Origin: an uncultured Planctomycetia bacterium | GTDB taxonomy: Bacteria > Omnitrophota > Gorgyraeia > 2-01-FULL-45-10 | Direction of reading: 5' to 3' | Assembly (NCBI GenBank): GCA_964352425.1 | Contig: CAYGRZ010000002.1 | Span: 18,240 to 82,239 of the forward strand | DNA length: 64,000 nt | Program-made: the position numbers and the translations under genes | Notes under the pieces: generated by a model | Told to the model about the DNA's origin: nothing | The model's input: the letters and a program-made list of their open reading frames with translations, nothing else | The model's database searches: none | Shown: piece by piece, positions 1 to 64,000 of the stretch | Layout of the letters: the number at the start of each line of letters is the position of its first letter | Position numbering within the stretch: the stretch's first letter is position 1

Positions 1-157
1 CCGAAAAACATTAAAGATAAAACCCTGCGTTCATTAACCCAGGGGATAGAATTTTTGGAATACTACTCAATGCGTTGGGAGTCAATAAGCCGCATACTTT
101 AGTTCAGGTATTCATAAGAGGCGGTAAGAGCAGCTGGGTGCCCTAGATTTTGAGGTA

Positions 158-198
158 TATTTACATAACTATTTGTAATACAATGAGTTATGTAAATT
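158..198. repeat. Near-perfect ~41-bp AT-rich palindrome (ATTTACATAACT-N15-AGTTATGTAAAT, with an inner TTGTAaTACAA core) in a non-coding leader region
   Basis: Inverted repeat read directly from the sequence. Lies in a 660-bp AT-rich non-coding stretch. Confidence 0.5.
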
Positions 199-258
199 AG
201 CACTTAAGATTTCGGACGCGGTTCGAATTGGTACGTACCGTGTCCGCCAGTATATTTC

Positions 259-297
259 AAGGCATTTCCGTTTCACGACGGAAGTGCCTTTTTTCTT
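259..297 (+). terminator. Rho-independent terminator ending a gene that lies upstream of the window
   Basis: 12-bp stem AAGGCATTTCCG/CGGAAGTGCCTT with one G-U pair, 8-nt loop, followed by TTTTCTTTG. Confidence 0.55.
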
Positions 298-464
298 TGA
301 TTTAATCTATATTCTCCGTCGGTGGTTATCCGCAGTAGTCAAACAGCTATCAACAGTCCTCATCAGTCCTTGCCTGCTCATAACATCCGACTTTGGTTGT
401 AAAATAGTTGTCAAACCTTACGGGACGTTTTTAGAACTATACCCGGATCTGTCCCGTTTTCCGT

Positions 465-494
465 CCCAGAACTGTCCCCGGGGGCAGTTCTGGG
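465..494. repeat. GC-rich perfect hairpin CCCAGAACTG-tccccggggg-CAGTTCTGGG
   Basis: Inverted repeat seen directly. No T-run follows, so its function is unknown. Confidence 0.4.
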
Positions 495-700
495 ATAAGA
501 AATAAAACAGCTCTGAGATGGATTCTGAAAACATCCCTACATTGTACCCAGGGCAGATGGCCTGCCTTCCGAAACCCGTCCGACAGGCCGGGCAAAAGTC
601 CTTGAAAAGAACAGGGCGGGGGCGTATAATGAGAACGCTTAATTAGTATTATCTGGTTATAGATATGATCATAGGCCAAAGAATATCGAAGGAGGCCCGT

Positions 701-1087
701 ATGCAAACACTCACGGTCGTTATCACAAAGATCGCTGAAGGCGTGTTCAGCGTATCGCCGAAAGGGTCGATCGACTCGGATACGTATGAGATACTGCAGA
801 AGAAGATGGAGCCCATGATGCGTCCCACGCCCAAGATGATCATATTCGACATGAAAGAGGTCGAATATATCAGCAGTATGGGCCTGAAGGCGATCCTCGA
901 CGCCAGGAACAAGGTTGAATCGAGCGGCGGGGCGCTTCTCCTGGTGAATCTCCAGCCGCAGATAACGAAAGTCTTCGACATCATAAAGGCCATCCCCAGT
1001 AAGAACATCTTCAAGAGCCGCGAAGAGCTCGACCGGTACCTGACCGAGATACAGCGGCAGGAGATAGAGAAGAGAAAGTCCGCCTGA
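701..1087 (+). CDS. STAS-domain anti-sigma factor antagonist (SpoIIAA-like)
   Basis: 128-aa product with a STAS-like pattern (MGLKAILDARNKVESSGGALLLVNL). GGAGG RBS 6 nt upstream of the ATG at 701. The ORF-track start at 665 is probably an upstream in-frame extension. Confidence 0.65.
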   Translation: MQTLTVVITKIAEGVFSVSPKGSIDSDTYEILQKKMEPMMRPTPKMIIFDMKEVEYISSMGLKAILDARNKVESSGGALLLVNLQPQITKVFDIIKAIPSKNIFKSREELDRYLTEIQRQEIEKRKSA

Positions 1088-2037
1088 TGAAGCGTTTTTT
1101 CACGATCGCAGCGGTCGTCATAGCCATCCTCGCCGTACATTCGCTCTCGCCCGTCATCTGGCTCTACCTCAAACAATGCCCGCCTCAGCCGACCAATGAG
1201 CAGGCCGTGGCAAAGCTCAAGGCAAATACGGGCGACCATTTCGCGTTCATCGCGTTCGGCGACAACCATGCCGGCTTTATTTTCGACGACAGCGCGGCCG
1301 TCAAGATGATACGGCTCATGAACAGGGAAGATCGGTTCAAGAAGCTGCCGATAGATTTTGTGGCGAACCTCGGGGATGTCACGTTCTCGAAAGGCCGCGA
1401 GTGGGACTACCGCGTCTACGACAAATTGCGCTCGATGATACGATGGCCGGTCGTGAGCGCCATGGGTAACCACGACTACCAGAAAGGCGGCTGGCGTATG
1501 TTTAAGAGCCGTCTCGGGAGCTGTCAATTCGCCTTCGCGAACCGCAACTCGTATTTCATCGTCCTGGACCTCAAGATAACCGACCCGACCGAGGAACAGT
1601 TCGCGTGGGTGGAGGGCGAGCTGAAAAGATCGGCCGGCTATACGCACAGGTTCATCTTTATGCACAAGCCTCCGATATCGCTGTACCAGCGGTCGTGGTT
1701 CAGGCCGGAGCTCAGCCCGTGGTCGTATCGCCTCATGAAACTCTGCGAAAAATACAGCGTCGACATGGTGATGGCCGGCCACGAGCACATGTTCAAGGAG
1801 CGTCTCTTCGGCGGCGTGCGCTACATCATCTCGGGCGGCGGCGGCATGCTGCCGCAGATACCGGAGTCCGATGGCGGCTTCCTGCATTATGTGATGGTCA
1901 GGGTGTACGGCGATTACGTCGATTACGAGGTGCGCAGGGTCTTCCCGCCGCTCTGGGAATTCCTGACGTATTATATGTGGAAAGAGGCATTTTACGGCCT
2001 CAAGCACGTCTTCTTTAAAGACGGCATCTTACTGTGA
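1087..2037 (+). CDS. Membrane-anchored metallophosphoesterase (calcineurin-like phosphoesterase)
   Basis: Motifs GDNHAG, GNHDY and GHEHMF are typical of the metallophosphatase fold. N-terminal TM helix. Start overlaps the previous stop (ATGA). Confidence 0.75.
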   Translation: MKRFFTIAAVVIAILAVHSLSPVIWLYLKQCPPQPTNEQAVAKLKANTGDHFAFIAFGDNHAGFIFDDSAAVKMIRLMNREDRFKKLPIDFVANLGDVTFSKGREWDYRVYDKLRSMIRWPVVSAMGNHDYQKGGWRMFKSRLGSCQFAFANRNSYFIVLDLKITDPTEEQFAWVEGELKRSAGYTHRFIFMHKPPISLYQRSWFRPELSPWSYRLMKLCEKYSVDMVMAGHEHMFKERLFGGVRYIISGGGGMLPQIPESDGGFLHYVMVRVYGDYVDYEVRRVFPPLWEFLTYYMWKEAFYGLKHVFFKDGILL

Positions 2038-2046
2038 CAGGGGACG

Positions 2047-3141
2047 ATGAAAATACTCAGGGATTACATATTAAAAGAGTTCTTCCATTCGTTCTCGCTC
2101 TCGATAATCGTCTTCACGTTCGTCCTCTTAGTCGGTAACATCATACGGCTTGCCGACCTCGTCATCAATAAGGGCGTCGATATAGTCTCCGTCTTCAAAC
2201 TCTTTTTCTATCTCGTGCCGTGGCTGCTGAGTTTCACGCTGCCGATCGCGGGGCTTACCGCGGTCATCCTGACCTTCGGCAGGTTCTCGAGCGACGGGGA
2301 GCTCGTCGCGATGAAGGCGAGCGGGATCTCGCTCTACCGGGTCGCGTCGCCGATCCTGATGATCGGTGTGATCCTGAGTTTCGTCGCGTTCCTGCTGAAC
2401 GACCAGATATCGTCGAACGCTTCATTCGCCTCGCGCCAGGTGATCAAGGAGATAGGGATAAAGAGCCCGGCGGCGTATCTCGAGGAAGGCACCTTCATAC
2501 GGGGGTTTGAGAACTATGTCATCTTCATCTACGAGATACGAGGCAACAAGCTGAAGAACATAAGGATATACCAGCCGCAGGAGGGTAAGGCGACCCGCAC
2601 GATCGTGGCGGAGCAGGGCGAGATAAATTCCATTCCCTCAAAAAACATCATAGAGCTGAAGCTCTTCAACGGGACGAGCGAGGAGCCGTCCCCGACCGAC
2701 CCGGAGAGTTTCTACAAGTTGAATTTCAAGACGTACTTCATGTCGCTCGACCTGACGAAGGTCTTCAAGAAGGAGAAGATCCAGAAGAAGACCAGAGAGA
2801 TGACCGTAAGCGAGCTGCATGAGCAGATAGCCGACTATGCCGCGCAGAAGATAGACACGACGCCGCTGTATGTGGAGATCTACAAGAAGATAAACATGTC
2901 GGCCTCCGGGATCGTCCTCGTCCTGCTCGGGATACCGCTGGGCATACGGGCGCACAGGAGCGAGAAGTCGATAGGGTTCGGGATAAGCTTGCTCCTTTTT
3001 GCCGTCTACTGGGGGGCGTTTTTGGGAGGAGTGGCGCTCGCGCTGAAGGGCGCCGTGCCGCCCGCTATAGGTGTTTCCCTGCCGAATGTCGCGTTTTTCA
3101 TGTTGGGAACAGTGCTGTTCATACATACCGCAAGGAGGTAG
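2047..3141 (+). CDS. LptF/LptG family LPS export permease (YjgP/YjgQ)
   Basis: 364 aa. N-terminus MKILRDYILKEFF plus multiple TM segments and a periplasmic beta-jellyroll region typical of LptF/G. Confidence 0.75.
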   Translation: MKILRDYILKEFFHSFSLSIIVFTFVLLVGNIIRLADLVINKGVDIVSVFKLFFYLVPWLLSFTLPIAGLTAVILTFGRFSSDGELVAMKASGISLYRVASPILMIGVILSFVAFLLNDQISSNASFASRQVIKEIGIKSPAAYLEEGTFIRGFENYVIFIYEIRGNKLKNIRIYQPQEGKATRTIVAEQGEINSIPSKNIIELKLFNGTSEEPSPTDPESFYKLNFKTYFMSLDLTKVFKKEKIQKKTREMTVSELHEQIADYAAQKIDTTPLYVEIYKKINMSASGIVLVLLGIPLGIRAHRSEKSIGFGISLLLFAVYWGAFLGGVALALKGAVPPAIGVSLPNVAFFMLGTVLFIHTARR

Positions 3142-3290
3142 CAAATATGGGACAGAAAAGCCAGTACCAGATCGAGAATAAACAGAGGCAAAAGAGGAAA
3201 AAGGCGAGGCAGAAACTCACCAAGAAGGGCGAGAACCTGTCTGAATTTTATTACGGGAAGTTCTACATAAAGCAGGGCTAGGCGGGCGGC

Positions 3291-4232
3291 ATGTACGACA
3301 TAGCGATACTGGGCGGCGGGCCCGCGGGCCTGACCGCGGGGCTCTACGGGAGCCGCGCGAGGATGAAGACCGTGCTGATCGAGCGCGCGGCGTGCGGCGG
3401 CCAGATCCTCATCACCGATACGATAGAGAATTTCCCGGGTTTTCCGGAAGGGATCAAAGGGCCCGACCTTGCTGACTGGATGGCCAAACAGGCCGCTCAC
3501 TTCGGCCTGGAGGTCACGCTCGCCGAGGCCAAGTCGGTGGCTTTGGGTGAGGACGGGGGAGGGCCTTTTTCGGTCGAGCTTTCCGACGGCGCGAAGGTGC
3601 GGGCGCTCGCGCTCATACTGTCGACGGGAGCGAGATGGAACGAGCTGGGGATCCCCGGCGAAAAGGAGCTCGCGGGCAGGGGCGTGTCTTATTGCGCCAC
3701 CTGCGACGGCCCGCTCTTCAGGAATAAAGAGGTCGTGGTGGTCGGCGGCGGCGATACCGCGCTCGAGGACGCGCTCTTCCTGGCGAAGTTCGCCGGCAAG
3801 GTGACGGTGGTCCACCGCCGCGAACGCTTACGGGCGACGAAGATACTGCAGGAGCGCGCGCTCGCGAATAAGAAGGTGGAGTTCTGCCTGAATTCGGTCG
3901 CGGTGAGGATAACCGGCGGCGCGAAGTGTGAGGCACTCGAAGTGAAGGATGTCACTACCGGCAGCACGAAAGCCATGAGGGCGGATGGCGTGTTTGTCCT
4001 GATAGGGATGGCGCCAAACTCAGGTTTAGTAAAGGGCATCGTGAAGCTTGATGAGAAGGGCTACGTGCTGTGCGATGACGATATGAAGACCTCGGTAGGC
4101 GGGATATTCGCCTGCGGGGATGTCCGTAAGAAGCTCCTGCGGCAGGTCGTGACCGCCGCAGGCGACGGAGCGACCGCGGCCTTCAGCGCCCAGCATTACG
4201 TCGAGCGCCTGAAAGGCGTCGAGTACAAATAG
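3291..4232 (+). CDS. trxB: Thioredoxin-disulfide reductase
   Basis: GGGPAG FAD motif, CATC redox-active dithiol, second GGGDTA NADPH motif. 313 aa. Confidence 0.9.
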   Translation: MYDIAILGGGPAGLTAGLYGSRARMKTVLIERAACGGQILITDTIENFPGFPEGIKGPDLADWMAKQAAHFGLEVTLAEAKSVALGEDGGGPFSVELSDGAKVRALALILSTGARWNELGIPGEKELAGRGVSYCATCDGPLFRNKEVVVVGGGDTALEDALFLAKFAGKVTVVHRRERLRATKILQERALANKKVEFCLNSVAVRITGGAKCEALEVKDVTTGSTKAMRADGVFVLIGMAPNSGLVKGIVKLDEKGYVLCDDDMKTSVGGIFACGDVRKKLLRQVVTAAGDGATAAFSAQHYVERLKGVEYK

Positions 4233-4339
4233 TATTGACTACGCATAGGGTTCGTGTTAATTTAATCGTGCATATTTTTCCGATTGATGTGCCGAGATCC
4301 TTCGCTTCGCTCAGGATCGGCCGATAAGAAGACCATGAT

Positions 4340-4414
4340 GCCGAGGTAGCTCACTGGTAGAGCGCTGCCCTGAAAAGGCAGGCGTTGCGTGTTCGATTCA
4401 CGCCCTCGGCACCA
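4340..4414 (+). tRNA. tRNA-Phe (anticodon GAA) with encoded CCA
   Basis: Cloverleaf read manually: acceptor GCCGAGG/CCTCGGC, D-arm GCTC/GAGC, anticodon stem CTGCC/GGCAG with loop CTGAAAA, T-arm GCGTG-TTCGATT-CACGC, discriminator A then CCA. Confidence 0.85.
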
Positions 4415-4481
4415 TTCTTCGGATTCACTGCGGCCACCTATCACACTGGTTGGTAGGCCTTGTGAATCCTCAGAATTCCAA

Positions 4482-4507
4482 GGGGGAAAACGGGGTTTTC
4501 CCCCTTT
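4482..4507 (+). terminator. Hairpin GGGGGAAAAC-ggg-GTTTTCCCCC followed by TTTGG, a possible terminator after the tRNA
   Basis: Perfect 10-bp stem seen directly, with a short T-run. Confidence 0.45.
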
Positions 4508-4592
4508 GGCGTTCGCTCACCAGTAATCATTCCAGGTTCGCTCACTGAACCCCCTTTCCTTAAAGGAGTCTCAATCAATCTCGGGCCTACTT

Positions 4593-4631
4593 TATACAAG
4601 AGAAGGAAAAATATTTTCCTTCTCTTGTATA
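4593..4631. terminator. 39-bp perfect palindrome (18-bp arms), candidate bidirectional terminator
   Basis: TATACAAGAGAAGGAAAA-ata-TTTTCCTTCTCTTGTATA, AT-rich on both sides. Confidence 0.45.
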
Positions 4632-4729
4632 TCTTATCCTTTTAAAAAGGAAATAATAGCCTCAATTACATTGACCACATTATAGGCGAGTGGTATTATA
4701 ATTCTACAGTCGAAAAAGAGGAGGCGCTT

Positions 4730-5158
4730 ATGACGAAGAAGGTAATTTTGTTGATTTTAGTTTTATTCACCGCCGCTTTCGTCGCGCAGCTTGCCTTCGC
4801 GCAGCCGGCTAATCAGGACAGCACCAGCGAGCGCATTGCCGCGGAGAGGAGGGCCCAGGATCTGCTCGAGAGGGGTATCGCCCCGCACGATCGCATCAGG
4901 GCGACGACAACCGAGGAGCGCAAGTACGATAAGAGCGTGGACGGCTGGCTGCAGCCATCGGAGGCAAAAAAGATGTTGGAGGACAGGGCCTCGCCAAAAT
5001 TCGGTACGTATAAGACAAAAGCCGATAAGGAGCCGAAAGAAAAGTATGATCCCTACGGCACCGACGAGGCCGATGAGGGATCCGCGACAAAATACGACCG
5101 ATACGGAAACGAGGTAACCGGCGCTGACGAGCCGCCGGCGCCCGATGAGAGCTTATAG
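4730..5158 (+). CDS. Hypothetical secreted protein with charged KYD-x-YG repeats
   Basis: Signal peptide MTKKVILLILVLFTAAFVAQLAFA. Candidate TTGACC-17-TATTAT promoter and AGGAGG RBS upstream. No recognisable domain. Confidence 0.5.
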   Translation: MTKKVILLILVLFTAAFVAQLAFAQPANQDSTSERIAAERRAQDLLERGIAPHDRIRATTTEERKYDKSVDGWLQPSEAKKMLEDRASPKFGTYKTKADKEPKEKYDPYGTDEADEGSATKYDRYGNEVTGADEPPAPDESL

Positions 5159-5717
5159 CAAGAAGAGAGCGATGCGAAACATAAGGAACGTCTTCAGGGG
5201 CAGGCTGCTTAAGGTGATGGTGAAGCAGCAGCGCCTGCCCAGCGGCTATCTCGCCATCTTCGAGATGATCGAGCACCCCGGCGCCAGCCTTGTGGTGCCA
5301 TTCCTGGGCAGGGACAGGATAATAATGCTGAGGCAACTCAGGCCGGTCATCGGGTCCCACATATATGAACTTCCTGCCGGCACGCTCGATAGGAATGAGA
5401 CGCCGCTGGCATGCGCCCGACGGGAGATCGTAGAAGAGACGGGGTACTCCGCCAGGCGTTTTACTCTTTTGGGAAAGATATATCCGGTCCCCGGCTACTC
5501 GACGGAGAGGATATACCTATATAAAGCCACAGGATTGAAGAAAGTAATACACGATTGTAGGGCACGCTTAAGTGTGCCCTACCAGCGCCATGGAGAAGAG
5601 GATGAGGTCATAGAATCTTTCGTTGTCACAAAGTCTGCAATAAGAAAGCTCTTCAGGAGCGGAAAGATCACCGACGCAAAGACCATAGCCGCCCTCGCCT
5701 TCTGCGGATGGCTCTGA
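5145..5717 (+). CDS. NUDIX hydrolase (ADP-ribose pyrophosphatase-like) carrying an in-frame palindromic insertion
   Basis: NUDIX box GTLDRNETPLACARREIVEETGY. Start uncertain (Met codons at 5145 and 5172). Residues IHDCRARLSVPYQRH are encoded by a REP-like palindrome. Confidence 0.7.
   Translation: MRAYSKKRAMRNIRNVFRGRLLKVMVKQQRLPSGYLAIFEMIEHPGASLVVPFLGRDRIIMLRQLRPVIGSHIYELPAGTLDRNETPLACARREIVEETGYSARRFTLLGKIYPVPGYSTERIYLYKATGLKKVIHDCRARLSVPYQRHGEEDEVIESFVVTKSAIRKLFRSGKITDAKTIAALAFCGWL
5554..5582. repeat. REP-like palindromic element copy (ATTGTAGGGCACG-CTTAAG-TGTGCCCTAC) inside the NUDIX CDS
   Basis: Matches the perfect palindrome at 36655-36686 at 28 of 29 aligned positions. Confidence 0.6.
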
Positions 5718-5739
5718 CCAGATCGGAAAGATCAAGACC

Positions 5740-6930
5740 ATGGAAAATAAGACGATACGATTGAGGAGCGGCCGCCAGGGCAGGTATCAAAGCGGCCACC
5801 CGTGGATATACAGGAGCCAGCTCTTAAAGGCGGATCTTTCGATAAAGCCGGGCAGCGTCGTCACCGTGCAGGCATCGGACGGCGCGTTTATCGGCAAAGG
5901 CTATTTCAACCCGCGGTCGGAGATAGCCGCGCGGATCCTCACCTTTCAGGACGAGCCGGTAGATGCCGCGTTCTTTGACGCGAGAATACGCTCGGCATTC
6001 GGGAAGCGGGAGCATCTGGCAGCGAAGACGAACGCCTGCCGTGAGGTCTTCAGCGAGGCCGACGGCCTTCCCGGGCTCATCATCGACATGTATGCCGATA
6101 CCGCCGTTATGCAGATCATGACGCTCGGCATGGATATGTTCAGGGACGAGATCCTGCAAGCCATCCGGGCGATAGTGAAACCAAAATATATATACGAGAA
6201 GAGCGACTCGCCGTTCCGGAAACCGGAAGGCCTGAAGATGAGAGAGGAGTGGCATGGCCAGCCCGGGCCCTCGACGATAGAGATATCCGAAGGAAAAGCG
6301 CGGTTTATCGTCGATATCGGGCGCGGCCACAAGACGGGCTTCTATCTCGACCAGAGGCCTTCGCGGATGGCGATGCATACGGTCTCGAAGGGTAGGCTCG
6401 TGCTCGACCTCTTCTGTTACACGGGCGCGTTCGCGGTCCATGCCGCGCTCTCGGGCGCGCGCGATGTGCTCGCGGTCGATATCAAGGAAGACTGGCTCGA
6501 ACTCGGCCGTCGGAACGCCGATCTGAACGGCGTTGCCGGCAGGGTCACGTTCGCAAAAGGCGATTCGCTCGTCTTCCTCAGGCATATACAGCGCTCCGGC
6601 AGGACTTTTGATATGATAATAATCGACCCGCCGTCGTTCATAAAGGCGAAGGATTCACTTGCCGCGGCGTCGAAGGGGTACAAGGACCTGAACCGGACGG
6701 CGATGAGATGCCTGAATCAATCAGGCGTTCTGGCGACGTTCTCGTGCTCCCATTACATGCCGAACGACATATTCTCGCGCCTGCTGAAAGAGGCGGCCTC
6801 CGAGGCGGGTAAGTCGATCTCGATAGTGAAACGGTGCCATCAGGCGGAAGACCACCCTATCGTACAAGGCATCCCCGAGACCGAGTACCTGAAGGGGTAT
6901 TTTCTTAACGTAGAGAGCGTGGTAAAATAA
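5740..6930 (+). CDS. rlmI: Class I SAM-dependent 23S rRNA (m5C1962) methyltransferase, RlmI family (PUA plus methyltransferase domains)
   Basis: N-terminal GHPWIY motif, DLFCYTGAF SAM-binding motif, 396 aa. Confidence 0.75.
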   Translation: MENKTIRLRSGRQGRYQSGHPWIYRSQLLKADLSIKPGSVVTVQASDGAFIGKGYFNPRSEIAARILTFQDEPVDAAFFDARIRSAFGKREHLAAKTNACREVFSEADGLPGLIIDMYADTAVMQIMTLGMDMFRDEILQAIRAIVKPKYIYEKSDSPFRKPEGLKMREEWHGQPGPSTIEISEGKARFIVDIGRGHKTGFYLDQRPSRMAMHTVSKGRLVLDLFCYTGAFAVHAALSGARDVLAVDIKEDWLELGRRNADLNGVAGRVTFAKGDSLVFLRHIQRSGRTFDMIIIDPPSFIKAKDSLAAASKGYKDLNRTAMRCLNQSGVLATFSCSHYMPNDIFSRLLKEAASEAGKSISIVKRCHQAEDHPIVQGIPETEYLKGYFLNVESVVK

Positions 6931-6933
6931 ACT

Positions 6934-7782
6934 ATGTGCGCCAAAGTAAGCCAGGTAGTATCGCGGCTCGTTCCTGACGGGCCCGTAAAGGAAGCCTGTA
7001 CGAGTTTCTACTATAGCCTCTACTATAACCGCAGGCATTTCAGGGAGAACGGGTTCCGCGTCAACTACAAAAAAGGCCATTTCACGTACGGCTTCGACGA
7101 CGGCGTCTCGTTCTCCTCCTATGAAAACATGGCCGATGAGCTCAAGCGTTCGCTGAAAGGGTATCTCGCGAAGTATGCGCTGAGGAAGGGCGATACGGTG
7201 GTTGATTGCGGTGCGTATATCGGCGAGTTCGCGCTGTGCGCGGCGAGCGCCGTCGGGCCTTCGGGCGCGGTGATAGCGTTCGAGCCGGACCCGGCGATAT
7301 TCGGGAAGCTGAAGGCGAATGTGATGCTGAACGGGTTCGAAAATGTCGTGATGGTCAATAAGGGCGCGTGGAGCGCCGACGGCGTGCTGCAGTTCGTCGG
7401 GGATAACGTGCGGGGCTATTCCTTCATGTTCGCGGATAAGGGTCACGGCGCCATCGATATTCCCGTCGCAAGCCTCGACAACGAACTCGGGCGGCTCGGC
7501 GTGAAGAAGGTGAATTTTATCAAGATAGACGTCGAGGGCGCGGAGCTGGAGCTTATCAGGGGCGCGGAGAAGACCTTAAAGGGAAATGATGTGAAGGCGG
7601 CGATCGCCTCGTATCACGTCGTCGATGGTAAGAAGACCTGCGCCGAGGTGGAGAGGATGTTCAGGTCTCTCGGGTATAACGCTGCGACCGCGCATCCGCA
7701 GCACCTGACGACGTATGCATGGAAGGATTCGGCGAGATGTGGTAGACGTGATGTAACGGAAAATAATCGGGGGGTGTTATGA
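6934..7782 (+). CDS. FkbM family methyltransferase
   Basis: [11 protein letters not shown] motif and overall FkbM-like layout. 282 aa. Confidence 0.65.
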
Positions 7783-7933
7783 GAATATTCGGGATCGGTA
7801 TACAGGAGCTTCTGGTCGTCCTGCTTATCTGCCTTCTCGTCTTCGGCGCCGCGAAGCTGCCGGAGATAGGGCGCGCACTGGGCAAGACCATAAGCGAGTT
7901 CAAGAAGTCCCTTAAAGAAGAAGAAAAACCGTA
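7779..7933 (+). CDS. tatA: Twin-arginine translocase subunit TatA/E
   Basis: 51-aa [54 protein letters not shown] (TM helix plus amphipathic helix, FGxxKLP motif). Absent from the ORF track because it is under 60 aa. Confidence 0.8.
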
Positions 7934-7943
7934 AGCGTTTCCG

Positions 7944-8684
7944 ATGGATGAACGGCGACTGACCGTTATCGGGCATCTCGAAGAACTGAGAAAGATGGTC
8001 ATCGTATCGCTGGTCGCGCTGGCCCTCGCTGCGATAGCGTGCGCGCCGTTTGTCTCCGCCATCCTGAAGCTCTTGAAGCTCCCCGCCGCAGGCCTGATCG
8101 AAAAACTCGTCTACTTCAGCCCCGAGGAATCGTTCCTCATCTACATGAAGGTAAGCATCCTGGCGGGGCTCTGCCTGGCGTTTCCCGTTATCGCGTACCA
8201 GTTCTGGAAATTCATCGCCCCTGCCCTCGACGCGCCCTTCACGAAGTTCGCGGCCGCGTTCACCGCCGCCGCAACGCTGGCGTTTGCCGGCGGCTGCCTC
8301 TTCGCCTACCGCGTGCTGCTGCCCACGGCGCTGCGGTTCCTCCTCACGATCGGTAAGGGCGACCTCGAGCCTGTCATATCCGCCACGAAATATATCTCTT
8401 TTGTCGTCGGTTTCATGGCCGCCTGCGGCGCGGTCTTTGAGATGCCGGTCGTGTGCTACTTCCTGGCACGGGTCGGCCTGCTGGACGCGCGCGCGATGCG
8501 GTCAAAGTTCAAATATGCGTTCGTGGTCATCTGTATTGCCGCCGCGGTCATTACCCCGACGGGGGATGCGTTTAACATGGCGATGCTCGCCCTGCCGATG
8601 CTCGCGCTCTACGAGGTCAGCATATGGGTGGTCTTCGTCAGCCGGAAGAGGAAGGCCCGCGATGCTGCAGAAATTGTTCGGTAG
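7944..8684 (+). CDS. tatC: Twin-arginine translocase subunit TatC
   Basis: 246 aa, six TM segments, TatC-typical N-terminus (LTVIGHLEELRKMVIVSL). Confidence 0.85.
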   Translation: MDERRLTVIGHLEELRKMVIVSLVALALAAIACAPFVSAILKLLKLPAAGLIEKLVYFSPEESFLIYMKVSILAGLCLAFPVIAYQFWKFIAPALDAPFTKFAAAFTAAATLAFAGGCLFAYRVLLPTALRFLLTIGKGDLEPVISATKYISFVVGFMAACGAVFEMPVVCYFLARVGLLDARAMRSKFKYAFVVICIAAAVITPTGDAFNMAMLALPMLALYEVSIWVVFVSRKRKARDAAEIVR

Positions 8685-9624
8685 GACGCTATCGAGGCGC
8701 CAGTTCCTGAAATTGTTTTTTTCGATGCTCGCGCTGCTGCCGCTATCCGGGCTGGCCGGGCGGAAGGCGGACGCCATTGGTGCCGGATTTAACGGGAGGC
8801 CCAAGTCGGACATCCGCGGCGACTATGACCTCGTCATCGCGAAAGGCGAAGATCCGTACGCGCTCACCGTGAAGGCAGTGGAGTCGATGGGAGGCATGGA
8901 GCGGTTCGTCAAGAAAGGATCCGTCGTCCTGATCAAGCCGAACATCGGGTGGGACCGCACTCCCGAGCAGGCGGGGAACACCAACCCGCGCGTCGTCGCG
9001 GCCCTTGCCGACCTCTCGTTCAAGGCGGGCGCGAAACGCGTTAACGTATTCGACATAACCTGTAACGACGCCCGGCGCTGCCACGCCTCGAGCGGTATCG
9101 AAGCGGAGGCGAAAGCATCGGGTGCGAGCGTCTATTTTCCCGACGATTGGGATGTGGTCAAGGCCCGGTTCGGCCGCGCGAGCGCGATGGAGGACTGGCC
9201 GATCCTGCGCGATGCGATCGAGTGCGATACCTTTATCAATGTCCCGGTGCTGAAACATCACGGCCTGACGCGGCTGACGCTCTCCATGAAGAATCTGATG
9301 GGCGTCTGCGGCGGTGACAGGGGAGAGATCCATCGCGATATCGGGCCGAAACTTGTCGATCTGGCCGGTTTCATTAATCCGGATCTCACCGTCATCGATG
9401 CCTACCGCGTTCTGGTGAGGAACGGCCCTACCGGCGGCAGCCTCGCCGACGTCGAGACGCTGAAGACGATCATCGTCACCACCGACCCCACGCTTGCGGA
9501 TACCTATGCCGCAAAGCTCATGAACGTCGATCCTATGGCGGTACCGTATATAAAGGTGGCCGCCGAGCAGCATTTCGGCAGCACGGATATTGAAGCCGCG
9601 AAGACCATTACTGTAGAGGCCTAA
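8662..9624 (+). CDS. Tat-signal DUF362 domain protein (putative periplasmic redox or metal-cofactor protein)
   Basis: N-terminal twin-arginine motif SRRQFLK followed by a hydrophobic segment. DUF362-like core (VLIKPNIGWDRTP). ATG at 8662. The track ORF starting at 8284 is an out-of-frame overlap with tatC. Confidence 0.65.
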   Translation: MLQKLFGRTLSRRQFLKLFFSMLALLPLSGLAGRKADAIGAGFNGRPKSDIRGDYDLVIAKGEDPYALTVKAVESMGGMERFVKKGSVVLIKPNIGWDRTPEQAGNTNPRVVAALADLSFKAGAKRVNVFDITCNDARRCHASSGIEAEAKASGASVYFPDDWDVVKARFGRASAMEDWPILRDAIECDTFINVPVLKHHGLTRLTLSMKNLMGVCGGDRGEIHRDIGPKLVDLAGFINPDLTVIDAYRVLVRNGPTGGSLADVETLKTIIVTTDPTLADTYAAKLMNVDPMAVPYIKVAAEQHFGSTDIEAAKTITVEA

Positions 9625-9628
9625 AGCC

Positions 9629-11179
9629 GTGAAGAAGCTCGTCGTTGTGCGGCGCATTTCGCAGGGGCTCTTTCTGGCGCTCTTCATCCATATCCTGTGG
9701 TCAACCACGTATCCGCTCACAGGGTTCTTTCCGCCGTCCACGTTCTTTGTCACGGATCCTCTCCTCATCATCATGACGAGCGTTGCCGAGCGCATCGTTT
9801 TGCCGGGGCTCGTTTTTGCGCTGGGAATGACCGGCCTTGCGCTGGTCCTCGGCAGGGTCTTCTGCGGGTGGGCCTGCCCGCTGGGGACATCGATCGATAT
9901 CGCGGGCGCTTGTCGCCGCCGGCGGCCCGGAACGGAGCCGACCGATATGCAAAATAGGGCGGTCCGGCGGATAAAATTTATCCTGCTCGCCTTGATAACC
10001 GCCGCTGCTTTCGCCGGAAAGCAGGTGGCCTGGATATTCGATCCGATCGTGCTCGCCGCGCGGTTCGTCTCGCTGAACCTCATACCGGCGGCCACCGCGG
10101 CGATAAAAGCTGTTTTCGTGATCGGCCTACGCGACCTCAAGCTCGGCGGGAGCGTGCGCGACTTTTACCACGCGCTGAAACCGACCGTCCTCGGCGTGAA
10201 GACGATGTACTTTCCGCATGCGGGCCTCATCCTGGCGTATTTTCTCGTCGTGGTGCTCGCCTCGCTCTTTATTAGCCGCCTCTGGTGCCGCGGCCTGTGC
10301 CCACTCGGCGCGTTCTACTCACTTGTCGGGCGCTGTGCGCCGCTCCACCGGACGGTGGATGTATGCACGCAGTGCGGCAGGTGCAGGGCTGCCTGCCGCA
10401 CCGGCGCGATTCGGGATGACCTGACCTACGCGAAGGGCGAATGCGTGCTGTGCATGGACTGCGTGTATGCGTGCCCTCCGCACGGGACCCGGTTCACGTT
10501 CGAGCGGACGGCATCTCGGGCAGTGCGGGCCCCGCAGGTCAGGCCGTCAAAAGACTCAGGCGGCGGCGTTACGCGCACACAATTCCTGATGCTTATGTTC
10601 TCCTCGCTTGCCCTTCTCGGCTTTAAGCGCAGGCAGCTCGAGCCCGTCACCGACAGCGGCAGCGCCGGTAGCACGGTCATACGGCCGCCCGCGGCGCTCG
10701 AAGAAAAAGATTTCATCGGCCGGTGCGTGCGGTGCGGCAACTGCATGAAGGTCTGCATTACTAACGGCCTCCAGCCGGCGATGTTCGAAGCGGGATACGA
10801 CGGGATCTGGACGCCGCGCCTGGTCCCCGAGATAGGGTACTGCGAGTACCGCTGCACGCTCTGCGGCACTACCTGCCCGACAGGAGCGATACCGAAGATC
10901 ACCCTTGAGCAGAAGATGCTGACCCCCCTCGGCGTGGCCGAGGTCGACCGTAGCTTGTGCATACCGTGGGCGGAGGGCAAGGAATGCATCGTCTGCCAGG
11001 AGCACTGCCCGGTCCCGGAGAAGGCGATCATGCTGGACCGCGAGGGCGGCGGCGTGCAGAAGCCGCGCGTTTCGGAAGAGCTCTGCGTGGGCTGCGGCAT
11101 CTGCCAGTATAAATGTCCGATACGGCCGGCGCGCGCGATACGGGTTGTGCCCAGGAACAGCTACAGAACAAAAATATAA
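9629..11179 (+). CDS. Membrane-bound polyferredoxin (NapH/MauN family 4Fe-4S binding protein)
   Basis: N-terminal TM region with a CGWACPLG motif and a second LWCRGLCPLG motif, plus about six CxxCxxCxxxCP ferredoxin motifs. GTG start. Confidence 0.75.
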   Translation: MKKLVVVRRISQGLFLALFIHILWSTTYPLTGFFPPSTFFVTDPLLIIMTSVAERIVLPGLVFALGMTGLALVLGRVFCGWACPLGTSIDIAGACRRRRPGTEPTDMQNRAVRRIKFILLALITAAAFAGKQVAWIFDPIVLAARFVSLNLIPAATAAIKAVFVIGLRDLKLGGSVRDFYHALKPTVLGVKTMYFPHAGLILAYFLVVVLASLFISRLWCRGLCPLGAFYSLVGRCAPLHRTVDVCTQCGRCRAACRTGAIRDDLTYAKGECVLCMDCVYACPPHGTRFTFERTASRAVRAPQVRPSKDSGGGVTRTQFLMLMFSSLALLGFKRRQLEPVTDSGSAGSTVIRPPAALEEKDFIGRCVRCGNCMKVCITNGLQPAMFEAGYDGIWTPRLVPEIGYCEYRCTLCGTTCPTGAIPKITLEQKMLTPLGVAEVDRSLCIPWAEGKECIVCQEHCPVPEKAIMLDREGGGVQKPRVSEELCVGCGICQYKCPIRPARAIRVVPRNSYRTKI

Positions 11180-11187
11180 TCTTCCTC

Positions 11188-11215
11188 TTGCTTTTTTTGA
11201 TTGGTAATGTATAAT
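11188..11215 (+). promoter_or_regulatory. Candidate sigma70 promoter TTGCTT-16-TATAAT for the Cys-rich mini-protein gene
   Basis: Hexamers read directly. AAGGAGG RBS follows at 11228-11234. Confidence 0.45.
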
Positions 11216-11241
11216 ATACAGATAAAGAAGGAGGTCGTAGT

Positions 11242-11547
11242 ATGAAGAAAATGGTTGTGTTAGCGGTTGTGGTGGCGTTCGCCCTCAGCGCAATGCCCCT
11301 CTTTGCCGCAGAGAGCACTTGCGCGAAGTGCGGACAGAGCGTAGCGTGCGAGAAATGCCCGAGGAGCCCGTTCCAGGCTATAGCGGATACCGTAAATTGC
11401 ATGAAACCGCCCCCGCGCGGCTGCGGACAGGTGCCGAAGCTGATCCCGGTCCCGTGCAAAGACGTATCGATCTTCAATGATACGGCCTGCGCGTTGCAGA
11501 AAACCGGCAAGTGCGGCTGCCCGGCTTGCAAGAGTAACTGCAAATAG
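11242..11547 (+). CDS. Secreted cysteine-rich small protein (12 Cys in a ~79-aa mature region)
   Basis: Signal peptide MKKMVVLAVVVAFALSAMPLFA. Mature part contains CAKC, CEKC, KCGCPACKSNC and other Cys. Own promoter, strong RBS and terminator. Confidence 0.6.
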   Translation: MKKMVVLAVVVAFALSAMPLFAAESTCAKCGQSVACEKCPRSPFQAIADTVNCMKPPPRGCGQVPKLIPVPCKDVSIFNDTACALQKTGKCGCPACKSNCK

Positions 11548-11571
11548 TCATCATAAGTTCTTAGTTGTTTA

Positions 11572-11615
11572 AAGACACTACCGGTCTTTGCGGCCGGTGG
11601 TGTCTTTATGCTTTA
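11572..11615 (+). terminator. Rho-independent terminator after the Cys-rich protein gene
   Basis: Stem AAGACACTACCGG/CCGGTGGTGTCTT followed by TTTATGCTTT. Confidence 0.55.
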
Positions 11616-11698
11616 AGGGGTTCTACGCCTGGCGACTTTACCCTTGTCGCTGCACCCGCCTTCTGATATAATTGTTCCAAAATAATCATAAGGAAGCG

Positions 11699-12694
11699 AT
11701 GTCCGAACTCCGCTATAATCTCTTAACCCGCGATTGGGTCATCATCGCCAGCGAACGCGCCAAACGGCCCAGCGACTTCAGGAAGCCGAAGGCCGAAAAA
11801 GCGCCGCTCCCCAAATTCAGGAAAGACTGCCCGTTCTGCCCCGGTAATGAAGGTGATCGCAGCGACGAGACGTTCCGCCTCGGTGACACAACCGCCTGGC
11901 GCACGCGCGTCATGTACAATAAATTCCCGGCTCTGGTGCCCACTGTCAAAAAGGAACGCGAAACAAGCCGGTCCTACAAGCGCATCAGCGGTTTCGGCGT
12001 CCACGAAGTCATCGTCGAGCATCCCGACCACAATACCTGCATTCCCCTCATGAAGGAGAGCGCGGTCGAGGACATCATCCGCACGTACCGCAGCCGGTAT
12101 GTCGACATCCAGAAGATAGACGGCATAGAAGCGATCACGATCTTCAAGAACCACGGCGTGGCCGCGGGGACATCGCAGGAGCACCCCCATTCCCAGCTCG
12201 TCGCCACACCCGTCGTCCCGCACCACATACGGAACATCCTCGAGAACACCCTTGCGTGCTACGACGTGACGGGGCAGTGCATGCTCTGCCAGATGCTCGA
12301 GGAAGAGCTTGCCGGAAAGAAGAGGATCGTCCTCGAGACGGAGCATTTCGTGTCGTTCCTGCCGTACGCGGGCGCCGCACCGCTGGCCATGTCGATCTAC
12401 CCGCGCCGCCACGCCGCCGCCTTTGACGACATCACCGACGCGGAGATACGGGACCTCGCCGCAAACCTCAAGGCGACGCTCGCCAAGCTCTACATCGGCC
12501 TTGACGATCCCGATTACAACTTCACGGTCCGCTCGGCGCCTGTGCGCGAGAAATGGCGCGAATCGTTCCACTGGTATCTATCCATCATCCCGCGGCTTAC
12601 CAACCCGGCGGGGTTCGAGCTCGGCTCTGGCATGTTCATCAACGCGTCGATCCCGGAGGAGAGCGCGGAGTTCCTGCGGCAGGTCAAGATATGA
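11699..12694 (+). CDS. GalT-like HIT-family nucleotidyltransferase (galactose-1-phosphate uridylyltransferase-like)
   Basis: CPFCPGNE zinc motif and HPHSQ catalytic His-x-His-x-Gln motif. ATG at 11699 follows an AAGGAAG RBS. A TATAAT at 11664-11672 argues against the upstream ATG at 11672. Confidence 0.7.
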   Translation: MSELRYNLLTRDWVIIASERAKRPSDFRKPKAEKAPLPKFRKDCPFCPGNEGDRSDETFRLGDTTAWRTRVMYNKFPALVPTVKKERETSRSYKRISGFGVHEVIVEHPDHNTCIPLMKESAVEDIIRTYRSRYVDIQKIDGIEAITIFKNHGVAAGTSQEHPHSQLVATPVVPHHIRNILENTLACYDVTGQCMLCQMLEEELAGKKRIVLETEHFVSFLPYAGAAPLAMSIYPRRHAAAFDDITDAEIRDLAANLKATLAKLYIGLDDPDYNFTVRSAPVREKWRESFHWYLSIIPRLTNPAGFELGSGMFINASIPEESAEFLRQVKI

Positions 12695-14082
12695 ATACAT
12701 CCGGATCCGCTGCTATAGGCATCATTCTTTTCGCGGTTCTCGCTAACCCTTTCTGCGCGACGTGCGGGGAGATCGGCGAATACGGCGTGGTCGGCCAGGC
12801 CAATGAGGTCGGCGAAGCCGGCGGCAGGGTTCTCGCGATACAAGACGCGATAAGCGTCGCCTTCATAAATAATAAATCGATCCAGATACAGGAACAGGAG
12901 ATAGAGTATGCCAGGGCCGGTATCATGTACGCCAGGAGCAGTTTCCTGCCGCAGGTGAGCGCCGAGTACTCGTACACTTTTAACAGCTCCGTATTCTATT
13001 CTGATTCCTGGCCCGGCCACAGGACCGACACCAGGATATATTCCGGTTTTAAGAACGACAACGCCGCAGGCCTGTCGGCGCAGCAAATAGTGTATAACGG
13101 CGGCGCCAACATAGCGGAGCTCCAGCAGGCGAAGGTGCAGCTGAAGATCCAGAACGAGACGCTGCGCGCCACGAAACTCGACGTCGAGTTTGATGTCAAG
13201 AGGCTCTTCTACGGCCTCCTCCTGGCGTACGAAACGCTGCGGATAGCGGGGGACCTCGTCGACCAGGCCCAGGCTCATTATGACGAAACGAGCCTGATGT
13301 ACGGCCAGGGGACCGCCTCGAAATTCGACGTCCTGCAGTCGAAGACGCAGGTTGCGATCCTCATCCCGCAGCTCGTGAAGGCCCAGAACGCCATCGACCA
13401 GATAATGCCGGAATTCAAGAAGTCACTCGGCGCGAACATGAAGGATCCCATCCGGGTCAAGGGAGAGCTTGCGCACACCGAGATACCGATACAGGAAGAA
13501 GAATTCCTGCAGGAGGCATACAGGAACAACCCGCAGATGATACTGAAGTTGCTCGGGGTCGACCTGAACAAGTGGGCGATAGAGCTCGCGCGGGCCGGCT
13601 GGCTTCCCCAGGTGAACGCCAGCGGGAATTACATGTACCGGACCGACAACGTGAACGACATGGTCAATCCGCGCCACAATCTCTGGTCCGTCGGCATTAC
13701 GGCATCGGTCGCGGTCTTCGACGGGTTCGCCACAAAGGCGAAGGTAGACGAAGCGAAGGCGAAGTACGCGCAGGCCGGCCTGCGGAAAGAGGATATCATG
13801 GACCAGCTGGTAGTCGATATCAAGAGTGCCTGCGTCGGCCTGAAGCAGGCGAAGGCGATCATAGATTCGCAGAAGGACAGCATCGCGGAAGCGGAAGAGG
13901 CCCTGAGGCTTTCCAGGGTAAGATACGAAAACGGCGTCGGCATCAATCTCGATATCTTCGACGCCGAGGTGTCGCTTGCACAGATCCAGCAGAATCTGGC
14001 GCAAGGCGTATATGACTATATAATGGCAAAGGCCCAACTGGACAAGACGGTCGGGCGGCAGTTTTCCGAAAGGGGTAATTAA
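12691..14082 (+). CDS. TolC family outer-membrane efflux protein
   Basis: Signal peptide, then repeated helical and beta-barrel segments typical of OMF proteins. Start overlaps the GalT-like stop (ATGA). Confidence 0.75.
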   Translation: MNTSGSAAIGIILFAVLANPFCATCGEIGEYGVVGQANEVGEAGGRVLAIQDAISVAFINNKSIQIQEQEIEYARAGIMYARSSFLPQVSAEYSYTFNSSVFYSDSWPGHRTDTRIYSGFKNDNAAGLSAQQIVYNGGANIAELQQAKVQLKIQNETLRATKLDVEFDVKRLFYGLLLAYETLRIAGDLVDQAQAHYDETSLMYGQGTASKFDVLQSKTQVAILIPQLVKAQNAIDQIMPEFKKSLGANMKDPIRVKGELAHTEIPIQEEEFLQEAYRNNPQMILKLLGVDLNKWAIELARAGWLPQVNASGNYMYRTDNVNDMVNPRHNLWSVGITASVAVFDGFATKAKVDEAKAKYAQAGLRKEDIMDQLVVDIKSACVGLKQAKAIIDSQKDSIAEAEEALRLSRVRYENGVGINLDIFDAEVSLAQIQQNLAQGVYDYIMAKAQLDKTVGRQFSERGN

Positions 14083-14972
14083 TGGCATTAAATGTAAAAG
14101 AAGCGTTGAAAGATAAAAGCCCGGAGGCGGTCAAGAAGCGCAGGAAAAGAGCGCTCGGCGTGCTTCTCCTGGCCGTCATCGTGATAACTGCCGCGTCATT
14201 CGGCATGGCGACGTTCAGGAAAATAGAGGCCGGCAGAGTCATCAAGGTCTCAGGCAACATCGAGGGTAACGAAGTGCGCATCTCGTTCAGGGTCGCCGGG
14301 CAGATCACGGAGCTCCAGGCCGATGAAGGTTCGGTACTGAAGGTCGGAGACATCGTAGCCAATCTCGACAAGTCTCCGCTTATCAAACAGAGGGATGAGG
14401 CCGCGGCCGCGCTGAGGCTCGCCAGGTCCCAATACGAGCTCGACCAGCTCGACTACGTGCGCGCCGAGAACCTCTTCAGGGAAGGTGCCATCTCCGCCCA
14501 GCAGCGCGACGCGGCTAAGACGAAGGCGGATAATGACAGCGCCGATATTGAGCGGCTCATGGCAGCGTTGGAGCTGGCGGAACTGAACCTCGCCTGGGCG
14601 GACCTATCCTCGCCGCTGAACGGCTACATAACGGTCAAGAGCGCGCTTGCCGGCGAAAACGTGCAGGTGGGCGCGCCGGTCTTCACGGCGATAGACTTAA
14701 ACGACGTCTGGGTGAGCGCTTATGTCGACGAGAGGGACCTCGGCCGCGTGAAGCTGAACCAGAAAGCGGAGGTGAAGATAGACGGTTTCCCGTTCAAGAA
14801 ATATAAGGGCCGGATATCCTTCATATCGCAGCAGACGGAATTTACCCCGAAATATATCCAGACGACCAAGGAGAGGGTAAAGTACGTGTACCGTATAAAG
14901 GTGAAGTGCGACAACTCGAGCCTTGATCTGAAGCCGGGGATGCCCGCCGACGCGTATATCATGCTCGAGTAA
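14082..14972 (+). CDS. HlyD-family membrane fusion protein (efflux adaptor subunit)
   Basis: N-terminal TM anchor, coiled coil and beta-barrel/lipoyl regions. Overlaps the TolC stop by 1 nt. Confidence 0.8.
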   Translation: MALNVKEALKDKSPEAVKKRRKRALGVLLLAVIVITAASFGMATFRKIEAGRVIKVSGNIEGNEVRISFRVAGQITELQADEGSVLKVGDIVANLDKSPLIKQRDEAAAALRLARSQYELDQLDYVRAENLFREGAISAQQRDAAKTKADNDSADIERLMAALELAELNLAWADLSSPLNGYITVKSALAGENVQVGAPVFTAIDLNDVWVSAYVDERDLGRVKLNQKAEVKIDGFPFKKYKGRISFISQQTEFTPKYIQTTKERVKYVYRIKVKCDNSSLDLKPGMPADAYIMLE

Positions 14973-14973
14973 T

Positions 14974-15720
14974 ATGTCCGTCATAAAAGCGGTCAATCTC
15001 ACCCGGAAGTTCAGCAATCTCACCGCAGTCAATGAGCTTAACCTCGACATCCCCGAAGGCGAGATCTTCGGCCTCGTCGGGCCCGACGGCGCCGGCAAGA
15101 CGACGACGATGCGCCTTCTCACCGGCATCCTCGATCCCACATCAGGCGAAGGCTGGGTCTACGGTAAACATATCGTCAAAGACGCCGAGGTCCTGAAAGA
15201 CAATATCGCCTACATGTCCCAGCGGTTCGGCCTTTACGAAGACCTGACCGTCATGGAGAACGTCAATTTCTACGCCGATCTCTTCGGCGTATCAGGGCCG
15301 GAGCGGCCGAAAAAAATAGAAGAGCTCCTGGGTTTCAGCAACCTGACGCCGTTCAAGGAGAGATTGGCCGGCAAGCTCTCCGGCGGCATGAAACAGAAAC
15401 TCGGCCTTGCCTGCGCGCTCATACACACGCCGCGCGTCCTCTTCCTGGACGAGCCGACGAATGGCGTCGACCCCGTCTCGAGGCGCGACTTCTGGCGCAT
15501 CCTTCACCAGCTCCTTAAAGAAAAAGTGACTATACTCTATTCGACTTCGTACCTCGACGAGGCCGAGCGGTGCAAAAGGGTGGGGCTCCTCCATAAGGGA
15601 CAGCTCCTCAGGTGCGATACGCCCGATGCAATAAAGAAAGAGAAGAACGCCAGGTCGCTCGAGGAGGCGTTCATAGCGATCGTCAACGAATATGAGTCCG
15701 AGCATGGATCAAAAACCTGA
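14974..15720 (+). CDS. ABC transporter ATP-binding protein (ABC-2 type efflux)
   Basis: Walker A GPDGAGKTT, signature LSGGMKQKL, Walker B LFLDEPT. Confidence 0.85.
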   Translation: MSVIKAVNLTRKFSNLTAVNELNLDIPEGEIFGLVGPDGAGKTTTMRLLTGILDPTSGEGWVYGKHIVKDAEVLKDNIAYMSQRFGLYEDLTVMENVNFYADLFGVSGPERPKKIEELLGFSNLTPFKERLAGKLSGGMKQKLGLACALIHTPRVLFLDEPTNGVDPVSRRDFWRILHQLLKEKVTILYSTSYLDEAERCKRVGLLHKGQLLRCDTPDAIKKEKNARSLEEAFIAIVNEYESEHGSKT

Positions 15721-16660
15721 AGTTGCGGTCAGCGTCGATAAGCTGGAGAAGCGGTTCGGCAGTTTCACCGCCGTCAACAAGATAAGCTTCGATGTCAAGC
15801 GCGGTGAGATCTTCGGCTTTCTCGGCCCGAACGGCGCCGGAAAATCGACGACCATCAGAATGCTCTGCGGCATACTCACGCCGACCTCCGGGGCGGGCAC
15901 GGTCAGCGGGTTCGACATCATGCGCCAGCAGGAAGAGATCAAGCAGCACATAGGATACATGTCCCAGAAGTTCTCGCTCTACGATGACCTCACCGTCGAA
16001 GAGAACGTCGATTTCTACAGCGGCATCTACAAGGTCCCGAGGCCTGAGCGCGAAAAGCGCAAGGCTGATATCATCAGGATGGCCGGTATCACCGAGTTTA
16101 AGCAGAATCTCACCAGGACGCTCTCCGGCGGCTGGAAACAGCGCCTGGCTCTTGGGTGCGCCATCATACACCAGCCGGGTATAATATTCCTCGATGAGCC
16201 GACGTCAGGCGTCGACCCTATTACGCGCGCGAACTTCTGGGCGATCATCAAGGACATGGCAAGCCGCGGCATCACCGTCTTCGTCACGACCCATTACATG
16301 GACGAGGCCGAGAACTGCAACCGCATGACGCTCATCTACAAGGGCACCATGATCGCCATCGGCACGCCGCAGGAGATGAAGACCAGGGTCATGAAAGACG
16401 AGGTGCTGGAGATTATCATGCCGTCGGCGGAGGACTGGGTTGACAGGGTGGCGAAGGCCAGGGGCGTCAAGGAAGCCGCCCTCTTCAGCACGAAGCTCCA
16501 CGCGGTGGCCGAAGACTCAATGGTCGCGATACCGGCGCTGAAAGAGATGTTCGATGCAGCAGGGGTAACGGGGTATGATATACGGAAGATCCTGCCGTCG
16601 CTCGAAGACGTCTTCGTCTCGTCGATAGAGAATTACGATAAGGAGCATCCGCAAAAGTGA
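15692..16660 (+). CDS. Second ABC transporter ATP-binding protein (ABC-2 type efflux)
   Basis: Walker A GPNGAGKST, signature LSGGWKQRL, Walker B IFLDEPT. Start may be the ATG at 15704. Confidence 0.8.
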   Translation: MSPSMDQKPEVAVSVDKLEKRFGSFTAVNKISFDVKRGEIFGFLGPNGAGKSTTIRMLCGILTPTSGAGTVSGFDIMRQQEEIKQHIGYMSQKFSLYDDLTVEENVDFYSGIYKVPRPEREKRKADIIRMAGITEFKQNLTRTLSGGWKQRLALGCAIIHQPGIIFLDEPTSGVDPITRANFWAIIKDMASRGITVFVTTHYMDEAENCNRMTLIYKGTMIAIGTPQEMKTRVMKDEVLEIIMPSAEDWVDRVAKARGVKEAALFSTKLHAVAEDSMVAIPALKEMFDAAGVTGYDIRKILPSLEDVFVSSIENYDKEHPQK

Positions 16661-17787
16661 ACCTCGTGCGCGTTAATGCGGTGGCGAAGAAAGAGTTCAT
16701 CCAGATATGGCGGGATCCGCGAAGCCTGAGCCTGGGGCTCGCCATCCCGATGATCCTTATCGTGCTCTTCGGCTATGCCCTCTCGCTCGATATCGACCAC
16801 GTGCCGATGGTCGTCTGGAACCAGGATAAATCAAAGGCGTCGGTCGATTTTCTGCTCAATTTCAAAAACTCACGATATTTCAGCATAAACGCGTACTATG
16901 ACAATTACCGGGACCTCGAGAGGGATATTAATTTCGGCCGTGCCATGATGGCGATGGTCATACCGAAGGATTTTTCGCGTTACCTCCACTCGAACCGGAA
17001 GGCCCCTGTCCAGCTTATCCTCGATGGCAGCGACTCCAATACCGCTACCGTCGCGCTCGGCTACGCGCAGTCGGTCGTCTATGGCTACAACGTGAAGATC
17101 ATCCAGACGGCGGTCCAGGCGGCGGGCGCGCCGCCGGTGAAAGGCGTGGACTTCCGGCCGCGTGTCTGGTTCAACCAGGACTTTGAATCGAAGAATTTCA
17201 TTGTGCCGGGACTCATCGCCATCATCATGATGATCATCGCCGCGCTCCTTACGTCACTTACGATCGCCAGGGAGTGGGAACGCGGCACGATGGAGCAGCT
17301 CATATCAACGCCGGTACGCTCCGCGGAACTCATTGTGGGCAAGTTCATCCCGTATTTTGTGATCGGGCTCATCGACCTCGTGATGTCTGTTCTCATGGGA
17401 AGGTTCGTCTTCGACGTCCCGCTGCGGGGGAATCTGGTCCTGCTCTTTATCACAAGCTCGCTCTTCCTGACGGGGGCGCTCGCCCTCGGGATCTACATCT
17501 CTACGGTCGCGAAAAACCAGCTCATGGCGAGCCAGATGGCGCTCCTGGTATCGTTCCTGCCGACGTTTTTACTCTCGGGCTTCACCTACGAGATATTCAA
17601 TATGCCGAAGGCCGTGCAGGCGTTCACGTATTTTATCCCGGCGCGCTATTTCATCACGATATTGCGGGGCATCTACCTGAAGGATGTCGGGCTGGGTGAC
17701 CTCTGGTTTGAGACGCTGTGCCTGATCATCTTCACGATCCTTGCCGCGGGAGCGGCGATCAGGAAGTTTAAGAAGAAGATAGCGTAA
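16657..17787 (+). CDS. ABC-2 family transporter permease
   Basis: 376 aa, N-terminal TM helix, large periplasmic loop, five C-terminal TM helices. GTG start overlaps the previous stop. Confidence 0.8.
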   Translation: MNLVRVNAVAKKEFIQIWRDPRSLSLGLAIPMILIVLFGYALSLDIDHVPMVVWNQDKSKASVDFLLNFKNSRYFSINAYYDNYRDLERDINFGRAMMAMVIPKDFSRYLHSNRKAPVQLILDGSDSNTATVALGYAQSVVYGYNVKIIQTAVQAAGAPPVKGVDFRPRVWFNQDFESKNFIVPGLIAIIMMIIAALLTSLTIAREWERGTMEQLISTPVRSAELIVGKFIPYFVIGLIDLVMSVLMGRFVFDVPLRGNLVLLFITSSLFLTGALALGIYISTVAKNQLMASQMALLVSFLPTFLLSGFTYEIFNMPKAVQAFTYFIPARYFITILRGIYLKDVGLGDLWFETLCLIIFTILAAGAAIRKFKKKIA

Positions 17788-17799
17788 GAAAGCGATACT

Positions 17800-18930
17800 A
17801 TGTTCGACAGGATACAGGCGCTTCTGGTAAAGGAATTTCTCCAGGTCTTCCGCGACCCGCGGATGAGGATGGTGATATTCATCTCGCCTCTGGTGCAGGT
17901 CCTCATCTTCGGGTACGCCGCGACGATGGACATCACGCACGCGCCGATCGCCGTCTATGACATGGACAACACCAAGCAGTCGCGCGAGATCATCCGCGAC
18001 TTCGATTACACCCCGTATTTTGACATTAAGCACTATGTCTACAACCGCGAGCAGGGCAACACCCTTATCGACGAGTCGAAGGTGCTGGGGCTTCTCAGGT
18101 TCAACCGGGGATTCGCAAAGGACCTCGTCGGGAACCGGTCCGCCGAAGTGCAGATGATCGTCGACGGCACAGATTCGAACGCCGCCTCCATCATATTGGG
18201 ATACGCGAACCAGATCATCATGAGTTATAACTATGACCTGCTGCTGGACCGCGCCGCCGCGCATCTGGCCAGGTACGAGATCAGCCCCCTTGTGGACCTG
18301 CGCGACAGGCGGTGGTTCAACGAGAACCTCGAGTCGCGCAACTACTACCTGCCGGGCGTCATCGTGCTGATCGTGACGATAATGTCGCTCCTCCTGTCGG
18401 CGATGGCGATCGTGCGGGAGAAGGAGATAGGCACGATGGAGCAGCTCATCGTCAGCCCCATACGGCCGGCGGAGCTCATCATCGGCAAGATCGTCCCGTT
18501 CGGCGTGATAGCGCTGGTGCAGGTCATGCTCATCACCACCGTCGGCGTGCTCTGGTTCGGCATCCCGCTCAGGGGGTCGATCCCGCTCCTCCTCATCTGC
18601 ACGATGCTCTATCTTGTGACGACGCTCGGCGCGGGGCTGTTTATCTCAACCATGTGCTCGACACAGCAGGAGGCGATGATGTCGGTCTTCCTCTTCAACT
18701 TCCCGATGACGCTGTTGTCGGGGTTCGCGTACCCGATCGCGAACATGCCGCAGGTCATCCAGTACCTTACGTATCTGAATCCCCAGCGGTATTACCTGAC
18801 GATCGTACGGTATATATTCCTCAAAGGCGTCGGCGTCGAGGTCCTCTGGGACGAGATGCTCGCCCTCCTCATCTTCGGCATCGTCGTCATCACGATGAGC
18901 TCGCTCCGCTTCCAGAAGCGCCTCGGCTGA
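17800..18930 (+). CDS. ABC-2 family transporter permease (paralog)
   Basis: 376 aa with the same architecture as the preceding gene. Confidence 0.8.
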   Translation: MFDRIQALLVKEFLQVFRDPRMRMVIFISPLVQVLIFGYAATMDITHAPIAVYDMDNTKQSREIIRDFDYTPYFDIKHYVYNREQGNTLIDESKVLGLLRFNRGFAKDLVGNRSAEVQMIVDGTDSNAASIILGYANQIIMSYNYDLLLDRAAAHLARYEISPLVDLRDRRWFNENLESRNYYLPGVIVLIVTIMSLLLSAMAIVREKEIGTMEQLIVSPIRPAELIIGKIVPFGVIALVQVMLITTVGVLWFGIPLRGSIPLLLICTMLYLVTTLGAGLFISTMCSTQQEAMMSVFLFNFPMTLLSGFAYPIANMPQVIQYLTYLNPQRYYLTIVRYIFLKGVGVEVLWDEMLALLIFGIVVITMSSLRFQKRLG

Positions 18931-19023
18931 GGCCGGGCGGGGCCCTCTCCTGTTAACATCGTCCCTTGCAAAAGTTAGATTTTGTGCTACACTTGATTTA
19001 AATTTGAAAGGCATAGCCCGACG

Positions 19024-20187
19024 TTGATAGTTTCCAGGCGCCATAAAAAGCTGGCGCTCAAGACAAGGGTCATCAGAAAGATAGAAGAGGTGTCCCGCGA
19101 CGCCTGGTGCAGTGTATTTCCCGATGTCCTTGAGAGCTACGATTTCTTCAGGACCCTCGACGAATCCGGCCTCGAACAGTTCCCTCTGTATTATATCCTC
19201 GTCTGCGATCGTAAAACATTAGTCGGCGCGACGGCGTGTTTCCTGGTGAACTATTCGCTCGATACGAGCATCAGCGGCCCGCTACGGCGCCTCTCCAATT
19301 CGATAAAGAAGATCAATCCCAATATCTTCAGCCTGAAAGCGCTCGTCTGCGGCATGCCGATAGGGCAGGGGAGGATCGGCATCGCCCGTGACGGCGATAA
19401 GGTCCTGAAGGTCATCCTGCGGCGCATGGAACAGATCGCAAAGAAAGAAAAATGCGCTATTCTGGCCTTTAAGGACTTCCAGGACTCGTACGCCCTGCTC
19501 CTCGACCCTCTCCGGAAAGAAGGCTTCTCAAAGTTCGACAGCCTGCCGACGACCGAAATGAACGTCACGTTCAAGAGTTTTGAGGAATATCTCGGGACTT
19601 TGAGCGCGGCATCCAGGTACGACCTGCGCAGGAAGTTCAGGAGGGTGGACGGCCACGTCAAGCTCGACATGCGCATCACCGATACGCTCGACGACCATAC
19701 CCTTCGCGAGGTGTACAAGCTCTATCTCGATATCGTCGACATGCACGATATGGGATTCGAGCTCCTGCCCATGGCCTTCTTCAGAAATTTGTCGAAGAAC
19801 ATGCCCGACCGCGTCAGGTACTTCCTCTGGAGATCCGAAGGAAAGCTCGTCGCGTTCCTCCTGTGCCTGGTCTCGAAAGACATGCTCATAGATTATTACG
19901 TGGGGATGGACTATGCTGTCGCCCACAAATATCATCTTTACTTCCTGAAGTTCCGCGATGTCCTGAACTGGTGCATCAAGCACGGCATAAAGACATACGA
20001 GATGGGCATCACCGGGTACGAGCCGAAGAGAAGGCTGAACTTTCAGTTCATACCCCTCTATCTCTATGTCCGGCTGCGCAACAGGGCGCTCAGGCCCGTC
20101 TTTAATTTCATTTGCCAGTTCCTGAAGTTCGAGAACTTCGATCCGTCGCTCAAAGAAGCGAAAAAAGCCATGAAGGAGGCGAAATGA
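19024..20187 (+). CDS. GNAT-fold acyltransferase, FemAB-like / Acetyltransf_6 (BioF2-like) family
   Basis: About 390 aa with a pattern recalling FemAB-type N-acyltransferases (FLWRSEGKLVAFLLCL, GIKTYEMG). Family assignment is tentative and the start is uncertain. Confidence 0.45.
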   Translation: MIVSRRHKKLALKTRVIRKIEEVSRDAWCSVFPDVLESYDFFRTLDESGLEQFPLYYILVCDRKTLVGATACFLVNYSLDTSISGPLRRLSNSIKKINPNIFSLKALVCGMPIGQGRIGIARDGDKVLKVILRRMEQIAKKEKCAILAFKDFQDSYALLLDPLRKEGFSKFDSLPTTEMNVTFKSFEEYLGTLSAASRYDLRRKFRRVDGHVKLDMRITDTLDDHTLREVYKLYLDIVDMHDMGFELLPMAFFRNLSKNMPDRVRYFLWRSEGKLVAFLLCLVSKDMLIDYYVGMDYAVAHKYHLYFLKFRDVLNWCIKHGIKTYEMGITGYEPKRRLNFQFIPLYLYVRLRNRALRPVFNFICQFLKFENFDPSLKEAKKAMKEAK

Positions 20188-21551
20188 AAAAACCGCATTT
20201 AAGCATCTGGCAGATATGGAACATGAGTTTCGGGTTTTTCGGCATCCAGTTCGGCTGGGGACTGCAGATGGCGAACATGTCCGCCATCTATGAATTCCTG
20301 GGGGCGAAGTCCGATCAGATACCTATCCTGTGGCTTGCCGCGCCGCTTACGGGGCTTCTCGTCCAGCCGATCGTCGGCCACATGAGCGACCGGACGTGGT
20401 GCGCTCTCGGCCGCAGGAGGCCGTTCTTCCTCACCGGCGCGATATTCGCTTCGCTGGCGCTTCTCCTGATGCCGCACTCCCCGAGCGTGCTGATAGCCGC
20501 GTTCCTCTTGTGGGTGCTCGACTTCTCGGTCAACATAAGCATGGAGCCGTTCCGCGCGTTCGTCGGGGACATGCTTCCCGATGAGCAGCGCGCCCAGGGG
20601 TTCGCGATGCAGAGCCTCCTCATCGGCTTCGGCGCGGTCCTTGCTTCGTCGCTGCCATGGATGATGACGAACTGGTGTGGAGTGTCTTCCGCGCCTCTTG
20701 CAAAAGAGGCGGTCGATACGGTCCGCGAGACGCTCACTGTCACGCTCTCAAGCCTGACCGGCAATGCCGCTATCCCCGCGACCGTGCGCTATTCATTCGC
20801 CGTCGGGGCGGCCGTCTTCTTCTGCGCGGTCCTCTGGACCATCTTCTCGACCAAGGAATATCCGCCCGAGGACATGGAGGCGTTCCGTACAATGAAGGCG
20901 AAGTCTGCCGGGTTTGGCGCCCACGTGAAAGAGCTTGGCCGGGCGTTCGCCGAAATGCCGCGGACGATGAAGCAGCTGGCGTGGGTGCAGCTTTTCACGT
21001 GGTTCGGGCTCTTCTGCATGTGGATATATTTCTCGGTAGCCGTCGCCCATTACATATTCGGCGCCTCGGACCACACGTCAAAGCTTTTCTCTGACGGTAT
21101 CCAATGGGGAGGTATCTGCTTCTCCGTCTATAACGGGGTCTGTTTCGCCTTCTCATTCATATTGATATGGCTTTCGCGCCGGGTGAGCCCAAAAATGATC
21201 CACCTTGTCTGCCTGCTTTGCGGAGGCCTGGGGCTCCTGTCGATCAGCTTCATACACGATAAACAGCTCCTGCTCCTGCCGATGATAGGCGTCGGCGTGG
21301 CGTGGGCGAGTATCGTCTCGATGCCGTACGCGATGCTCTCGGGCGCGCTCCCCTCCGATAAGATGGGTGTCTACATGGGGATATTCAATTTCTTTATCGT
21401 GATACCGCAGATCGCAGCGTCGCTCGGCCTCGGATGGGTGATGAGGAGTTTTCTGCATGACAATTCGATGCTCGCTGTCATGATGGGGGGTGCCAGCATG
21501 ATCATCGCCGCGCTCCTGGTCCCGCGCGTCGAAGTGAAAGAGACAGCGTGA
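20184..21551 (+). CDS. MFS transporter, SLC45/sucrose-H+ symporter-like (GPH family)
   Basis: 12 TM segments. GHMSDRTWCALGRRRPF motif typical of sucrose/oligosaccharide:H+ symporters. ATG at 20184 with a GGAGG RBS, overlapping the previous stop. Confidence 0.75.
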   Translation: MKKPHLSIWQIWNMSFGFFGIQFGWGLQMANMSAIYEFLGAKSDQIPILWLAAPLTGLLVQPIVGHMSDRTWCALGRRRPFFLTGAIFASLALLLMPHSPSVLIAAFLLWVLDFSVNISMEPFRAFVGDMLPDEQRAQGFAMQSLLIGFGAVLASSLPWMMTNWCGVSSAPLAKEAVDTVRETLTVTLSSLTGNAAIPATVRYSFAVGAAVFFCAVLWTIFSTKEYPPEDMEAFRTMKAKSAGFGAHVKELGRAFAEMPRTMKQLAWVQLFTWFGLFCMWIYFSVAVAHYIFGASDHTSKLFSDGIQWGGICFSVYNGVCFAFSFILIWLSRRVSPKMIHLVCLLCGGLGLLSISFIHDKQLLLLPMIGVGVAWASIVSMPYAMLSGALPSDKMGVYMGIFNFFIVIPQIAASLGLGWVMRSFLHDNSMLAVMMGGASMIIAALLVPRVEVKETA

Positions 21552-21558
21552 CATTTCT

Positions 21559-24306
21559 ATGAAGATACAGTTCGATATCAATTATCCTACCCAGTGGGGC
21601 CAGGAGCTGTGCGTGGCCGGCTCGTCCGCCGAGCTTGGAGAGTGGAGCCCCGACAGGTTCGTCGCGATGACGTACCATGACGGCGACGAATGGAAGGCAG
21701 AGATAGACCTTGCCGACTCGAGCGCCGCGTTCGAATACAAGTATGTGCTGAAAGACGCAAACTCCGGCCTCGTCTGGGAATGGGGCGCCAACCGCAGCGT
21801 CTCGATCGACGACAGGAAGGCGGTGACGTTGCGCGACACGTGGCGGTCGGCGGCCGACCAGGATAGCCTCTTCCTCGCCTCGGCATTCACCGCCGCAATA
21901 TTCAACAGGCCGAAGAAGAAGGCGCCCGCGCCCGATCCGAATGCGACGGTCCGCATCCAGGTCAGGGCCGCGCGCATCGAGCCCGGCCACGCGCTCTCGG
22001 TCACCGGCAGCATCCCCGCCCTCGGGAAGTGGTCTCAAACCAAGGCGGCCCCGATGGACCCGGCGGACTTTCCTCTCTGGACGCTCGACCTGCCTCTGGC
22101 CGAGGCAGACATACCGTTCGATTACAAGTACGTCATCAAGGATAAAAAAGGCGCCGTCGTATATGAAGAACACCGTTCCAGGAATTTCGGCGGAGGCACA
22201 TATACACATAGGAGAAAGGCGCACGCTCCGCGGCAGCGCGCGCCGAAGAGCGATGCGGCGGATATGTTTTCCATTATCACCGACGACGCCGTACGCTATA
22301 AGGACAACTGGCGCGGCGCCGGTATCGCTATTCCCGTATTTTCCCTTCGCACGAAAAAAAGCCTCGGGGTCGGCGAATTTCTCGACCTCAAACTCCTGGC
22401 CGACTGGGCGTCGGACTGCGGCTGCAGGCTCATACAGCTCTTGCCCGTGAACGACACCTCGGCTACGATGACGTGGTGGGATTCATACCCGTACGCGAAC
22501 ATCTCCGTCTTCGCGCTCCATCCGCTCTACCTGAATCTCGAGGCTATCGGGACGCTGCCTGAGGCAGAAGCCAAAGAGCTCGAGGCGCAGAAGAAGGTGC
22601 TGAACGCCCACGACCATGTCCATTATGAAGAGGTGATGGCCCTTAAATATCGCCTGGCGCGCGCGCTCTTCCAGGCGGCGAAGGCGAAATTCCTGGCGTC
22701 CGCGGAGTTTGAAATGTTCTTTGAAGAGAACGCTTTCTGGCTGCAGCCGTACGCCGCGTTCTCGGCCCTGCGCGACGCATATACGACGAGCGACTTCTCG
22801 AAGTGGGAGCGCTATGCGCGAGTCACCGAGGCCGATGTCCACAGCATCACCGCGGCCGGTTCGGCACACTACGACAGCGTCGCGTTCTATTATTTCCTGC
22901 AATACCATCTCCACGTCCAGCTCCTCGAGGCAGCCGCGTACGCCGCCTCGAGGAGGATCGCCCTGAAAGGCGATATTCCGATAGGCATCCACAAGCGCTC
23001 CGATTCCTGCTGGCTCCAGCCGGAGCTCTTCAATATGGACGCCGCAGCGGGCGCGCCGCCCGACCCGTTCTCGGAGGCGGGGCAGAACTGGGGATTTCCG
23101 ACGTACAATTGGGACGCGATGGCCGAGGACGGCTACTGGTGGTGGCGCAGGCGCCTCCGGAAGATGTCGGAGTATTTCGGCATGATCAGGCTCGACCACG
23201 TCCTCGGGTTCTTCCGGATATGGGAGATACCCGACGACATGCTCTCCGGCCTCATGGGCCGGTTCAACCCGGCGATACCGATCTCACAGGAGGAGCTCGA
23301 GCGCGAGGGTATCCGGGACTTTAACCGGATGATCGAGCCGTACATACCGCGGTGGCTGGCCAGGATCATCTTCGGCCAGGAGACGAATAGCATCCTCGCG
23401 CTTTACATGGAGGAGGCCTCGCCCGGAATCTATCGCCTGAAGAGCGGCTTCAATACCCAGGCAAAGGTCGAGAAAAATATCACCGCTGCCGCCGACGCGC
23501 CGCAGGAGGCGAAACAAAAGCTCGAGATCATCAAGCGGGGGCTTTCATACCTGATATCGAACGTTATCCTTTTCAGGGACTCCGAGCAGGCCGGCTTCCA
23601 CCCGCGCATCAACTGCATGGATACCCCTTCTTTCGACTGCCTCGATACATGGATGAAGGAGAAGCTCATATATCTCTATAACGATTATTTTTACCGCCGG
23701 CAGGACGGTTTCTGGCGCGGCCAGGCTATGACGAAACTGCCCGTCCTCAAATCCGCGTCCGACATGCTCATCTGCGGAGAGGACCTCGGCATGATACCCG
23801 AGTGCGTCGCGCCGGTCATGGAAGAGCTCTGCATTCTCGGCCTGCGTATCCAGCGGATGCCTAAAGACCCCGGCGCCGAGTTCGGAAAGCCCGCCTCTTA
23901 CCCGTACATGACCGTTTGCACGACTTCCAGCCATGATATGTCGACCATCCGCGGCTGGTGGGGCGAGGACTATGCCAGGGCCCAGCGGTACTGGAAGACG
24001 ATACTGAAGAAGAAAGGCGACGCGCCGTCTGCGTGCGAGAGCGCCGTCGCCGAAGAGATAGTGGGACAGCATCTCGATTCTGGGTCGATGTGGGCGATAT
24101 TCCCGGTCCAGGATATTCTCGCTATGAGCGAAGAGCTGCGCCGGCCTGGTGACCCGCGCGAGGAACAGATCAACGATCCGGCGAACCCGCACCATTACTG
24201 GAAATTCCGTCTGCATATCCAGTTGGAGAAGCTGGTCGCAGATAAAGATTTCAGCGGCAAGGTCATGAAGATGGTGGCCGATTCGGGCCGGTATACTACA
24301 TACTAA
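21559..24306 (+). CDS. malQ: DPE2-type 4-alpha-glucanotransferase (GH77 amylomaltase) with two N-terminal CBM20 starch-binding modules
   Basis: Two CBM20-like repeats (GQELCVAGSSAELGEWS, GHALSVTGSIPALGKWS) followed by a GH77 core (LGVGEFLDLKLLADWASDCGCRLIQLLPVNDT). 915 aa. Confidence 0.85.
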   Translation: MKIQFDINYPTQWGQELCVAGSSAELGEWSPDRFVAMTYHDGDEWKAEIDLADSSAAFEYKYVLKDANSGLVWEWGANRSVSIDDRKAVTLRDTWRSAADQDSLFLASAFTAAIFNRPKKKAPAPDPNATVRIQVRAARIEPGHALSVTGSIPALGKWSQTKAAPMDPADFPLWTLDLPLAEADIPFDYKYVIKDKKGAVVYEEHRSRNFGGGTYTHRRKAHAPRQRAPKSDAADMFSIITDDAVRYKDNWRGAGIAIPVFSLRTKKSLGVGEFLDLKLLADWASDCGCRLIQLLPVNDTSATMTWWDSYPYANISVFALHPLYLNLEAIGTLPEAEAKELEAQKKVLNAHDHVHYEEVMALKYRLARALFQAAKAKFLASAEFEMFFEENAFWLQPYAAFSALRDAYTTSDFSKWERYARVTEADVHSITAAGSAHYDSVAFYYFLQYHLHVQLLEAAAYAASRRIALKGDIPIGIHKRSDSCWLQPELFNMDAAAGAPPDPFSEAGQNWGFPTYNWDAMAEDGYWWWRRRLRKMSEYFGMIRLDHVLGFFRIWEIPDDMLSGLMGRFNPAIPISQEELEREGIRDFNRMIEPYIPRWLARIIFGQETNSILALYMEEASPGIYRLKSGFNTQAKVEKNITAAADAPQEAKQKLEIIKRGLSYLISNVILFRDSEQAGFHPRINCMDTPSFDCLDTWMKEKLIYLYNDYFYRRQDGFWRGQAMTKLPVLKSASDMLICGEDLGMIPECVAPVMEELCILGLRIQRMPKDPGAEFGKPASYPYMTVCTTSSHDMSTIRGWWGEDYARAQRYWKTILKKKGDAPSACESAVAEEIVGQHLDSGSMWAIFPVQDILAMSEELRRPGDPREEQINDPANPHHYWKFRLHIQLEKLVADKDFSGKVMKMVADSGRYTTY

Positions 24307-24318
24307 ACGGGGGGAAAG

Positions 24319-25884
24319 ATGAAAAGAAAAGCCTTTGTGGCTGTGGTGTGTGCGTGTGCTGCCTTGCTTTCAGGCAGTCCGGTTTTCGCGCAAAGCGCGC
24401 CGGAGGGCGATGTCGCGGCGATGAAGAAAGAGATCGAAACACTGAAGAACCGCATGGTGGCGCTCGAAAAGATCATCGTCAAGCAGCGGATCATCCCGGA
24501 AGAAGAGGCGAAAGAGCGCTATCCGGCCCTCCAGGAAGAGGTGGCCGGCCAGGCCGAGCACGTAACAGCACCCGAAGCCGAGAAGATATCGGCGCAGACG
24601 ACCGTCGATCTGCTGAAGAAATACAGCACTCAGGTCGCCGAGGAATCGAAGAACATCCTCTTCAAGCAGCCCGACTACCTGCCCAACTATATTACGAGAG
24701 GCCTCGAATTCCACGGGTATTTCCGCTCCGGCTATGGCGTCAACTCCAAGGGCGGACATATGCAGGCGTTCCAGGCTCCCGACGCGCTGGCCAAGTACAG
24801 GCTGGGCAATGAACAGGAGACATATATAGAGACCGTCTTCCTGAACCGGAACTGGAACCCCGACCCGCAGGGCGTGACGCTCGAGACGCAGATCCGCGTC
24901 GCGTACCAGACGCAGCAGAACCAGACATGGGACCTCACCAACCAGGTCGTCCTGCGCGAGATGTACGCCAGGATGGGCCAGTTCCTCGATTGGGACAAAG
25001 ACGTAAAGGTATGGGCGGGCCAGCGGTTTTGCAGGCTGCCCGAACTCGATATTATCGACTTCTGGTGGTATGACATGTCCGGCTATGGCGGCGGGTTCGA
25101 GGATATCAATTGCGGGATCGGCAAACTCGATATCACATTTATCGGCTACGCCAACAATGACATTACCCTCTCGACGAACCGCGGCCGGCTCTCGAAGGAA
25201 AATCTCAATATCAAGCTGAACGATGTCGATGTGCCGTTCGGCAAGGGCATGTTCTGGGCCAACGGCGGCTTCATCAAAGGCGGTACGTGGACCGAGGACA
25301 CGACGATCAAGTATCCCGACATGGGCGGCGTCGATATCGGTTTCATGCACTATATGCCGGGCGAACTCAATAACAACCAGTTCGGCGCCCAGTTCGGCTG
25401 CGGGGCATGCACATCGCTCTCGGCAGGCGGCAATATCCCGACGGAAAGCGACGACCGGAATTCCTGGAGGGTGCGTATCACCGATATGTGGAACCGCCAG
25501 ATCACGGAGAAGCTGAGCGTGCAGGCCGTCGGCGTCTATCAGTATACCTATGACGGCGAAGCGACGAAGAACAACGAGACTTGGGTAAGCGTCGGCTTCA
25601 GGCCCATCTATATGCTTACGAAGCATTTTGGCGTTGAAGTCGAACCGGGAATGGATTATATTAATAATCCGAGGGATGATTACGATACATGCCTGTTCAA
25701 GCTGACGGGCGGCATACGCATTACGCCGGGCACGATATTCAATTCGAGGCCTGCGTTCAGGTTCTTCGCGACATACGCGCGCTGGGGCGACGGTTTCAAG
25801 GGCAATACGCTTCTTGGCGGCGATGCATTCGTGTCCCAGCGGGAAGGTATGAACTACGGTATCCAGTGCGAGAACTGGTGGTAA
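24319..25884 (+). CDS. LamB-like carbohydrate porin (maltoporin family) with an N-terminal coiled-coil extension
   Basis: Signal peptide. C-terminal FRFFATYARWGDGF...GIQCENWW closely parallels the E. coli LamB C-terminus (IRVFATYAKWDE...EIWW). About 60 N-terminal residues are coiled-coil-like (EIETLKNRMVALEKIIVKQ). Confidence 0.7.
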   Translation: MKRKAFVAVVCACAALLSGSPVFAQSAPEGDVAAMKKEIETLKNRMVALEKIIVKQRIIPEEEAKERYPALQEEVAGQAEHVTAPEAEKISAQTTVDLLKKYSTQVAEESKNILFKQPDYLPNYITRGLEFHGYFRSGYGVNSKGGHMQAFQAPDALAKYRLGNEQETYIETVFLNRNWNPDPQGVTLETQIRVAYQTQQNQTWDLTNQVVLREMYARMGQFLDWDKDVKVWAGQRFCRLPELDIIDFWWYDMSGYGGGFEDINCGIGKLDITFIGYANNDITLSTNRGRLSKENLNIKLNDVDVPFGKGMFWANGGFIKGGTWTEDTTIKYPDMGGVDIGFMHYMPGELNNNQFGAQFGCGACTSLSAGGNIPTESDDRNSWRVRITDMWNRQITEKLSVQAVGVYQYTYDGEATKNNETWVSVGFRPIYMLTKHFGVEVEPGMDYINNPRDDYDTCLFKLTGGIRITPGTIFNSRPAFRFFATYARWGDGFKGNTLLGGDAFVSQREGMNYGIQCENWW

Positions 25885-25885
25885 C

Positions 25886-25931
25886 GGGACTGTCCCCGGC
25901 TATGTGTCTTCTTGGAAGTGGGGACTGTCCC
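25886..25931. promoter_or_regulatory. Two copies of the palindromic 11-mer GGGACTGTCCC spaced 35 bp centre to centre; candidate operator pair upstream of the sugar ABC operon
   Basis: Exact repeats at 25886-25896 and 25921-25931. They flank a TTGGAA -35-like hexamer. Confidence 0.35.
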
Positions 25932-25962
25932 TATGTTAGTAATATAAGATAGGGGGTAGTCT

Positions 25963-26988
25963 ATGAAGAAGTACTTGATCGGTTTTGCAGCGTTTCTGGC
26001 CGCGATAGCGATCGCAATGCCGGTGTATGCTGCTCCGGCGAAGGCGAAGCCCGGCAAGAAGATAAAGATCGGCGTGAGCCTCCCGACGCAGCGCGACGAG
26101 CGCTGGGTGCGCGACGCGCAGAAGATGAAGGACGTTGCCAAAGAAGAGGGCGTCGACCTGCGCATGCAGATATGCGATAACGACGCGTCAAAGCAGATGT
26201 CGCAATGCGAGAACCTGCTCGCCCAGGGCATCGATATCCTCGTTTTGGCCCCGCATGACGCAACGAGTGCCGCGGCGATCGTCGACAACGCCAGGGCCGC
26301 CGGCCTTGAAGTAATCTCGTACGACCGGCTCGTCCTCGACGCCGATGTTGACCTCTACGTTTCGTATGATAATTTCGAAGTGGGCCGCCTGATGGGCGAA
26401 TATCTCGTCAACAAGGTCCCCAAGGGCAGTTACGCCGTCTTTGCCGGCGCGCCGACCGATAATAATGCCAAACTTTACCGCGACGGTGCTCTTTCAATGA
26501 TAAAGCCGTTGGCAGACAAAGGCGACATCAAGATCGTGATGGACCAGTGGATAACCGACTGGCAGCCGACGATCGCGATGAACCTGATGCAGAACGCGCT
26601 CACCGCCAATAAGAACAAGATCGACGCGGTTGTGGCACCCAACGACAATACCGCGGGCGGCATTATACAGGCGCTCTCCGGCGTCGGCCTGGCAGGCAAG
26701 GTCCCGGTCACGGGCCAGGACGCCGAGGACACGGCAGCCCAGCGCATCATCCAGGGCACGCAGGCGATGACCGTCTTCAAGGACACCAAGCAGCAGGCCG
26801 CCGACGCGATACATGCGGCGATAAAGATGGTGGGCGGCCAGGACCCCGGCGCCACGTCCAAAGTCAATAACCGCAAGAAAGACGTCCCGTCGATACTCCT
26901 GAAGCCGGTCGTGGTGGACCGCTCCAATATCGACGACGTGCTCATCAAGAGCGGGTATATAACGCGGGAAGAAGCGTACAAGAAATAG
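25963..26988 (+). CDS. Sugar ABC transporter substrate-binding protein (XylF/RbsB-like periplasmic binding protein)
   Basis: Signal peptide. Long colinear similarity to D-xylose-binding XylF (KIGVSLPTQRDERW, QGIDILVLAPHD, VISYDRLVLDADVDLYVSYDNFEVG, AGAPTDNNAKLYRDG). Confidence 0.85.
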   Translation: MKKYLIGFAAFLAAIAIAMPVYAAPAKAKPGKKIKIGVSLPTQRDERWVRDAQKMKDVAKEEGVDLRMQICDNDASKQMSQCENLLAQGIDILVLAPHDATSAAAIVDNARAAGLEVISYDRLVLDADVDLYVSYDNFEVGRLMGEYLVNKVPKGSYAVFAGAPTDNNAKLYRDGALSMIKPLADKGDIKIVMDQWITDWQPTIAMNLMQNALTANKNKIDAVVAPNDNTAGGIIQALSGVGLAGKVPVTGQDAEDTAAQRIIQGTQAMTVFKDTKQQAADAIHAAIKMVGGQDPGATSKVNNRKKDVPSILLKPVVVDRSNIDDVLIKSGYITREEAYKK

Positions 26989-27003
26989 AGAACGACCGGT
27001 TTT

Positions 27004-27029
27004 GACCTACGAGGTCGACCTCGTAGGTC
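27004..27029 (+). promoter_or_regulatory. Perfect 26-bp palindrome GACCTACGAGGTC|GACCTCGTAGGTC between the binding-protein and ATPase genes (intra-operon stem-loop)
   Basis: Seen directly. No T-run follows. This is the typical position for a stabilising hairpin after the solute-binding-protein gene in ABC operons. Confidence 0.5.
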
Positions 27030-27049
27030 GATTCGGTTAAAGGAACGCT

Positions 27050-28561
27050 ATGAGCGGCTATATGCTCGAGATGAAGGCCATCTCGAAAGACTTCCCCGGC
27101 GTCAAGGCGCTCGACGATGTCACGTTCAGCGTGAAGAAGGGCGAGATCCACGCGCTCGTCGGCGAGAACGGCGCGGGCAAATCGACGCTGATGAAGATCT
27201 TAAGCGGCGTCTATCCGGCAGGCGATTATGACGGCGATATCGTCATCGACGGTGCCACGAAACGCTTCAAGGATACCGGGGAATCCGAGCGCGCAGGCAT
27301 AGCCATCATCTACCAGGAGCTTGCCCTCGTAAAACAGCTCTCGATAGCCGAGAATATCTGCCTGGGCGGCGAGATCTCCAGAGGCGGCGTCATCGACTGG
27401 AACGCCTCCTACAAAAAAGCAGAAAGTGCGCTTAAGGCTGTTGGCCTGACCGTAAATCCGACATTCCCGGTCTCGTATCTCGGCGTGGGCGAGCAGCAGC
27501 TCGTCGCCATCGCCAAGGCCCTTTCGAAGAATGCGCGCATCCTCGTTCTCGACGAGCCGACTGCCGCCCTCTCCGAGGGGGAATCGACGCGGCTCCTGGG
27601 CATCTTGAAAGAGCTTCAGGGCCGCGGTGTGACCTGTATCTATATCTCTCACCGCCTGAAAGAAGTCTTCGAGATCGCGGACCGCATCACGGTCCTGCGC
27701 GACGGCAAGACGATCGCCACGCACGACAGGGCGCGCTTAGACGAGAATAAGCTGATAGCGCTCATGGTCGGGCGCGAGGTAACGAATATCTATCCCCGGA
27801 AAGCGCGCACGGCCGGCGAGGTCGTCCTCGAAGTAAAGAACTGGTCCGTCTACGATCCCGATATCAATAAGACTATCGCCGACGTCAGCTTCAAACTGCG
27901 CAAGGGCGAGATCCTCGGCATGGCCGGCCTCATCGGCGCAGGCCGCACCGAGCTCGTCATGAGCTTTTTCCATTTTTGGGGCCGCAAGGTGTCGGGGCAG
28001 GTATTCCTCGAAGGAAAAGAACTCGACCTCGCAAGTGCCGGCGAAACCATTGCCGCGGGAATAAGCCTCGCCTCCGAGGATCGCAAAAGATACGGCCTGG
28101 TGCTGGACGACGACATCTGCAAGAATATCTCGCTTGCCAGCCTCGAACGCATTTCGAAATTCAGGGTCGTCAATATGATGGAGGAGATCACGGCAGCCGA
28201 GAAGTACACCAGGGATCTCAGGATAAAGACGCCGTCGATCGAGCAGAAGGCCGGCAATCTTTCGGGCGGCAACCAGCAGAAGGTCGTCCTCGGCAAATGG
28301 CTCATGACGATGCCCAAAGTCCTCATCCTCGACGAGCCCACACGCGGCATAGACGTCGGCGCGAAGGTCGAGATATACAATATCATAAATGAACTGGTCG
28401 ACCGCGGCGTCGCGGTCATCGTAATATCGTCCGATCTTGCGGAGATCCTCGGAGTATCGGACCGCATCCTCATCATGCACGAAGGCCGCTTCACCGGAGA
28501 GCTTACCGGTAAAGAGGCCACACAGGAAAAGATAATGCATTACGCCACGGGAGGTACGTGA
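27050..28561 (+). CDS. Sugar ABC transporter ATP-binding protein with duplicated ABC domains (XylG/RbsA-like)
   Basis: Two ABC cassettes (GENGAGKST, LSVGEQQL, LVLDEPT; then GLIGAGRTE, LSGGNQQKV, LILDEPT). 503 aa. Confidence 0.85.
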   Translation: MSGYMLEMKAISKDFPGVKALDDVTFSVKKGEIHALVGENGAGKSTLMKILSGVYPAGDYDGDIVIDGATKRFKDTGESERAGIAIIYQELALVKQLSIAENICLGGEISRGGVIDWNASYKKAESALKAVGLTVNPTFPVSYLGVGEQQLVAIAKALSKNARILVLDEPTAALSEGESTRLLGILKELQGRGVTCIYISHRLKEVFEIADRITVLRDGKTIATHDRARLDENKLIALMVGREVTNIYPRKARTAGEVVLEVKNWSVYDPDINKTIADVSFKLRKGEILGMAGLIGAGRTELVMSFFHFWGRKVSGQVFLEGKELDLASAGETIAAGISLASEDRKRYGLVLDDDICKNISLASLERISKFRVVNMMEEITAAEKYTRDLRIKTPSIEQKAGNLSGGNQQKVVLGKWLMTMPKVLILDEPTRGIDVGAKVEIYNIINELVDRGVAVIVISSDLAEILGVSDRILIMHEGRFTGELTGKEATQEKIMHYATGGT

Positions 28562-29691
28562 TGAAACAAAGCAGTTTCGTTCAGAATATCAGGCAGTACA
28601 CGATGCTGATCGCTCTTGTCGGGATATGGCTCATATTCTCGATACTGACGCAGGGCGTCTTCATATCTCCCCGCAATCTTTCGAACCTCTTCCTGCAGAC
28701 GGCGGCGGTAGCGGTCATCACCATAGGGATGACGCTCGTCATCGTGACGCGCAATATAGACCTCTCCGTCGGATCCGTCGCCGCATTCACCGGCGCGATC
28801 GCCGCCTTTATAAACGTCAAGATGGGATTGCCGGCCCATACCGCGCTCTTCCTGGCGTGCGGCGCCGGGCTTCTCATCGGCGTCTGGCACGGGTTCTGGA
28901 TCGCCTACCGGATGGTACCCGCGTTTATCGTCACACTCGCAAGCATGATGATATTCCGCGGAGCGGTCCTCGGCATTACGCAGGGCGCGACTATCGCGCC
29001 GCTTTCGCCGGGCTTCAAGGGCTTAGGCCAGAACTACATCGCGCCCCATATAAGCGTATGGATCGGCGTCGCCGCGATCTCGCTCTACATAATCCTCGGA
29101 TTTTACAAAAGATTCAAACGAGCGAAGTTCGGCTTCACGGTCAGCCCTTTCATTAAAGAAGCGGCAAAGATGATCCTCGTCTCCGCGGCCATGGCGGCAT
29201 TCTTTTTCATCCTCGTCAAGAACAGGGGAGTGCCCTACTCGGTATTCCTGGTCCTCCTCCTGGCGGTTGCGTTCAATTTCATGTCGCGCCAGACGGTCTT
29301 CGGCCGCCAGCTCTACGCCATCGGCGGTAATCCCGATGCGGCGTCGCTGTCCGGCATCAATATCCAGCGGCGCGTCATGATGCTCTACGCCCTCTTCGGC
29401 GTCCTCACCGCGGTCGGCGGGCTCGTCCTCACGGCGCGCTTGAACGCCGCGACGACATCTGCCGGCCAGGGCATGGAACTCGACGTCATCGCCGCCTCCG
29501 TCATCGGCGGCACATCGCTCATGGGCGGCGAGGGCACGATCTGGGGCTCGGTCATCGGCGCGCTCATCATGGCATCGCTCGACAACGGTATGAGCCTGAT
29601 GGACATGAACATCACGTACCAGTACATCATCAAGGGCATGATCCTGCTCCTCGCGGTCTGGGTCGATATCGCGACGCGCAAGCGCACGTAG
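28558..29691 (+). CDS. Sugar ABC transporter permease (XylH/RbsC-like)
   Basis: 377 aa polytopic membrane protein with the family pattern (LSVGSVAAFTGAIAA, GGTSLMGGEGTIWGSVIGALI). Overlaps the ATPase stop. Confidence 0.85.
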   Translation: MMKQSSFVQNIRQYTMLIALVGIWLIFSILTQGVFISPRNLSNLFLQTAAVAVITIGMTLVIVTRNIDLSVGSVAAFTGAIAAFINVKMGLPAHTALFLACGAGLLIGVWHGFWIAYRMVPAFIVTLASMMIFRGAVLGITQGATIAPLSPGFKGLGQNYIAPHISVWIGVAAISLYIILGFYKRFKRAKFGFTVSPFIKEAAKMILVSAAMAAFFFILVKNRGVPYSVFLVLLLAVAFNFMSRQTVFGRQLYAIGGNPDAASLSGINIQRRVMMLYALFGVLTAVGGLVLTARLNAATTSAGQGMELDVIAASVIGGTSLMGGEGTIWGSVIGALIMASLDNGMSLMDMNITYQYIIKGMILLLAVWVDIATRKRT

Positions 29692-29696
29692 CCGCG

Positions 29697-30470
29697 ATGC
29701 CCAAAAAACCAAAAGACAACATCTTCTTCATATTGGCGCTGCTTTTTGGTACGATCGTTCTGGCCTCCGCGTTAACAGCTGCCGGGGCCAACCCGTTTTT
29801 GTTGCTCGGTTCGGCGGCGCTCGTTATTGTCGCGCTGGCCAGGGTATCGAAGGTCGCGCGCAAGGATATCCTCGAGTATCTGAACGGGCCGAAAAGATTT
29901 TGTAAAGGCCGCGGCATCGAGATCGGCAGCGGCGCGAACCGGATGCTGAAGGATTCGCTCCTCGTCGATGTCGTGGACGATTTCTCGAGCGCGCACGCCT
30001 ATGAGGTCGACTACAGGGCCGACGCGCATGATCTGGCCGAGATACCGGACGGCTCGCTCGATTACGTGTGCGCCAGCCACGTGCTTGAACACCTGACCAA
30101 CCCGGTCAAGGCGATCCTCGAATTGCTGAGAGTGCTTAAGGCAGGCGGGACGATCTGGCTCAGGATCCCGGATAAGCGCACAACGTTCGACCGGCCGAGG
30201 CAGAGGACGGCGCTGGGACACCTGATCGAGGACTACAGGAAGAACGTTCCCCCCGACGACCCCACCCATATCGACGATAACAACGCCACTACCGACCCCC
30301 CGCGGCAGCAGGCCCACCCGTATGTCCATAACCACGTCTGGATCCCGGAAGATATAACGGAGCTCTTTGGCTACATCAATGCCGGGCACGTGCCCCTCAG
30401 TGTGGTGCGCTGCGGGGAAAACACCTGCAGGCATGCGCAGGACTTCTGGGTTGTTATAAAGAAGATATAA
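29697..30470 (+). CDS. Class I SAM-dependent methyltransferase (Methyltransf_11-like) with an N-terminal TM helix
   Basis: VCASHVLEHLTNP and LKAGGTIWL motifs. Confidence 0.65.
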   Translation: MPKKPKDNIFFILALLFGTIVLASALTAAGANPFLLLGSAALVIVALARVSKVARKDILEYLNGPKRFCKGRGIEIGSGANRMLKDSLLVDVVDDFSSAHAYEVDYRADAHDLAEIPDGSLDYVCASHVLEHLTNPVKAILELLRVLKAGGTIWLRIPDKRTTFDRPRQRTALGHLIEDYRKNVPPDDPTHIDDNNATTDPPRQQAHPYVHNHVWIPEDITELFGYINAGHVPLSVVRCGENTCRHAQDFWVVIKKI

Positions 30471-30504
30471 TTGTATAATATCATCACCTATATAAGGAAA
30501 ACCG

Positions 30505-31965
30505 ATGTTCTTCAGGTCTATCCGCTTCAAGATGATGCTGTGGTACATGCTGCTCCTGACGCTGACGCTCCTGGCGTTCAGCGTCGTCGTCTACGGCAGT
30601 TTCTCGAAGACGCTCTATAACGATCTCGACGACCTCCTGAGTTCGAAGGCCGAGGGCGTCGTCAACTCGATCAACACCTTCTGGAGCGCGAAAGCGGCCG
30701 CTGCCGCCCAGGGCAGGGGCGGGGAGGATACGTTCGTGAAGAGCGCCGGCGACTGGGTCGAGACGAAGCTGAAGGATCCGGAGCTGATGAGCCTGTTTGT
30801 CCAGATACTCGACTCGAAGGGCGCGCGCATCGTCGCCTCGAAGAACATGCCGCATATCGAAACTCTGTCGAAAGACGTGCTCGAAGACCTGCTGGACGGC
30901 GAGGATGATTTTGACACGCTGAAGGGCGAGACGGCCGAAGGCAAGTCGACGAAATTCAGGACGTATACAAGGCCCGTGATGATCGGCGGCAAGGTCGAGT
31001 ATATCGTGCAGGTCTCGGGTTCGATCGGCCTGCTGGCGCTTGCGACGAAGAACCTCGTGTGGCTCCTGGTCATACTCCTGCCGCTCACCGTCTTCCTGGC
31101 CGGCATGCCGGGCCTGGTCCTGGTCAGGCTCACCCTGAAGCCTGTCGACACAATGATCAAGGCGCTCAGGCAGACGACCGCGGAAAACCTGAAGCTGAAG
31201 ATACACCTTCCCGACACGAAGGACGAGATAAAGCGCCTGGCCGATACCTTCAACGAGATGATCGAGCGGCTCGACCGGTCGTTCTCCTCCCAGCAAAGCT
31301 TCATCCAGGACCTGTCGAGCGAGCTTAAAAACCCGCTTACAGAACTGAAGGAGCAGTATGAGGCGGCTCTCGGTTCATCGGCATCGGCGCAGGAATACGC
31401 CTCGCTCGTGCGCCACGGGCTCGAGGAGATGAAGAAGTTCGGGCAGGCCATAGAGGAGCTGGAGACGCTGGCAAAATTCGACAATAACCGCATGGCACTC
31501 GAGATACGCAAGGTGAACCTGTCGCCTCTCATCGACGAGGCCCTCGGCGCCATCAGGGCACAGGCGTCGGCAAAGGACATCGCCCTCTCGTCGATCCTGA
31601 AGGACACCATGATCATCGACGGTGACGAGCGGCAGCTTAAGGCGCTCTTCGCCAACATCCTCGACAATGCCATCAAGTATACAAACCGGAAAGGAAGCGT
31701 GACGGTAACGGCGCGGAAGAACCACCGCTCGGTCACCGTCAGCATCAGCGATACGGGCATCGGCATAGAGGAGAACGAGCTTCCTTACATATTCGACCGC
31801 TTCTACCAGGTCACGAAATCCCGCAGCGGTAAGGGCGGGTTCGGGCTGGGCCTCTCCATCGCGAAGTCCGTCGCGGAAGTGCACAAGGCGACGATCGCCG
31901 TCGACAGCACTCCCGGCAAAGGCTCGACCTTTACCGTCTCATTGCCGTTATCATATCCGGGGTAG
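30505..31965 (+). CDS. Sensor histidine-kinase-like protein (two TM helices, HAMP, DHp, HATPase_c) with the H-box His replaced by Ser
   Basis: H-box reads DLSSELKNPLTEL (codon AGC) where kinases have SHELRTPL. N, G1 (DTGIGI) and G2 (GGFGLGL) boxes are intact. No response regulator adjacent. Confidence 0.75.
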   Translation: MFFRSIRFKMMLWYMLLLTLTLLAFSVVVYGSFSKTLYNDLDDLLSSKAEGVVNSINTFWSAKAAAAAQGRGGEDTFVKSAGDWVETKLKDPELMSLFVQILDSKGARIVASKNMPHIETLSKDVLEDLLDGEDDFDTLKGETAEGKSTKFRTYTRPVMIGGKVEYIVQVSGSIGLLALATKNLVWLLVILLPLTVFLAGMPGLVLVRLTLKPVDTMIKALRQTTAENLKLKIHLPDTKDEIKRLADTFNEMIERLDRSFSSQQSFIQDLSSELKNPLTELKEQYEAALGSSASAQEYASLVRHGLEEMKKFGQAIEELETLAKFDNNRMALEIRKVNLSPLIDEALGAIRAQASAKDIALSSILKDTMIIDGDERQLKALFANILDNAIKYTNRKGSVTVTARKNHRSVTVSISDTGIGIEENELPYIFDRFYQVTKSRSGKGGFGLGLSIAKSVAEVHKATIAVDSTPGKGSTFTVSLPLSYPG

Positions 31966-31968
31966 ACG

Positions 31969-32865
31969 ATGTCCGTTATATTCACTCTCAGACCGACAAG
32001 AGAAAAGACGGTCGTGCCCGGCTCTTACGACAACGGGTTTGTCCTTGAGGGCGCGAACGGCGCCACTGTTATACTCATCCACGGCCTGACCGGCACGCCG
32101 AACGAGATGCGGTTCCTGGCCAACTACCTCAATAAGAAGGGCTACTCGGTCATATGTCCGCGGCTGGCCAACCACGGCGAGAGCCTGTCGGTCCTCAAAA
32201 AGACGCGCTGGCAGGAATTTTACGCCTCCGTGCGCGACGCGGCCGCGGTCCGGCAGGCCCTGGCCGGCGGCGGGAGCGTTTTCGTCTCCGGCCTTTCGAT
32301 GGGCGCGCTCCTGGCTCTCGTGCTGGCCGACGAGTACAGGGACAGGATCGCCGGCGTGACCTGCCTGGCGCCGACGCTCTTCTACGACGGCTGGAACACG
32401 CCGGGCGCGAGATTCTTCATGCCGCTGGCGTGCACGCCGCTGAAGTACTTCTTCTACTTCAAGGAGGAGCCGCCGTACGGCATACGGAACGAGGCGATAC
32501 AGGCGAGGGTCCATAAATATTACGCGAACGCCAGCCTCGATAACATGGAGAACGTCGCCCAGTACGGCTATCCGTTCTATCCGGTCACGCAGCTCTACCA
32601 GCTCCAGCTTCTCGTGAAATACCTGTCGAAGAGGCTCCGGAACGTGAAGACGCCCGTCCAGCTCATCCAGGCAAAAGACGACGACATGACGAGCATAAAG
32701 AACTCGAAGTACATCTACGACCGCGTCAGGTCCCCGGTCAAGGAGATGGTCTTCCTCTATAACTCGTATCACGTGATCTCGGTCGATCAGGAACGCGACA
32801 TTGTTGCCGAGAAGATGGAAGGATTCTTCAGTCGAGTGCGCCCGGGCCTCAACACCGAGCGATGA
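31969..32865 (+). CDS. Alpha/beta hydrolase (esterase/lipase-like)
   Basis: Catalytic elbow GLSMGA. ILIHGLTGTP oxyanion-hole region. Confidence 0.7.
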   Translation: MSVIFTLRPTREKTVVPGSYDNGFVLEGANGATVILIHGLTGTPNEMRFLANYLNKKGYSVICPRLANHGESLSVLKKTRWQEFYASVRDAAAVRQALAGGGSVFVSGLSMGALLALVLADEYRDRIAGVTCLAPTLFYDGWNTPGARFFMPLACTPLKYFFYFKEEPPYGIRNEAIQARVHKYYANASLDNMENVAQYGYPFYPVTQLYQLQLLVKYLSKRLRNVKTPVQLIQAKDDDMTSIKNSKYIYDRVRSPVKEMVFLYNSYHVISVDQERDIVAEKMEGFFSRVRPGLNTER

Positions 32866-33656
32866 AGAGCTTCCGCCGTATTGTCTACGGCCATTACCGG
32901 AAACACTACCGCCCGATGCCGTGGCGCGACACGCGCGACCCGTACCGCATCCTCATATCCGAGATAATGCTCCAGCAGACTCAAGTATCCCGCGTCCTCG
33001 AAAAGTACGGGCAATTCATCAGGCGCTTCCCGACGATGCGTAGCCTCGCGCTCGCTCCGCTCGGCGATGTTCTCGCGGCGTGGCAGGGGCTCGGCTATAA
33101 CCGCAGGGCGCTCGCCCTGAAGCGTCTCGCCGCCGAAGTGGTGGCGCGCTACGGCGGCAGGCTTCCCGACTGCCGCGAGGCGCTCGAAGCCCTCCCGGGC
33201 ATCGGCGAGGCGACCGCCGGCGCGATCATGGCCTACGCGTTCAATACGCCCGCCGTGTATATCGAGACGAATATCCGCACCGTCTACATCCACCACTTTT
33301 TTAAGGACCGCGCCAATGTGCGCGATGAGGCGCTTATTCCGTATATTGAGAAGACGCTCGACCGCAAAGATCCGCGCGAGTGGTATTACGCGCTCATGGA
33401 TTACGGCGTCTATCTCAAGTCGGTCATGCCCGATCCGGCCCGCAGGAGCAGCCGCTACCGCACGCAGCCGCGCTTCAAAGGCTCTGACCGTCAGCTACGC
33501 GGCAAAGTCCTGAAGCTTCTCACCGCACGGCGCCGCATGACGAGGCGCGCGCTTTACCGGGCCCTGGAAGAGGACGCCAGGCGGCTCGACAGGATCACGG
33601 GGGCACTCGTCAAAGAAGGCCTCATCAGGCAGTCGGGGCAATCCGTTTTCCTGTAA
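32862..33656 (+). CDS. HhH-GPD base-excision DNA glycosylase (MutY/Nth-like N-terminal domain, no Fe-S cluster motif)
   Basis: LISEIMLQQTQV...GLGYNRRA...LPGIGEATAGAIMAYAF parallels the MutY/EndoIII HhH-GPD region. The C-terminus lacks the CX6CX2CX5C cluster. Confidence 0.7.
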   Translation: MKSFRRIVYGHYRKHYRPMPWRDTRDPYRILISEIMLQQTQVSRVLEKYGQFIRRFPTMRSLALAPLGDVLAAWQGLGYNRRALALKRLAAEVVARYGGRLPDCREALEALPGIGEATAGAIMAYAFNTPAVYIETNIRTVYIHHFFKDRANVRDEALIPYIEKTLDRKDPREWYYALMDYGVYLKSVMPDPARRSSRYRTQPRFKGSDRQLRGKVLKLLTARRRMTRRALYRALEEDARRLDRITGALVKEGLIRQSGQSVFL

Positions 33657-33709
33657 TACGCAGAACCCCCGCATGCTATAATATCCATACCAACACAAGG
33701 AGGTGCCTT

Positions 33710-34933
33710 ATGATAAAACAATTCGCCGCAGGAAGCTGCTATTCGTATATCGTAAGTTCTGACGGCGAGGCTGCCGTCGTCGATCCCCACATCAGCCTTT
33801 TCGATGAATACGCCTCGTATCTCAAGAAACATTCTCTCACGCTCAGGGCCATAATAGATACCCATACTCACGCCGATCATTTCTCGCTCACCGCAGTTCT
33901 CAAAAAACACTACAATGTCCCCATCCTCATGCACGAGAAGGCCATCTCGGATATCGCGGACCGGCGCCTGAAGGACGGCGACGAAGTAACCGTAGGCCGG
34001 AGCCGCCTCAAAATCCTCCACGCTCCCGGCCACACCGACGATGCGATAGCCCTGCACGGCGACGGTGCGGTCATGACCGGCGACGTCCTCCTGATAGGCT
34101 CGGTCGGCAGGACCGACTTCCAGAACGGTTCGCCCGAATCGATGTTCGACACGCTCCGGCGCTTCAAAGCACTTCCCGACAGCACCGTCGTCTACCCGGC
34201 GCATGATTACCACGAGGTCCGTTCGTCGACCATCGCGAAAGAGAAGGCGGCCAACCCCTTCATGAAACAGCCCGACAAAGACGCGTTCGTTAAGGAAATG
34301 CGGTCAAAGGTCCTCCAGAAGCCGTTCAACATGGACAATATCATCCGCGTCAACCGCACAGGCGGGGCGACGCGCCTCGAGATGGTCTCCCCGAAAGATG
34401 TCCGCGCGCTTATTGCCGAAGGCGGCCGCTACAAACTCCTGGACGTGCGCAGCCCGCTCGAATATAACGAAGTCCATATCAAGGGAGCTCTCAATGTTCC
34501 CATGGACATGGTCGCCGCCAGGCTGGACGAGCTCGGCAGAACAGGCGACGCTTACGTCGTCGGGTGCCGGACCGGTAACCGCTCTGCCATGGCCGCTGAC
34601 ATGCTCATCCAGTCGGGGATAAAGGACGTCAAGGTCTTAGGTGGCGGCATGACCGAATGGCAGAAAGAGCGCCTCCCGGTCGAAAAAGGCGCCGGAGGCA
34701 TATCTATCGAACGCCAGGTAAGGATCGGCGCCGGCACGCTCGTCCTGGCCGGCATCGCTCTGGCCGCGCTCGTCCATCCGGCGTTCATCGGCATATCCGT
34801 CTTCGTCGCCTGCGGCCTCATCTACGCAGGCGCCACCGACAACTGCCTGATGGGCATGCTCCTCATGAAACTCCCCTATAACAGGAAGCTCTACAGGACA
34901 AAGTCGGGTGGCGGCACCTGCGCGATGGGCTAA
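33710..34933 (+). CDS. Persulfide dioxygenase-like MBL-fold hydrolase fused to a rhodanese domain and a C-terminal DUF2892-like membrane segment
   Basis: HTHADH metal motif. Rhodanese region YKLLDVRSPLEYNEVHIKGALNVP with active-site CRTGNRS. Hydrophobic C-terminus. Confidence 0.75.
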   Translation: MIKQFAAGSCYSYIVSSDGEAAVVDPHISLFDEYASYLKKHSLTLRAIIDTHTHADHFSLTAVLKKHYNVPILMHEKAISDIADRRLKDGDEVTVGRSRLKILHAPGHTDDAIALHGDGAVMTGDVLLIGSVGRTDFQNGSPESMFDTLRRFKALPDSTVVYPAHDYHEVRSSTIAKEKAANPFMKQPDKDAFVKEMRSKVLQKPFNMDNIIRVNRTGGATRLEMVSPKDVRALIAEGGRYKLLDVRSPLEYNEVHIKGALNVPMDMVAARLDELGRTGDAYVVGCRTGNRSAMAADMLIQSGIKDVKVLGGGMTEWQKERLPVEKGAGGISIERQVRIGAGTLVLAGIALAALVHPAFIGISVFVACGLIYAGATDNCLMGMLLMKLPYNRKLYRTKSGGGTCAMG

Positions 34934-34988
34934 AGGCGCGGGAACTTTTTGAGCCCCCACACTGTCTAATGTAATAGAGGCCAGGGAC

Positions 34989-35534
34989 ATGTCCGACATA
35001 TCGAGCGAACTAATACTCAAGGCGGCCGATGGCGACATGGCAGCCTTTGAAGCAATATACAAGGCCTCGTCCGGCTTCGTCTACAATATTGCTCTCAGGA
35101 TAACCAATAACCGCGACGACGCCGATGAGGTCACGCAGGACGTATTCGTAAAGATCTTTAACAGCCTAAAGAGTTTCGGGTCCCGGTCGTCCTTCAAGAC
35201 GTGGATCTACCGGATCGCGGCCAACACAGCCATCAACCATGCCAAGAGCGCTTCCCGCCATAGGCGGAGCAAGGTCGAATACGATCCGGCGATCCATGAT
35301 GTACAGGCCCCGGACGCCGCGAAACTCGAGCCGGATACGGACGAGGCTCGAGACACGGCCGCGCGGCTTCTGGATGCGCTCGATCCGGACCAGAGGGCGG
35401 TGCTGGCGCTTCGCGAGATAGAAGAGCTCGATTACAGGGCGATAGCGGATACGCTGAAAATAAATATCAATACGGTGCGGTCGAGGTTGAGGAGGGCGCG
35501 GGAGAAGCTGATCGCGCTGGCAAGAAAGAGGTGA
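34989..35534 (+). CDS. ECF-subfamily RNA polymerase sigma-70 factor
   Basis: Region 2 (FEAIYKASSGFVYNIALRITNNRDDADEVTQDVFVKIF) and region 4 (LREIEELDYRAIADTLKININTVRSRL). Confidence 0.8.
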   Translation: MSDISSELILKAADGDMAAFEAIYKASSGFVYNIALRITNNRDDADEVTQDVFVKIFNSLKSFGSRSSFKTWIYRIAANTAINHAKSASRHRRSKVEYDPAIHDVQAPDAAKLEPDTDEARDTAARLLDALDPDQRAVLALREIEELDYRAIADTLKININTVRSRLRRAREKLIALARKR

Positions 35535-35539
35535 GCGCC

Positions 35540-36028
35540 ATGAAATGCGAACGTATACAGGAATTACTGCTTACCGATCATATGGACGGGGAGCTCGGCG
35601 GCGCGCTCAGGCGTGAAGTTGACGAACATCTGCGCTCCTGTCTGGCATGCGGCGAATTTGCCCGGGCTGCTGTCCAGGTCTCGGCACGTCCTCTCAAGGC
35701 TGCCGGCAAAGAGGAGGCGCCTTCCTATATATGGCATCGCGTGAAGGAGCGGATCGCTTCGCAGGAAGGATCGCGCACCGGCGTCATGCAGGATATGGCA
35801 GAGTTTATCAGGGGCGTGCGTGCGCCGTGTGCGAGGATACCCAGGCCGGCCATCGCGTTCGCCGCCGCAGCCATGGTGATACTGGCCGTCCTTGTGGCGC
35901 GGCCCATTATCAGGGATCGCGCGGCCGACGCATACCTGAACGATCAGATGAGTTTTATGGCCGGCCTCGGCACGGAAGAATATAATGGTTCCGATAACGG
36001 GAACTTTTTTGATATGGACGTTGTCTAA
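35540..36028 (+). CDS. Putative zf-HC2 anti-sigma factor
   Basis: Immediately downstream of, and overlapping, the ECF sigma gene. HLRSCLACGEF zinc-finger-like motif. One TM helix. Confidence 0.55.
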   Translation: MKCERIQELLLTDHMDGELGGALRREVDEHLRSCLACGEFARAAVQVSARPLKAAGKEEAPSYIWHRVKERIASQEGSRTGVMQDMAEFIRGVRAPCARIPRPAIAFAAAAMVILAVLVARPIIRDRAADAYLNDQMSFMAGLGTEEYNGSDNGNFFDMDVV

Positions 36029-36050
36029 CATAGTAAAGGAGGGCATTAAC

Positions 36051-36560
36051 ATGAAGACGAATATGAGGAAAGGATTGGCAGTGGCGGTAGTGGTGGCCAT
36101 GGTCTTTGCGGCCTCAAGCGCCTGGGCCGGAGAAGGATGGGCAGGGCATAAAGGGGAAGGCGAGAAGGGTGAGCACTTTGAAAAGATGACCAAAGAGCTC
36201 AATCTCACGCCGCAGCAGAAGGCCGAGCTCGAGAAAGAGCGCTCGGCGACGATGCCGAAGATGAAGGAGCTGAGGGAAAAGATGCGCACCGCGCACGCAG
36301 AGCTCAAGGCCGAGATCGACAAGCCGGCGCCGGACACGGCGCGCCTGGCAGCGATCGTCACGGAGCTTAAGAACCTCACCGGAGAACAGATACAGATGAG
36401 GATCGGCAAGGTCCTGGCGATGAAGAAGATCCTCACGCCTGAGCAATCGGCAAAGATGAAGAGCGTGATGGAGCAAAAGAAGAAGGGGTTCGAGACTAAG
36501 CGCGGCGGAAAAGGCCGCGGCCCCGAAGGACACGGTCCCGAAGGTCCTGAAGAGCGCTAA
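36051..36560 (+). CDS. Spy/CpxP-family periplasmic stress chaperone-like protein (LTxxQ motifs)
   Basis: Signal peptide. Repeated LTPQQKAELEK and LTGEQ motifs. Lys/Glu-rich helical protein. ATG at 36051 with an AGGAGGG RBS. Confidence 0.6.
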   Translation: MKTNMRKGLAVAVVVAMVFAASSAWAGEGWAGHKGEGEKGEHFEKMTKELNLTPQQKAELEKERSATMPKMKELREKMRTAHAELKAEIDKPAPDTARLAAIVTELKNLTGEQIQMRIGKVLAMKKILTPEQSAKMKSVMEQKKKGFETKRGGKGRGPEGHGPEGPEER

Positions 36561-36608
36561 ACAGCGCTTAGCGGAAATCGGTAGTTGTAATTGGTAGCAT
36601 CTCAGCAA

Positions 36609-36642
36609 CGACGTAGGGGAGGTTTAAACCTCCCCTACGTCG
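36609..36642. repeat. Perfect 34-bp palindrome CGACGTAGGGGAGG-TTTAAA-CCTCCCCTACGTCG
   Basis: Seen directly. GTTTAAAC core. Confidence 0.7.
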
Positions 36643-36654
36643 GGAGTTACTGTA

Positions 36655-36686
36655 ATTGTAGGGCACGTTTAAACGTGCCCTACAAT
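36655..36686. repeat. Perfect 32-bp palindrome ATTGTAGGGCACG-TTTAAA-CGTGCCCTACAAT (REP-like element; diverged copy at 5554-5582)
   Basis: Seen directly. Second of two tandem palindromes between the CpxP-like gene and the lexA promoter. Confidence 0.7.
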
Positions 36687-36691
36687 TTTAC

Positions 36692-36720
36692 TTGACAGGT
36701 GAACGGACGTTCACTATACT
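36692..36720 (+). promoter_or_regulatory. lexA promoter: TTGACA-17-TATACT with a LexA (Cheo-type) SOS box GAACGGACGTTC at 36701-36712 inside the spacer
   Basis: Consensus hexamers with exact 17-bp spacing. GAAC-N4-GTTC palindrome overlaps the spacer, consistent with autoregulation. Confidence 0.6.
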
Positions 36721-36732
36721 TGTATACGAGAT

Positions 36733-36780
36733 CACCTCGGAGGTGGTCCCGGAGAAGACTGATACCGCACCTCCGAGGTG
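36733..36780 (+). promoter_or_regulatory. 5'-UTR stem-loop: 13-bp perfect inverted repeat CACCTCGGAGGTG ... CACCTCCGAGGTG beginning ~6 nt after the predicted lexA transcription start
   Basis: The arms are exact reverse complements, separated by 22 nt. Confidence 0.5.
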
Positions 36781-36803
36781 TGGTAACGGTATACCGGGGT
36801 TCT

Positions 36804-37385
36804 ATGGACAAACTCACGCTAAAGACTTACGCCGGGCACCTCGAGCGTTTCTACCAGGACGCCGGCCGCATGCCGTCCTACTCGGAGATGCTCGGGCTCT
36901 TCGGCCTGAAGTCGAAGAACGCCGTATTTAAACGCATCGCAAAATTGGTCGACGCCGGCCTCGTCCGCAAAGACTCCCGCGGATGTATCCTGCCGGCTCA
37001 CCTTAGGCGCCCGGCACGGCTTCTGGGCTTCGTCCAGGCCGGATTCCCCAGCCCGGCGGAGGAGGAGACGCAGGACCTCGTAAGTCTCGACGAATATCTC
37101 ATATCCAATCCCGAATCTACATTCCTTCTCAAGGTCGAGGGCGATTCGATGGTCGGCGCAGGGATCAACCCGGGAGATCTCGTCCTCGTCCAGCGCGACC
37201 TGAACCCGCGGCCGGGCGATATCGTCATCGCGCGCATCGATAACGAGTGGACGCTCAAATATTTCGACACGTCGAAGGGCAAAGTCACCTTAAGGGCCGC
37301 CAACGACAAATACCCCGTCCTTGCGCCGCGCCAGGAACTCGTGATAGGCGGCGTCGTCATAGCCAATGTCCGCAAATATCGCTGA
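36804..37385 (+). CDS. lexA: LexA repressor (S24 peptidase)
   Basis: N-terminal wHTH. Cleavage-site region and Ser/Lys dyad region (GDSMVGAGINPGDLVLVQ ... TLKYFD ... GGVVIAN). 193 aa from the ATG at 36804. Confidence 0.85.
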   Translation: MDKLTLKTYAGHLERFYQDAGRMPSYSEMLGLFGLKSKNAVFKRIAKLVDAGLVRKDSRGCILPAHLRRPARLLGFVQAGFPSPAEEETQDLVSLDEYLISNPESTFLLKVEGDSMVGAGINPGDLVLVQRDLNPRPGDIVIARIDNEWTLKYFDTSKGKVTLRAANDKYPVLAPRQELVIGGVVIANVRKYR

Positions 37386-38697
37386 TCGGCCCGACGGCGC
37401 CGGATTCATTACCCTCTCATCGTACCCGCAGGCAATAGCCCATGTGGACTGCGACGCCTTCTTCACCTCCTGTGAGGCCGCGCGTGACCCTGCCCTGAAA
37501 GGAAGGCCTGTCGCGACGGGAAAAGAGCGCGGCATCGTCTCCTGTCCGAGCTACGAGGCGAAGGCCGCAGGCGTGGTGCGCGGCATGCGTCTCGGCGATG
37601 CGAAGAAGGCGTGCCCTGGCCTCATAATTCTCCCGAGCGACTACGAGCTCTATTCGATCTACTCGACGCGGATGTTCGCGATCCTGCGCCGCTTTACGCC
37701 GCAGGTCGAGGAATACTCGATAGATGAGGCCTTCTGCGATCTGGCGGGACTCAGGCGTTTCTACAGGACCTCCTATCCAAATATCGGCCGCGGGATAAAA
37801 GAGGCCGTCACCAAAGATCTCGGCATCACGGTCTCCGTAGGCGTGAGCCTGTCCAGGATACTCGCCAAGCTCTGCTCAAAGCATCAGAAGCCCGACGGCT
37901 TCACTGCCGTCCCGGGCCGTAAGCTTCACGAATTCTTAAAAGACATGCCTCTCGAACGCGTCTGCGGCTTCGGCCCGAACACCGTCGCGCTCCTTAATAA
38001 ATGCGGCGTCGGCACCGTCCTCGACTATGTCAGGCAGCCCGAAAATTTCGCGGCAAAACTCCTCGGCAAGATCGGCGTCGAGCTTTGGCGGGAACTCAGG
38101 GGGCAGCAGGTCTACGAGGTCTCGACCGAGCCGAAGGAGCGGTACCTGTCCATCAGCAAGACGAAGACCTTCTCGCCGGCGTCGGCCGAGCGTGACTTCG
38201 TGAAAGGCAGGCTCATGCGCAATATGGAATCGGCCTGCATCAGGCTGCGCCGCCACGGCCTCTCAGCCCGCTGCCTGGCCGTGTACCTGCGCCGCGCGGA
38301 TTTCAGCCACGCCGGCTGCGAGGCGCGCCTGACGCGCCACTCGTCATCGACGCTCGACTTTGCCGCCTCCTGCGCCGCGCTCTTCGACGCCATCTTCAAG
38401 GAACGCACGCCCTACCGGGCCACCGGCGTCATCCTTTCGGAGATAGTAGAAGGCGAAGGGGAAGGCCCCGACCTTTTTGACGACCCGGTCAAGATCGAGC
38501 GGACCAGGAGGCTCGGCCACGTGATAGACGAGATAAACGCCTCGTACGGAAAGCACGCGATACACCTGGCGTGCACGGACATCATCGGCAGCAAGGCGCC
38601 TCATCCGCGAAACGAAAGCGCCTGGCGCACAACTGCGCTCCTGAAAGGCGAGACCTCCCGCAAGCGCCTGGCCATCCCGCTCCTCAAGCTCAAATAA
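37366..38697 (+). CDS. Y-family (error-prone) DNA polymerase, DinB/UmuC-like
   Basis: IAHVDCDAFFTSCE and YSIDEAFCDL catalytic motifs. Overlaps the lexA stop, forming an SOS operon. Confidence 0.85.
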   Translation: MSANIADRPDGAGFITLSSYPQAIAHVDCDAFFTSCEAARDPALKGRPVATGKERGIVSCPSYEAKAAGVVRGMRLGDAKKACPGLIILPSDYELYSIYSTRMFAILRRFTPQVEEYSIDEAFCDLAGLRRFYRTSYPNIGRGIKEAVTKDLGITVSVGVSLSRILAKLCSKHQKPDGFTAVPGRKLHEFLKDMPLERVCGFGPNTVALLNKCGVGTVLDYVRQPENFAAKLLGKIGVELWRELRGQQVYEVSTEPKERYLSISKTKTFSPASAERDFVKGRLMRNMESACIRLRRHGLSARCLAVYLRRADFSHAGCEARLTRHSSSTLDFAASCAALFDAIFKERTPYRATGVILSEIVEGEGEGPDLFDDPVKIERTRRLGHVIDEINASYGKHAIHLACTDIIGSKAPHPRNESAWRTTALLKGETSRKRLAIPLLKLK

Positions 38698-38794
38698 TCG
38701 CTTCATCAGGTATCCGTCCTCCTACTATATATGATGCAAAAAGGCGCAAAATTGTTGCAAACTATTTTAAAATTTCTGTGATATAATATCAGCC

Positions 38795-39190
38795 ATGCCG
38801 CATACCGACGATTCGCATATACTCGAAGAAGACCTCGATTTTGAGATATCCTTCTACGAGGACATACTGAAGACGAAGCCCGACCTTGTCGACGCCCTCA
38901 TCGTCCTCGGCGACGCCTATACGCAGAAGGGCCTCTATGGGCAGGGCCTCGGCGTGGACCTCAGGCTCTCGCGGCTCAGGCCGAAGGACGCGACCGTCCA
39001 TTATAATCTCGCCTGCGACTATTCTCTTCTGAAAAGAACGGACGAGGCCGTCGCAACGCTCGAAAAGGCGGTAAGGCTCGGCTACAGGGCGTTCGACTAC
39101 ATGTCGAAGGATCCCGACCTGGGCCATATCAGGAACGACGTGCGGTATACCGCACTGGTCGCGAAATATAAGAAGAAGAGGGGAGCATAG
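38795..39190 (+). CDS. Tetratricopeptide-repeat-like protein
   Basis: Helical repeats (ALIVLGDAYTQKGLYGQ, HYNLACDYSLLKRTDEAVATLEKAV). Extended -10 promoter TTGCAA...TGaTATAAT upstream. Confidence 0.45.
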   Translation: MPHTDDSHILEEDLDFEISFYEDILKTKPDLVDALIVLGDAYTQKGLYGQGLGVDLRLSRLRPKDATVHYNLACDYSLLKRTDEAVATLEKAVRLGYRAFDYMSKDPDLGHIRNDVRYTALVAKYKKKRGA

Positions 39191-40005
39191 TGAGCGATCT
39201 CATACTATGCAAAAAATGCGCCAAAGAGACGAACAAGTACTCGCCATATTGCGAGCATTGCCATGAGCCTTTGGCGCGGGAAGAGCCGGCACCATCACCA
39301 GCCTCCGAGGCCGCGGGGCAGCCCACACACCCCGGCGCCCGGACCATAGCCGAACAGGGCAAGGCCCTGGGCGAAGCGCTGGCAAAACATTCCGGCCGTT
39401 TTATGAAAAAATGCCCGTTTTGCGCCGAGGAGATACGCCCCGATGCGATCAAATGCCGGTATTGCGGGGAGCATATAGCCAAACCCGCCGATCACGCGGG
39501 CAGAAAGATGGCGATCTTTCTGCCATTGTTGGCCGCCGTGGGGATATCGGCCGCTTTCATATTGTTCTATACCGGCGTCATCCGTCTTCCCGCCATCGGA
39601 TTCGTCGGTGGTATCTGCAAAGACAAGACGGGCCTCTTAAGCGATGAATTAAAGAGCGATCCGGCTAAGGCCGAGTACGTAAAAAATTATATCACTCTGA
39701 AAGAAATCGGAACGCTCGACGAAGCGGATTCGAAATACGGCACGGTAAAAAAATACGTGTACGGGACTCTCAGGAATTCCGGCAATAAGCTGGTCATTAA
39801 ATTAAAAGTTACCGTCTACTATCTGGATAAGAGCGGCGCCTGCATAGCGGAGGGCTCGATCTGGCCCGTGTTAGGCACTAAGGCCAAACATGATCAGTTC
39901 AAACCGGATAGCCTGAAAGACTTCCAGATCGAGATCATAAATGCTAATCCTGCATGGTCCCGCACCATTAAAGCGAAGGTTTCCGATATAGAGTTTTCAG
40001 AATAG
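39190..40005 (+). CDS. Double zinc-ribbon membrane protein with a C-terminal extracytoplasmic domain
   Basis: CxxC...CxxC pairs (CKKC..CEHC; CPFC..CRYC), one TM helix, no recognised domain afterwards. GTG start. Confidence 0.5.
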   Translation: MSDLILCKKCAKETNKYSPYCEHCHEPLAREEPAPSPASEAAGQPTHPGARTIAEQGKALGEALAKHSGRFMKKCPFCAEEIRPDAIKCRYCGEHIAKPADHAGRKMAIFLPLLAAVGISAAFILFYTGVIRLPAIGFVGGICKDKTGLLSDELKSDPAKAEYVKNYITLKEIGTLDEADSKYGTVKKYVYGTLRNSGNKLVIKLKVTVYYLDKSGACIAEGSIWPVLGTKAKHDQFKPDSLKDFQIEIINANPAWSRTIKAKVSDIEFSE

Positions 40006-40119
40006 GCCGTGATCCCGGCGGCCGTATAGTGCGATATCGTTTTGATTTACGAAGCCTGCTGGTGTACAATAGTAGGCTGCAGTATAGATAACGTAGGCTT
40101 AAGCACAAAAAGGAGCGAA

Positions 40120-40620
40120 ATGAAGATACGTCAAAAAAGCAAAAGTTCTCCGGTCACGCCGCAGGCCGGGCCGGATGTAGCGGCCACGATCGACAGGATA
40201 CAGCAGCAGCTGGTATTTTTAGAGAAGAAGATAGATACGCTGATCAGCCAGTCTTCGGCGAGGCCTCCGGAGGCGCGGCATTTTTCAAAACCCTTCCAGC
40301 GCTTTGACCACGCCCCCCGCCACGGCGAAGGAAGACAGGAGGGCGGTTTTAAGGAAAGGACCCTGCATAAGGCGATCTGCGCGGACTGCAATAAAGAATG
40401 CGAAGTCCCTTTCCGGCCCAGCGGCGAGCGTCCGGTGTACTGCAGGGAGTGCTTTGCGAAACGCAAGACCGGCGAACCGTTCAAAGCCAAACACGAGCAC
40501 AGGCCCAGGGAAGAGAGCTTTTCTCAGGAACGCCACTTTGAGAAGCGGCGCGGCGGCGAAGGCCGGAAGTCCGCCGAAAGAAAGAAGCCGGTTGCCCGGC
40601 ACCGGAAAGGGCGCGCGTAG
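40120..40620 (+). CDS. CxxC-x17-CxxC domain-containing protein (basic, coiled-coil N-terminus)
   Basis: CADC-NKECEVPFRPSGERPVY-CREC matches the CxxC-x17-CxxC family exactly. ATG at 40120 with an AGGAG RBS. A paralog lies at 45214. Confidence 0.6.
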   Translation: MKIRQKSKSSPVTPQAGPDVAATIDRIQQQLVFLEKKIDTLISQSSARPPEARHFSKPFQRFDHAPRHGEGRQEGGFKERTLHKAICADCNKECEVPFRPSGERPVYCRECFAKRKTGEPFKAKHEHRPREESFSQERHFEKRRGGEGRKSAERKKPVARHRKGRA

Positions 40621-40704
40621 ATATTCGGCTTGAGAAGTTTAAGCGGCATGATACAATGTGCGGGTTTCTGTGATGCGGTGCGATCGTACAATAGGGGATC
40701 GATA

Positions 40705-40932
40705 ATGGGAACGTCAAGGTGCTGGCAGGACAATGTCGTTAATGGATTCGGTAAAAGAAACGGCAAGATGAAAGTAGTCGACAGAAAGAAACTCAGGCGG
40801 CTCTTTGTGCGGAAGATGGTCAAAGAGCTGAAGGCCGCCGGTAAACCTGTTGATCTGCAGGCGATCAACCATACGGCGAGGGACACGTACGGCAGGAAGA
40901 GGCAGTCCCAGAAGCCGAAGCACAGGGTGTAG
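40705..40932 (+). CDS. Small basic hypothetical protein (~75 aa)
   Basis: ORF with an AGGGGA RBS. Lys/Arg-rich. No recognisable domain. Confidence 0.3.
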   Translation: MGTSRCWQDNVVNGFGKRNGKMKVVDRKKLRRLFVRKMVKELKAAGKPVDLQAINHTARDTYGRKRQSQKPKHRV

Positions 40933-41025
40933 ACTCTTCGTCCGCCGCCACAGCCGGTTATTGCCCACCTGCCACGCGTAAGCGGCAGGTGGGTTTTCTA
41001 TCGAAAGAGAGAGGAGGCCAACGAG

Positions 41026-41535
41026 ATGGCGTATGAGGACGGGAAAGATTATTATGAAGAAGAGGAATCGTCCCCGGTAGCGCAGGTCGCGGTCCGGGAC
41101 GCGGGCCGATTTGTCGAGGCGATGCTGCGTTTCTTCGCCGGCAAAGGGACCCTGTACGTCTCGTCGTATGATTTCGGTTACTGGGCGGGCCTGCTGTCGT
41201 GCTTCAGGACCGGCGAGAGGGTAAAGCTGAAAACGTCTTTGCCGGACCCGGCATTTTTGGAGAACGGATTCAGCATAACCGAAGAGTTCATCTATGTCTT
41301 TTCGATCGACTGCCTTAAAAATATAGACGCCAGGAACATGTTCAACCAATTCCTGGTCTACCGGGAAGGTTGCGCGCTCGTCCAGTGCTGCAGTAATTTT
41401 GACGATGTGTATGTGAACATCAAAGCGCCGCAGAGCCTTATCAGGACGCTGATCGGCAGCGATATCATCGCATCCTGGGACATGCTCTCCGCGCCGATAA
41501 AAATAGGTTGCAAACGGCTCCGCCAAAAATTATAA
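41026..41535 (+). CDS. Hypothetical protein (acidic N-terminus, no recognised domain)
   Basis: 169-aa ORF with coding-like composition. Confidence 0.4.
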   Translation: MAYEDGKDYYEEEESSPVAQVAVRDAGRFVEAMLRFFAGKGTLYVSSYDFGYWAGLLSCFRTGERVKLKTSLPDPAFLENGFSITEEFIYVFSIDCLKNIDARNMFNQFLVYREGCALVQCCSNFDDVYVNIKAPQSLIRTLIGSDIIASWDMLSAPIKIGCKRLRQKL

Positions 41536-41561
41536 TAGAGCTAAAAGAGGAGCGCCCGCAT

Positions 41562-41948
41562 ATGGATAAACCAGCCGTTGAAGAGAAGCGCGAGTTTCTG
41601 CGTTACCGGTATGACCGCCCCTTAAGCTATACAGTCATCACGTCTTCAGGCGAGCCGGGTGTCCGGTCGAGGGCGCTTGACGCCGTCGCCAGGAACCTGA
41701 GCGCCTGCGGGGTGCTTTTTTCAAGCAAGCACCTCCCGGAGATATCCAGCATCATCGCGCTCGACCTGGATTACCGGACCACCAGGATATGCCAGGAGAT
41801 CGAGGCCAACGCGCTCATCGTCAACAATAAGATCGTCGGGAAGGTCGTCCGCATCGAGGAAGACGCGGACGGGCTGTACGGGGTCGGCGTCGCCTTTATC
41901 AGGAGGCTGGCCCGCCTGCCGAAGGACCTCGAAAAACTTATCACATAG
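41562..41948 (+). CDS. PilZ domain protein (c-di-GMP receptor-like)
   Basis: RxxxR motif (REFLRYR) and D/NxSxxG motif (NLSACG) at canonical spacing. Confidence 0.6.
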   Translation: MDKPAVEEKREFLRYRYDRPLSYTVITSSGEPGVRSRALDAVARNLSACGVLFSSKHLPEISSIIALDLDYRTTRICQEIEANALIVNNKIVGKVVRIEEDADGLYGVGVAFIRRLARLPKDLEKLIT

Positions 41949-41997
41949 CCGGCGGCGGGGCCGTCTCCCCGAAGAAACCCCTCATCGTTGGGATGCT

Positions 41998-42549
41998 ATG
42001 CGATACCCGATCAGATTCCCGGCCCTCATCATCTGCCTGAGCCTCATCGTGTGCGGATGCGCCGCGATGCGCTATCCGGGCGCCTACAAAGTGGAGGGCA
42101 GGGAGTTCAAAGAATTCAAAGACCTCGATGATGAACGCGCGCTGAAGCTGGTCGCCCTCATCTATAATGTCAAGACGCAGTGCTGGGAAGACGGCATAGC
42201 CAGGGGCATCGCGCTCGAAGAGTATCAGGGCCTCCTCGCAAAGAGAAAGTCCCCGTACATAAAAAATTCCGGCATCTTCGACATCAAATATGATAAGGCG
42301 AACATCCCGTCGTGGAAAGACGGGGATCTGGCGCGATTATACGATTGCCTTTATCCGAAGGCCAATGCCTACTACGCCGACTCCGCGCCCGAGCTTTCAG
42401 AAACGCAAAACGCGCGCAGGATCGTATTCCTGACGGCGGTCAATGCCGTCATCAGGGAGCTGAAGAAGCGGGACATCACCCGGAAGGCGGTCATGATCGC
42501 CGGCCAGGTCCTGACCACCGCTCTTACGGTCGCGCTGTCGCTTATATAA
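41998..42549 (+). CDS. Hypothetical lipoprotein
   Basis: Signal peptide with a Cys in a lipobox-like context (LSLIVCGC). Confidence 0.45.
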   Translation: MRYPIRFPALIICLSLIVCGCAAMRYPGAYKVEGREFKEFKDLDDERALKLVALIYNVKTQCWEDGIARGIALEEYQGLLAKRKSPYIKNSGIFDIKYDKANIPSWKDGDLARLYDCLYPKANAYYADSAPELSETQNARRIVFLTAVNAVIRELKKRDITRKAVMIAGQVLTTALTVALSLI

Positions 42550-42563
42550 TACGGGGATCCTGT

Positions 42564-44474
42564 ATGAAAAAAATGATCGTCCTTGTCCTCCTGGCGCTCT
42601 GCGCCATCGGAGCCTATCCTGCCGGGGCCGAAGACGCAAAGGATAAGGAATTTCTCGATACGATCGAAAAGCAGGCTTTCGACTATTTCTGGAAAGAGAC
42701 CAGCGCCGAGACGGGCCTTACCTATAATACATCGGAAGTAAGGGCCCCCGCGACGAATGCCGCGACAGGTTTCATGCTGTCCGCCCTGGTGATCGGCGTG
42801 GAGAGGGGATGGATAACCCGTGATGGGGCGTACGGGCGTGCGCTCGCCGCGCTGAAGTCTGTTGCAAAAATGGAGCGGTTCCACGGGTTCACCTATCATT
42901 ATTTCCACATTGAAGACGGCACGCGCATGTGGTCGAGCGAAGTCAGCTGTATCGATATGGCGCTATTCCTTGCCGGGGCCATCACCGCCGGCGAATATTT
43001 CAAGGGAACGGAGGTCGAGGAGTTGGCCGGCCGGATATTCAGCCAGACGGACTGGCAGTGGTTTTTGGACGGCGAGAATATCCTGCAGATGTCATGGAAA
43101 CCGGAAGGGGGTTTTTCCGCGAGGATCGACAGGTTCTCCGAAGGCATTCTGTGTTATATACTTGCCATGGCCTCGCCGACACATCCGATCGCTGCGTCCT
43201 GCTGGGACGCCTTTTTACGGCCGGTCGGGAAATACGGCGGCCATGAACTCATCTACGTCTCAGACGGCAGCCTGTTCCAGTACCTGTACCCGCTGGCATG
43301 GCTCGACCTGAGGGATAAGCACGACAGGTACGCCGATTACTGGCAGAACGCCATAAGCGCCGTCAAGGCCAACAAGGAATATTGCCTCAACAATGCCTCC
43401 GCCTTCAAGACATTCAGAGAGGGGTTCTGGGGCCTGAGCGCTTCGTTATCGCCCCGCGGCTACAAGGTATTCGGCGCGAAGCCCGGGAGAAACCTGACCG
43501 ACGGCACGGTCACGGCCGATGTCGTCGCCGCGTCGATCCCGCTTGTCCCGGAGTTCGCGATCGATGACTACAGGGCCATGTACCGGAAGGTCCCCGAGGC
43601 CATCGAGCAGTACGGCCTGACCAACGCTTTCAACATCGACCAGGACTGGGCGGCGCGGCATTATATCGCGATCGACAAAGGGCTGATGCTGCTGATGGTG
43701 GAGAACTACCGGACCGGCCTTATCTGGAAGTATTTTATGCGTAACGCCCATGTCCGCAACGGCTTTGCCGCGGCAGGCTTTACCCCGGGAAGCCAGCCCC
43801 TTCCCTCGAAACAGGACATCATCCCCGGGAATCCTCACGATACTGTCGAGGTTAAAAAGATCTCAGCGGCCGTGAGCGTGGATGCCGACCTTTCGGAATG
43901 GAAAGGTGCCGCACCGGTCATTCTGACAAGCAAGGGTAATAGGAACGTCGAGGTCATCCTGGGGTACGTCAGGGACGATGTGGATGCGAGCGGGCAGTTC
44001 TACCTGGCGTGGGACGATGACTACCTGTACATAGCCGGAAGGATACAGGATGACGAGATAGTCTGCGGGAAGGCCGGAGATAAGATATACCAGGATGACT
44101 GCGTCGAGGTCTTTTTCGATGTGGACAAGAACGGGTTTTACTTTAACAGGAACCTCAATGATTATCAGCTTGGGTTAGCGCCGGGAGGGCCCGGCGCTCA
44201 GCCGCAGGCCTGGGCGTGGGGATACCGGAACACCGTCCCTGCGGGCGTGCTCTATGCCGCCAGGCCGGCCCCGGGCGGCTATAATATTGAACTGGCCATC
44301 CCGTTCGCCGAAATAAACAATTTTATGCCGGGCGACGGGAAGAGTGTCCTGTTCTCGATCTCGATCCATGATCGCGATAAGAACGGTAAGGCCAAGAAGC
44401 TCACGTGGTCGGTCGATTCGATGAGCGATCCCGATACAATCATGTTCGGGACGCTTGTCCTGAAAGAGAGATAG
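42564..44474 (+). CDS. Secreted glucoamylase-family (GH144-like beta-glucanase family) protein with a C-terminal CBM9-like sugar-binding domain
   Basis: Signal peptide. N-terminal region FDYFWKETSAETGLTYNTSE and an (alpha/alpha)6-like core reminiscent of Pfam 'Glycoamylase' proteins. C-terminal DDCVEVFFDVDKNGFYFNRNLNDYQLGL resembles CBM9/DOMON-like modules. Family assignment is tentative. Confidence 0.5.
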   Translation: MKKMIVLVLLALCAIGAYPAGAEDAKDKEFLDTIEKQAFDYFWKETSAETGLTYNTSEVRAPATNAATGFMLSALVIGVERGWITRDGAYGRALAALKSVAKMERFHGFTYHYFHIEDGTRMWSSEVSCIDMALFLAGAITAGEYFKGTEVEELAGRIFSQTDWQWFLDGENILQMSWKPEGGFSARIDRFSEGILCYILAMASPTHPIAASCWDAFLRPVGKYGGHELIYVSDGSLFQYLYPLAWLDLRDKHDRYADYWQNAISAVKANKEYCLNNASAFKTFREGFWGLSASLSPRGYKVFGAKPGRNLTDGTVTADVVAASIPLVPEFAIDDYRAMYRKVPEAIEQYGLTNAFNIDQDWAARHYIAIDKGLMLLMVENYRTGLIWKYFMRNAHVRNGFAAAGFTPGSQPLPSKQDIIPGNPHDTVEVKKISAAVSVDADLSEWKGAAPVILTSKGNRNVEVILGYVRDDVDASGQFYLAWDDDYLYIAGRIQDDEIVCGKAGDKIYQDDCVEVFFDVDKNGFYFNRNLNDYQLGLAPGGPGAQPQAWAWGYRNTVPAGVLYAARPAPGGYNIELAIPFAEINNFMPGDGKSVLFSISIHDRDKNGKAKKLTWSVDSMSDPDTIMFGTLVLKER

Positions 44475-44484
44475 GCCGCGCCAT

Positions 44485-44916
44485 ATGCCGGGGAGGTCTG
44501 CGATGGGTACATTCGGCGCAAGTCGCCGGAAAGAAGAAGCCCTGCGGGCCGAGATGGCGCGTTTCGGCGTAAAAGAAATCGACCTGGCCGAGCATTTCAT
44601 ACGTTCGACCGGCCCGGGCGGCCAGAATGTCAATAAGGTAGCGACCGGCGTCTACCTGAAACACCGGGTCACGGGGATCGAGGTCAAGTGCATGGCCGGG
44701 CGCTCCCAGGCGCTCAATCGTTTCAGGGCGCGGCAGATACTCCTGGCGAAGATAGCCGACGCGGTCCTCGGCAGGGAGTCCGAGGCGCGCAGGACGATAG
44801 AAAAGATACGCCGGCAGAAGAGGAAGCGCTCGAAGAGGGCGAAAGAGAAGATGCTTGCCGCCAAGCGCGCGCATGGCCGGCAGAAGACATTGCGCAGGCC
44901 GGTGGAGATGGAATAA
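44485..44916 (+). CDS. arfB: Alternative ribosome-rescue factor ArfB (peptidyl-tRNA hydrolase, class I release-factor domain)
   Basis: GGQ motif (STGPGGQNVNKVATGV) and basic C-terminal tail. 143 aa. Confidence 0.75.
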   Translation: MPGRSAMGTFGASRRKEEALRAEMARFGVKEIDLAEHFIRSTGPGGQNVNKVATGVYLKHRVTGIEVKCMAGRSQALNRFRARQILLAKIADAVLGRESEARRTIEKIRRQKRKRSKRAKEKMLAAKRAHGRQKTLRRPVEME

Positions 44917-45015
44917 GCGGCAATTTTTTTTATGTATTTATTAGGTTATTTTTGCCTTTTGGTGTATAATACGCATGTCCCGTGCGGGATGGCCCCACGA
45001 TAAAAGGAGGGCAGG

Positions 45016-45201
45016 TTGGCAAGAGACAATTACTCGTATCGAAAGTATCAGAGGGAATTGACAAAGAAAAAGAAGAAAGAGGCAAAGCTGCAGCGTAAAC
45101 TGGATAAGAAGAACGTACCGTCAGCGGGGGATCCAGGGCAGGTTCCAGGCGGAGATGTAGCGGTAAACCCGGAAGCCCAAAACAGTAACCAAAGCTCATA
45201 A
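45016..45201 (+). CDS. Small lysine-rich hypothetical protein (61 aa, TTG start)
   Basis: AAGGAGG RBS 5 nt upstream of the TTG. Extended -10 (TGtATAAT) upstream. Confidence 0.35.
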   Translation: MARDNYSYRKYQRELTKKKKKEAKLQRKLDKKNVPSAGDPGQVPGGDVAVNPEAQNSNQSS

Positions 45202-45213
45202 AAGGGAGGAAAC

Positions 45214-45383
45214 ATGGGATATCAAGGCGGTGGTGGCGGCGGATACGGCGGAATGCCGAGAGAAATGCACAAAGCGGTGTGCGCTGAGTGTAAGAAGGAA
45301 TGCGAAGTGCCCTTTAAGCCGAGAGAGGACCGTCCGGTATATTGCAAGGACTGTTTCTCGAAGCGCAAAGATAGCGGCCGTTA
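45214..45383 (+). CDS. CxxC-x17-CxxC domain mini-protein (56 aa, Gly-rich N-terminus)
   Basis: CAEC-KKECEVPFKPREDRPVY-CKDC, a paralog of the 40120 protein. GGGAGG RBS. Not in the ORF track (under 60 aa). Confidence 0.55.
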
Positions 45384-45408
45384 AGTAGAGTCGCGGATCC
45401 GCATTAAA

Positions 45409-45443
45409 AAGGCCCGTCATTTTCACGGCGGGTCTTTTTTTTG
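45409..45443. terminator. Bidirectional rho-independent terminator between convergent genes
   Basis: Stem AGGCCCGTC/GGCGGGTCT (two G-U pairs) with a T8 run downstream and an A-run upstream. Confidence 0.6.
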
Positions 45444-45471
45444 TTCACCCTGCCGCCATCCTTCGACAGGC

Positions 45472-47211
45472 TCAGGATGGCGGTCCGAGCCTGTCGAAGG
45501 CCGCCATCCGCGAAACGGCATCCCGCCGTATCTTTTTCGTGGCCGTTTTCGGCAGCTCCTCATACGATACGCCGAAACTCACTATCCTTTTATACGGGGC
45601 GAGGCCTTTACCAAGCCGCGCGATCTCTGACGATATCGCGGATGTGACCGCATCCGGCGCGGTGATCCCGCTCTGCCCGAAGTGCTCCATATCGGGCACG
45701 ATGACGGCGTAGACCTCTTCGTGCCCTTTGCGTAAGCCCCGGCCGGCGGTCCTGGCCATCACGCATATCTCTTGTATATACGGGCTCTTCCCGACGACCA
45801 TCTCAACCTCTTCAGGGAATACCTTCTTGCCGCTGCCCAGGACGATCATGTTCCGCTTCCTGCCCGTTACGAACAGGAAGGCGTCCTTATCAAAATATCC
45901 GAGGTCGCCCGTATAGAACCATCCGTCCCTGATAACCTGGGCGGTCTTTTCGGGATTCCCGAAATAGCCTTTCATCACGTGGGGCCCGCGCGTCAGGATC
46001 TGGCCCTCGGCATCGGTGTCTCGCTCTTTCAGTATCTTCACCTCGACCCCGGGCAGCGGTTTTCCGACCGAGCCGAACCTGTTCTGTTCGAATGTATTGA
46101 CCGATATGACCGGAGCCGTTTCGGTCAGGCCGTATCCCTGCAGGACGCGGAAGCCGAGCGCGTTCATGTCGATCTCGACATCGGCGTCGAGCGGCGCGCC
46201 CCCGCTGATAAACGTATGCAGCCGGCCGCCGAATTCACGGTGGATCGAGCCGAAGAATACGCGTCCGGCCCGTATATTATATGTGACAAGCGCTCTCGAC
46301 GCGGACAGGGCCCGCCCGAAGAGCCATCGCCTGAACGGGGAGAGCCTGGCGGCCTTCTTCATGATGCCGGAGTGGATCAGCTTCAGGACGAGCGGTACGC
46401 AGATGATCGCGGTAGTCCCGGTCTGGCGCATCAGCGGCAGGAGCGTGCTCGTCTTCAGGGCGTCGCAGTAGGTCACACACGAGCCGGCATAAAGCGGCGC
46501 GATCAGGCCGCCGGTTATCTCGAGCATGTGGCTTAAGGGGAGCACGGAGAGGAGCCGCTCTTTCGGCGTGCAACGGATGATCTGGCTGAACTCGAGCACC
46601 TGGAAGAGGAGGCTCCTGCAGCTTATCTCGACGCCTTTGGCGACGCCGGTCGTGCCCGAGGTGTAGATGATGATCGCCGTGTCTTCCGGATAGATGTCAC
46701 GGAGGCGTTCCTTGCCCCTGTGGGGGCGCAGCTTGTGGAGCTGGATGACGTCCGTGCGCTCGCTCCTGTCGAGCAGTATGATGTTCGCCAGATACGGCAG
46801 GACGTTACGCAGGCGGTCTATGGCCGGAAGATACTTCGCGCTGACGAATATGCACTTTGCCCGGCTGTCGTTTAAGATAAACTCGACTTCCGGGTCAGAG
46901 AGCTTGACGTCGAGCGGGAGGATGGCGCCGCCGCAGGATATGATGCCGAAGTATGCCGCGGCCCACTCGGGCCTGTTCTCGGAGAATATCGCGACCCGGT
47001 CGCCCTTCTGCACGCCGAGGTTTATAAGGACCGAGGAGATGCTGACGACGCGCGCGCCCAGCTTGACGAAGGAGATCTCCTTGAAGGAGCCGTCCTCGTT
47101 CTTTATCCGCAGCGCCGTCTTGTTGCCGTATTTCTTATTGATCGCCTCCAGTATCTGGCTGATCGTGACGCCCTGCAGGACGTTCCTGACCATCGAGTCG
47201 ATCATACGCAC
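45472..47211 (-). CDS. AMP-dependent synthetase/ligase (long-chain fatty acid-CoA ligase-like)
   Basis: AMP-binding motif YTSGTTGVAKGV. 579 aa. Confidence 0.8.
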   Translation of the reverse strand: MRMIDSMVRNVLQGVTISQILEAINKKYGNKTALRIKNEDGSFKEISFVKLGARVVSISSVLINLGVQKGDRVAIFSENRPEWAAAYFGIISCGGAILPLDVKLSDPEVEFILNDSRAKCIFVSAKYLPAIDRLRNVLPYLANIILLDRSERTDVIQLHKLRPHRGKERLRDIYPEDTAIIIYTSGTTGVAKGVEISCRSLLFQVLEFSQIIRCTPKERLLSVLPLSHMLEITGGLIAPLYAGSCVTYCDALKTSTLLPLMRQTGTTAIICVPLVLKLIHSGIMKKAARLSPFRRWLFGRALSASRALVTYNIRAGRVFFGSIHREFGGRLHTFISGGAPLDADVEIDMNALGFRVLQGYGLTETAPVISVNTFEQNRFGSVGKPLPGVEVKILKERDTDAEGQILTRGPHVMKGYFGNPEKTAQVIRDGWFYTGDLGYFDKDAFLFVTGRKRNMIVLGSGKKVFPEEVEMVVGKSPYIQEICVMARTAGRGLRKGHEEVYAVIVPDMEHFGQSGITAPDAVTSAISSEIARLGKGLAPYKRIVSFGVSYEELPKTATKKIRRDAVSRMAAFDRLGPPS

Positions 47212-47227
47212 TCTCCGCGCCGGTTAC

Positions 47228-48037
47228 CTAGATACGTTTTTCAACCCATTTCAGGAGGTCGCCGAATACCTTCTCCCTGCCGAGCTCCATGGTCAGCGAG
47301 TGGCGCATCTCCGGGTACTCGATTATATGCTTATGCTCGAACTTTATTCCGTTAAAGATCTTCCTGCTCGTCTCGGAATTGACGAAGGTATCGGCGCCGG
47401 CGAGGAGAAAGAGGGTGTCGGTCCTGACCTTGTGTTTCCATAGATTACTGGACAGCTGCCCGAGCAGGATGCTCTGCAGGAGCCGCGGCGTCGCCCATCT
47501 GTGTTCAAGCGTATCGCTATTCATGATCTTCAGGCATTCAGGGTCGCGCGAGCACATCTCGTTCGTGAAAGGCATGTGGAACTGCTTCCGCTGGTTATAG
47601 AAACGCGCCGTGACCATCCTGAAATAATCCATCAGAGAGAACTTCAGCCTGCTCTTGAAGCCGGGGGATATGCATATGAGCCCCCTGAAGATCCGCGGCT
47701 TCTTGATGACGGTGAGGAAACCGATGAGGCCTCCCATGCTCTCGCCGGCGATAAAGACGGGCTTGTGCCTGTGGTCTTTCTTGATTATAGTGTAAAGGCG
47801 GCGGACGTCCTTGATATAGGTATCCAGGGAATCTATGTGCCCCTTCGTCCCTTCGGTCTGGCCGAAGCCTTTCAGCTCGATAGAGTAGCAGGAGATGCCG
47901 TGTTCGACAAGGAAGCGCGCGACAAACTCCCAGTTATTGCTGTGGCCGCCGAGCCCGTGGACCATCAGCATGGCCGCCCTGGGTGAAGAGCAGCCCCACT
48001 GCCGGTACAGGATATTTCTCTTTTCGCATCGTTTCAT
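47228..48037 (-). CDS. Alpha/beta hydrolase (lysophospholipase/monoacylglycerol lipase-like)
   Basis: HGLGGHS oxyanion region and GESMGG nucleophile elbow. Confidence 0.75.
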   Translation of the reverse strand: MKRCEKRNILYRQWGCSSPRAAMLMVHGLGGHSNNWEFVARFLVEHGISCYSIELKGFGQTEGTKGHIDSLDTYIKDVRRLYTIIKKDHRHKPVFIAGESMGGLIGFLTVIKKPRIFRGLICISPGFKSRLKFSLMDYFRMVTARFYNQRKQFHMPFTNEMCSRDPECLKIMNSDTLEHRWATPRLLQSILLGQLSSNLWKHKVRTDTLFLLAGADTFVNSETSRKIFNGIKFEHKHIIEYPEMRHSLTMELGREKVFGDLLKWVEKRI

Positions 48038-48120
48038 GGTACTAGTATATCACATTTCGCCGCAAAGCATATTTTCTTGCCGCGCCTTGTATTTTTCACG
48101 ATAGGTGCTATACTCTAGGC

Positions 48121-48198
48121 AGGACGCTTATGAGCGTCGTGAGTGGTTTTGCCCACCTACCGGACACAGCCCAAAGCTAAACGATAGGTGGGCTTTTT
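48121..48198 (+). ncRNA. Candidate small transcript (~75 nt) ending in an intrinsic terminator, with a possible 16-codon leader ORF MSVVSGFAHLPDTAQS
   Basis: Possible TTGTAT-16-TATACT promoter at 48087-48114. Stem GCCCACCTACCG/CGATAGGTGGGC followed by T6 at 48150-48198. Speculative. Confidence 0.25.
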
Positions 48199-48357
48199 TA
48201 TCCGCCTTCGCAGAAAACCACCGGTGTTAACCCGTGGGTGAATGCGGCCAGATGCTTCGGCGGATGTCACATCCGACGTGTAGGCGGATAAAGAAAGGAA
48301 CCACGGGCGTAAGCCCGTAGGGTTCCATACGGTGCGCGCTTTAAGAGGAAGGGAAAA
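48199..48357 (+). promoter_or_regulatory. Structured leader upstream of der
   Basis: Closing helix TATCCGCC...GGCGGATA, internal hairpins, and a 12-bp helix capped by a GTAA tetraloop (GGAACCACGGGC-GTAA-GCCCGTAGGGTTCC). Confidence 0.35.
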
Positions 48358-49656
48358 ATGGCAGGCACCATGCATCCCAAAATAGCGATCGTCGGCAGGC
48401 CCAATGTCGGCAAGTCGTCTCTTTTCAACAGGATCGTCGGCTCGCGGAAAGCCATCGTCGAATCCACCTGCGGCACTACGCGCGACAGGCTCTACGCCGA
48501 TATCGCCTGGAAGGGCAAGTCCTTCACGATCGTCGATACGGGCGGTTTTGAGCCGGCCGGGCGCGATGATATCACCCGGCTCGTCTTCAAGCAGCTTCAC
48601 ACCGCGATCGAAGAGGCGGATATCATCTTCCTTGTCACGGACGTTACCGCCGGCGTAGCGCACCTCGACAGGGAACTTGCCGAGACCCTCAGGAAGACGT
48701 CGAAGCGCATCTATTGTATCGTGAACAAGGCCGATGACCACTCGAGGGCTGCCCAGGCGGCGGAATTCTATGAGCTTGGCCTCGGCGAGCCGCAGGTCGT
48801 ATCGGCGACGAACGGCACGGGCATCGAGCGGCTGCTCGATGAGGTGGCCAGGGGCATTGAAAAGAGCATGCCTGCGGGCACGCCGGCGTCGGTCAAGGTC
48901 GCCATTGTCGGGCGGCCGAACGTCGGCAAGTCGTCGTATCTAAATTCCGTTTTCATGGAAGACAGGGTGATCGTCCATCCGGTCCCCGGGACGACGAGGG
49001 ACGCCGTCGATACCGATTTTGACTACAAAGGCAGGCACTATGTGCTGATCGACACGGCAGGCATACGCCATCACGCGAAGCTAAGCGAGTCAGCCGATTT
49101 CTACGGAAGCGTCCGCTCGAAAGAGGCGATACGGCGCGCCGACGCGGGCCTCGTGATGATCGACGGTTTCGACGGGTTGAGGGAAGACGACCAGCGCATA
49201 ATAAATTTCGTCATCGATGAAGGCAGGGCGCTCGTCATAGCGGTCAATAAATGGGACCTGACGAAAGGCGTCGAGATGTCGAAGTACACCGAGATGCTCA
49301 TCAAGAAGCTGAACATCATAAAAAACTATCCCGTCGTCTTCATTTCCAGCACAACGAGACGCAACGTCCTGGCGTGCCTCGACGCGGTATGGGCGGCGTA
49401 TGAGCGGTCGAAATTGATAATTGCTCCCGCAGAGCTTAAGGAATTCCTGAAGTCGTTAAACGCCGCTCCGGAGGTAATGCGCAAAAGGCTACAGTTCCAT
49501 TACCTGGTCCAGGAGGGAGTCGAGCCTCCCGGTTTTGTCCTGGGCATCAAGCGCGCCGAAGCTTTGACCGAAAGCCTGAAAAGGTATATAGAGAATTTTT
49601 TCAGGGCATCACACGATTATGCCGGCGTGCCGATAAGGATACGGTACAGCAGCTAG
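48358..49656 (+). CDS. der: Ribosome biogenesis GTPase Der (EngA) with tandem GTPase domains
   Basis: Two G-domains (GRPNVGKSS repeated, DTGG/DTAG) and a KH-like C-terminus. 432 aa. Confidence 0.9.
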   Translation: MAGTMHPKIAIVGRPNVGKSSLFNRIVGSRKAIVESTCGTTRDRLYADIAWKGKSFTIVDTGGFEPAGRDDITRLVFKQLHTAIEEADIIFLVTDVTAGVAHLDRELAETLRKTSKRIYCIVNKADDHSRAAQAAEFYELGLGEPQVVSATNGTGIERLLDEVARGIEKSMPAGTPASVKVAIVGRPNVGKSSYLNSVFMEDRVIVHPVPGTTRDAVDTDFDYKGRHYVLIDTAGIRHHAKLSESADFYGSVRSKEAIRRADAGLVMIDGFDGLREDDQRIINFVIDEGRALVIAVNKWDLTKGVEMSKYTEMLIKKLNIIKNYPVVFISSTTRRNVLACLDAVWAAYERSKLIIAPAELKEFLKSLNAAPEVMRKRLQFHYLVQEGVEPPGFVLGIKRAEALTESLKRYIENFFRASHDYAGVPIRIRYSS

Positions 49657-49755
49657 CGTAAAAGATCGGTGCTCACCGCTTCCGGGGAGCGTCTTCGAAC
49701 GTATTTGACTTTCCACAAAAAAAGAGGTACCCTTTAGATCATACAGGGAGGTCGT

Positions 49756-50061
49756 ATGGATAAGAAGAATGGTTTCATCAATGATGCGGTGGTCGTAGCG
49801 GTAGGCCTGGCGGCGCTCGTCTTTATTGCCGTGTGGGTCATCAATGCCAACGCCGAATATTATAAGCAGGCGGTGAGCGCGGCGGAGGCGACAAACGAAA
49901 CGCTGATGCAGCAGCGGGACGTTGTGATAAAAAAACTTATGCGGCTGGCGGATGCCAGGCAGGCGGAGCTGGCCGGCGCCAGGAAGAACGTGGAAATCGC
50001 CAGGGCAGAGCTTGACGCGTCAAAGAAAAAAATAGAAAACATCAAAGCGATCGTGCAATAG
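49756..50061 (+). CDS. Hypothetical membrane-anchored coiled-coil protein
   Basis: One TM helix then a helical segment. GGAGG RBS. Terminator downstream. Confidence 0.45.
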   Translation: MDKKNGFINDAVVVAVGLAALVFIAVWVINANAEYYKQAVSAAEATNETLMQQRDVVIKKLMRLADARQAELAGARKNVEIARAELDASKKKIENIKAIVQ

Positions 50062-50082
50062 CCGCGCCCCGCTCATATAAAC

Positions 50083-50127
50083 CTTCGCCGACCGGAGTTT
50101 TGGTCGGCGGAGGTTTTTTATTTTTTG
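50083..50127 (+). terminator. Rho-independent terminator
   Basis: Stem CCTTCGCCGACC/GGTCGGCGGAGG then TTTTTTATTTTTT. Confidence 0.6.
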
Positions 50128-50165
50128 TCCCTCGGCACGAAGCTCGAAAAAATTTCTAACGGGGC

Positions 50166-50194
50166 TTGGGATTTAGTGTCTTCGGGAGTATAAT
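50166..50194 (+). promoter_or_regulatory. Conserved promoter cassette copy (TTGGGA-17-TATAAT, spacer ending TTCGGGAG); predicted leaderless transcript for the archaemetzincin-like gene
   Basis: GCTTGGGAtttagtgtcTTCGGGAGTATAAT. The ATG at 50202 lies 7-8 nt after the -10. Confidence 0.5.
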
Positions 50195-50201
50195 CTGAAG
50201 T

Positions 50202-50861
50202 ATGAAGATAACGAAGCCGGCATCGATACTTTTATTATTCTCACTGCAGCTGTGTATTCCCGATACGGGCCTGGCGAGGTCGGTCGACGAGCGTGTCTAC
50301 ATTGTCCCGGCGGGGCCGGTTGACCGGAAGATTATCAAGACACTAAAAGAGCGGCTTCCCGGCTGCCTGCCGATGGCCGTCAAAGCAGTGATCGAGCCGC
50401 CCAAAGACCTCCCCCACGCCGCGTACGATGAGGCGCGCAAACAATATAATGCCGAAACGATGCTGGATGTGCTCTCCAAGCGGGTCGTCATAGGTGAGGC
50501 GATGGAGCGGGCGCTTTTTGTCGTCGACGTTGACCTTTATTCGCCCGGCCTGGACTCAGTCTGCGGCCTGGCTGACCCGAAGAAGGGTGTGTGCATCATA
50601 TCGCTGGCACGCCTCAGGAACGAGTTTTACGCCCTGTTGCCCGACAGCAGGCTCTTTATCGACCGGGCGGTGAAAGAAGCGGTCCGCGAGCTGGGCCGCA
50701 CGTACGGTATCGACGGGTGTCCGGATCACCGGTGCGTGATGTTCTCTTCCGGCACTCTTCGGGACAACGATAAGAAGAGGGATACATTCTGTGTCGAGTG
50801 CCGGATAAAATTGCGCAAGCGGTATGGCGGCTCGATCATCGGGCCGGTGCTGCCGAAATAG
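50202..50861 (+). CDS. Archaemetzincin-family homolog with all three zinc-binding His substituted (predicted inactive), C4 zinc-ribbon retained
   Basis: Motif reads AVRELGRTYGIDGCPDHRCVMFSS...FCVECRIKL where archaemetzincins have HExxHxxGxxHCxxxxCxM...CxxC. His1 becomes R, His2 becomes R, His3 becomes D. Confidence 0.6.
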   Translation: MKITKPASILLLFSLQLCIPDTGLARSVDERVYIVPAGPVDRKIIKTLKERLPGCLPMAVKAVIEPPKDLPHAAYDEARKQYNAETMLDVLSKRVVIGEAMERALFVVDVDLYSPGLDSVCGLADPKKGVCIISLARLRNEFYALLPDSRLFIDRAVKEAVRELGRTYGIDGCPDHRCVMFSSGTLRDNDKKRDTFCVECRIKLRKRYGGSIIGPVLPK

Positions 50862-50874
50862 GGATACGTCGTCC

Positions 50875-51948
50875 ATGAAGAAGCGGATACTGTTGTATGT
50901 CCTGTGCGCGCTGCTGGCCTCTCCGGTCGCTGCGAGATGCGATGAGCCGGCGCGCCGCGGCCTCTTTGTCACGGTGCTGCAGGAACCTCAGGTGCTTTCG
51001 AGCCGCGAGGAGATCGGGAAGCTGGTCGATTTCGCGAAAAGGGCCCGTATCAATGTCATCTTCGTGCAGGTCTATTACGCGAACAGGGCGTGGTTTCCTT
51101 CGAAGACCGCGGACCGGAGGCCGTATGAGAGTTGCGTAAAAAAACTGTCAGCCGACCCTCTCCGGCTTCTTATTACACAGGCCCATGGCGCGGGGATAGG
51201 CGTACATGCCTGGATGAATATGTTGAGCCTGGGCGATAATAAGGACGCCCGGCTCCTCAAAAAATACGGGACCGGCATCCTGACGAGGAACCTGAAAAAG
51301 AAGAAGGCGATCGAAGATTATAAGATCGACGGCCAGTATTTTCTCGAGCCCGGCGATACGCGGGTCCGCGAGGAGCTTTTGAACGTGGCCGAGGAGATCG
51401 TCCGCGCCTATCCCGGCCTGGACGGGATCCAGTTCGATTATATCCGTTATCCGGACCAGCATCCGGCGTACGGCTATGCGGATATGAATGTCGAACGTTT
51501 CAAAAAGGCGACCGGCCTTACCGCGATCGATGAGAAAGGCAGGGCCTGGCAGGGCTGGAAACGGGCCCAGGTGACGGGGCTCCTCGAACAGCTTGCCGAA
51601 AGGGTGCGCTCGGTCCGTCCGGGCATCGAGGTATCGGCGACGGGGTGCATGCCGTACTCGCGCGCGTATCTCGAAGCATTCCAGGACTGGCCGTCCTGGC
51701 TCGAGCGCCATCTCGTGGATTTCGTAACGGTGATGGGCTATTCCCCGGATCCCGCGGAACTGAAGCGATGGATCGCGGCCGCAAAAAGCAAGACGGCGGA
51801 CTTCAGGAAAGTGACCATAGGCCTCGGCGCGTATAAACTGGTGCGCTTGCCGGAGGTGTTCGAGCGTGAATTCCGTATCTGCGAGGAAGCCGGCGCCGGA
51901 GGCTACGCTATCTTCCATTACGGCAGCCTGCTTAAGATGAAAAGATGA
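50875..51948 (+). CDS. GHL10 (glycoside hydrolase-like family 10, YngK/YddW-type) protein
   Basis: Signal peptide then a TIM-barrel-like region typical of GHL10 proteins (RGLFVTVLQEP...INVIFVQVYYANRAWFPS). ATG at 50875. Confidence 0.55.
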   Translation: MKKRILLYVLCALLASPVAARCDEPARRGLFVTVLQEPQVLSSREEIGKLVDFAKRARINVIFVQVYYANRAWFPSKTADRRPYESCVKKLSADPLRLLITQAHGAGIGVHAWMNMLSLGDNKDARLLKKYGTGILTRNLKKKKAIEDYKIDGQYFLEPGDTRVREELLNVAEEIVRAYPGLDGIQFDYIRYPDQHPAYGYADMNVERFKKATGLTAIDEKGRAWQGWKRAQVTGLLEQLAERVRSVRPGIEVSATGCMPYSRAYLEAFQDWPSWLERHLVDFVTVMGYSPDPAELKRWIAAAKSKTADFRKVTIGLGAYKLVRLPEVFEREFRICEEAGAGGYAIFHYGSLLKMKR

Positions 51949-51967
51949 CAGCACGCACGCGCCATTA

Positions 51968-52654
51968 ATGACAAAGGCCCGCATGAAGAAGATCGAGATC
52001 GAGAAGATAGTCCGTTCGAAGCGCAGGACCGTCGCGCTCGTTATCACGAGGGATGCGACGCTCGTCGTCCGCGCCGGTTTGCATACGCCCACCACATTCA
52101 TCGAAGACCTGGTGCTAAAGAAGAGCGCCTGGATAACGCGGAAGATCGCCGAAGTGGCCGGACGGCCGAAGCCGTTTCCCAGAAAATTTGCGGATGGCGA
52201 GCACTTCCCGTACCTGGGGAATACCTATCCTCTTGCAATTGTCGATGATACGGAAGCCCCGCTTTCGCTGGCGGACGGATTCATCATGTCGAGGCGCTCG
52301 CTCCCGGCGGCCAGGCAAGTCTTTGTCGGCTGGTACCGGGAGAAGGCGTGTGCGAAGATAAAGGAAAGGCTCGACCTGTATGCTTCCCTCTCCGGTATCA
52401 GGTACGGCAGGTGCACTATAACAGGCGCCCAGAGCCGCTGGGGATCGTGCACGGCAAGGAATACGGTTAATTTCAGCTGGCGCCTGATTCTGGCCCCGCT
52501 CCATGTGGTCGATTATGTCGTCGCACATGAGCTCGCGCATATCGAGCGGAAGGACCATTCGCGGCATTTCTGGAACAGGGTTAATGACATTTTCCCCGGA
52601 TACCGCGAAAGCGAGCAATGGCTGAAAGATCACGGCGATTCGCTGGGGCTGTGA
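51968..52654 (+). CDS. YgjP/DUF45-family metal-dependent hydrolase (annotated as M48-family metallopeptidase in some databases)
   Basis: HELAHIERKDHS zinc motif (HExxH) near the C-terminus. Confidence 0.7.
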   Translation: MTKARMKKIEIEKIVRSKRRTVALVITRDATLVVRAGLHTPTTFIEDLVLKKSAWITRKIAEVAGRPKPFPRKFADGEHFPYLGNTYPLAIVDDTEAPLSLADGFIMSRRSLPAARQVFVGWYREKACAKIKERLDLYASLSGIRYGRCTITGAQSRWGSCTARNTVNFSWRLILAPLHVVDYVVAHELAHIERKDHSRHFWNRVNDIFPGYRESEQWLKDHGDSLGL

Positions 52655-52737
52655 CGGATGAAAGAGGAGTCGGGGGCATTGAACTATTAATTAATAATGG
52701 TAGCTAATGCGGCGCCGTGCGCGGTATAATAATGCCG

Positions 52738-52893
52738 ATGGCGAAGAAGATAAAGACGCACAAGAAACACAGGGTATGCAGGATTCGCGGGTGCGAGCAG
52801 ATATTGAGCATATATAACGCAGACACCTACTGCCATGCCCATCAGATCACCAACGCGAGCCAGGTGCCCGTGCTGGCTAACGCCAGGAATTAA
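52738..52893 (+). CDS. Possible small zinc-finger protein (51 aa)
   Basis: ORF MAKKIKTHKKHRVCRIRGCEQ...YCHAHQ with a CxxxxC...CxH pattern. A TATAAT at 52724-52729 ends 9 nt before the ATG, so a leaderless transcript is possible. Speculative. Confidence 0.25.
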   Translation: MAKKIKTHKKHRVCRIRGCEQILSIYNADTYCHAHQITNASQVPVLANARN

Positions 52894-52942
52894 GCCTGCG
52901 CCACGTACTATGACTTCAGGCATATCCCGAGCATATTTTCGC

Positions 52943-52971
52943 TTGGGATTTTGTATGCGCCGCCCATAGTA
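52943..52971 (+). promoter_or_regulatory. Degenerate copy of the conserved promoter cassette (TTGGGA-17-ATAGTA)
   Basis: CATATTTTCGCTTGGGATTTTGT is nearly identical to the upstream half of the 53313 copy. The -10 is weak. Confidence 0.3.
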
Positions 52972-53088
52972 CTGTGATTTTACCATAGTGGAAAAATGTC
53001 AGAAAAAAGTGGATTTAGCATCTATACAATGGATGAGGCCGGTGTAAAATATACGTGGAGACAAGCTTCTTAAATAGGGGAGGTCAGT

Positions 53089-53271
53089 ATGGCCGGAAAA
53101 ACCAAAGCGATAAACGCAGTGGACGAGTTTCTTTCATTGGCATGGATCTTCCTGTTGAGCGTAGTGGTCGTGAAAGACAACACGGCCTGGGGGGTAATGG
53201 CGTCGGCGGCGATCTTTGTCGCCTGTTATCTGATCTTCTTGGCGGCGCGCTTTATCTTCATGAGAAAATAG
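53089..53271 (+). CDS. Small hydrophobic membrane protein (60 aa)
   Basis: GGGAGG RBS. Two predicted TM helices. Confidence 0.3.
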   Translation: MAGKTKAINAVDEFLSLAWIFLLSVVVVKDNTAWGVMASAAIFVACYLIFLAARFIFMRK

Positions 53272-53312
53272 TCAGGCGAGACTGCACACTGGAAATCCCA
53301 GGCGAATTTTCG

Positions 53313-53341
53313 CTTGGGATTTTGTGTGTTCGGGAGTATAA
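53313..53341 (+). promoter_or_regulatory. Conserved promoter cassette copy (TTGGGA-17-TATAAT) upstream of the PilZ-glgB unit
   Basis: CGCTTGGGAttttgtgtgTTCGGGAGTATAAT. An inverted repeat AAATCCCAGG/CTTGGGATTT overlaps the -35. Confidence 0.5.
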
Positions 53342-53401
53342 TCCTTGACATATGGCCCTGATGGCATATGGAAGCTAACGCGCATTTTTTAGGAGGAGAG
53401 T

Positions 53402-53923
53402 ATGGTTAATTTTAATATTGAGCGGAGAAAGTACCTGCGGTATGACACGGAGATGAAAGTGTATTTTCGTGTCAAGTACGATATCGAGACGAGGGTCAAG
53501 TTCAAGGTCCTGGAAGACGAGACCGAGCACAAATATTCCGGGTTATGCAAGAATGTGAGCGTCGAAGGTCTCTGTTTTGTCTCGAAGAAGAAATTGAATG
53601 TAGGCGACCTGCTGCTGCTCGAGGTCTATGAGCCGATCATCAAGGGCCCCGTCGTCATGGAGGGGCAGGTCAGGTGGAGCAGGAGGCTCCCCGGCGAAGA
53701 CGGCGCGGAAGACGTCTACCACACGGGCGTCAGGCTCGTCCTGGTGAATGGAAAGTCGGTCCCGGATTCCATCCATCTTGATAGTAAATACAAGGTCGCC
53801 TGGAGCATCGTCCTGGACTCTTTGTTCGGCAATTTCGCGGCGATGGTGCGGAAGCTTAAAAAAAGGAAATGGGGCAGGGCCCGCGCGGTATCGCCCCGCA
53901 AGGGCAACAAGCAGGCGAGATAG
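53402..53923 (+). CDS. PilZ domain protein
   Basis: RxxxR (RRKYLRYD) and NxSxxG (NVSVEG) motifs. AGGAGG RBS. Immediately upstream of glgB. Confidence 0.6.
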
Positions 53924-53936
53924 GACGCCTGCATAT

Positions 53937-55871
53937 ATGAGCCAACCGGTAATGCACGGGCCGACGTTATTCAGCGAATTTGACATTCATCTTTTCAGGG
54001 AAGGCAGCCACCACCGCCTCTACGAAAAGCTCGGCTCTCACCTGATGGCCGTGAAGGGGACGCTCGGCGTCTACTTTGCCGTCTGGGCTCCCAACGCCGA
54101 ATATGTTTCGGTCGTCGGAGACTTTAACGGCTGGGATACGCTCTCGCATCCTCTCGCCGTGCGGTGGGACGGTTCGGGCATCTGGGAGGGCTTCATCCCC
54201 GGCATAGGCAAGGGGACGCTCTACAAATATTATCTGCGTTCAAAATTCAACGGTTATACCGTCGAGAAGGGCGACCCGTTCGCGCTGTACTGGGAAGCGC
54301 CCCCGAAGACCGCCTCGGTGGTCTGGGACCTCGAATACAAATGGAATGACCGCGCCTGGCTTGACAAGCGAGCGCAGCGTAACAGCCTCGATTCACCGAT
54401 GTCCGTATATGAAGTCCATCTTGGGTCGTGGAAAAGGATACCCGATGAAGGCAACCGCCGCCTCACGTACCGGGAGCTCGCCCCGCAGCTCGCCGATTAC
54501 GTAAGCCAGATGGGATTCACGCATGTGGAATTGATGCCCGTCATGGAGCATCCGTTCTACGGCTCATGGGGATACCAGATCTGCGGGTATTTCGCGCCGA
54601 GCCACCGCTACGGGACGCCGCAGGATTTCATGTACTTCGTCGACTATCTCCATAAGAAAGGGATAGGCATCATCCTCGACTGGGTGCCGTCGCATTTCCC
54701 CGGCGACGAGCACGGCCTCGCCTATTTTGACGGCACGCACCTCTACGAGCACGCGGACCTGCGCAAGGGTTTCCAACCCGACTGGCACAGCTTCATCTAT
54801 AATTACGGCCGCAACGAGGTGCGCAATTTCCTCATCTCGAACGCGATGTTCTGGTGCGACAAGTACCATGCCGACGCCCTCCGGATCGACGCCGTCGCCT
54901 CGATACTCTATCTCGATTATTCCAGGAAGACGGGCGAGTGGATCCCGAACCAGTTCGGCGGCCGGGAGAATCTCGAGGCGGTGGGCTTCCTCAAAAAACT
55001 GAATGAGAGCGTGTACCACGATTTCCCGTCGGTCCAGATGATCGCGGAGGAGTCGACCGCGTGGCCGATGGTCACCAAGCCCACCTACCTGGGAGGGCTG
55101 GGGTTCGGGATGAAGTGGAATATGGGATGGATGCACGACACGCTCGAGTACATGTCGAAAGACCCCGTCTTCCGCAAGTATCACCACGGCACGTTGACGT
55201 TCAGCCTGCTGTACGCGTTCACGGAGAACTTCATGCTCCCGCTGTCCCACGACGAATGCTCCCACGGCAAAGGGTCGCTCTTAAGCAAGATGCCGGGCGA
55301 CCACTGGCGGAAATGCGCGGGGCTGCGCCTTCTCCTGGGATACATGTGGATGCACCCGGGCAAAAAACTCCTCTTCATGGGCGGGGAATTCGGGCAGGCC
55401 CAGGAGTGGCAGCATGACCAGAGCCTCGACTGGCACCTCCTCCAATATCCCGAGCACGCGGGGATCCGGCGCTGGGTGAGCGACCTTAACAATTTCTATA
55501 AAAATGAGCCGGCGCTCTATGAGGTCGATTTTTCATATGACGGGTTTGAATGGATGGACGTGAATAATTACGAGGAGAGCGTCATCTCGTTCCTCAGGAA
55601 GAGCCGGTCTCATCCGTCAGAGACGGTGCTTGCGGTGTGCAATTTTACGCCGGTGCCGAGGTACAATTACCTTGTCGGCGTCCCGTTCGACGGTTTCTGG
55701 AAAGAGGTATTGAATAGCGACGCGCACGAGTACGGCGCCAGCGGCCAGGGTAATATGGGCGGCCGCGAAGCTGCCCCTACGCCATGCCACGGAAAGCCTT
55801 TCTGCCTGTCGCTGACGCTCCCGCCGCTGGGCATCGTGGTCCTGAAGCGCCAGGCGACGAGGGAGAAATAA
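53937..55871 (+). CDS. glgB: 1,4-alpha-glucan branching enzyme
   Basis: CBM48 N-terminal region ([23 protein letters not shown]) and GH13 catalytic motifs (DWVPSHF, GFDGFRFDAV-like [16 protein letters not shown]). 644 aa from the ATG at 53937. Confidence 0.9.
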
Positions 55872-55925
55872 TTTGACAAAGCGCGCCGGGGGGCATATTG
55901 TAATGAAACCCAACAAGGAGGAACG

Positions 55926-56423
55926 ATGAGATATTTATATGCGGTAGTGATGCTGGCCTCAGGGCTTTTATTCGGTATCACAGAGGCGCTCTCGGCAGAT
56001 GCGGCCATACACAACGGCAGCAAGGTCGCGTTCGCCTACACGCTCACCGTCGACGGCAAGGTCGTCGACACGTCGGAAGGAAGGACGCCGCTTGAGTATA
56101 CCCAGGGTGACGGCAAGATGATCCCGGGACTGGCCAAACAGCTGGAAGGATTGAGGGCCGGCGACGAGAAGAGCGTCGTATTGAAGCCGGAAGAGGCGTA
56201 CGGCAGCCCCAATCCGGCCGCGATCAGAGAGATCCCGCTGTCGCAGCTGCCGTCACAGCCCAAGCCTCAGGTGGGGATGATGCTGCAGGTCCAGAATAAA
56301 CAGGGCCGGGTCTTTCCCGCGCGGATCACCGATATAAAGGATGACAAAGCTCTCATAGACTTAAACCACCCGCTGGCGGGTAAGACGCTGAACTTCAAGG
56401 TCAAGATCGTTTCGGTGACGTAG
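55926..56423 (+). CDS. FKBP-type peptidyl-prolyl cis-trans isomerase (SlyD/FkpA-like, secreted)
   Basis: Signal peptide. FKBP core (VAFAYTLTVDGKVVDTS...GKMIPGLAKQLEGLRAGD...LAGKTLNFKVKIVSV). Confidence 0.75.
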   Translation: MRYLYAVVMLASGLLFGITEALSADAAIHNGSKVAFAYTLTVDGKVVDTSEGRTPLEYTQGDGKMIPGLAKQLEGLRAGDEKSVVLKPEEAYGSPNPAAIREIPLSQLPSQPKPQVGMMLQVQNKQGRVFPARITDIKDDKALIDLNHPLAGKTLNFKVKIVSVT

Positions 56424-56458
56424 AAACCGCCGGCCGTAAAGTCTCAGGCATATTTTGC

Positions 56459-56487
56459 TTGGGACTTTTTGTTTTCGGGAGTATAAT
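56459..56487 (+). promoter_or_regulatory. Conserved promoter cassette copy (TTGGGA-17-TATAAT) upstream of the lipoprotein-nitrilase-MBL-AsmA operon
   Basis: CATATTTTGCTTGGGACtttttgtTTTCGGGAGTATAAT. Confidence 0.5.
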
Positions 56488-56528
56488 TCTGGTAGCACAC
56501 CGGTACCGTTATCAAGAAGGGAGAAAAA

Positions 56529-56957
56529 ATGAGAGCACGTAACTGCAGCGTGATGGTGGTAGTGCTGGCCCTGGCGGCCATGGGCATGGGCGGGTGCGCG
56601 ACCCCCGGTGACTGGGCCAAAGAGATAATCGGTGTTTCGACCAGGCCGATCGAGGACGCAAGGCCGGGCGCCCTCGTCAAGGTGTTCGAGAGCGGCTACA
56701 AGGCCTGCTACGAAAAGACGGAAGCCGTGCTGAAAAAGATGTCGCATGTCTCGATCTATGCGAAGACCGACGTGATGATCGCCGTCTACTGGACGCGCAT
56801 CAACACCACGCCCGTCGGGGTCTTCTTCACGCAGGTGGACGCGTCCCACACGAAGGTCGAGGTGGCGTCCCCGAGCACGACCGGCAAGGAGTGGGTGGCA
56901 CAGAACGTTTTTGCGGGAGAAGCGCTGGCCGAGGCGCCGCTCCAGAAATTCGATTAA
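56529..56957 (+). CDS. Hypothetical lipoprotein
   Basis: Signal peptide with a lipobox-like AAMGMGGC. 142 aa. Confidence 0.45.
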   Translation: MRARNCSVMVVVLALAAMGMGGCATPGDWAKEIIGVSTRPIEDARPGALVKVFESGYKACYEKTEAVLKKMSHVSIYAKTDVMIAVYWTRINTTPVGVFFTQVDASHTKVEVASPSTTGKEWVAQNVFAGEALAEAPLQKFD

Positions 56958-56963
56958 CCGGCT

Positions 56964-57767
56964 ATGAAGCTGACGATATCGGTAGCGCAAGTCAGGGTGG
57001 CGCAGTCGAGGCCCGAAGAGAACCTCCGGAAGGGAGAGTCGCTCATCGCCGAGGCCGCGCGCAGGAAGAGCGGCCTCATCTGCTTCCCCGAGATGTGGAC
57101 GACCGGTTTCAATTGGGCGGAGAACGAGCGCCGCTCGCGCGACCACGAGAAGACGATCGACCGCATCGGCGGGCTGGCGAAGCGTTACGGGATCTGGGTG
57201 AGCGGATCGACGCTTGCCTTAAACGAGCAGGGCACGGTATCGAATACGCATATCCTGTTCGGCGCCGACGGCAACAGGAAGGGCACCTACCGCAAGGCGC
57301 ACCTCTTCAGCATGCTCCATGAGGAGCGGCATGTCACCGCCGGCAACACCCTGTCGGTCGTCGATACGCCGTGGGGCCCGACGGGACTGGCGGTCTGTTA
57401 CGATATCCGCTTTCCCGAGCTCTTCCGCTCCTATGCCCTGATGGGCGCCAGGATCATACTCTCACCGATGGCCATGCCCCACCCGAGGCTGGAGCACTGG
57501 AAGGTGCTCGTGCGCGCCCGCGCGATCGAGGACCAGCTCTATATGGTCGGGGCGAACCAGGTGGGCAGCGAAGACTTCGGCCCCGGCAACACCCTGACCT
57601 ATTTCGGCCACTCATGCATCATCGATCCCTGGGGCGAGACGGCCGCCGAGGCGGGCGAGACGGAAGAGCAGCTCATTACCGCGACCGTCGACCTCGCGCG
57701 CGTCGACGATATCCGCGCGAAGATGCCGGTCCTGAAGGACCGCCGGCCGGAACTGTACGGCTTATGA
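56964..57767 (+). CDS. Carbon-nitrogen hydrolase (nitrilase superfamily, omega-amidase-like)
   Basis: Catalytic E-K-C triad context (CFPEMW, RKAHLF, LAVCYDIRFPE). Confidence 0.8.
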   Translation: MKLTISVAQVRVAQSRPEENLRKGESLIAEAARRKSGLICFPEMWTTGFNWAENERRSRDHEKTIDRIGGLAKRYGIWVSGSTLALNEQGTVSNTHILFGADGNRKGTYRKAHLFSMLHEERHVTAGNTLSVVDTPWGPTGLAVCYDIRFPELFRSYALMGARIILSPMAMPHPRLEHWKVLVRARAIEDQLYMVGANQVGSEDFGPGNTLTYFGHSCIIDPWGETAAEAGETEEQLITATVDLARVDDIRAKMPVLKDRRPELYGL

Positions 57768-58504
57768 AAATAACTTTCCTCGGGACGAACGGATGGTATG
57801 ACACGGAGACGGGGAATACCCCCTGTGTCCTCGCCGAGACCGGCGAGCAGTATATCGTCTTCGACGCCGGCTTCGGGTTCCGCAAGGTAAAAGATATCGT
57901 CATCACCGAAAAACCGGTCCTTCTCTTCATCAGCCACCTCCATCTCGATCATCTGATCGGCCTCCACACGCTGCCGCTCTTCAAGTTCAGGCAGGGCATC
58001 GACATCTACGCGCCGAAAGGCATCATCGGCGGCCTTCGCGGTTTCCTGAAGAGGCCGTTCACGTCGCCGCCGCTCATGCTCCGGACCAAACTGCGCTTCC
58101 ATACCTTAGGCGGCAAGGAGGGCTTGCCGTTCGCGTTCGAGATGAGGAAGCTGCGCCATTCCGTGCCGTGTTACGGCTACCGCCTCGAACTTGAGGAGGG
58201 GACGCTTGCCTACTGCACCGATACCGGCGTGTGCGCCAACTTAAAGCGCTGTGCCGCCGGCGCGGACCTCCTCATCACCGAATGCGCGATGAGGCCGGGA
58301 GATACATCGCCGAACTTTTTCCACCTTACGCCCGAGAGCGCCGCGAGGGCCGCGCGCGAGGCGCCCGCGAGGATGCTTGCACTCTTCCATTTTGATCCGG
58401 GCAAGTATCCGACGTTTGACCGCCGCAGGGAAGCGGAGGCCGCCGCGAGGAAAATCTTCCCGGACACGGTCGCCGCGAACGACGGGACCGTCATCGAGAT
58501 CTAA
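57764..58504 (+). CDS. MBL-fold metallo-hydrolase (RNase Z/BN-like)
   Basis: HLHLDH motif. 246 aa. Start overlaps the previous stop. Confidence 0.7.
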   Translation: MKITFLGTNGWYDTETGNTPCVLAETGEQYIVFDAGFGFRKVKDIVITEKPVLLFISHLHLDHLIGLHTLPLFKFRQGIDIYAPKGIIGGLRGFLKRPFTSPPLMLRTKLRFHTLGGKEGLPFAFEMRKLRHSVPCYGYRLELEEGTLAYCTDTGVCANLKRCAAGADLLITECAMRPGDTSPNFFHLTPESAARAAREAPARMLALFHFDPGKYPTFDRRREAEAAARKIFPDTVAANDGTVIEI

Positions 58505-58505
58505 T

Positions 58506-60290
58506 ATGAAGAAAGCGCTGATAATAGCGGCTATCCTTATCGTCCTGGCCCTGGCGGCGCTGGCGGTATTCATCCTCACATTCGATATCAACAGGTACAA
58601 AGACGCGCTCGCCTCGCAGCTTGAGTCGGTGACGGGTAATCCCGTCGAGATAGGCGCTCTCGCGCTCTCCTGGAAAGGCCAGATCGTCATGGAGGTCGAT
58701 ACCTTCAGGATATGCGACCGCCAGACCCGCGAGACGCTGCTGTCGTTCGAGGCAGCGAACGCCACAGTCCAGCTCATACCTCTTCTCCAGAAACGTTTTG
58801 AGATCTCATCGATATCCCTGACCCGTCCGATGCTCCACATCATCCGGACGAAGGACGGCCGGATAGAGGTGCTCGGCTATACCCCGAAGCCGGAGGCCGC
58901 CGCCGAACAAGGTCCTGCAGCCCGAGCCGCGAAGCAGGCGGTTGTTGCCGGGCCGGCGCTTGCGCTCGATATCGCCGCGTTCGATATACGGCAGGGCACG
59001 CTCAGGTTCCAGGACATGATGATCGATCCTCCGTCGGATGTGACGGTGCAAAGCGCCGACATTTCCGTGAAGAACATCTCTCTTACCCGCCCGGTCAGCT
59101 TCAATGCTGTGATGGCTCTCGCCGGGAAAGCGCAGAACATCTCCGCATCAGGCACTGCCGGCGGGTTCGCGATACGGCAGCCGTACTTAAAGGATTTTAA
59201 CGGCCGCTTCGATCTCGGGACTATCGGATACGACGAACTCATGAAAGCCCTTCCGCAGCTTCGCGCGGCGGGAGTGCGCGAAGGGGTGAGGGGTGTCCTT
59301 ACCCTGAAAGTGCGGGACCTCGCGTTCGCAGATAATAAGATCTCAAAGTTATCCGCCGACGTGACATTCGTCGATGGCCGCCTCGCACTCACGCAACTGC
59401 GCACGCCGCTCGAGAACATGGACCTGACCGCATCGATAGAGGGCGATACGATGACGGTGAAGTCCTTCTCCGGCACTCTTGCGAACGCGGGCATGAAGGG
59501 TTCCGGCAGGATAGACGGGATATCTGCCGCGCCGAGAACGACCCTCCAGACCACGATGGAGATCCGCGGGCTTAAGAAGTTCCTGGCGACGATGGCAGCC
59601 TCCGACCAGACGATCGACGGAAACTTAAAGATCACGTTTGACGGAACGGCGGCGGGATCGGCGTGGGAAGATATCTCGAGGACGCTTGCCGGTACGGGAA
59701 CGCTCACGCTCGATAGGGGCATGATCATCAACAGCAATATGATGCGGCAGGCGCTGGGCTCGCTCACGCTCTTCCCGGGACTTGCCGACGCGGTGCAGTC
59801 TGCCGCGCCCGAACTGCGGCAGCCGATGAACCAGAATTACACGCTCCTGAGATCGTTCAGCCAGTCCTATAGAGTGGAAGGCAGTTACATCATACTGCCG
59901 GAATTATATATCGCGACCGACTTTTTTGACCTGCGCGGCACGGCGAAGGTATCGTTCACCGGCGACCTTTCGGGCAGTGGCCTTATCCGTTTCGCGCCGC
60001 AGATCTCCGGCCGGATGATCGCCATTCTTCCGCAGATGCAGTATCTTGCCGACGGCCAGGGCCTCGTCGGGTTCCCGATAGCCTTCAAGGGGGGTGGTGG
60101 CGGCTTCAAGGTGATACCGGATATGAATTATATCGCGCAGAAGGTCGCTGTCCAGACGGCGCAGGACGCGCTGGCGGATCTCCTGACCAAGTCGGGCGGG
60201 AAGAAAGAAGGAGCCGGGGCCGCTCCTGCCGGGCAGACGAAAGCGCCCAAGATCAAGGATCTGCTGAAGGCGTTGATGAAAGAAGAGTAG
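58506..60290 (+). CDS. AsmA family outer-membrane assembly protein
   Basis: N-terminal TM anchor then a long beta-rich periplasmic domain. C-terminal AsmA-like region. Confidence 0.65.
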   Translation: MKKALIIAAILIVLALAALAVFILTFDINRYKDALASQLESVTGNPVEIGALALSWKGQIVMEVDTFRICDRQTRETLLSFEAANATVQLIPLLQKRFEISSISLTRPMLHIIRTKDGRIEVLGYTPKPEAAAEQGPAARAAKQAVVAGPALALDIAAFDIRQGTLRFQDMMIDPPSDVTVQSADISVKNISLTRPVSFNAVMALAGKAQNISASGTAGGFAIRQPYLKDFNGRFDLGTIGYDELMKALPQLRAAGVREGVRGVLTLKVRDLAFADNKISKLSADVTFVDGRLALTQLRTPLENMDLTASIEGDTMTVKSFSGTLANAGMKGSGRIDGISAAPRTTLQTTMEIRGLKKFLATMAASDQTIDGNLKITFDGTAAGSAWEDISRTLAGTGTLTLDRGMIINSNMMRQALGSLTLFPGLADAVQSAAPELRQPMNQNYTLLRSFSQSYRVEGSYIILPELYIATDFFDLRGTAKVSFTGDLSGSGLIRFAPQISGRMIAILPQMQYLADGQGLVGFPIAFKGGGGGFKVIPDMNYIAQKVAVQTAQDALADLLTKSGGKKEGAGAAPAGQTKAPKIKDLLKALMKEE

Positions 60291-60299
60291 CCGCAGCGG

Positions 60300-62069
60300 C
60301 TACCGGAGCTGGCGGCGCATCCGCCAGATCTTCCTGATCGACTCGAAGAATATGATGACGACGAGCGCGGTCATGATTATGGAGAGTGTGGCGTTCAGGT
60401 TGCCCTGGAAGGTGTGTTTCGGCAGGTAATTTCCCGTCACGTTCTCGACGCCGGCCGCGACGGTCGTCACGAACATGAAGACCGCCGGGACGAACGTGAT
60501 GAGCCCGTAGGCCCGCCGCCGCGAATGTTTCAGGATATACACCGTCCCCACCGATAATGCCAGTGTCGCCAGGAGCTGGTTCGCCACCCCGAACATCGGC
60601 CAGATCGTCGTGATGTCGCCGTTAAAGACCAGGTATCCCCACAGGAAGCTTATCGCCCCGCCGCTTAAGATTATCGCCGGTAGTTTCGTGCTCTTCCACC
60701 TCGGCAGGCCGAGCTTGATCAGCTCGTCGACGATATACCGCGCCACGCGCGTGCCCGTGTCGACGGTGGTGAGGATAAAAAGCGCCTCGAACATGATGGC
60801 GAAATGGTACCAGTAGCCCATGAGGCCCTTCATGCCGGGGATGGATGAGAGTATGAGCGACATGCCCGCCGCAAGCGAGACCGCCCCTCCCGTCCTGCCC
60901 GCGAGCGTCTCGCCCGCCATCCGCTCGAGATCCGCAAGCTGCGTCACATTGAACCCGAGCTTATGGAACACCTCGACGGGAACGTTGATCGCGAAATAAT
61001 CGCCCGGCAGGAGCACCGTCGCGGCAATGAGCGCCATGACCGACACGACCGCCTCGACGAGCATCGCGCCGAACCCGAGCATCCGGATATCCGATTCCTT
61101 GTTGATCATCTTCGGCGTCGTGCCGGAAGCGACGAGTGAGTGAAAGCCGCTTATGGCGCCGCAGGCTATCGTGATGCAGACGAACGGCCAGACCTTGCCC
61201 GGTATGATCGGCCCGCCGCCGTGGATATAGGGCGTCACAGCGGGCATCTTCAGCTGCGGGTTCACGATAAAGATGCTTACCGCAAGGAGCGCGATCGTCC
61301 CGATCTTCATGTATGAGCTTAAGTAATCGCGCGGGCACAGGAGGAGCCACACCGGCAGTACCGACGCGATGAAGCCGTAGACGGGGAGGATGACCGACAG
61401 TGTGGGACGCGAGAAGAGGAAAAAGTGGCCGAGGGAAGATCTCGCCAGCGGTTCGCCCAGGACGACGCCGATGAGAACTATCGCGACGCCGATGATCGAC
61501 GCCTCGACGACCCTGCCCGGCCGAAGGCGGTACATGTATAACGCCATCATTAGTGCCGCCGGTATCGTCATCGCGATGGTGAATGTCGCCCACGCGCTCT
61601 CGCAGAGCGCGTTCACTACGACGAGCGCCAGTCCCGCCAGCGCCGTGACGATGATGAAGAGGATCGCGAACCCCGTTATGACGCCGGCCGTCTTCGACAC
61701 GTTTTTTCTGGCGAGCCTGGTGAGCGACAGGCCCTTCGTCCGCACGGAGGCGAAGAGGATCACCATGTCATGGACCGCGCCCCCGATGACGGCGCCGATC
61801 AGTATCCAGAGGAACCCCGGCAGGAAACCGAACTGCGCGGCCAGCACCGGGCCGACGAGCGGGCCGGCGCCCGATATCGCCGCGAAATGGTGGCCGAAGA
61901 GGACATAGCGGTTCGTGGGGTGGTAGTCCCTGCCGTCCTTGAATGTATGGGCGGGCGTCCGGATCCGGTCATTGGCGACCAGCACCTTCGTGATGATGAA
62001 TTTCGCGTAAAATCGGTACGCCAGCGCGAATACGAGCATGGCGACCACGAGCAATGTCAGGGCGTGCAT
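60300..62069 (-). CDS. cstA: Carbon starvation protein A (peptide/pyruvate transporter family)
   Basis: N-terminus [25 protein letters not shown]...[23 protein letters not shown] is highly characteristic of CstA. 589 aa, polytopic. Confidence 0.9.
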
Positions 62070-62346
62070 AGATGAATAAGGTAATGTAAAACGGGGCCGG
62101 TGTCAAGAATTCTTGCGGTTACTTGCCGCCGGCTAAAGGATCGCGAAAATCTTCCGGGTCCTGCCGCTCGGTCGCCTTTCGGCGCTTGCGCGGGGTTCAC
62201 AATTAACACGCTGACAGGCGGGTGTCTGTACTGCCCCATCCCGCGCTTCGCGCCTCAAGGCTGGACCGAGCGTCACCCGTAAGATTTTCGCTTGCATATG
62301 GTGATAGCCGCAATGCCCAAAAGTTCCGCCGCCCATTCCCCTTAAG

Positions 62347-62635
62347 AAAGATTTTCGGCTTTCGTAGAGTAACGGAACTTTCGGATGCGTGCCGCATCAA
62401 ACCAAGCCCGGAGGCCTGGGTGTTGAGCGGGGCCTAAAAATTGCGAGCGGGCATGGATTTTTAGCCCTTGATACCTATTACATGCTAAAAAGAGCGAGCA
62501 ATTTTTCGGAGTGTGGTTTTCCTCGCAGGGGAAAACCACACGTCCACGCGAGGCACCCAGGCCGCAAGGGCTTGCTCTACTATGTGCAAGGCACCTCCCG
62601 AAAGTAAACGCTCTCAAGAAGCCGAAAATCTTTCC
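62347..62635. repeat. ~290-bp element bounded by perfect 15-bp terminal inverted repeats (AAAGATTTTCGGCTT / AAGCCGAAAATCTTT) with nested internal inverted repeats; candidate structured RNA or MITE-like element
   Basis: Outer IR 62347-62361 / 62621-62635. Nested IR CAAGCCC..GGCCTGGGTG (62402-62422) / CACCCAGGCC..GGGCTTG (62548-62568). Internal 12-bp hairpin GTGTGGTTTTCC-tcgcag-GGGAAAACCACAC at 62511-62541. Confidence 0.5.
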
Positions 62636-62650
62636 CTCCCATGTTTTTGC

Positions 62651-62679
62651 TTGGCGTTTTCGCCTCTGGGGGTTATAAT
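62651..62679 (+). promoter_or_regulatory. Conserved promoter cassette variant (TTGGCG-17-TATAAT) for the Cache sensor gene
   Basis: TTTTTGCTTGGCGttttcgcctctgggggtTATAAT, followed by a GAGGG RBS and the ATG at 62699. Confidence 0.5.
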
Positions 62680-62698
62680 TATTGCACAAAGAGGGCTC

Positions 62699-64000
62699 AT
62701 GAAACGATCAAAAACCGTTCGAACGGTACGCGTGATACTCCTGACGCTGTGCGCGGCAAGTTTTATCCTCGTCGCCGGGCAGGCATGTTTCTACATGACT
62801 TCCTTGAACGAGCTCTCGCGTTCGGCCGACACCATCATGTCGATAGAAGCGACACGGGCCGTCGAGCAGCTCACCGTGCAGCTTCGCAAGGCCGGCCCCG
62901 CGGGCCTCACGCCCGACGCCCTTGCCGATATCTGCGGCTCTTTCAGGTTCGGCGATACCGGCTACGGATATCTCCTGTCCCGCGACGGAAAGTTCCTCTA
63001 CCATCCGATACATGACGCCGTCGAGTCGCAGAGGACGATATTCGAGATCCTCTCGGAGCGCAAAACACCGCAGGCCGAGAAGATCATCGATGTCACCAGG
63101 AAGGCGCTGGCCGGCCACGCCGTCTCGCACGACATCACTAATCCCGAAACAGGCCAGCATTTCAGGCTGCTGTACCGCCCGGTCGCGGATACGGGCTGGG
63201 TGCTCGCCGCGGTCTTTTCGAAAGACGAGATGTCTGCCGACGGCGGGTTCCTGCGCAGGATGAAGATGTGGGCGGCGCTCTGGCTCGTCCTGTTCCTTAC
63301 GCTCTCCATCGCTGTGCTCGTCCGCGTCTATGAGATGGAGCCGTGGAAGCTCTGGCTGATCGCCGCCACGTTCTCCATCATGAGCGCGCTCGGCGCGCTC
63401 TTCATCTGGTACCTGACGCTCTCGGCGCCGCTCATAGAAGAGAAGGACAAGCTCATCTTTAACGACACGGTCTCGCTCAAGGCGTTCGTCAACGACCACT
63501 CGAGGACGATGCTGCGTCTCGGCAAGAGGCCGCCCGCCTACATACCCACCGGCATCTATATACAGTCGCTCGAATTCACCGGCGCCAACGACCTTGATGT
63601 GACGGGCTATGTCTGGCAGCACTACACCGACGGCCTCCATGACGCCGTCACGCGGGGTTTCATAATGCCGGAGGCGCGCGACCTCACCGTAAAGGAAGCC
63701 TACCGGCGCAAGGCAGGCACAACCGAGGTCATAGGCTGGTATTTCGAGGCGGTCATACGCCAGCGGTTCGATTATTCGAGGTATCCGTTCGACAGGCCGA
63801 ACATATGGATATGGCTGCGCCCCTCGGACTTCGCGAATAATGTCGTCCTCGTGCCGGACCTCGCCGCATACAAATTCCTGGCACCCTCCTCGCTGCCGGG
63901 GCTGCAGGAAGAGGTGGCACTCCCCGGCTACACATTTCTCGGAACGTTCTTTGACCGCGAATTCCATCTCAGGCGGACCAATTACGGCATGCAGCTCCGG
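62699..64000 (+). CDS. Cache (dCache-like) domain sensor protein, N-terminal part; partial, runs off the window end
   Basis: Read manually. Signal/TM helix, GYGYLLSRDGKFLYHP Cache motif, second TM (LWLVLFLTLSIAVLV), further periplasmic region. Absent from the ORF track because no stop lies inside the window. The 419-aa minus-strand ORF 62708-63967 is judged a shadow. Confidence 0.6.
   Translation, partial: MKRSKTVRTVRVILLTLCAASFILVAGQACFYMTSLNELSRSADTIMSIEATRAVEQLTVQLRKAGPAGLTPDALADICGSFRFGDTGYGYLLSRDGKFLYHPIHDAVESQRTIFEILSERKTPQAEKIIDVTRKALAGHAVSHDITNPETGQHFRLLYRPVADTGWVLAAVFSKDEMSADGGFLRRMKMWAALWLVLFLTLSIAVLVRVYEMEPWKLWLIAATFSIMSALGALFIWYLTLSAPLIEEKDKLIFNDTVSLKAFVNDHSRTMLRLGKRPPAYIPTGIYIQSLEFTGANDLDVTGYVWQHYTDGLHDAVTRGFIMPEARDLTVKEAYRRKAGTTEVIGWYFEAVIRQRFDYSRYPFDRPNIWIWLRPSDFANNVVLVPDLAAYKFLAPSSLPGLQEEVALPGYTFLGTFFDREFHLRRTNYGMQLR

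Follow-up and report, generated by a model that had tools for sequence, protein, structure and literature searches.

A putative sigma70-type promoter cassette of Omnitrophota bacteria that probably doubles, in its complete form, as the terminator of the upstream gene

Results

The stretch of DNA analysed here (the window, 64 kb in full) derives from an Omnitrophota bacterium and holds three exact copies, one variant copy and one degenerate copy of a short promoter-like cassette, all inside 12.5 kb (Table 1). A pattern search of the window for CTTGGGA-N12-GGGAGTATAAT returned three exact matches, all on the + strand (50165-50194, 53313-53342 and 56458-56487), where 0.04 would be expected by chance from shuffled sequence; with 3 mismatches allowed, at least four matches were reached in 0 of 100 shuffles. 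In four of the window copies a perfect -10 follows the -35 hexamer at a 17-bp spacing. Sequence reading, pattern searches and Pfam together bear out the first-pass annotation, which had placed such elements before unrelated transcription units. Copy 1 precedes a gene described as archaemetzincin-like, in agreement with its Pfam assignment (Peptidase_M54, followed by GHL10 and YgjP-like genes), and copy 2 precedes PilZ (53402) and then GlgB, again as Pfam assigns them. For the putative lipoprotein-nitrilase-MBL-AsmA unit behind copy 3, CN_hydrolase is recognised by Pfam and MBL and AsmA follow from synteny with L019 and L027, and the lipoprotein is an uncharacterised one. Copy 4 (PWM score 34.6) lies upstream of a membrane protein (ATG 62699) called a Cache sensor, for which only sub-threshold dCache matches were obtained.

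Table 1 Coordinates of cassette copies and neighbouring features in the window
Feature	Position	Strand	Description
Separate classical intrinsic terminator	50079..50126	+	17-bp stem and TTTATTTTTT; predicted to serve the 101-aa ORF that precedes copy 1
Copy 1, promoter-only	50157..50194	+	-35 TTGGGA 50166-50171; spacer TTTAGTGTCTTCGGGAG; -10 TATAAT 50189-50194
Unlisted small ORF, 51 aa, Cys/His-rich	52738..52893	+	Read from sequence
Copy 5	52924..52971	+	Hairpin ATCCCGAGC / loop / GCTTGGGAT 52924-52949, then TTTGTATG
Unlisted small ORF, 60 aa, hydrophobic	53089..53271	+	Preceded by SD-like GGGGAGG
Copy 2, full cassette	53293..53342	+	Hairpin AAATCCCAGGCG / AATTTT / CGCTTGGGATTT, 53293-53322
Copy 2, parts	-35 53314-53319; T-rich tract 53320-53330; GGGAG 53332-53336; -10 53337-53342	+	
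Copy 3, full cassette	56438..56487	+	Hairpin AAAGTCTCAGGC / ATATTTT / GCTTGGGACTTT 56438-56468, then TTGTTTT tail
Copy 3, promoter	-35 56459-56464; -10 56482-56487	+	Lipoprotein, CN_hydrolase, MBL and AsmA genes downstream
Copy 4, promoter-only variant	62642..62679	+	TTGGCG 62651-62656; N17 ending GGGGGT; TATAAT 62674-62679

Conservation was found to extend past the two hexamers, as first proposed. The variant copy at 62651-62679 (TTGGCG-N17-TATAAT, with GGGGGT preceding TATAAT) is present, as is the degenerate one at 52943-52971, which has the 20-mer ATTTTCGCTTGGGATTTTGT in common with copy 2 but no good -10. Several details of the original description required adjustment: the -35 of copy 2 begins at 53314, not 53313; the upstream block ATTTTCGC is exact in copies 2 and 5 only, other copies differing (copy 3 ATTTTGC, copy 4 GTTTTTGC, copy 1 TAACGGGGC); the spacer end TTCGGGAG holds for copies 1-3 and not beyond; and the inverted repeat over the -35 occurs in three copies (2, 3 and 5) rather than two. 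In its full form the cassette opens with a 5' arm rich in C and A, (A)AATCCCARGC, which an A/T-rich loop (7-9 nt) separates from the 3' arm, GCTTGGGAT(TT); the latter includes TTGGGA, the -35 hexamer. Next come a T-rich run with the consensus TTGTTTT, which would serve both as terminator U-tract and as promoter spacer, the G-rich block GGG(A/G)G (-17 to -13) and finally TATAAT. About half of the copies carry the terminator hairpin. Within the window, copies 2, 3 and 5 are complete (the -10 of copy 5 having decayed) and copies 1 and 4 are promoter-only.

Folding, combined with pairing across copies, identified the inverted repeat as a sense-strand RNA hairpin. Folding energies of -16 to -24 kcal/mol were obtained for 10 of the first 20 copies; in 7 of these 10 the sense strand exceeds the antisense in stability by 3.5-8.5 kcal/mol, and the antisense strand is never more stable by over ~1 kcal/mol. 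Among 13 aligned copies, pairing is intact in 116 of the 117 cells of the 9-bp core, 11 of them G.U, with 3 double (compensatory) changes; the whole helix is 88.5% paired, and shifting the partner by one column lowers this to 57%. Covariation statistics are modest, the observed score being reached in 5-7 of 500 shuffles with many stem positions invariant; furthermore, the A/C-rich composition of the 5' arm means that simple transitions give wobble pairs by default, which weakens an argument from wobble asymmetry. Individual window hairpins reach -21.4 kcal/mol (copy 2), -17.9 sense versus -9.7 antisense (copy 3, a 13-pair terminator-like site with a compensatory G-C at alignment columns 8/33) and -16.5 versus -10.9 (copy 5), and copy 1 has no stable hairpin (-8.4 kcal/mol).

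The position of these hairpins follows gene ends. In 3 of 3 window cases the hairpin starts 14-30 nt past a co-directional stop codon, namely 14 nt past that of an FKBP gene (56423) for copy 3, 21 nt past that of the 60-aa ORF for copy 2 and 30 nt past that of the 51-aa ORF for copy 5; outside the window it always lies behind a co-directional ORF. Both small ORFs are conserved in L030, where the 60-aa ORF is a called gene of the same length; this ORF has its own candidate promoter at 53023-53050, and the 51-aa ORF (sub-threshold Pfam match to CxC6 only) has a TATAAT at 52725-52730, 7 nt 5' of its ATG. A terminator scan flagged 56438-56468 and 52924-52949 and did not flag copy 2, whose tail TGTGTGTTC is a poor U-tract. 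Hairpin-less copies have a separate upstream terminator (copy 1; T-runs in L002 and L011) or a divergent neighbour (cstA, at copy 4). The separate terminator upstream of copy 1 is the top-ranked terminator-like site of the scan, is conserved in L021 and may explain why this copy has no overlapping hairpin. Copy 5 (-35-like TTGGGA 52943-52948, -10 degenerate) is probably mainly the terminator of the 51-aa ORF; in the L030 ortholog, the hairpin (TCCCAGG/CCTGGGA) and a T7 run persist through compensatory changes, TTG has been lost and no -10 is present. This terminator-only ortholog and the existence of promoter-only copies indicate that the two functions are separable.

Downstream, annotated start codons place the ATG 6-9 nt after TATAAT in copy 1 (Peptidase_M54 ATG 50202, 7 nt past the -10) and in L021, L008, L012 and L028, a leaderless-type spacing that fits leaderless transcripts from the predicted start site.

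The motif recurs in Omnitrophota-type MAGs of 36-59% GC, where it is found at orthologous sites as well as in front of unrelated genes. The copy-1 ortholog is conserved in L021, and the copy-2 orthologs in L012, L020 and L030 form a conservation island amid unalignable intergenic DNA, with PilZ itself at 65% identity only. At the copy-3 ortholog of L019, a 170-bp insertion splits the two hairpin arms; a genuine REP-like cluster of CCCGTTA(G/C)AAA units is inserted in the hairpin loop there. Globally, exact matches are very rare (about 4 of 6 hits among 185,579 species genomes look genuine, as do 8 of 13 among 241 million metagenome records), and a search of viral contigs gave no exact match. 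Der- or PilZ-anchored Omnitrophota loci (~140 kb) held just 3 copies, and none was present in 82 kb sampled from four Omnitrophota genomes, a set that takes in the DNA upstream of rpsB-tsf and of the ATP synthase genes. Copy number is 5 in the 64-kb window compared to 0-1 per 20 kb elsewhere. When CTTGGGA was followed in unselected sequence, 6 of 9 occurrences led into a T-rich spacer, a G-block and a TATAAT-like hexamer.

Discussion

Collectively, these observations favour an account that we consider reasonably probable from the sequence evidence: the cassette would be a lineage-specific sigma70-type promoter class of Omnitrophota, whose complete form incorporates the upstream co-directional gene's intrinsic terminator. 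The order of hairpin after the stop codon and then T-rich spacer implies that the 3' arm is also the -35 and the U-tract also the spacer, as in a promoter-coupled intrinsic terminator. Polymerase arriving from the upstream gene would transcribe the hairpin and U-tract and terminate some 17-23 bp short of the next start site, and a second polymerase would initiate 6-9 nt after TATAAT, several downstream genes apparently being leaderless; termination and initiation at the cassette are thus predicted events. Since both signals share base pairs, promoter occupancy and read-in transcription should interfere. The conservation for which the first-pass annotation had suggested a regulon or a mobile unit is real, but the flank upstream of the -35 and the T-rich spacer are largely explained by the hairpin and U-tract of the upstream gene's predicted terminator, which it had not considered. 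Terminator duty alone is nevertheless insufficient to account for sequence conservation, because about half of the copies are hairpin-less and yet retain the T-rich spacer, GGGAG and GCTTGGGAT; constancy of the 3' arm and GGGAG must be imposed at the DNA level, and a particular sigma or other factor may read the two.

The alternative that survives best, which we regard as possible and rather less than even, starts from this last point and holds that GCTTGGGAT (-38 to -30) and GGG(A/G)G (-17 to -13) are read by an alternative sigma70-family factor, an activator or a repressor, and that the genes are co-regulated. It is consistent with the retention of the right arm and G-block even in hairpin-less copies across genomes of 36-59% GC, and with copies being ~80% identical whatever their relationship, as expected under selection towards one recognition sequence. 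The absence of TTGGGA from all 42 other promoter-like sites suggests two discrete classes, and signalling genes lie downstream at about 5 of 15 distinct loci: those behind the cassette encode PilZ, GGDEF-PilZ (L030), HD_5/HD-GYP-type (L022), OmpR-type and CheY-type response regulator and Cache-like sensor proteins. Stress or storage genes (Tpx, a rubrerythrin-like protein, GlgB) are found as well. The remaining downstream genes are however heterogeneous (M54 peptidase, DNA methylase, TolC-like OEP, truB-ribF-rpsO-pnp, small membrane proteins), no candidate factor was identified, and a perfect TATAAT with a TTG-type -35 is read by the housekeeping sigma. Sites outside the family are likewise enriched in G (36-40%) between -13 and -16, so the G-block may partly be a general phylum feature. 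A dedicated factor is compatible with terminator coupling and may supply the reason for the fixed stem sequence.

We consider it doubtful that a ~50-bp hairpin-plus-promoter module has been copied to new intergenic sites as a putative mobile promoter or REP/MITE-like element, a reading close to the promoter-bearing mobile unit proposed at first, which proved weak. Copies 2 and 3 are 82% identical over 51 nt before non-homologous genes, just within the operational definition of putative mobile promoters (at least 50 nt at >=80% identity; PMC3488235), and the cassette stands before different genes in different genomes: in L028 it precedes truB and PilZ is without one, and the M54 gene is without a cassette in L020 and L022 and has copy 1 in the window. 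Copies 2 and 5 lie 371 bp apart, and the 8-nt loop variant ATTTTCGC is unique to this pair; moreover, a 16-mer in the 5' flank of copy 1, TTTCTAACGGGGCTTG, is common to the end of the REP-like insertion adjoining the copy-3 ortholog in L019. Against mobility, paralogous copies (82%) are no closer than copies of distant genomes (78-84%), which argues for selection towards a consensus, and variable positions look randomised, as expected of old copies under selection and not of recent transposition. Orthologous positions are kept in relatives across 65-91% protein identity, copy number is low, the cassette itself is not flanked by terminal repeats or target duplications, and no transposase or RAYT link was seen.

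It is improbable, in our judgement, that the inverted repeat is instead the DNA operator of a dimeric transcription factor near -41.5 (class II activator or overlapping-site repressor). As read from the sequence, the palindrome centre lies at ~-42 from the predicted start site, and terminator palindromes can double as factor sites, e.g., LexA at the yobI terminator / ruvA promoter. The distance between arms nevertheless varies (7-9 nt), nearly every difference in the 5' arm still allows G.U pairing, the lower stem is not constant but varies through compensatory pairs, the 5' arm is absent in half of the family, both arms changed together in the L030 copy-5 ortholog (CCCAGG/CCTGGG), and the hairpin always lies behind a co-directional gene end with a T-run next.

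That the motif has no special meaning and represents just the strong sigma70 consensus general to this organism, despite its TTG at -35, 17-bp spacing, perfect TATAAT and the mild G-enrichment 5' of the -10 at other sites, is very improbable, because ~10 other sigma70-like window sites (602, 11644, 36692, 41508 and others) share neither the -35 variant nor the spacer and lack GGGAG, leaving four or five copies as a distinct cluster, 42 other TTG-N16-18-TAnAAT sites in Omnitrophota loci have a -35 of TTGA(c/a/g)n without TTGGGA, T-rich spacer or GGGAG, and no copy of the cassette occurred in the 82 kb that included the rpsB-tsf and ATP synthase upstream regions; the check first suggested for refuting a special motif therefore came out in its favour for both organism and phylum.

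Among short elements at gene ends, REP/REPIN sequences are likewise imperfect palindromes just past gene 3' ends, able to terminate or stabilise RNA; the cassette differs in being low-copy, in carrying a full promoter and in having neither RAYT association nor REPIN-typical clustering or doublets. Extended -10 elements (TGn; the B. subtilis -16 TRTG region) similarly place a conserved block directly 5' of the -10 that could compensate for a non-consensus -35, but the block of the cassette is GGG(A/G)G (-17 to -13) in place of a TG at -15/-14. Putative mobile promoters (Matus-Garcia, Nijveen, van Passel, NAR 2012, PMC3488235) are highly similar non-coding stretches before non-homologous genes of one genome, sometimes common to several genera. 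The similarity of the cassette is limited to a functional core of about 50 nt, its within-genome copies are no closer than copies between phylum members, and orthologous positions are conserved, a pattern suggestive of selection on a consensus and not of recent mobilisation.

The closest parallel to the promoter-coupled terminator favoured here is provided by coupled terminators of Acinetobacter baumannii, E. coli and B. subtilis, for which interference between promoter occupancy and read-in was shown experimentally (Fletcher, Forrest, ... Grainger, bioRxiv 10.64898/2026.08.19.745784). In both, the terminator stem-loop overlies the -35 of the following same-strand promoter, a T-tract occupies the spacer directly 5' of the -10, intergenic regions between tandem genes are short, and termination and start lie within 35 bp, the same base pairs serving both functions. 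The published stems are diverse, with logos showing the T-tract and -10 only, whereas the cassette stem ATCCCARGC/GCTTGGGAT and GGG(A/G)G are conserved phylum-wide before unrelated genes. The predicted gap of about 17-23 bp exceeds their modal termination-to-start distance of ~10 bp because the 5-nt G-block GGGAG parts T-tract from -10, and the cassette family additionally has promoter-only and terminator-only derivatives. The published cases were mapped experimentally; the cassette is predicted from sequence. A promoter doubling as the terminator of the upstream gene, as the complete cassette probably does in Omnitrophota, is an arrangement only recently described, in model bacteria.

A near-identical promoter-like cassette precedes unrelated genes

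Reading of the window placed an identical framework, CTTGGGA-N12-GGGAGTATAAT, at three plus-strand sites (copies 1-3), accompanied by a variant (copy 4) and a degenerate copy (copy 5); shuffles of the window gave a chance expectation of 0.04 matches to this framework with three mismatches allowed. The first-pass annotation had reported near-identical copies in front of unrelated genes, a description borne out by the sequence and backed by Pfam for the downstream genes (Peptidase_M54; PilZ, then GlgB; an unknown lipoprotein, then CN_hydrolase), with the adjustment that the sensor behind copy 4, previously called a Cache sensor, is only weakly Cache-like. Hexamers of the sigma70 type (TTGGGA-N17-TATAAT in copies 1-3, TTGGCG-N17-TATAAT in copy 4) lie within the usual 16-18 bp of each other with a same-strand gene 3' of them, and the distance from the cassette -10 to the gene start is 7-59 nt.

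Coordinates of cassette copies and associated features (window positions unless a locus is named)
Feature	Position (strand)	Details
Copy 1 framework	50165-50194 (+)	CTTGGGA-N12-GGGAGTATAAT
Copy 2 framework	53313-53342 (+)	CTTGGGA-N12-GGGAGTATAAT
Copy 3 framework	56458-56487 (+)	CTTGGGA-N12-GGGAGTATAAT
Copy 4, variant	62651-62679 (+)	TTGGCG...GGGGGTTATAAT
Copy 5, degenerate	52943-52971 (+)	20 nt in common with copy 2; without a good -10
Terminator scan hit, copy 3	56438-56468	
Terminator scan hit, copy 5	52924-52949	
16-mer abutting copy 1	50153-50168	TTTCTAACGGGGCTTG
51-aa Cys/His-rich ORF	52738-52893	TATAAT 7 nt before ATG
60-aa hydrophobic membrane ORF	53089-53271	good Shine-Dalgarno sequence
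5' UTR after copy 2	53343-53401	begins CCTTGACATATGG, as in L030 from 2503 onward
5' UTR after copy 3	56488-56528	TCTGGTAGCACACCGGTACCGTTATCAA, with palindrome CGGTACCG inside
Same UTR in L019	2715-2757 (-)	identical
Insertion in L019	2786-2953	170 bp, three REP-like palindromic units
Syntenic order	48358-62069	Der, M54 peptidase, PilZ, GlgB, FKBP, CN_hydrolase, MBL, AsmA, CstA

At five loci (copy 1 and L021, L008, L012 and L028, the L numbers denoting loci or contigs from relatives or collection scans) the start codon lies 6-9 nt past TATAAT. Three of these (copy 1, L021, L008) are promoter-only, with TTGGGA, T-rich spacer, G-block and TATAAT, and the remaining two (L012, L028) bear the hairpin described below at the same spacing. 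Such a distance is consistent with leaderless mRNAs and would be hard to explain without a real transcription start at this point. Because start codons this close to TATAAT leave no room for a Shine-Dalgarno sequence (window 50194-50202 and 52730-52738; L008, L012, L021, L028), leaderless mRNAs may be common in this lineage.

The cassette is a discrete minority class in Omnitrophota

The window DNA can be assigned to an uncultured Omnitrophota bacterium, since the Der GTPase beside copy 1 matches only proteins named Candidatus Omnitrophota/Omnitrophica (the best 91% and 73% identical) and the PilZ protein likewise matches only Omnitrophota-named proteins; its GC content is ~57%. Collection scans with an exact pattern of 18 specified bases returned 6 stretches among 185,579 species (one genome each), 13 in 241 million metagenome records and none in viral contigs, and none of the 6 + 13 matching records held a second exact copy. 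About 12 of these 19 stretches are clearly the same element, sharing features outside the search pattern (a G ahead of CTTGGGA, seven or more T among the 12 spacer nucleotides) and, in many cases, the upstream inverted repeat; their sources are metagenome-assembled genomes labelled Omnitrophota, one labelled 'Nitrospirae' and one 'Planctomycetia', and unbinned contigs, and their GC content spans 36-59%. L001, L006, L007, L009, L013, L014 and L016 were set aside as chance matches because their spacer is not T-rich.

For an unselected comparison we took ~20-kb loci around the Der/PilZ orthologs of seven Omnitrophota genomes, which add up to about 140 kb. A weight-matrix scan of this set found one copy each in L020, L022 (weak) and L028 and none in L023, L025, L027 and L029, and the further Der-/PilZ-anchored locus L031 had none either; no cassette lies upstream of rpsB-tsf or the ATP synthase genes in the Omnitrophota loci scanned. 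Within the window, a TTG-N16-18-TAnnnT scan recovered ~20 other promoter-like sites, 0 of which share the TTGGGA, the T-rich spacer or the GGGAG block. The -35 of 42 non-family TTG-N16-18-TAnAAT sites is TTGA(c/a/g)n, never TTGGGA, and the whole downstream framework stands behind 6/9 CTTGGGA heptamers in unselected sequence. On these two grounds, together with its rarity, the cassette represents a distinct minority class among promoter-like elements and not the housekeeping consensus. The suspicion that it might simply be the general sigma70 consensus found at most promoters is thereby answered, ~140 kb of unselected Omnitrophota DNA yielding three copies.

One component may be more general: G content reaches 36-40% at -13 to -16 of the non-family sites, a mild enrichment. 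GGnG-type G-richness directly 5' of the -10 is seen at many non-family sites, both in the window (621, 40061, 44961, 53041) and in L008, L002, L023 and L025, and could represent an 'extended -10' common to Omnitrophota, unlike the classical TGn. A second, weaker family-like promoter shares a short contig with the main copy, a few hundred bp away, at L012:888 (minus strand; TTGAGA-ttttgcgctttcagagg-TATAAT) and at L011:778 (GCTTGGGA-N16-TATAAT), which echoes the tandem copies 5 and 2 of the window. Synteny with L020, L027, L019 and L030 extends broadly across Omnitrophota; within it, the presence of small genes (GGDEF, tpx, Zn-ribbon proteins) varies and operon-junction promoters are gained and lost.

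The hairpin over the -35 has the geometry of an intrinsic terminator

The previously noted inverted repeat spanning the -35 occurs in three copies of the window rather than two, and in about half of all copies; it takes the form (A)AATCCCARGC, an A/T-rich 7-9-nt loop, then GCTTGGGAT(TT). Of the first 20 copies, 10 have folding energies between -16 and -24 kcal/mol. Seven of these 10 favour the sense strand over the antisense by 3.5-8.5 kcal/mol, and nowhere does the antisense strand have an advantage of more than ~1 kcal/mol. Alignment of 13 hairpin-bearing copies showed 116 of 117 cells paired at the nine core pairs, the variation consisting of 11 G.U or U.G cells and three double changes, and sliding the 3' partner by one column lowered pairing from 88.5% to ~57%. 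Compensation extends to the lower stem (AAAG.../...CTTT in copy 3, CAGG.../...CTG in L020, AAGT/ACTT in L017).

A co-directional ORF lies 5' of every hairpin-bearing copy, with 14 nt (FKBP, copy 3), 21 nt (60-aa membrane ORF, copy 2) and 30 nt (51-aa Cys/His-rich ORF, copy 5) from stop codon to hairpin, and the T-rich stretch directly 3' of the hairpin is what had been described as the promoter spacer. A terminator scan flags copies 3 and 5, copy 2 having a weaker tail. Read on the upstream gene's strand, the element is a stable, G+C-containing RNA hairpin with a U-rich tract behind it; it stands between tandem co-directional genes and carries TTGGGA inside its 3' arm, with the T-run ending at ~-18 and predicted termination ~17-23 bp upstream of the predicted start site (<35 bp). 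The hairpin-less copies appear consistent with this: a separate strong terminator (17-bp stem) lies 50 nt upstream of copy 1, and the neighbour of copy 4, cstA, is divergent. Searches against Rfam 15 returned tRNA-Phe only for the whole window at the gathering threshold, and nothing relevant at E<=1 for 49900-63000. The 750-bp 'intergenic' stretch at 52655-53400 holds two small ORFs (51 and 60 aa) absent from the first-pass annotation; both are kept in L030, and a cassette hairpin lies 3' of each.

We propose that the complete cassette would act as a promoter-coupled intrinsic terminator, in which the 3' arm of the upstream gene's terminator would double as the extended -35 element of the promoter that follows, with the U-tract as its spacer; termination, initiation and all other functions are here inferred from sequence. 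An August 2026 study described promoter-coupled terminators in Acinetobacter baumannii, E. coli and B. subtilis and predicted them in six other species; there, mutation of the T-tract or stem lowers coupled-promoter activity, and mutating or moving the promoter lowers termination efficiency (Fletcher, Forrest, ... Grainger, bioRxiv 10.64898/2026.08.19.745784). Geometry, strand and context are all as in the cassette. The cassette differs in its 5-nt G-block between T-tract and -10, which puts the predicted distance above the ~10 bp published, and, more importantly, in that its sequence is fixed, whereas the published sets have diverse stems and logos showing only T-tract and -10. The architecture is already known, if very recently described, and the sequence-fixed, phylum-wide cassette form is new. 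Of the earlier interpretation, the distinct promoter class survives, while the conserved flanks appear to be mostly terminator and mobility is unlikely.

Promoter and terminator functions are predicted to be separable

Promoter-only copies and one ortholog predicted to be terminator-only indicate that the two functions can be separated. The copy-5 ortholog of L030, a close relative, reads GTCCCAGG-loop-CCTGGGAT, then TTTTTTTG; a compensatory change keeps the stem, the -35 no longer has its TTG and a -10 is missing, so that this ortholog would act as a plain terminator. In L019, also closely related, three REP-like palindromic units (CCCGTTA(G/C)AAA / TTT(C/G)TAACGGG; outer arms CCCCGTTAGAAAG / CTTTCTAACGGGG) are inserted exactly in the copy-3 hairpin loop, parting an orphaned 5' arm from a still-intact promoter, which would show one route to promoter-only copies. 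The 16-mer at the end of this insertion also abuts copy 1 in both the window and L021, which suggests either a hairpin-targeting repeat element or recombination between copies.

The UTR after copy 3 is identical in L019 despite a different first gene, a tpx (Redoxin/AhpC-TSA) gene being inserted there ahead of the lipoprotein gene, and may have a function of its own. The UTR after copy 2 contains, in the window, a direct repeat of CATATGG. The same promoter would drive, in L030, a GGDEF gene inserted before PilZ-glgB, which ties this operon to c-di-GMP signalling.

Long-term constraint fits the fixed sequence better than mobility

Over a 51-nt hairpin-plus-promoter core, copy 2 is 82% identical to copy 3 (42/51), 84% to its own orthologs (L030, L012) and 78-84% to copies that precede unrelated genes in genomes with 36-45% GC; copy 5 reaches only 60-67% with the other copies. 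These identities form a star-like pattern, constrained positions being identical and others randomised, and orthologous sites are conserved amid flanks that are unalignable at 65% PilZ identity, which favours sustained selection for a single consensus over any recent duplication or transposition event. Since pairing alone would permit compensatory drift of the stem, as in the lower stem and L030, a constraint at the DNA level must presumably keep GCTTGGGAT and GGG(A/G)G. Three candidate sources are a sigma70-family factor, or a co-factor, dedicated to the cassette; the housekeeping holoenzyme, if the stem forces a G/C-rich -35 variant for which the G-block compensates; and a monomer-binding regulator.

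Downstream genes are weighted towards signalling (PilZ, GGDEF-PilZ, an HD_5 protein, two kinds of response regulator, the Cache-like sensor), with stress or storage functions also among them (Tpx, a rubrerythrin-like protein, GlgB). A regulon of cassette-led genes is suggestive at most, because truB-ribF-rpsO-pnp, a DNA methylase and a TolC-like protein also stand downstream. In the most inclusive reading, the cassette would define a second Omnitrophota promoter class (GCTTGGGAT -35 region, T-rich spacer, GGG(A/G)G-TATAAT) served by a dedicated sigma70-family factor or co-factor, forming a standardised bifunctional terminator-promoter module that wires signalling- and stress-biased genes (c-di-GMP proteins, response regulators, Tpx, rubrerythrin-like protein, GlgB) and is a preferred target of REP-like insertion; we consider this combination unlikely as a whole.

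Propagation or local copying of the cassette is a minor rival to selection towards one consensus. One loop variant occurs in copies 2 and 5 alone, no copy 1 stands before the orthologous M54 genes in L020 and L022, and the copy-1 5' flank has the 16-mer of the L019 REP-like element end; yet orthologous cassette positions are conserved. Copies 2 and 3 fall marginally within the definition of a putative mobile promoter (>=50 nt, >=80% identity, non-homologous CDSs, one genome; PMC3488235), but their identity is about that of orthologs and distant copies, contrary to recent mobilisation. REP, REPIN or MITE elements are disfavoured by the low abundance in the sequence scanned (five copies across the 64 kb of the window, 0-1 per 20 kb in other loci) and by the lack of a terminal inverted repeat or target-site duplication around the cassette. 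A dimeric transcription-factor operator disagrees with the 7-9-nt loop in place of fixed spacing, with 5' arm changes that are wobble-compatible or compensatory, and with the lack of a 5' arm in about half of the copies. Against known consensus sequences, there is no GG-N10-GC register of a sigma54 promoter, spacing to GGG or GAAT is wrong for sigmaB/F- and sigmaH-like promoters, and CRP/FNR-, CodY-, IHF- and DnaA-like sites do not match; a divergent minus-strand promoter from the 5' arm has no -10 at the right distance in the copy 2 sequence.

Implications for Omnitrophota transcription

A full-text literature search for Omnitrophota and promoters returned nothing relevant to transcription signals in this phylum. 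The cassette gives the uncultured Omnitrophota a specific model of promoter and terminator that can be tested, suggests leaderless mRNAs among them, and would bring the newly described concept of promoter-terminator coupling to a lineage that has not been cultured. A dual-function element whose sequence is fixed over unrelated genes and distant genomes points to a reader beyond RNA folding; if a dedicated factor exists, the motif would define its regulon straight from sequence. The compact 50-bp unit may also be a ready-made 'insulated promoter' part.

Follow-up and report, generated by a model that had tools for sequence, protein, structure and literature searches.

We analysed a 64,000-nucleotide stretch of Omnitrophota DNA (hereafter the window) around a gene for a 219-amino-acid archaemetzincin-like protein (the amz-like gene). 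An in-frame TGA at 50196-50198 rules out an earlier start for this reading frame. The gene follows der and a 101-amino-acid gene whose product had no Pfam match above threshold. Downstream, the GHL10 gene begins 13 nt past the amz-like stop codon, and the two are probably co-transcribed. All features are listed in Table 1.

Table 1. Features at the amz-like locus (window coordinates)
Feature	Position	Strand	Details
101-amino-acid gene	49756..50061	+	N-terminal transmembrane helix and coiled coil; from ORF list; directly upstream of amz-like gene
Intrinsic terminator of upstream gene	50079..50126	+	17-bp stem with 9 GC pairs, 4-nt loop, then T tract
Sigma-70-type promoter	50166..50194	+	-35 TTGGGA (50166-50171), 17-nt spacer, -10 TATAAT (50189-50194); 10/12 matches
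Archaemetzincin-like pseudo-protease CDS	50202..50861	+	219 aa plus stop codon
Predicted Sec signal peptide, residues 1-25	50202..50276	+	MKITKP, hydrophobic core, GLA/RS; from translation
Degenerate zinc-binding motif RELGRTYGIDGC, in place of HExxHxxGxxHC	50685..50720	+	R162, E163, R166, G169, D171, G172, C173; PDB alignments
Cys4 element and Met-turn	50718..50801	+	C173-X4-C178-X-M180-X16-C197-XX-C200
GHL10/DUF4015 glycosyl-hydrolase-like gene	50875..51948	+	Signal-like N-terminus; Pfam PF02638, E=2.4e-32
YgjP-like metallopeptidase-domain gene	51968..52654	+	Pfam PF01863, E=3.5e-52; same family directly downstream in L004

Gene order and transcription of the locus

The order der, 101-amino-acid gene and amz is common to the window and to a relative, L004, whose protein carries an intact HELGH..GHC motif and is 70% identical to the window protein. 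An earlier note on this DNA had taken the gene for a protease-dead paralog. This was not supported: the gene occupies the same locus as the intact L004 gene and a tblastn search with the protein found no second copy in the 64-kb window; the 219-amino-acid gene is the syntenic ortholog of the L004 enzyme. The 101-amino-acid gene adjoins amz both in the window lineage and in the intact-enzyme relative, with protein identities of 82% in L088 and 66% in L004, and is confined to this close lineage (it is absent from L089 and L090). GHL10 lies downstream in L002, L003 and L088 and is absent in L004, where ygjP sits directly next to amz; ygjP is the ancestral neighbour on that side. Outside close relatives, the contexts examined revealed no conserved partner gene: the distant contigs of L005, L006, L007 and P0004 had no neighbours in common, save a nitroreductase gene upstream in two.

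The intergenic region also differs between the two lineages. The stem-loop of the upstream gene's terminator, a strong one, is kept in L001 and L002 but is absent in L004, where only 4 nt separate the upstream stop codon from the amz ATG. Rfam gave nothing relevant for this region. The perfect TATAAT placed by the earlier note 7-8 nt before the ATG was found, at a distance of 7 nt from the ATG at 50202. A pattern scan returned one promoter-like site in the region against 1.2 in shuffled sequences, a match that by itself is within chance. L001, L002 and L003 (two distinct sequences) have the same hexamers, the same spacing and the same 7 nt to the ATG, as expected of the conserved promoter that had been proposed; four positions vary in the spacer and two between the -10 hexamer and the ATG. 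The promoter is thus supported by position and conservation, not by the pattern match alone.

With 7 nt between the end of the -10 hexamer and the ATG, and no Shine-Dalgarno sequence ahead of that start codon, the amz-like mRNA is a candidate leaderless transcript, a reading that is plausible but unproven. A -10-like hexamer lies 4-9 nt ahead of the start in 6 of 56 long ORFs, compared with 0.83 expected from its density across the genome and 2.2 from its frequency at other offsets upstream; as backing for leaderless starts this is suggestive only. A literature search on leaderless mRNAs in Omnitrophota gave nothing useful.

Zinc-binding motif, Cys4 element and predicted signal peptide

The 219-amino-acid protein is a member of the archaemetzincin family, for which sequence, HMM and predicted fold are concordant. 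Alignment to the family HMMs gave scores above threshold for both Pfam PF07998 (Peptidase_M54; E=5.5e-20, 72.6 bits vs a cutoff of 24.4) and, barely, NCBIfam NF033823 (archmetzin; 148.2 bits vs 145). PDB sequence matches were to 3lmc, 2x7m, 4axq and 3zvs, with E-values from 2.6e-23 (3lmc, the best) to 1.7e-15. When the AlphaFold2 model (pLDDT 86.3) was used as a Foldseek query, the five best matches were all archaemetzincin structures, including these four (E=1e-17 to 2e-15, target-normalised TM 0.82-0.92). The homology proposed in the earlier note is therefore borne out, and the different fold for which it had allowed was not found.

All three PDB alignments that cover the motif do so without gaps, placing the query segment vRElgRtyGidGCpdhrCvM on aHEigHlfGlgHCdnpgCiM. 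The protein (R162-E-L-G-R166-T-Y-G169-I-D-G172) fails the three-histidine consensus HExxHxxGxxH: the first two ligand positions are occupied by Arg162 and Arg166 and the third by Gly172, whereas Glu163, the catalytic Glu of HExxH, and Gly169 are kept. The ligands had been read as R, R and D; the loss of all three and the two arginines stand, but Asp171 lies one residue N-terminal of the third ligand position. The motif codons are CGC GAG .. CGC .. GAC GGG TGT, against CAC GAG .. CAC .. GGC CAT TGT in the intact ortholog L004. The only histidines in the entire protein are H72 and H176, neither conserved among relatives, which together with the agreeing ungapped alignments excludes a realignment that would recover the triad. 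Motif RELGRTYGIDGC also occurs in the close relatives P0001, P0002 and L088.

Cys173, Cys178, Cys197 and Cys200 are all seen in the alignments, as is the catalytic Glu, in line with what had been claimed for them. The spacing of the four Cys and the Met-turn, CX4CXMX16CXXC, fits the family consensus CX4CXMX16-17CXXC, in which Cys4 is a structural zinc site in the solved archaemetzincins (PMC3427221). The protein lacks the catalytic zinc triad but still has the Glu, the Met-turn and all four Cys, and a zinc ribbon may be retained. The loss of the triad predicts at most one bound zinc, at Cys4, and no zinc-dependent proteolysis.

The signal peptide, which the earlier note does not mention, is predicted from a hydrophobicity heuristic and from an AxA/[KR]x[VI][DE]E junction conserved throughout the clade described below, and the protein is likely to be exported, that is, to reside outside the cytoplasm. 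A lipoprotein was considered and rejected: LQLC is no lipobox, and Cys18, within the signal peptide, is not conserved (Phe in P0001). The predicted extracytoplasmic location raises the question of whether the Cys4 element binds zinc or forms two disulfides.

Recurrent zinc-site loss in a clade of predicted secreted proteins

We placed the protein among 170 aligned family members in a neighbour-joining (NJ) tree. The tree carries no support values and the sample is weighted towards the secreted clade, as it draws on the 150 best matches to a profile of that clade; the count of independent losses is therefore approximate. An intact H-E-H-H set is missing in 33 of the 170 members. Of these, 31 belong to a single NJ clade with 41 cluster representatives (Fisher p=6e-23), which bear signal peptides and come mostly from Omnitrophota; outside it, the site has been lost in 2 of 129 proteins. 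Fitch parsimony gave at least about 10 zinc-site changes within the secreted clade. RExxR arose at least three times. The earlier note had raised the possibility that RExxR forms a conserved clade. It does so in the window lineage, as a shallow clade (at least 85% identity), but elsewhere in the larger secreted subfamily the active site was lost independently many more times.

This secreted clade, which we refer to as A[KR]xV[DE]E, was defined in the present analysis and corresponds to no curated family. Among its 41 representatives Cys4 is 100% conserved and other family residues are at 85-100%, while at the three ligand positions the most common residue reaches only 34%, 41% and 29%; the Glu of the motif is kept in 68%. 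Residues D41, P53, P57, A84 and E102 are specific to the clade, and the mature N-terminus [KR]x[VI][DE]E is clade-wide. The window protein lies inside the clade and has the signal peptide, the mature N-terminus, all five clade-specific residues and Cys4; the signature of these secreted archaemetzincin-like proteins includes a variable zinc triad. Membership of the CarG family was rejected: the window protein scored 72.8 bits where NF033824 requires 250, a cutoff reached by 0 of 37 clade members (the best, at E=3e-31, fell far short). A scan of genome contigs brought up chiefly classical cytosolic archaemetzincins, from Chloroflexota, Nitrospirota and Bathyarchaeia, with a single Omnitrophota locus among the matches. 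Of two metagenome scans, the first gave no match and the second one further RERG locus.

Such a distribution bears on the possibility that the secreted subfamily, its His-intact members included, never depended on proteolysis and is an envelope binding or structural module in which an unused zinc site was lost neutrally. The contrast between about 10 or more independent losses inside the clade and two among 129 proteins outside would fit this explanation, as would the clade's own conserved residues and mature N-terminus and the lack of in vitro activity of intact archaeal archaemetzincins (PMC3427221). Against it, a perfect HExxHxxGxxH is kept in 10 of the 41 representatives and in P0297-P0301, P0303, P0305, P0306 and P0308, which speaks for continued selection on the site in part of the clade. 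We consider this account rather unlikely.

Retention of Glu163 here and in most of the clade could hint at residual chemistry. We weighed whether the protein remains a hydrolase whose active site has been rebuilt, acting on a peptide or other substrate through Glu163 with Arg162 and Arg166 or through another metal site formed by Asp171, His176 or cysteines. The cleft residues are conserved, and Arg is the commonest replacement at both His positions, with RExxR arising repeatedly. However, Arg cannot ligate zinc; His176 and Asp171 vary even in close relatives (P0002 has CSDRRC) and are replaced by other residues in other lineages; and many clade members have lost the Glu too (HT, NA, EA, YG, RQ, CQ, RA, RV and RI variants). 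Arg and Tyr codons are single transitions from the His codons (CAY). Arg occurs at both positions in 4 of 24 variant patterns, compared with 4.2 expected under independence (a hand count that ignores shared ancestry). We therefore rejected RExxR as a specially selected pair and attribute it to mutational accessibility. We consider a rebuilt hydrolase improbable.

Purifying selection after loss of the histidines

Among three independent His-less sequences, dN/dS was 0.20-0.31 for the whole gene and 0.15-0.25 for the mature part, at dS 0.22-0.30, with synonymous differences within the new R, G and G codons. Compared with the intact ortholog, dN/dS was 0.17-0.21. In a second His-less RExxR lineage (RELGRSWKLPDC, L090 vs L091), dN/dS was 0.11 at dS 0.99. 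The reading frame is full-length in five loci from different metagenomes, encoding four distinct protein sequences. The gene has therefore been under purifying selection since the histidines were lost.

These data speak against a decaying relic, that is, an inactivated protease gene heading for loss and without a selected function. The loss is recent, the nearest intact relative being 70% identical; His to Arg requires only one CAC to CGC transition; and dN/dS within the His-less trio, at up to 0.31, is somewhat above the values obtained against the intact ortholog. Yet all values for the trio (0.15-0.31) are far under 1, the frame has stayed open in all five loci, the new motif residues are retained despite synonymous variation, and the second His-less lineage has lasted to a dS of about 1. 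The Cys4 and scaffold residues are also invariant and the gene has its own conserved promoter, which makes a relic very improbable. An assembly, sequencing or alignment artefact behind the loss of the histidines, for which we found no supporting point, can practically be dismissed, as RELGRTYGIDGC recurs with synonymous differences in the window and four more loci from independent assemblies, the three PDB alignments are ungapped over the motif and the protein contains only two His.

Proposed role and known relatives

We favour, at a probability of roughly 70%, an exported protein that is dead as a zinc protease and is maintained by selection. It would be a Sec-exported protein with the archaemetzincin (M54 metzincin) fold that no longer binds a catalytic zinc, and hence would be no zinc protease, because Arg replaces the first two His ligands and Gly the third. 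The gene would encode a functional pseudo-enzyme rather than be decaying. Its fold would still be secured by the invariant Cys4 together with the Met-turn. Conservation extends to cleft and scaffold residues shared across the family (R79, Q81, Y82, D111, G122, S134, R137, L138, R155, K158, D190 and K192). Given how often the zinc site was lost independently, the selected function of the secreted subfamily evidently does not depend on hydrolysis. The most likely function would be binding of a peptide or protein ligand in the cell envelope without cleavage; this specific non-catalytic role is tentative, and we put it at a little under even odds. In the window lineage, the loss of the histidines coincides with a new terminator and promoter unit, and the new promoter would probably drive a leaderless transcript of the amz-like gene and the newly inserted GHL10.

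More speculatively, the secreted Omnitrophota archaemetzincin-like proteins might be an envelope family of their own, with a metzincin cleft converted from catalysis to non-catalytic ligand binding. With the Arg pair, positive charge would then lie where the zinc was, for example to hold a carboxylate or other anionic group, and the repeated loss of the triad would mark the change. We regard this wider proposal as doubtful. If it were true, the His-intact and His-less members would be a natural series for what archaemetzincins bind.

The solved archaemetzincins (MEROPS M54, PF07998), such as AmzA of Methanopyrus kandleri (2x7m) and the proteins of Archaeoglobus fulgidus (3zvs/4axq) and Methanocorpusculum labreanum (3lmc), share with the window protein the fold, Cys4, Met-turn, catalytic Glu and conserved Gly, at 30-34% identity, and the family-wide residues RxQY, DLY, SxxRL, RxxKE and DxK. 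Unlike them, the window protein is bacterial, has R, R and G at the His-ligand positions and carries an N-terminal signal peptide before the first beta-strand, at which classical archaemetzincins begin. The biological role of archaemetzincins is not known, and the lack of activity of the intact archaeal enzymes (PMC3427221) makes "protease" a weak baseline for the family.

A non-proteolytic archaemetzincin-like protein is already known: CarG of Myxococcus xanthus (NF033824), which acts via protein-protein interaction and whose four Cys are essential for stability (PMC8156234, PMC3427221). Its motif, HQxxHxxExxHC, keeps the His ligands, has Gln for the catalytic Glu and binds two zinc (PMC8156234), the opposite of the pattern in the window protein, in which the Glu is kept and the His are lost. 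CarG is also cytoplasmic, encoded downstream of carD and translationally coupled to CarD, whereas the window gene has no carD neighbour (der, the 101-amino-acid gene, GHL10 and ygjP instead) and its product has a signal-like N-terminus. Vertebrate AMZ1, in which the third His is Asn, Ser or Thr and activity is doubted (PMC3427221), resembles the window protein as an archaemetzincin with a natural zinc-ligand substitution, but only one ligand is changed, and the protein is eukaryotic with extra domains. ADAM22 structures were among the weaker Foldseek matches (TM about 0.5, 13% identity). ADAM22 is a catalytically inactive metzincin and the LGI1 receptor, whose fold lost the zinc site but persisted as an extracellular scaffold for ligand binding; unlike the window protein, it is a eukaryotic multidomain membrane protein with disulfides at the place of Cys4. 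A literature search on M54 non-peptidase homologues gave nothing useful.

The window protein is thus a variant of a kind of pseudo-protease already known, and the scope is limited to a single uncultivated phylum. Within it, a secreted bacterial subfamily in which purifying selection keeps scaffold, Cys4 and cleft and the zinc ligands are repeatedly dropped points to a selectable non-catalytic function of the archaemetzincin fold. The orthologous locus offers a clean example of a pseudo-enzyme reached via two single-base His to Arg transitions, and matched intact and dead orthologs are available for experiments (for example, P0003 and the window protein). Annotation pipelines will mislabel such proteins: the window protein passes the NCBIfam model "archaemetzincin family Zn-dependent metalloprotease" by 3 bits.

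An archaemetzincin fold without catalytic zinc ligands

The archaemetzincin-like gene (amz) cannot start farther upstream, because an in-frame TGA occupies 50196-50198. Its product matched Pfam PF07998 (Peptidase_M54) with 72.6 bits (cutoff 24.4; E=5.5e-20) and the NCBIfam model NF033823 ('archmetzin') with 148.2 bits (cutoff 145), and its sequence matches in the PDB were archaemetzincins (3lmc, 2x7m, 4axq and 3zvs; E=2.6e-23 to 1.7e-15). An AlphaFold2 model computed from a 20-sequence alignment had a mean pLDDT of 86.3, with a core above 90. In a Foldseek comparison of this model with the PDB, the top five matches were archaemetzincin structures only (target-normalised TM 0.82-0.92), with ADAM, ADAMTS, fragilysin and MMP metzincins matching far more weakly. 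Because the family HMMs, PDB matches and predicted fold agree, the archaemetzincin homology proposed in the earlier note holds, and the protein does not belong to a different fold.

The motif region aligned without gaps in three of three PDB alignments, with RELGRTYGIDGCPDHRCVM in the query lying over HEIGHLFGLGHCDNPGCIM. All three zinc-binding His of HExxHxxGxxHC are missing, as the earlier note had claimed, and are replaced by Arg162, Arg166 and Gly172, respectively; that note had taken the third replacement to be Asp, and Asp171 in fact lies one position N-terminal of the ligand site. The catalytic Glu163 and all four Cys are retained, also as claimed, together with Gly169; Cys173, Cys178, Met180, Cys197 and Cys200 constitute the archaemetzincin signature CX4CXM...CXXC. 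No alternative alignment recovers a His triad, because the whole protein contains only two His (H72 and H176), neither of which is conserved. Compared with the closest intact relative, two CAC codons have become CGC, and GGC-CAT has become GAC-GGG. The original observation is real, with one correction, and its interpretation was largely right but incomplete.

The earlier description did not include a signal peptide. Residues 1-25 resemble a Sec signal peptide, with MKITKP leading into a hydrophobic core and a junction between GLA and RS, and the first beta-strand, where classical archaemetzincins start, begins at residue 31. All close relatives share this N-terminal layout, with AxA before the junction and [KR]x[VI][DE]E after it. 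The hydrophobicity heuristic and the junction motif thus point to export of the window protein. A lipoprotein was ruled out, as Cys18 is not conserved.

Locus, orthology and promoter

Features at the amz locus, in window coordinates
Feature	Position	Strand	Remarks
101-aa protein	49756-50061		N-terminal transmembrane helix and coiled coil; directly upstream of amz
Intrinsic terminator	50079-50116		Strong; 17-bp stem and T tract; upstream of promoter-like site
Promoter-like site	TTGGGA 50166-50171; TATAAT 50189-50194		TTGGGA is the -35 hexamer, at the left edge of the coordinates in the earlier note; 17-nt spacer; ATG 7 nt after TATAAT
Archaemetzincin-like CDS (amz)	50202..50861	+	219 aa; sole substantial + strand ORF at these coordinates
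GHL10 / DUF4015 glycosyl-hydrolase-like gene	50875-51948		Signal-like N-terminus; 13 nt downstream of amz

Wherever a homolog of the neighbouring Der GTPase or an archaemetzincin relative was named, it came from Candidatus Omnitrophota. The order der, 101-aa gene, amz is common to the window and the related loci L002 and L088, which both carry the same His-less motif, and recurs in L004, where the amz product (P0003; 70% identical) has the intact motif HELGHTYGMGHC. The window gene is therefore an ortholog of the intact enzyme, and the paralogy asserted in the earlier note is undemonstrated; tblastn of the protein against the 64 kb window found no second copy. The 101-aa protein, which had no Pfam family above threshold, is 82% identical in L088 and 66% identical in L004, and could be a partner of the amz product.

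In L004, the amz ATG lies 4 nt after the stop codon of the 101-aa gene, with neither terminator nor promoter, and ygjP follows directly downstream. By contrast, the window lineage has a terminator and promoter upstream of amz and the GHL10 gene between amz and ygjP. Since the GHL10 gene is present in the His-less lineage (the window, L002, L003 and L088) and absent from L004, one lineage combines the insertion of this gene with a new promoter and the loss of the active site.

With a terminator upstream, amz would need its own promoter. The TATAAT just before the ATG is as the earlier note described it, and the promoter is conserved: both hexamers, the spacer length and the distance to the ATG recur unchanged in L001, L002 and L003, with variation at four sites in the spacer and at two between the -10 hexamer and the ATG; the L001 sequence has diverged upstream of about -50. 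Neither variant of the 7-nt stretch before the ATG (CTGAAGT or CTAAAAT) contains a Shine-Dalgarno-like sequence, and an Rfam search of the promoter region returned no known RNA element. This arrangement is consistent with a leaderless amz-like mRNA. Across the window, 6 out of 56 long ORFs had a -10-like hexamer 4-9 nt before the first start codon, compared with an expectation of 0.83 based on genome density and 2.2 based on other upstream offsets, so leaderless transcripts may be common in the source genome. The five other ORFs, at 6934 (+), 11543 (-), 38795 (+), 41526 (-) and 48037 (-), have TAAAAT, TATGAT, TATAAT, TATTAT and TATACT 5-7 nt before the start, with a TGTGA extended -10 context at 38795 and 48037.

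An M54 gene also lies near der in the more distant L089 and L090, which lack the 101-aa gene; the L090 motif is RELGRSWKLPDC. The L089 homolog (P0298; 7827-8567) keeps all three His and has Lys for the strictly conserved metzincin Gly (HELGHSWKIDHC), a Trp-Lys signature common to several relatives, and an insertion of ~27 residues in the NEFY...GLKPD loop. In L005 (5397-5945) and L006 (5163-5984), a nitroreductase-family gene lies directly upstream of genes for secreted M54 proteins with intact motifs (P0014 and P0015, distant Omnitrophota relatives); nothing else was conserved between these two contexts.

Purifying selection and recurrent loss of the zinc site

Full-length ORFs in five loci with four distinct His-less protein sequences, from different metagenomes, and dN/dS values well under 1 rule out a pseudogene. 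Among the sequences of the window, L001 and L002, the Nei-Gojobori method gave dN/dS of 0.20-0.31 for the whole gene and 0.15-0.25 for the mature part (dS 0.22-0.30), and the new Arg and Gly codons contain synonymous differences. In a second, independent His-less lineage (L090 versus L091), dN/dS was 0.11 at a dS of ~1.0.

When 1.84 billion cluster representatives were searched with a profile, 7673 family members came out at E <= 0.001. The best 150 of these were aligned with the window protein and 19 homologs from a word index, 170 sequences in all. The H-E-H-H residues (His1, Glu, His2 and His3) were intact in 137 and degenerate in 33, and the four Cys were present in 166 out of 170. A signal-like N-terminus occurred in 29 out of 33 degenerate proteins (Fisher p=4e-11); of the remaining four, three are fragments with truncated N-termini. 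In a neighbour-joining tree computed without the motif columns, which carries no support values and comes from a sample clade-enriched by construction, one clade of 41 proteins contained 31 of the 33 degenerate sequences along with just 10 intact ones, compared with 127 intact out of 129 outside it (p=6e-23). Every member of this clade with a complete N-terminus has a signal peptide.

The minimum under Fitch parsimony was 10 state changes. As regain of three His and the Glu is implausible, the best reading is that the losses were independent; the differing replacement patterns nested among intact sequences (RERG, REAQ, REHH, HEHR, YECS, HTGG and TEYD) agree. Within the clade, the four Cys are 100% conserved and R79, Q81, Y82, D111, G122, S134, R137, L138, R155, K158, D190 and K192 are 85-100% conserved; D41, P53, P57, A84 and E102 are clade-specific conserved residues. 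At the ligand positions, the commonest residue reaches only 34%, 41% and 29%, and Glu is present in 68%. The window gene thus encodes an archaemetzincin-fold protein that lacks the catalytic zinc ligands and evolves under purifying selection; its subfamily has lost these ligands repeatedly.

The earlier note had raised the possibility of a conserved RExxR clade. RExxR is conserved in the window lineage, a shallow group (at least 85% identity), and the pattern has at least three origins, because the window lineage, the L090 group and P0310 (RELGRSWGLDYC) all carry it. In the L090 group, seven sequences (75-100% identity to L090) have RELGRSWKLPDC or RELARSWKLxDC, and their sister proteins keep intact motifs such as HELGHSWKIDHC; P0304 has RQLGR. 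A single transition turns a His codon (CAY) into one for Arg (CGY) or Tyr (TAY), and these two residues predominate among the His replacements. Arg at both positions occurred in 4 out of 24 variant patterns, with 4.2 expected under independence (a hand count uncorrected for shared ancestry), and selection for an Arg pair is not supported.

Proposed role and annotation

The window protein is best classed as an archaemetzincin-fold pseudo-protease. We infer that it is exported, that the four Cys stabilise it, and that in the envelope it would act as a non-cleaving binder of a peptide or protein. In solved archaemetzincins, these Cys form a structural zinc site required for stability, and in extracellular metzincins four Cys at similar positions make two disulfides (PMC3427221); in the window protein, they may hold zinc or, alternatively, may be oxidised. 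Co-expression with the adjacent GHL10 protein is possible in the window lineage.

Functionally, the nearest precedent is CarG of Myxococcus, an archaemetzincin-like protein that has no protease activity and acts via protein-protein contacts (PMC3427221, PMC8156234). Its lesion is the opposite one: CarG has HQxxH and keeps the His and two zinc atoms, whereas the window protein keeps Glu and has lost the His. CarG is also cytoplasmic and belongs to a separate subfamily, whereas the window protein is putatively exported and scores only 72.8 bits against NF033824, the 'non-proteolytic archaemetzincin-like protein' model (cutoff 250). In the part of the archaemetzincin literature covered, we found neither a secreted bacterial clade nor complete His-triad loss described. 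A putatively exported subfamily that has repeatedly lost its active site while under selection offers a useful and testable lead into obscure archaemetzincin biology.

By clearing NF033823 by 3 bits, the window protein would be named 'archaemetzincin family Zn-dependent metalloprotease', a name that misleads where the His are absent; in the clade, two proteins bear it at NCBI, P0010 and P0015, and both are His-intact. Gene-call read-through from an upstream gene, or fusion with one, seems to explain the long 'archaemetzincin' entries P0029 (480 aa), P0066 (704 aa), P0090 (368 aa) and P0291 (325 aa; L091 3-980). The upstream part in L091, a homolog of the 278-aa gene product of L090, is a TPR and transmembrane protein; a normal signal peptide and M54 domain follow it.

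Follow-up and report, generated by a model that had tools for sequence, protein, structure and literature searches.

The spacer between cstA and a divergent Cache-domain gene in an uncultured Omnitrophota bacterium holds a 289-bp nested inverted repeat, here called element B, which is probably one copy of a lineage-specific, non-coding, hairpin-forming family of modular intergenic repeats in Candidatus Omnitrophota. The repeat occurs in multiple copies, is built of arms around a cargo, conserves its pairing, and turns over between close strains. In the window (the whole 64-kb stretch of DNA that was analyzed), it lies outside both of the predicted transcripts. A canonical member of the family would comprise a left arm, a variable inner cargo, and a right arm, with the two arms pairing into a long closing helix. 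The cargo in the window is a branched core of ~190 nt that is multi-copy in its own right. A literature search returned nothing on repeats in Omnitrophota, and the family is best explained as one previously undescribed in this phylum, closest in kind to miniature inverted-repeat transposable elements (MITEs) and to REP/REPIN/BIME systems.

Structure of element B and its spacer

The spacer upstream of cstA is 629 bp long, and the nearest relatives of the CstA protein are all found in Candidatus Omnitrophota metagenome-assembled genomes (MAGs). The features of the spacer and of the genes on either side are collected in Table 1.

Table 1. Features of the cstA/Cache spacer and its flanking genes, in window coordinates
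Feature	Position	Strand	Remarks
CstA	60300-62069	-	Pfam E 2e-203
Predicted cstA promoter	62078-62106	-	-35 TTGACA 62101-62106, 17-nt spacer, -10 TACCTT 62078-62083, 8 nt, ATG at 62069
Putative right-type arm remnant	62107-62131	-	GGCGGC AAGTAACCGC AAGAATTC, sequence read directly; abuts cstA -35
Element A	62143-62291	-	149-nt rod-like hairpin, arms GCGAAAATCTTCCGGGT / ACCCGTAAGATTTTCGC; z -6.2 and -8.0
Left-type block, reverse complement	62317-62331	+	CCCAAAAGTTCCGCC; also in L086 and L089
Element B	62346-62634	+	left arm, core cargo, right arm; 16-nt perfect ends; z ~ -9 on both strands; homologous copies
Left arm of element B	62346-62392	+	terminal motif GAAAGATTTTCGGCTT (62346-62361), left-type block CGGAACTTTCGG (62373-62384)
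Core cargo of element B	62393-62585	+	~190 nt; closed by CAAGCCC (62403-62409) / GGGCTTG (62568-62574) and by GGCCTGGGTG (62413-62422) / CACCCAGGCC (62554-62563); side hairpin 62511-62541
Right arm of element B	62586-62634	+	right-type block CCGAAAGTAAACGC (62598-62611), terminal motif AAGCCGAAAATCTTTC (62619-62634)
Cache-gene promoter	62651-62679	+	TTGGCG-17 nt-TATAAT, 10/12 consensus positions; downstream of element B; kept in L089
Cache-domain protein	62699 onward	+	

The ends of element B are complementary at 16 of 16 nucleotides and stand 257 nt apart, slightly extending the 15-bp terminal inverted repeats that had been described in an earlier reading of this DNA from its letters (the sequence-only reading). 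The second long-range pair and the 12-bp stem noticed at that stage are both present, the stem being formed by GTGTGGTTTTCC (62511-62522) and GGAAAACCACAC (62530-62541). The arrangement had also been likened to the layers of an onion. The nested pairs are there, but the interior of the closing helix is branched and does not form a simple rod.

The structure of element B is real, highly non-random, and far beyond chance. A 300-nt stretch holding the element has a minimum free energy of -141.9 kcal/mol on the + strand (z -9.05) and of -136.4 kcal/mol on the - strand (z -9.30), compared with about -92 kcal/mol for shuffled sequences, and none of 200 shuffles was as stable on either strand. G-U pairs are similarly distributed between the strands, with 9 on the + strand versus 6 on the - strand in element B, and 2 versus 3 in element A.

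Open reading frames of 72 codons (62389-62607, + strand) and 115 codons (62342-62689, - strand) cross element B, and one frame stays open in L086 as well. These are probably spurious gene calls over repeats, as is the deposited 178-aa protein P0213 described below. A protein-coding core was also considered, given that one frame stays open for 64 codons in two copies. This reading is rejected because the differences comprise 3 synonymous versus 6 non-synonymous changes and the frame has no start context.

The spacer as a whole would consist of two elements placed head to head. One is the intact element B, whose right arm adjoins the Cache promoter and stops 16 nt short of the Cache-gene -35. 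The other would be an eroded element facing cstA, represented by a right-arm remnant, hairpin A as its cargo, and a left-block remnant. The cstA-side remnant compares with AAAGTAAACGC..AAGAAGCC of the right arm of element B. In L003, where CstA is 84% identical, the inner hairpin ahead of cstA is a homologue of element A, with compensatory changes between the two (CTCGGTC/GACCGAG in element A versus CTCTTTC/GAAAGAG in L003). The left-type block between elements A and B is either what remains of a left arm in the element facing cstA or a partner for 62373-62384, and the same block stands just upstream of the terminal motif at the P0213 locus.

Structured DNA is also found elsewhere in the window. 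A tRNA at 4340-4411 precedes two hairpins, GGGGGAAAACGGGGTTTTCCCCC at 4483-4506 and a perfect 18-bp one at 4593-4631, in a region (4340-4640) that is among the most structured of the window. In a 200-nt sliding scan, the regions 101-350, 45300-45600, and 48100-48350 fold 3-4 SD better than expected for their GC content.

Arms, cargos, and copies at other loci

If element B belongs to a repeat family, further copies with the same ends should exist, a point already raised in the sequence-only reading. They do: the core is found at three more loci of a sister strain, and arm pairs are found in at least four Omnitrophota genomes. JGI metagenomes scanned for exact matches to the 12-bp hairpin gave three contigs, which come from a single sample. 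In L087 (the same contig as L002) the core is located upstream of cstA, in L086 it is located within a 970-bp spacer between ferredoxin-type genes, and in L088 it is located just past the stop codon of an NrnA-like DHH gene. The neighbors of the core copies are housekeeping genes. Each of these three copies has gene surroundings of its own within a single sister-strain metagenome sample, possibly within one genome. Identity to the core of element B is 97.8% in L001 (over 139 nt), 96.8% in L088 (126 nt), and 91.5% in L086 (201 nt). The block shared among the copies corresponds to approximately 62393-62585, and identity falls sharply beyond it.

A proxy for a DNA search, in which the concatenated ORF translations of element B were compared with 5.8 billion predicted proteins, gave P0213 on another NCBI contig as its single match. 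The order of blocks at this locus is that of window positions 62317-62577 (i.e., left block, terminal motif, left arm, and core), and the locus is a fifth, more diverged copy of the core. About 5 core copies and about 6 arm pairs have been documented so far. The rest of the 64-kb window outside the cstA/Cache spacer contains no copies of the core or of the arm pair, and the core is absent from ~8 Omnitrophota cstA loci among the matches listed for CstA, most of which belong to distant phyla. No transposase adjoins any of the core copies. The element shows no similarity to sequences in plasmids or phages, and the arm pattern is absent from IMG/VR contigs.

The multi-copy core has left a mark on the assemblies themselves. 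Sister-strain contigs (CstA 97% identical) end 156-198 nt upstream of cstA, and these ends match the inner part of element B at 97-98% identity, reading toward cstA. The terminal overlaps of assemblies within the core measure 139 nt (k=141 assembly) and 97 nt (JGI assembly). Breaks of independent assemblies inside the core are typical of branching at a repeat in the assembly graph.

The arms define the family beyond the core. The left-arm consensus is RAWTTTTTCG(G)CT, a short gap, and GGAACTTTYGG, while the right-arm consensus is the block CCRAAAGTAAACGC followed by 8-14 nt and then AGC(C)GAAAAATYT. The left-arm type of element B is found once in L010 and twice in L086, and it pairs with the right arm. 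The window, L089, and L010 have the right arm (CCRAAAGTAAACGC and then AGC(C)GAAAAAT), and L086 has it twice. The pairing of the arms persists in all four elements compared, with 9 of the 32 consensus pairs changed on both sides. The left and right blocks stay distinct from one another (AAAGTTCCGCC versus AAAGTAAACGC). Distinct, non-palindromic blocks of this kind indicate that the element has polarity, like the ends of a transposon.

The cargos between these arms are exchangeable. The core is the cargo in the window and in L086, while L010 and the second L086 element carry a module of ~110-150 nt (83% identity over 150 nt). In L089 the arms are found with H2 hairpins, and in L003 the cargo is an A-like hairpin, where only the terminal motif is common with the family. 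The H2 module (TCTAACCAGGTTAGA...TCTAACCTGGTTAGA) is arranged in tandem in L089 (1-172) upstream of the Cache gene, occurs once in L086 (2632-2690), and is absent from the window. In L086 the whole 970-bp spacer (2438-3408) folds as a nested super-hairpin of -397 kcal/mol, in which the right arm at 3278-3320 has a right-type arm at 2438-2482 as its partner, and the two surround several repeat modules, a 58-bp direct repeat among them.

The core is much better conserved than the arms (91-98% versus ~65-89% identity), which could mean that it has a selected function, as RNA or as a protein-binding site, rather than having spread recently. An RNA reading takes this furthest: the core or the whole of element B would be a multi-copy structured ncRNA gene with the arms as its variable closing helix, maybe a selfish RNA module riding into hairpin repeats, like ssr9/ISPpu9. 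This is a rather unlikely explanation, even though several observations suit it. The core remains nearly constant while the diverged arms around it still pair; its fold is branched, the side hairpin being conserved and the apical loop variable. Of five stem substitutions among the core copies, four preserve pairing, as G-U, on the + strand alone, and the + strand of the core points in the same direction as the downstream gene in three of four contexts. There is also a precedent for an sRNA module that inserts into REP sequences (PMC12288879). The four core copies compared differ at ~10 variable positions, too few for a covariation test.

The case against an ncRNA gene comes from transcription signals, strand symmetry, and known RNA families. 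A consensus promoter scan finds no site in front of element B on either strand, nor inside it, and in the window the element is located between two divergent promoters. The only site in the spacer that passes the scan is the Cache promoter. The motif TACTAT at 62579-62584 was considered as an internal promoter and discarded, as it is not kept in other copies of the core. Overall, the two strands are symmetric in folding energy and in G-U count. The Rfam scan that the sequence-only reading had proposed was run and gave no match that supports an RNA family: at gathering thresholds, a tRNA is the only hit in the whole window, and at E values up to 10, the cstA/Cache spacer and the L086 spacer yield only chance hairpin matches. 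Under the permissive setting, matches to microRNA precursors reflect nothing other than hairpin shape. The group II intron model D1-D4 (RF01999) scores 18.9 bits in the window against a threshold of 36 (E 0.27), and this identity is rejected because the homologous copy in L086 gives no such match. A repeat that acts at the DNA level is favored by the strand-symmetric energies and G-U counts, by the lack of a preceding promoter, and by the location outside the predicted transcripts.

Flanking promoters and turnover between strains

The position of the predicted cstA promoter is central to what element B could do for its neighbors. The arrangement TTGACA-17-TAnnnT-7..9-ATG, without a Shine-Dalgarno sequence, is kept before cstA in L003, L004, L006, L008, L021, and L093. 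The consensus scan did not report this promoter because its -10 matches at only 3 of 6 positions. Judged from this conserved spacing, the cstA mRNA in this Omnitrophota lineage appears to be leaderless. Given that the predicted promoter abuts the ATG, element B, like element A, would be located upstream of the promoter, in DNA flanked by two divergent promoters rather than in a leader.

This bears directly on the reading that had been preferred at the outset, namely a cis-regulatory leader RNA or riboswitch folded in a long cstA leader. The length of the spacer and the very stable nested pairing fit that idea, which nevertheless has to be considered extremely improbable. The predicted -35 and -10 stand at a fixed distance from the ATG, in a geometry kept in seven orthologues, with the promoter ending 8 nt before the ATG, which would leave no space for either a leader or a Shine-Dalgarno sequence; element B would thus fall outside any 5' UTR. 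The folding is strand-symmetric, Rfam offers no curated model, and the same core adjoins unrelated genes. Nor is the element kept at the orthologous position: relatives with 83-86% identity lack it in front of cstA. Short cstA spacers without hairpins are found in L004/L095, L094, and L093, while the cstA spacers of L006, L090, and L092 contain unrelated hairpin repeats. With other hairpins or none at the orthologous loci, element B is not a conserved regulator of cstA.

Unrelated hairpin repeats fill the same kind of spacer in L006, L090, L092, and L094. In L090/L091, cstA stands between two copies (2353-2486 and 4312-4445) of an unrelated hairpin repeat of 134 nt; the copies are inverted and 96% identical, and the arrangement resembles a composite transposon. 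In L094, an 86%-identical relative, two tandem copies of another hairpin repeat (of the GGTCCTTAGGCAT...ATGCCTCAGGACC type) are found downstream of cstA at 2350-2520.

The sequence-only reading had also compared the arm of element B with the upstream half of a conserved promoter cassette. The likeness is real (ATTTTCG(G)CTT), but it is short, and the exact 11-mer ATTTTCGCTTG borders element A instead. The cassette itself, ATATTTTCGCTTGGGAyTTTnGTnTTCGGGAGTATAAT, stands before several genes of the window (50160-50197, 52924-52957, 53295-53345, and 56453-56490). In the window, exact copies of ATTTTCGCTTG are found only at 52935, 53306, and 62284, the last at the edge of hairpin A.

A regulatory role could also be sought in the DNA itself. 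In such a scenario, the four AAGATTTTCG motifs together with the arms would be putative binding sites or structural DNA (a cruciform or UP-like A/T tracts) that co-regulate the cstA and Cache promoters. The 10-mer AAGATTTTCG has four exact copies in this one spacer and none elsewhere in the 64 kb, the motif resembles the upstream part of the promoter cassette, and in the window, L089, L086, and L003 a -35 follows the end of a right arm at a distance of 5-17 nt. However, arms also abut the stop codons of convergent or upstream genes with no promoter after them (in L010, L088, and the second L086 element), and close orthologues of cstA are found without these motifs. The complementarity spans the whole length of the element, far more than binding sites need, and co-regulation as the explanation for element B is highly unlikely. 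In the preferred reading as a repeat family, effects on the host, such as insulating or coupling divergent promoters, supplying an A-tract UP element, or providing 3'-end hairpins elsewhere, would be secondary.

Comparison with the sister strain indicates how quickly these spacers change. Its CstA is 97% and its Cache protein 94% identical to those of the window, and the content of its spacer is different. In L089, the same right arm and promoter are found before the Cache gene, with H2 hairpins where the window has the core. The sister-strain core is located 15 nt from the conserved cstA promoter block, where the window has element A, and it reads toward cstA, whereas the core in the window reads toward the Cache gene. 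This layout could have arisen by inversion between inverted right-type arms along with other changes, or by exchange of cargo through recombination or insertion. An in-place flip of the core between the arms of element B was considered and is rejected because the cstA-side flank in the sister strain matches the right flank of element B and not the reverse complement of its left arm.

The opposite orientations raise the idea that the segment between the inverted right-type arms (~62107-62634) is invertible and moves the core between the Cache and cstA promoters, either as a programmed switch or through recurrent recombination. Read directly, the two right-type arms face in opposite directions, and the sister strain has the core beside the other promoter, facing the other gene. 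L089 retains the right arm and Cache promoter without the core, and it also has an exact 22-mer from the left arm of element B in the opposite orientation. This explanation is very unlikely all the same. The cstA-proximal arm is a remnant with similarity over only ~10 + 5 nt, the 22-mer equals the family consensus as well, and the segment has no promoter inside and no recombinase gene seen nearby. L089 has H2 hairpins rather than an inverted element A, and a simple inversion therefore cannot turn one strain into the other. The contig breaks are equally well explained by a multi-copy core.

A bolder proposal draws on both ideas. By analogy with ssr9 or with the guide or bridge RNAs of IS110/IS605-type elements, the ~190-nt core might be a functional, self-propagating structured RNA module that inserts into the center of a dedicated hairpin scaffold, and/or the arm-flanked segment might flip as a promoter switch; this is unlikely. 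Taken jointly, a core that is an RNA module or a segment that is invertible has a similarly low probability.

Relation to known mobile repeats

Like MITEs (e.g., Correia, RUP, and Nezha), the family is small (~150-900 bp), non-coding, and intergenic, with terminal inverted repeats at several loci. It also resembles them in having members with the same ends but different insides, in forming a long hairpin, and in often lying near promoters. Arm pairs are kept as terminal inverted repeats in L010, L086, and L003. The family differs from MITEs in that none of its four complete copies shows a target-site duplication, in agreement with what the sequence-only reading saw in the window. The flanks are CCCCTTAA...CCTCCCAT in the window, TTCTATG...TCACTCC in L010, and CCCCACC...TTGACAT in L003, and in none of the three do the two sides have a visible direct repeat in common. 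Other differences include the low known copy number, the absence of an autonomous insertion sequence with the same ends among the sequences found, and the arms themselves, which have conserved left- and right-specific blocks of ~45 nt. Without a target-site duplication or a transposase having been found, element B is not a classical MITE. The MITE-like alternative offered in the sequence-only reading is therefore borne out in its main points: other copies exist, with shared ends around different insides, while the duplication and the transposase have not come to light.

The ERIC/IRU repeats of enterobacteria are imperfect intergenic palindromes of more than 100 bp, with size variants that result from insertions at internal sites. 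The family shares these three attributes (an imperfect palindrome of >100 bp, an intergenic location, and size variants through internal insertions). It has no sequence relation to ERIC/IRU and comes from another phylum, and its cargos are independent repeats themselves.

Invertons are invertible promoter segments flanked by inverted repeats. The inverted arms around an intergenic segment provide a parallel, as does the orientation of the core relative to the flanking genes, which is opposite in contigs from two close strains. The present case differs in that neither an internal promoter nor a nearby invertase gene was found, and the inner content also differs between the strains.

REP/REPIN/BIME systems are mobilized by RAYT (Y1/HUH) transposases (PMC3116915, PMC2817692, PMC3333891). 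The family shares with them a hairpin-forming extragenic repeat, no target duplication, and quick change from strain to strain. Mosaics in alternating orientation, with nesting and linkers, are also common to both, as are units placed right after stop codons or between promoters. The window spacer is such a BIME-like mosaic, in the order right-arm remnant, A, left block, left arm, core, and right arm, and further mosaics are found in the 970-bp nested modules of L086 and in the tandem H2 plus arm block of L089. The differences lie in the units. The arms here are ~45 nt long, are not self-palindromic, and do not have the GTAG/CGTC tag, and element B is much longer, with a large conserved cargo. 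Element B does not consist of two inverted short palindromic REP units, and with no REP units and no known RAYT, it falls outside the definition of a REPIN.

REP-type hairpins tagged with GTAG...CTAC (e.g., GTAGGGCACGCTTAAGTGTGCCCTAC) are found elsewhere in the window, at 5557-5582, 36613-36640, and 36659-36686, and also in L092 at 2270-2300 and 2390-2440. Hairpins with this tag are of the kind associated with RAYT transposases (PMC3733652). They are a repeat family separate from element B.

A parallel for the core is the ssr9 sRNA module of ISPpu9 (IS110 family) in Pseudomonas putida, which propagates into extragenic palindromes through an IS110 transposase acting in trans (PMC12288879). Both are structured non-coding modules in palindromic extragenic repeats, with solo copies at several loci and no target duplication. 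For the core, no IS110-type transposase or circular intermediate is known, and the likeness is by analogy only.

The spread or reshuffling of the family would take place at the DNA level. One possible route is a trans-acting enzyme, of the Y1/HUH or IS110 kind, that would recognize the hairpin ends without producing a target duplication. A second possible route is recombination between the conserved arms. That the family is mobile is suggested by its distribution and by polymorphism between strains rather than by a clean pair of filled and empty sites.

Omnitrophota are uncultured, and the non-coding DNA of the phylum is essentially undescribed. Their intergenic spacers contain long hairpin repeats of several families, and one of these families has conserved, polar arms that enclose interchangeable cargos. 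DNA close to promoters is remodeled by these repeats between strains whose proteins are still 94-97% identical. Metagenome assemblies break at exactly these repeats, leaving MAGs fragmented, and annotation runs the risk of mistaking them for riboswitches. The same repeats could serve as strain markers. As the evidence stands, the family is of an ordinary kind, found in an unusual host. Should the core turn out to act as an RNA module, or the segment to be invertible, the family would offer a new way into mobile-element biology in Omnitrophota; an RNA module carried in a hairpin scaffold, or a flipping segment, would amount to a new modular scaffold-plus-cargo mobile system in an uncultured phylum.
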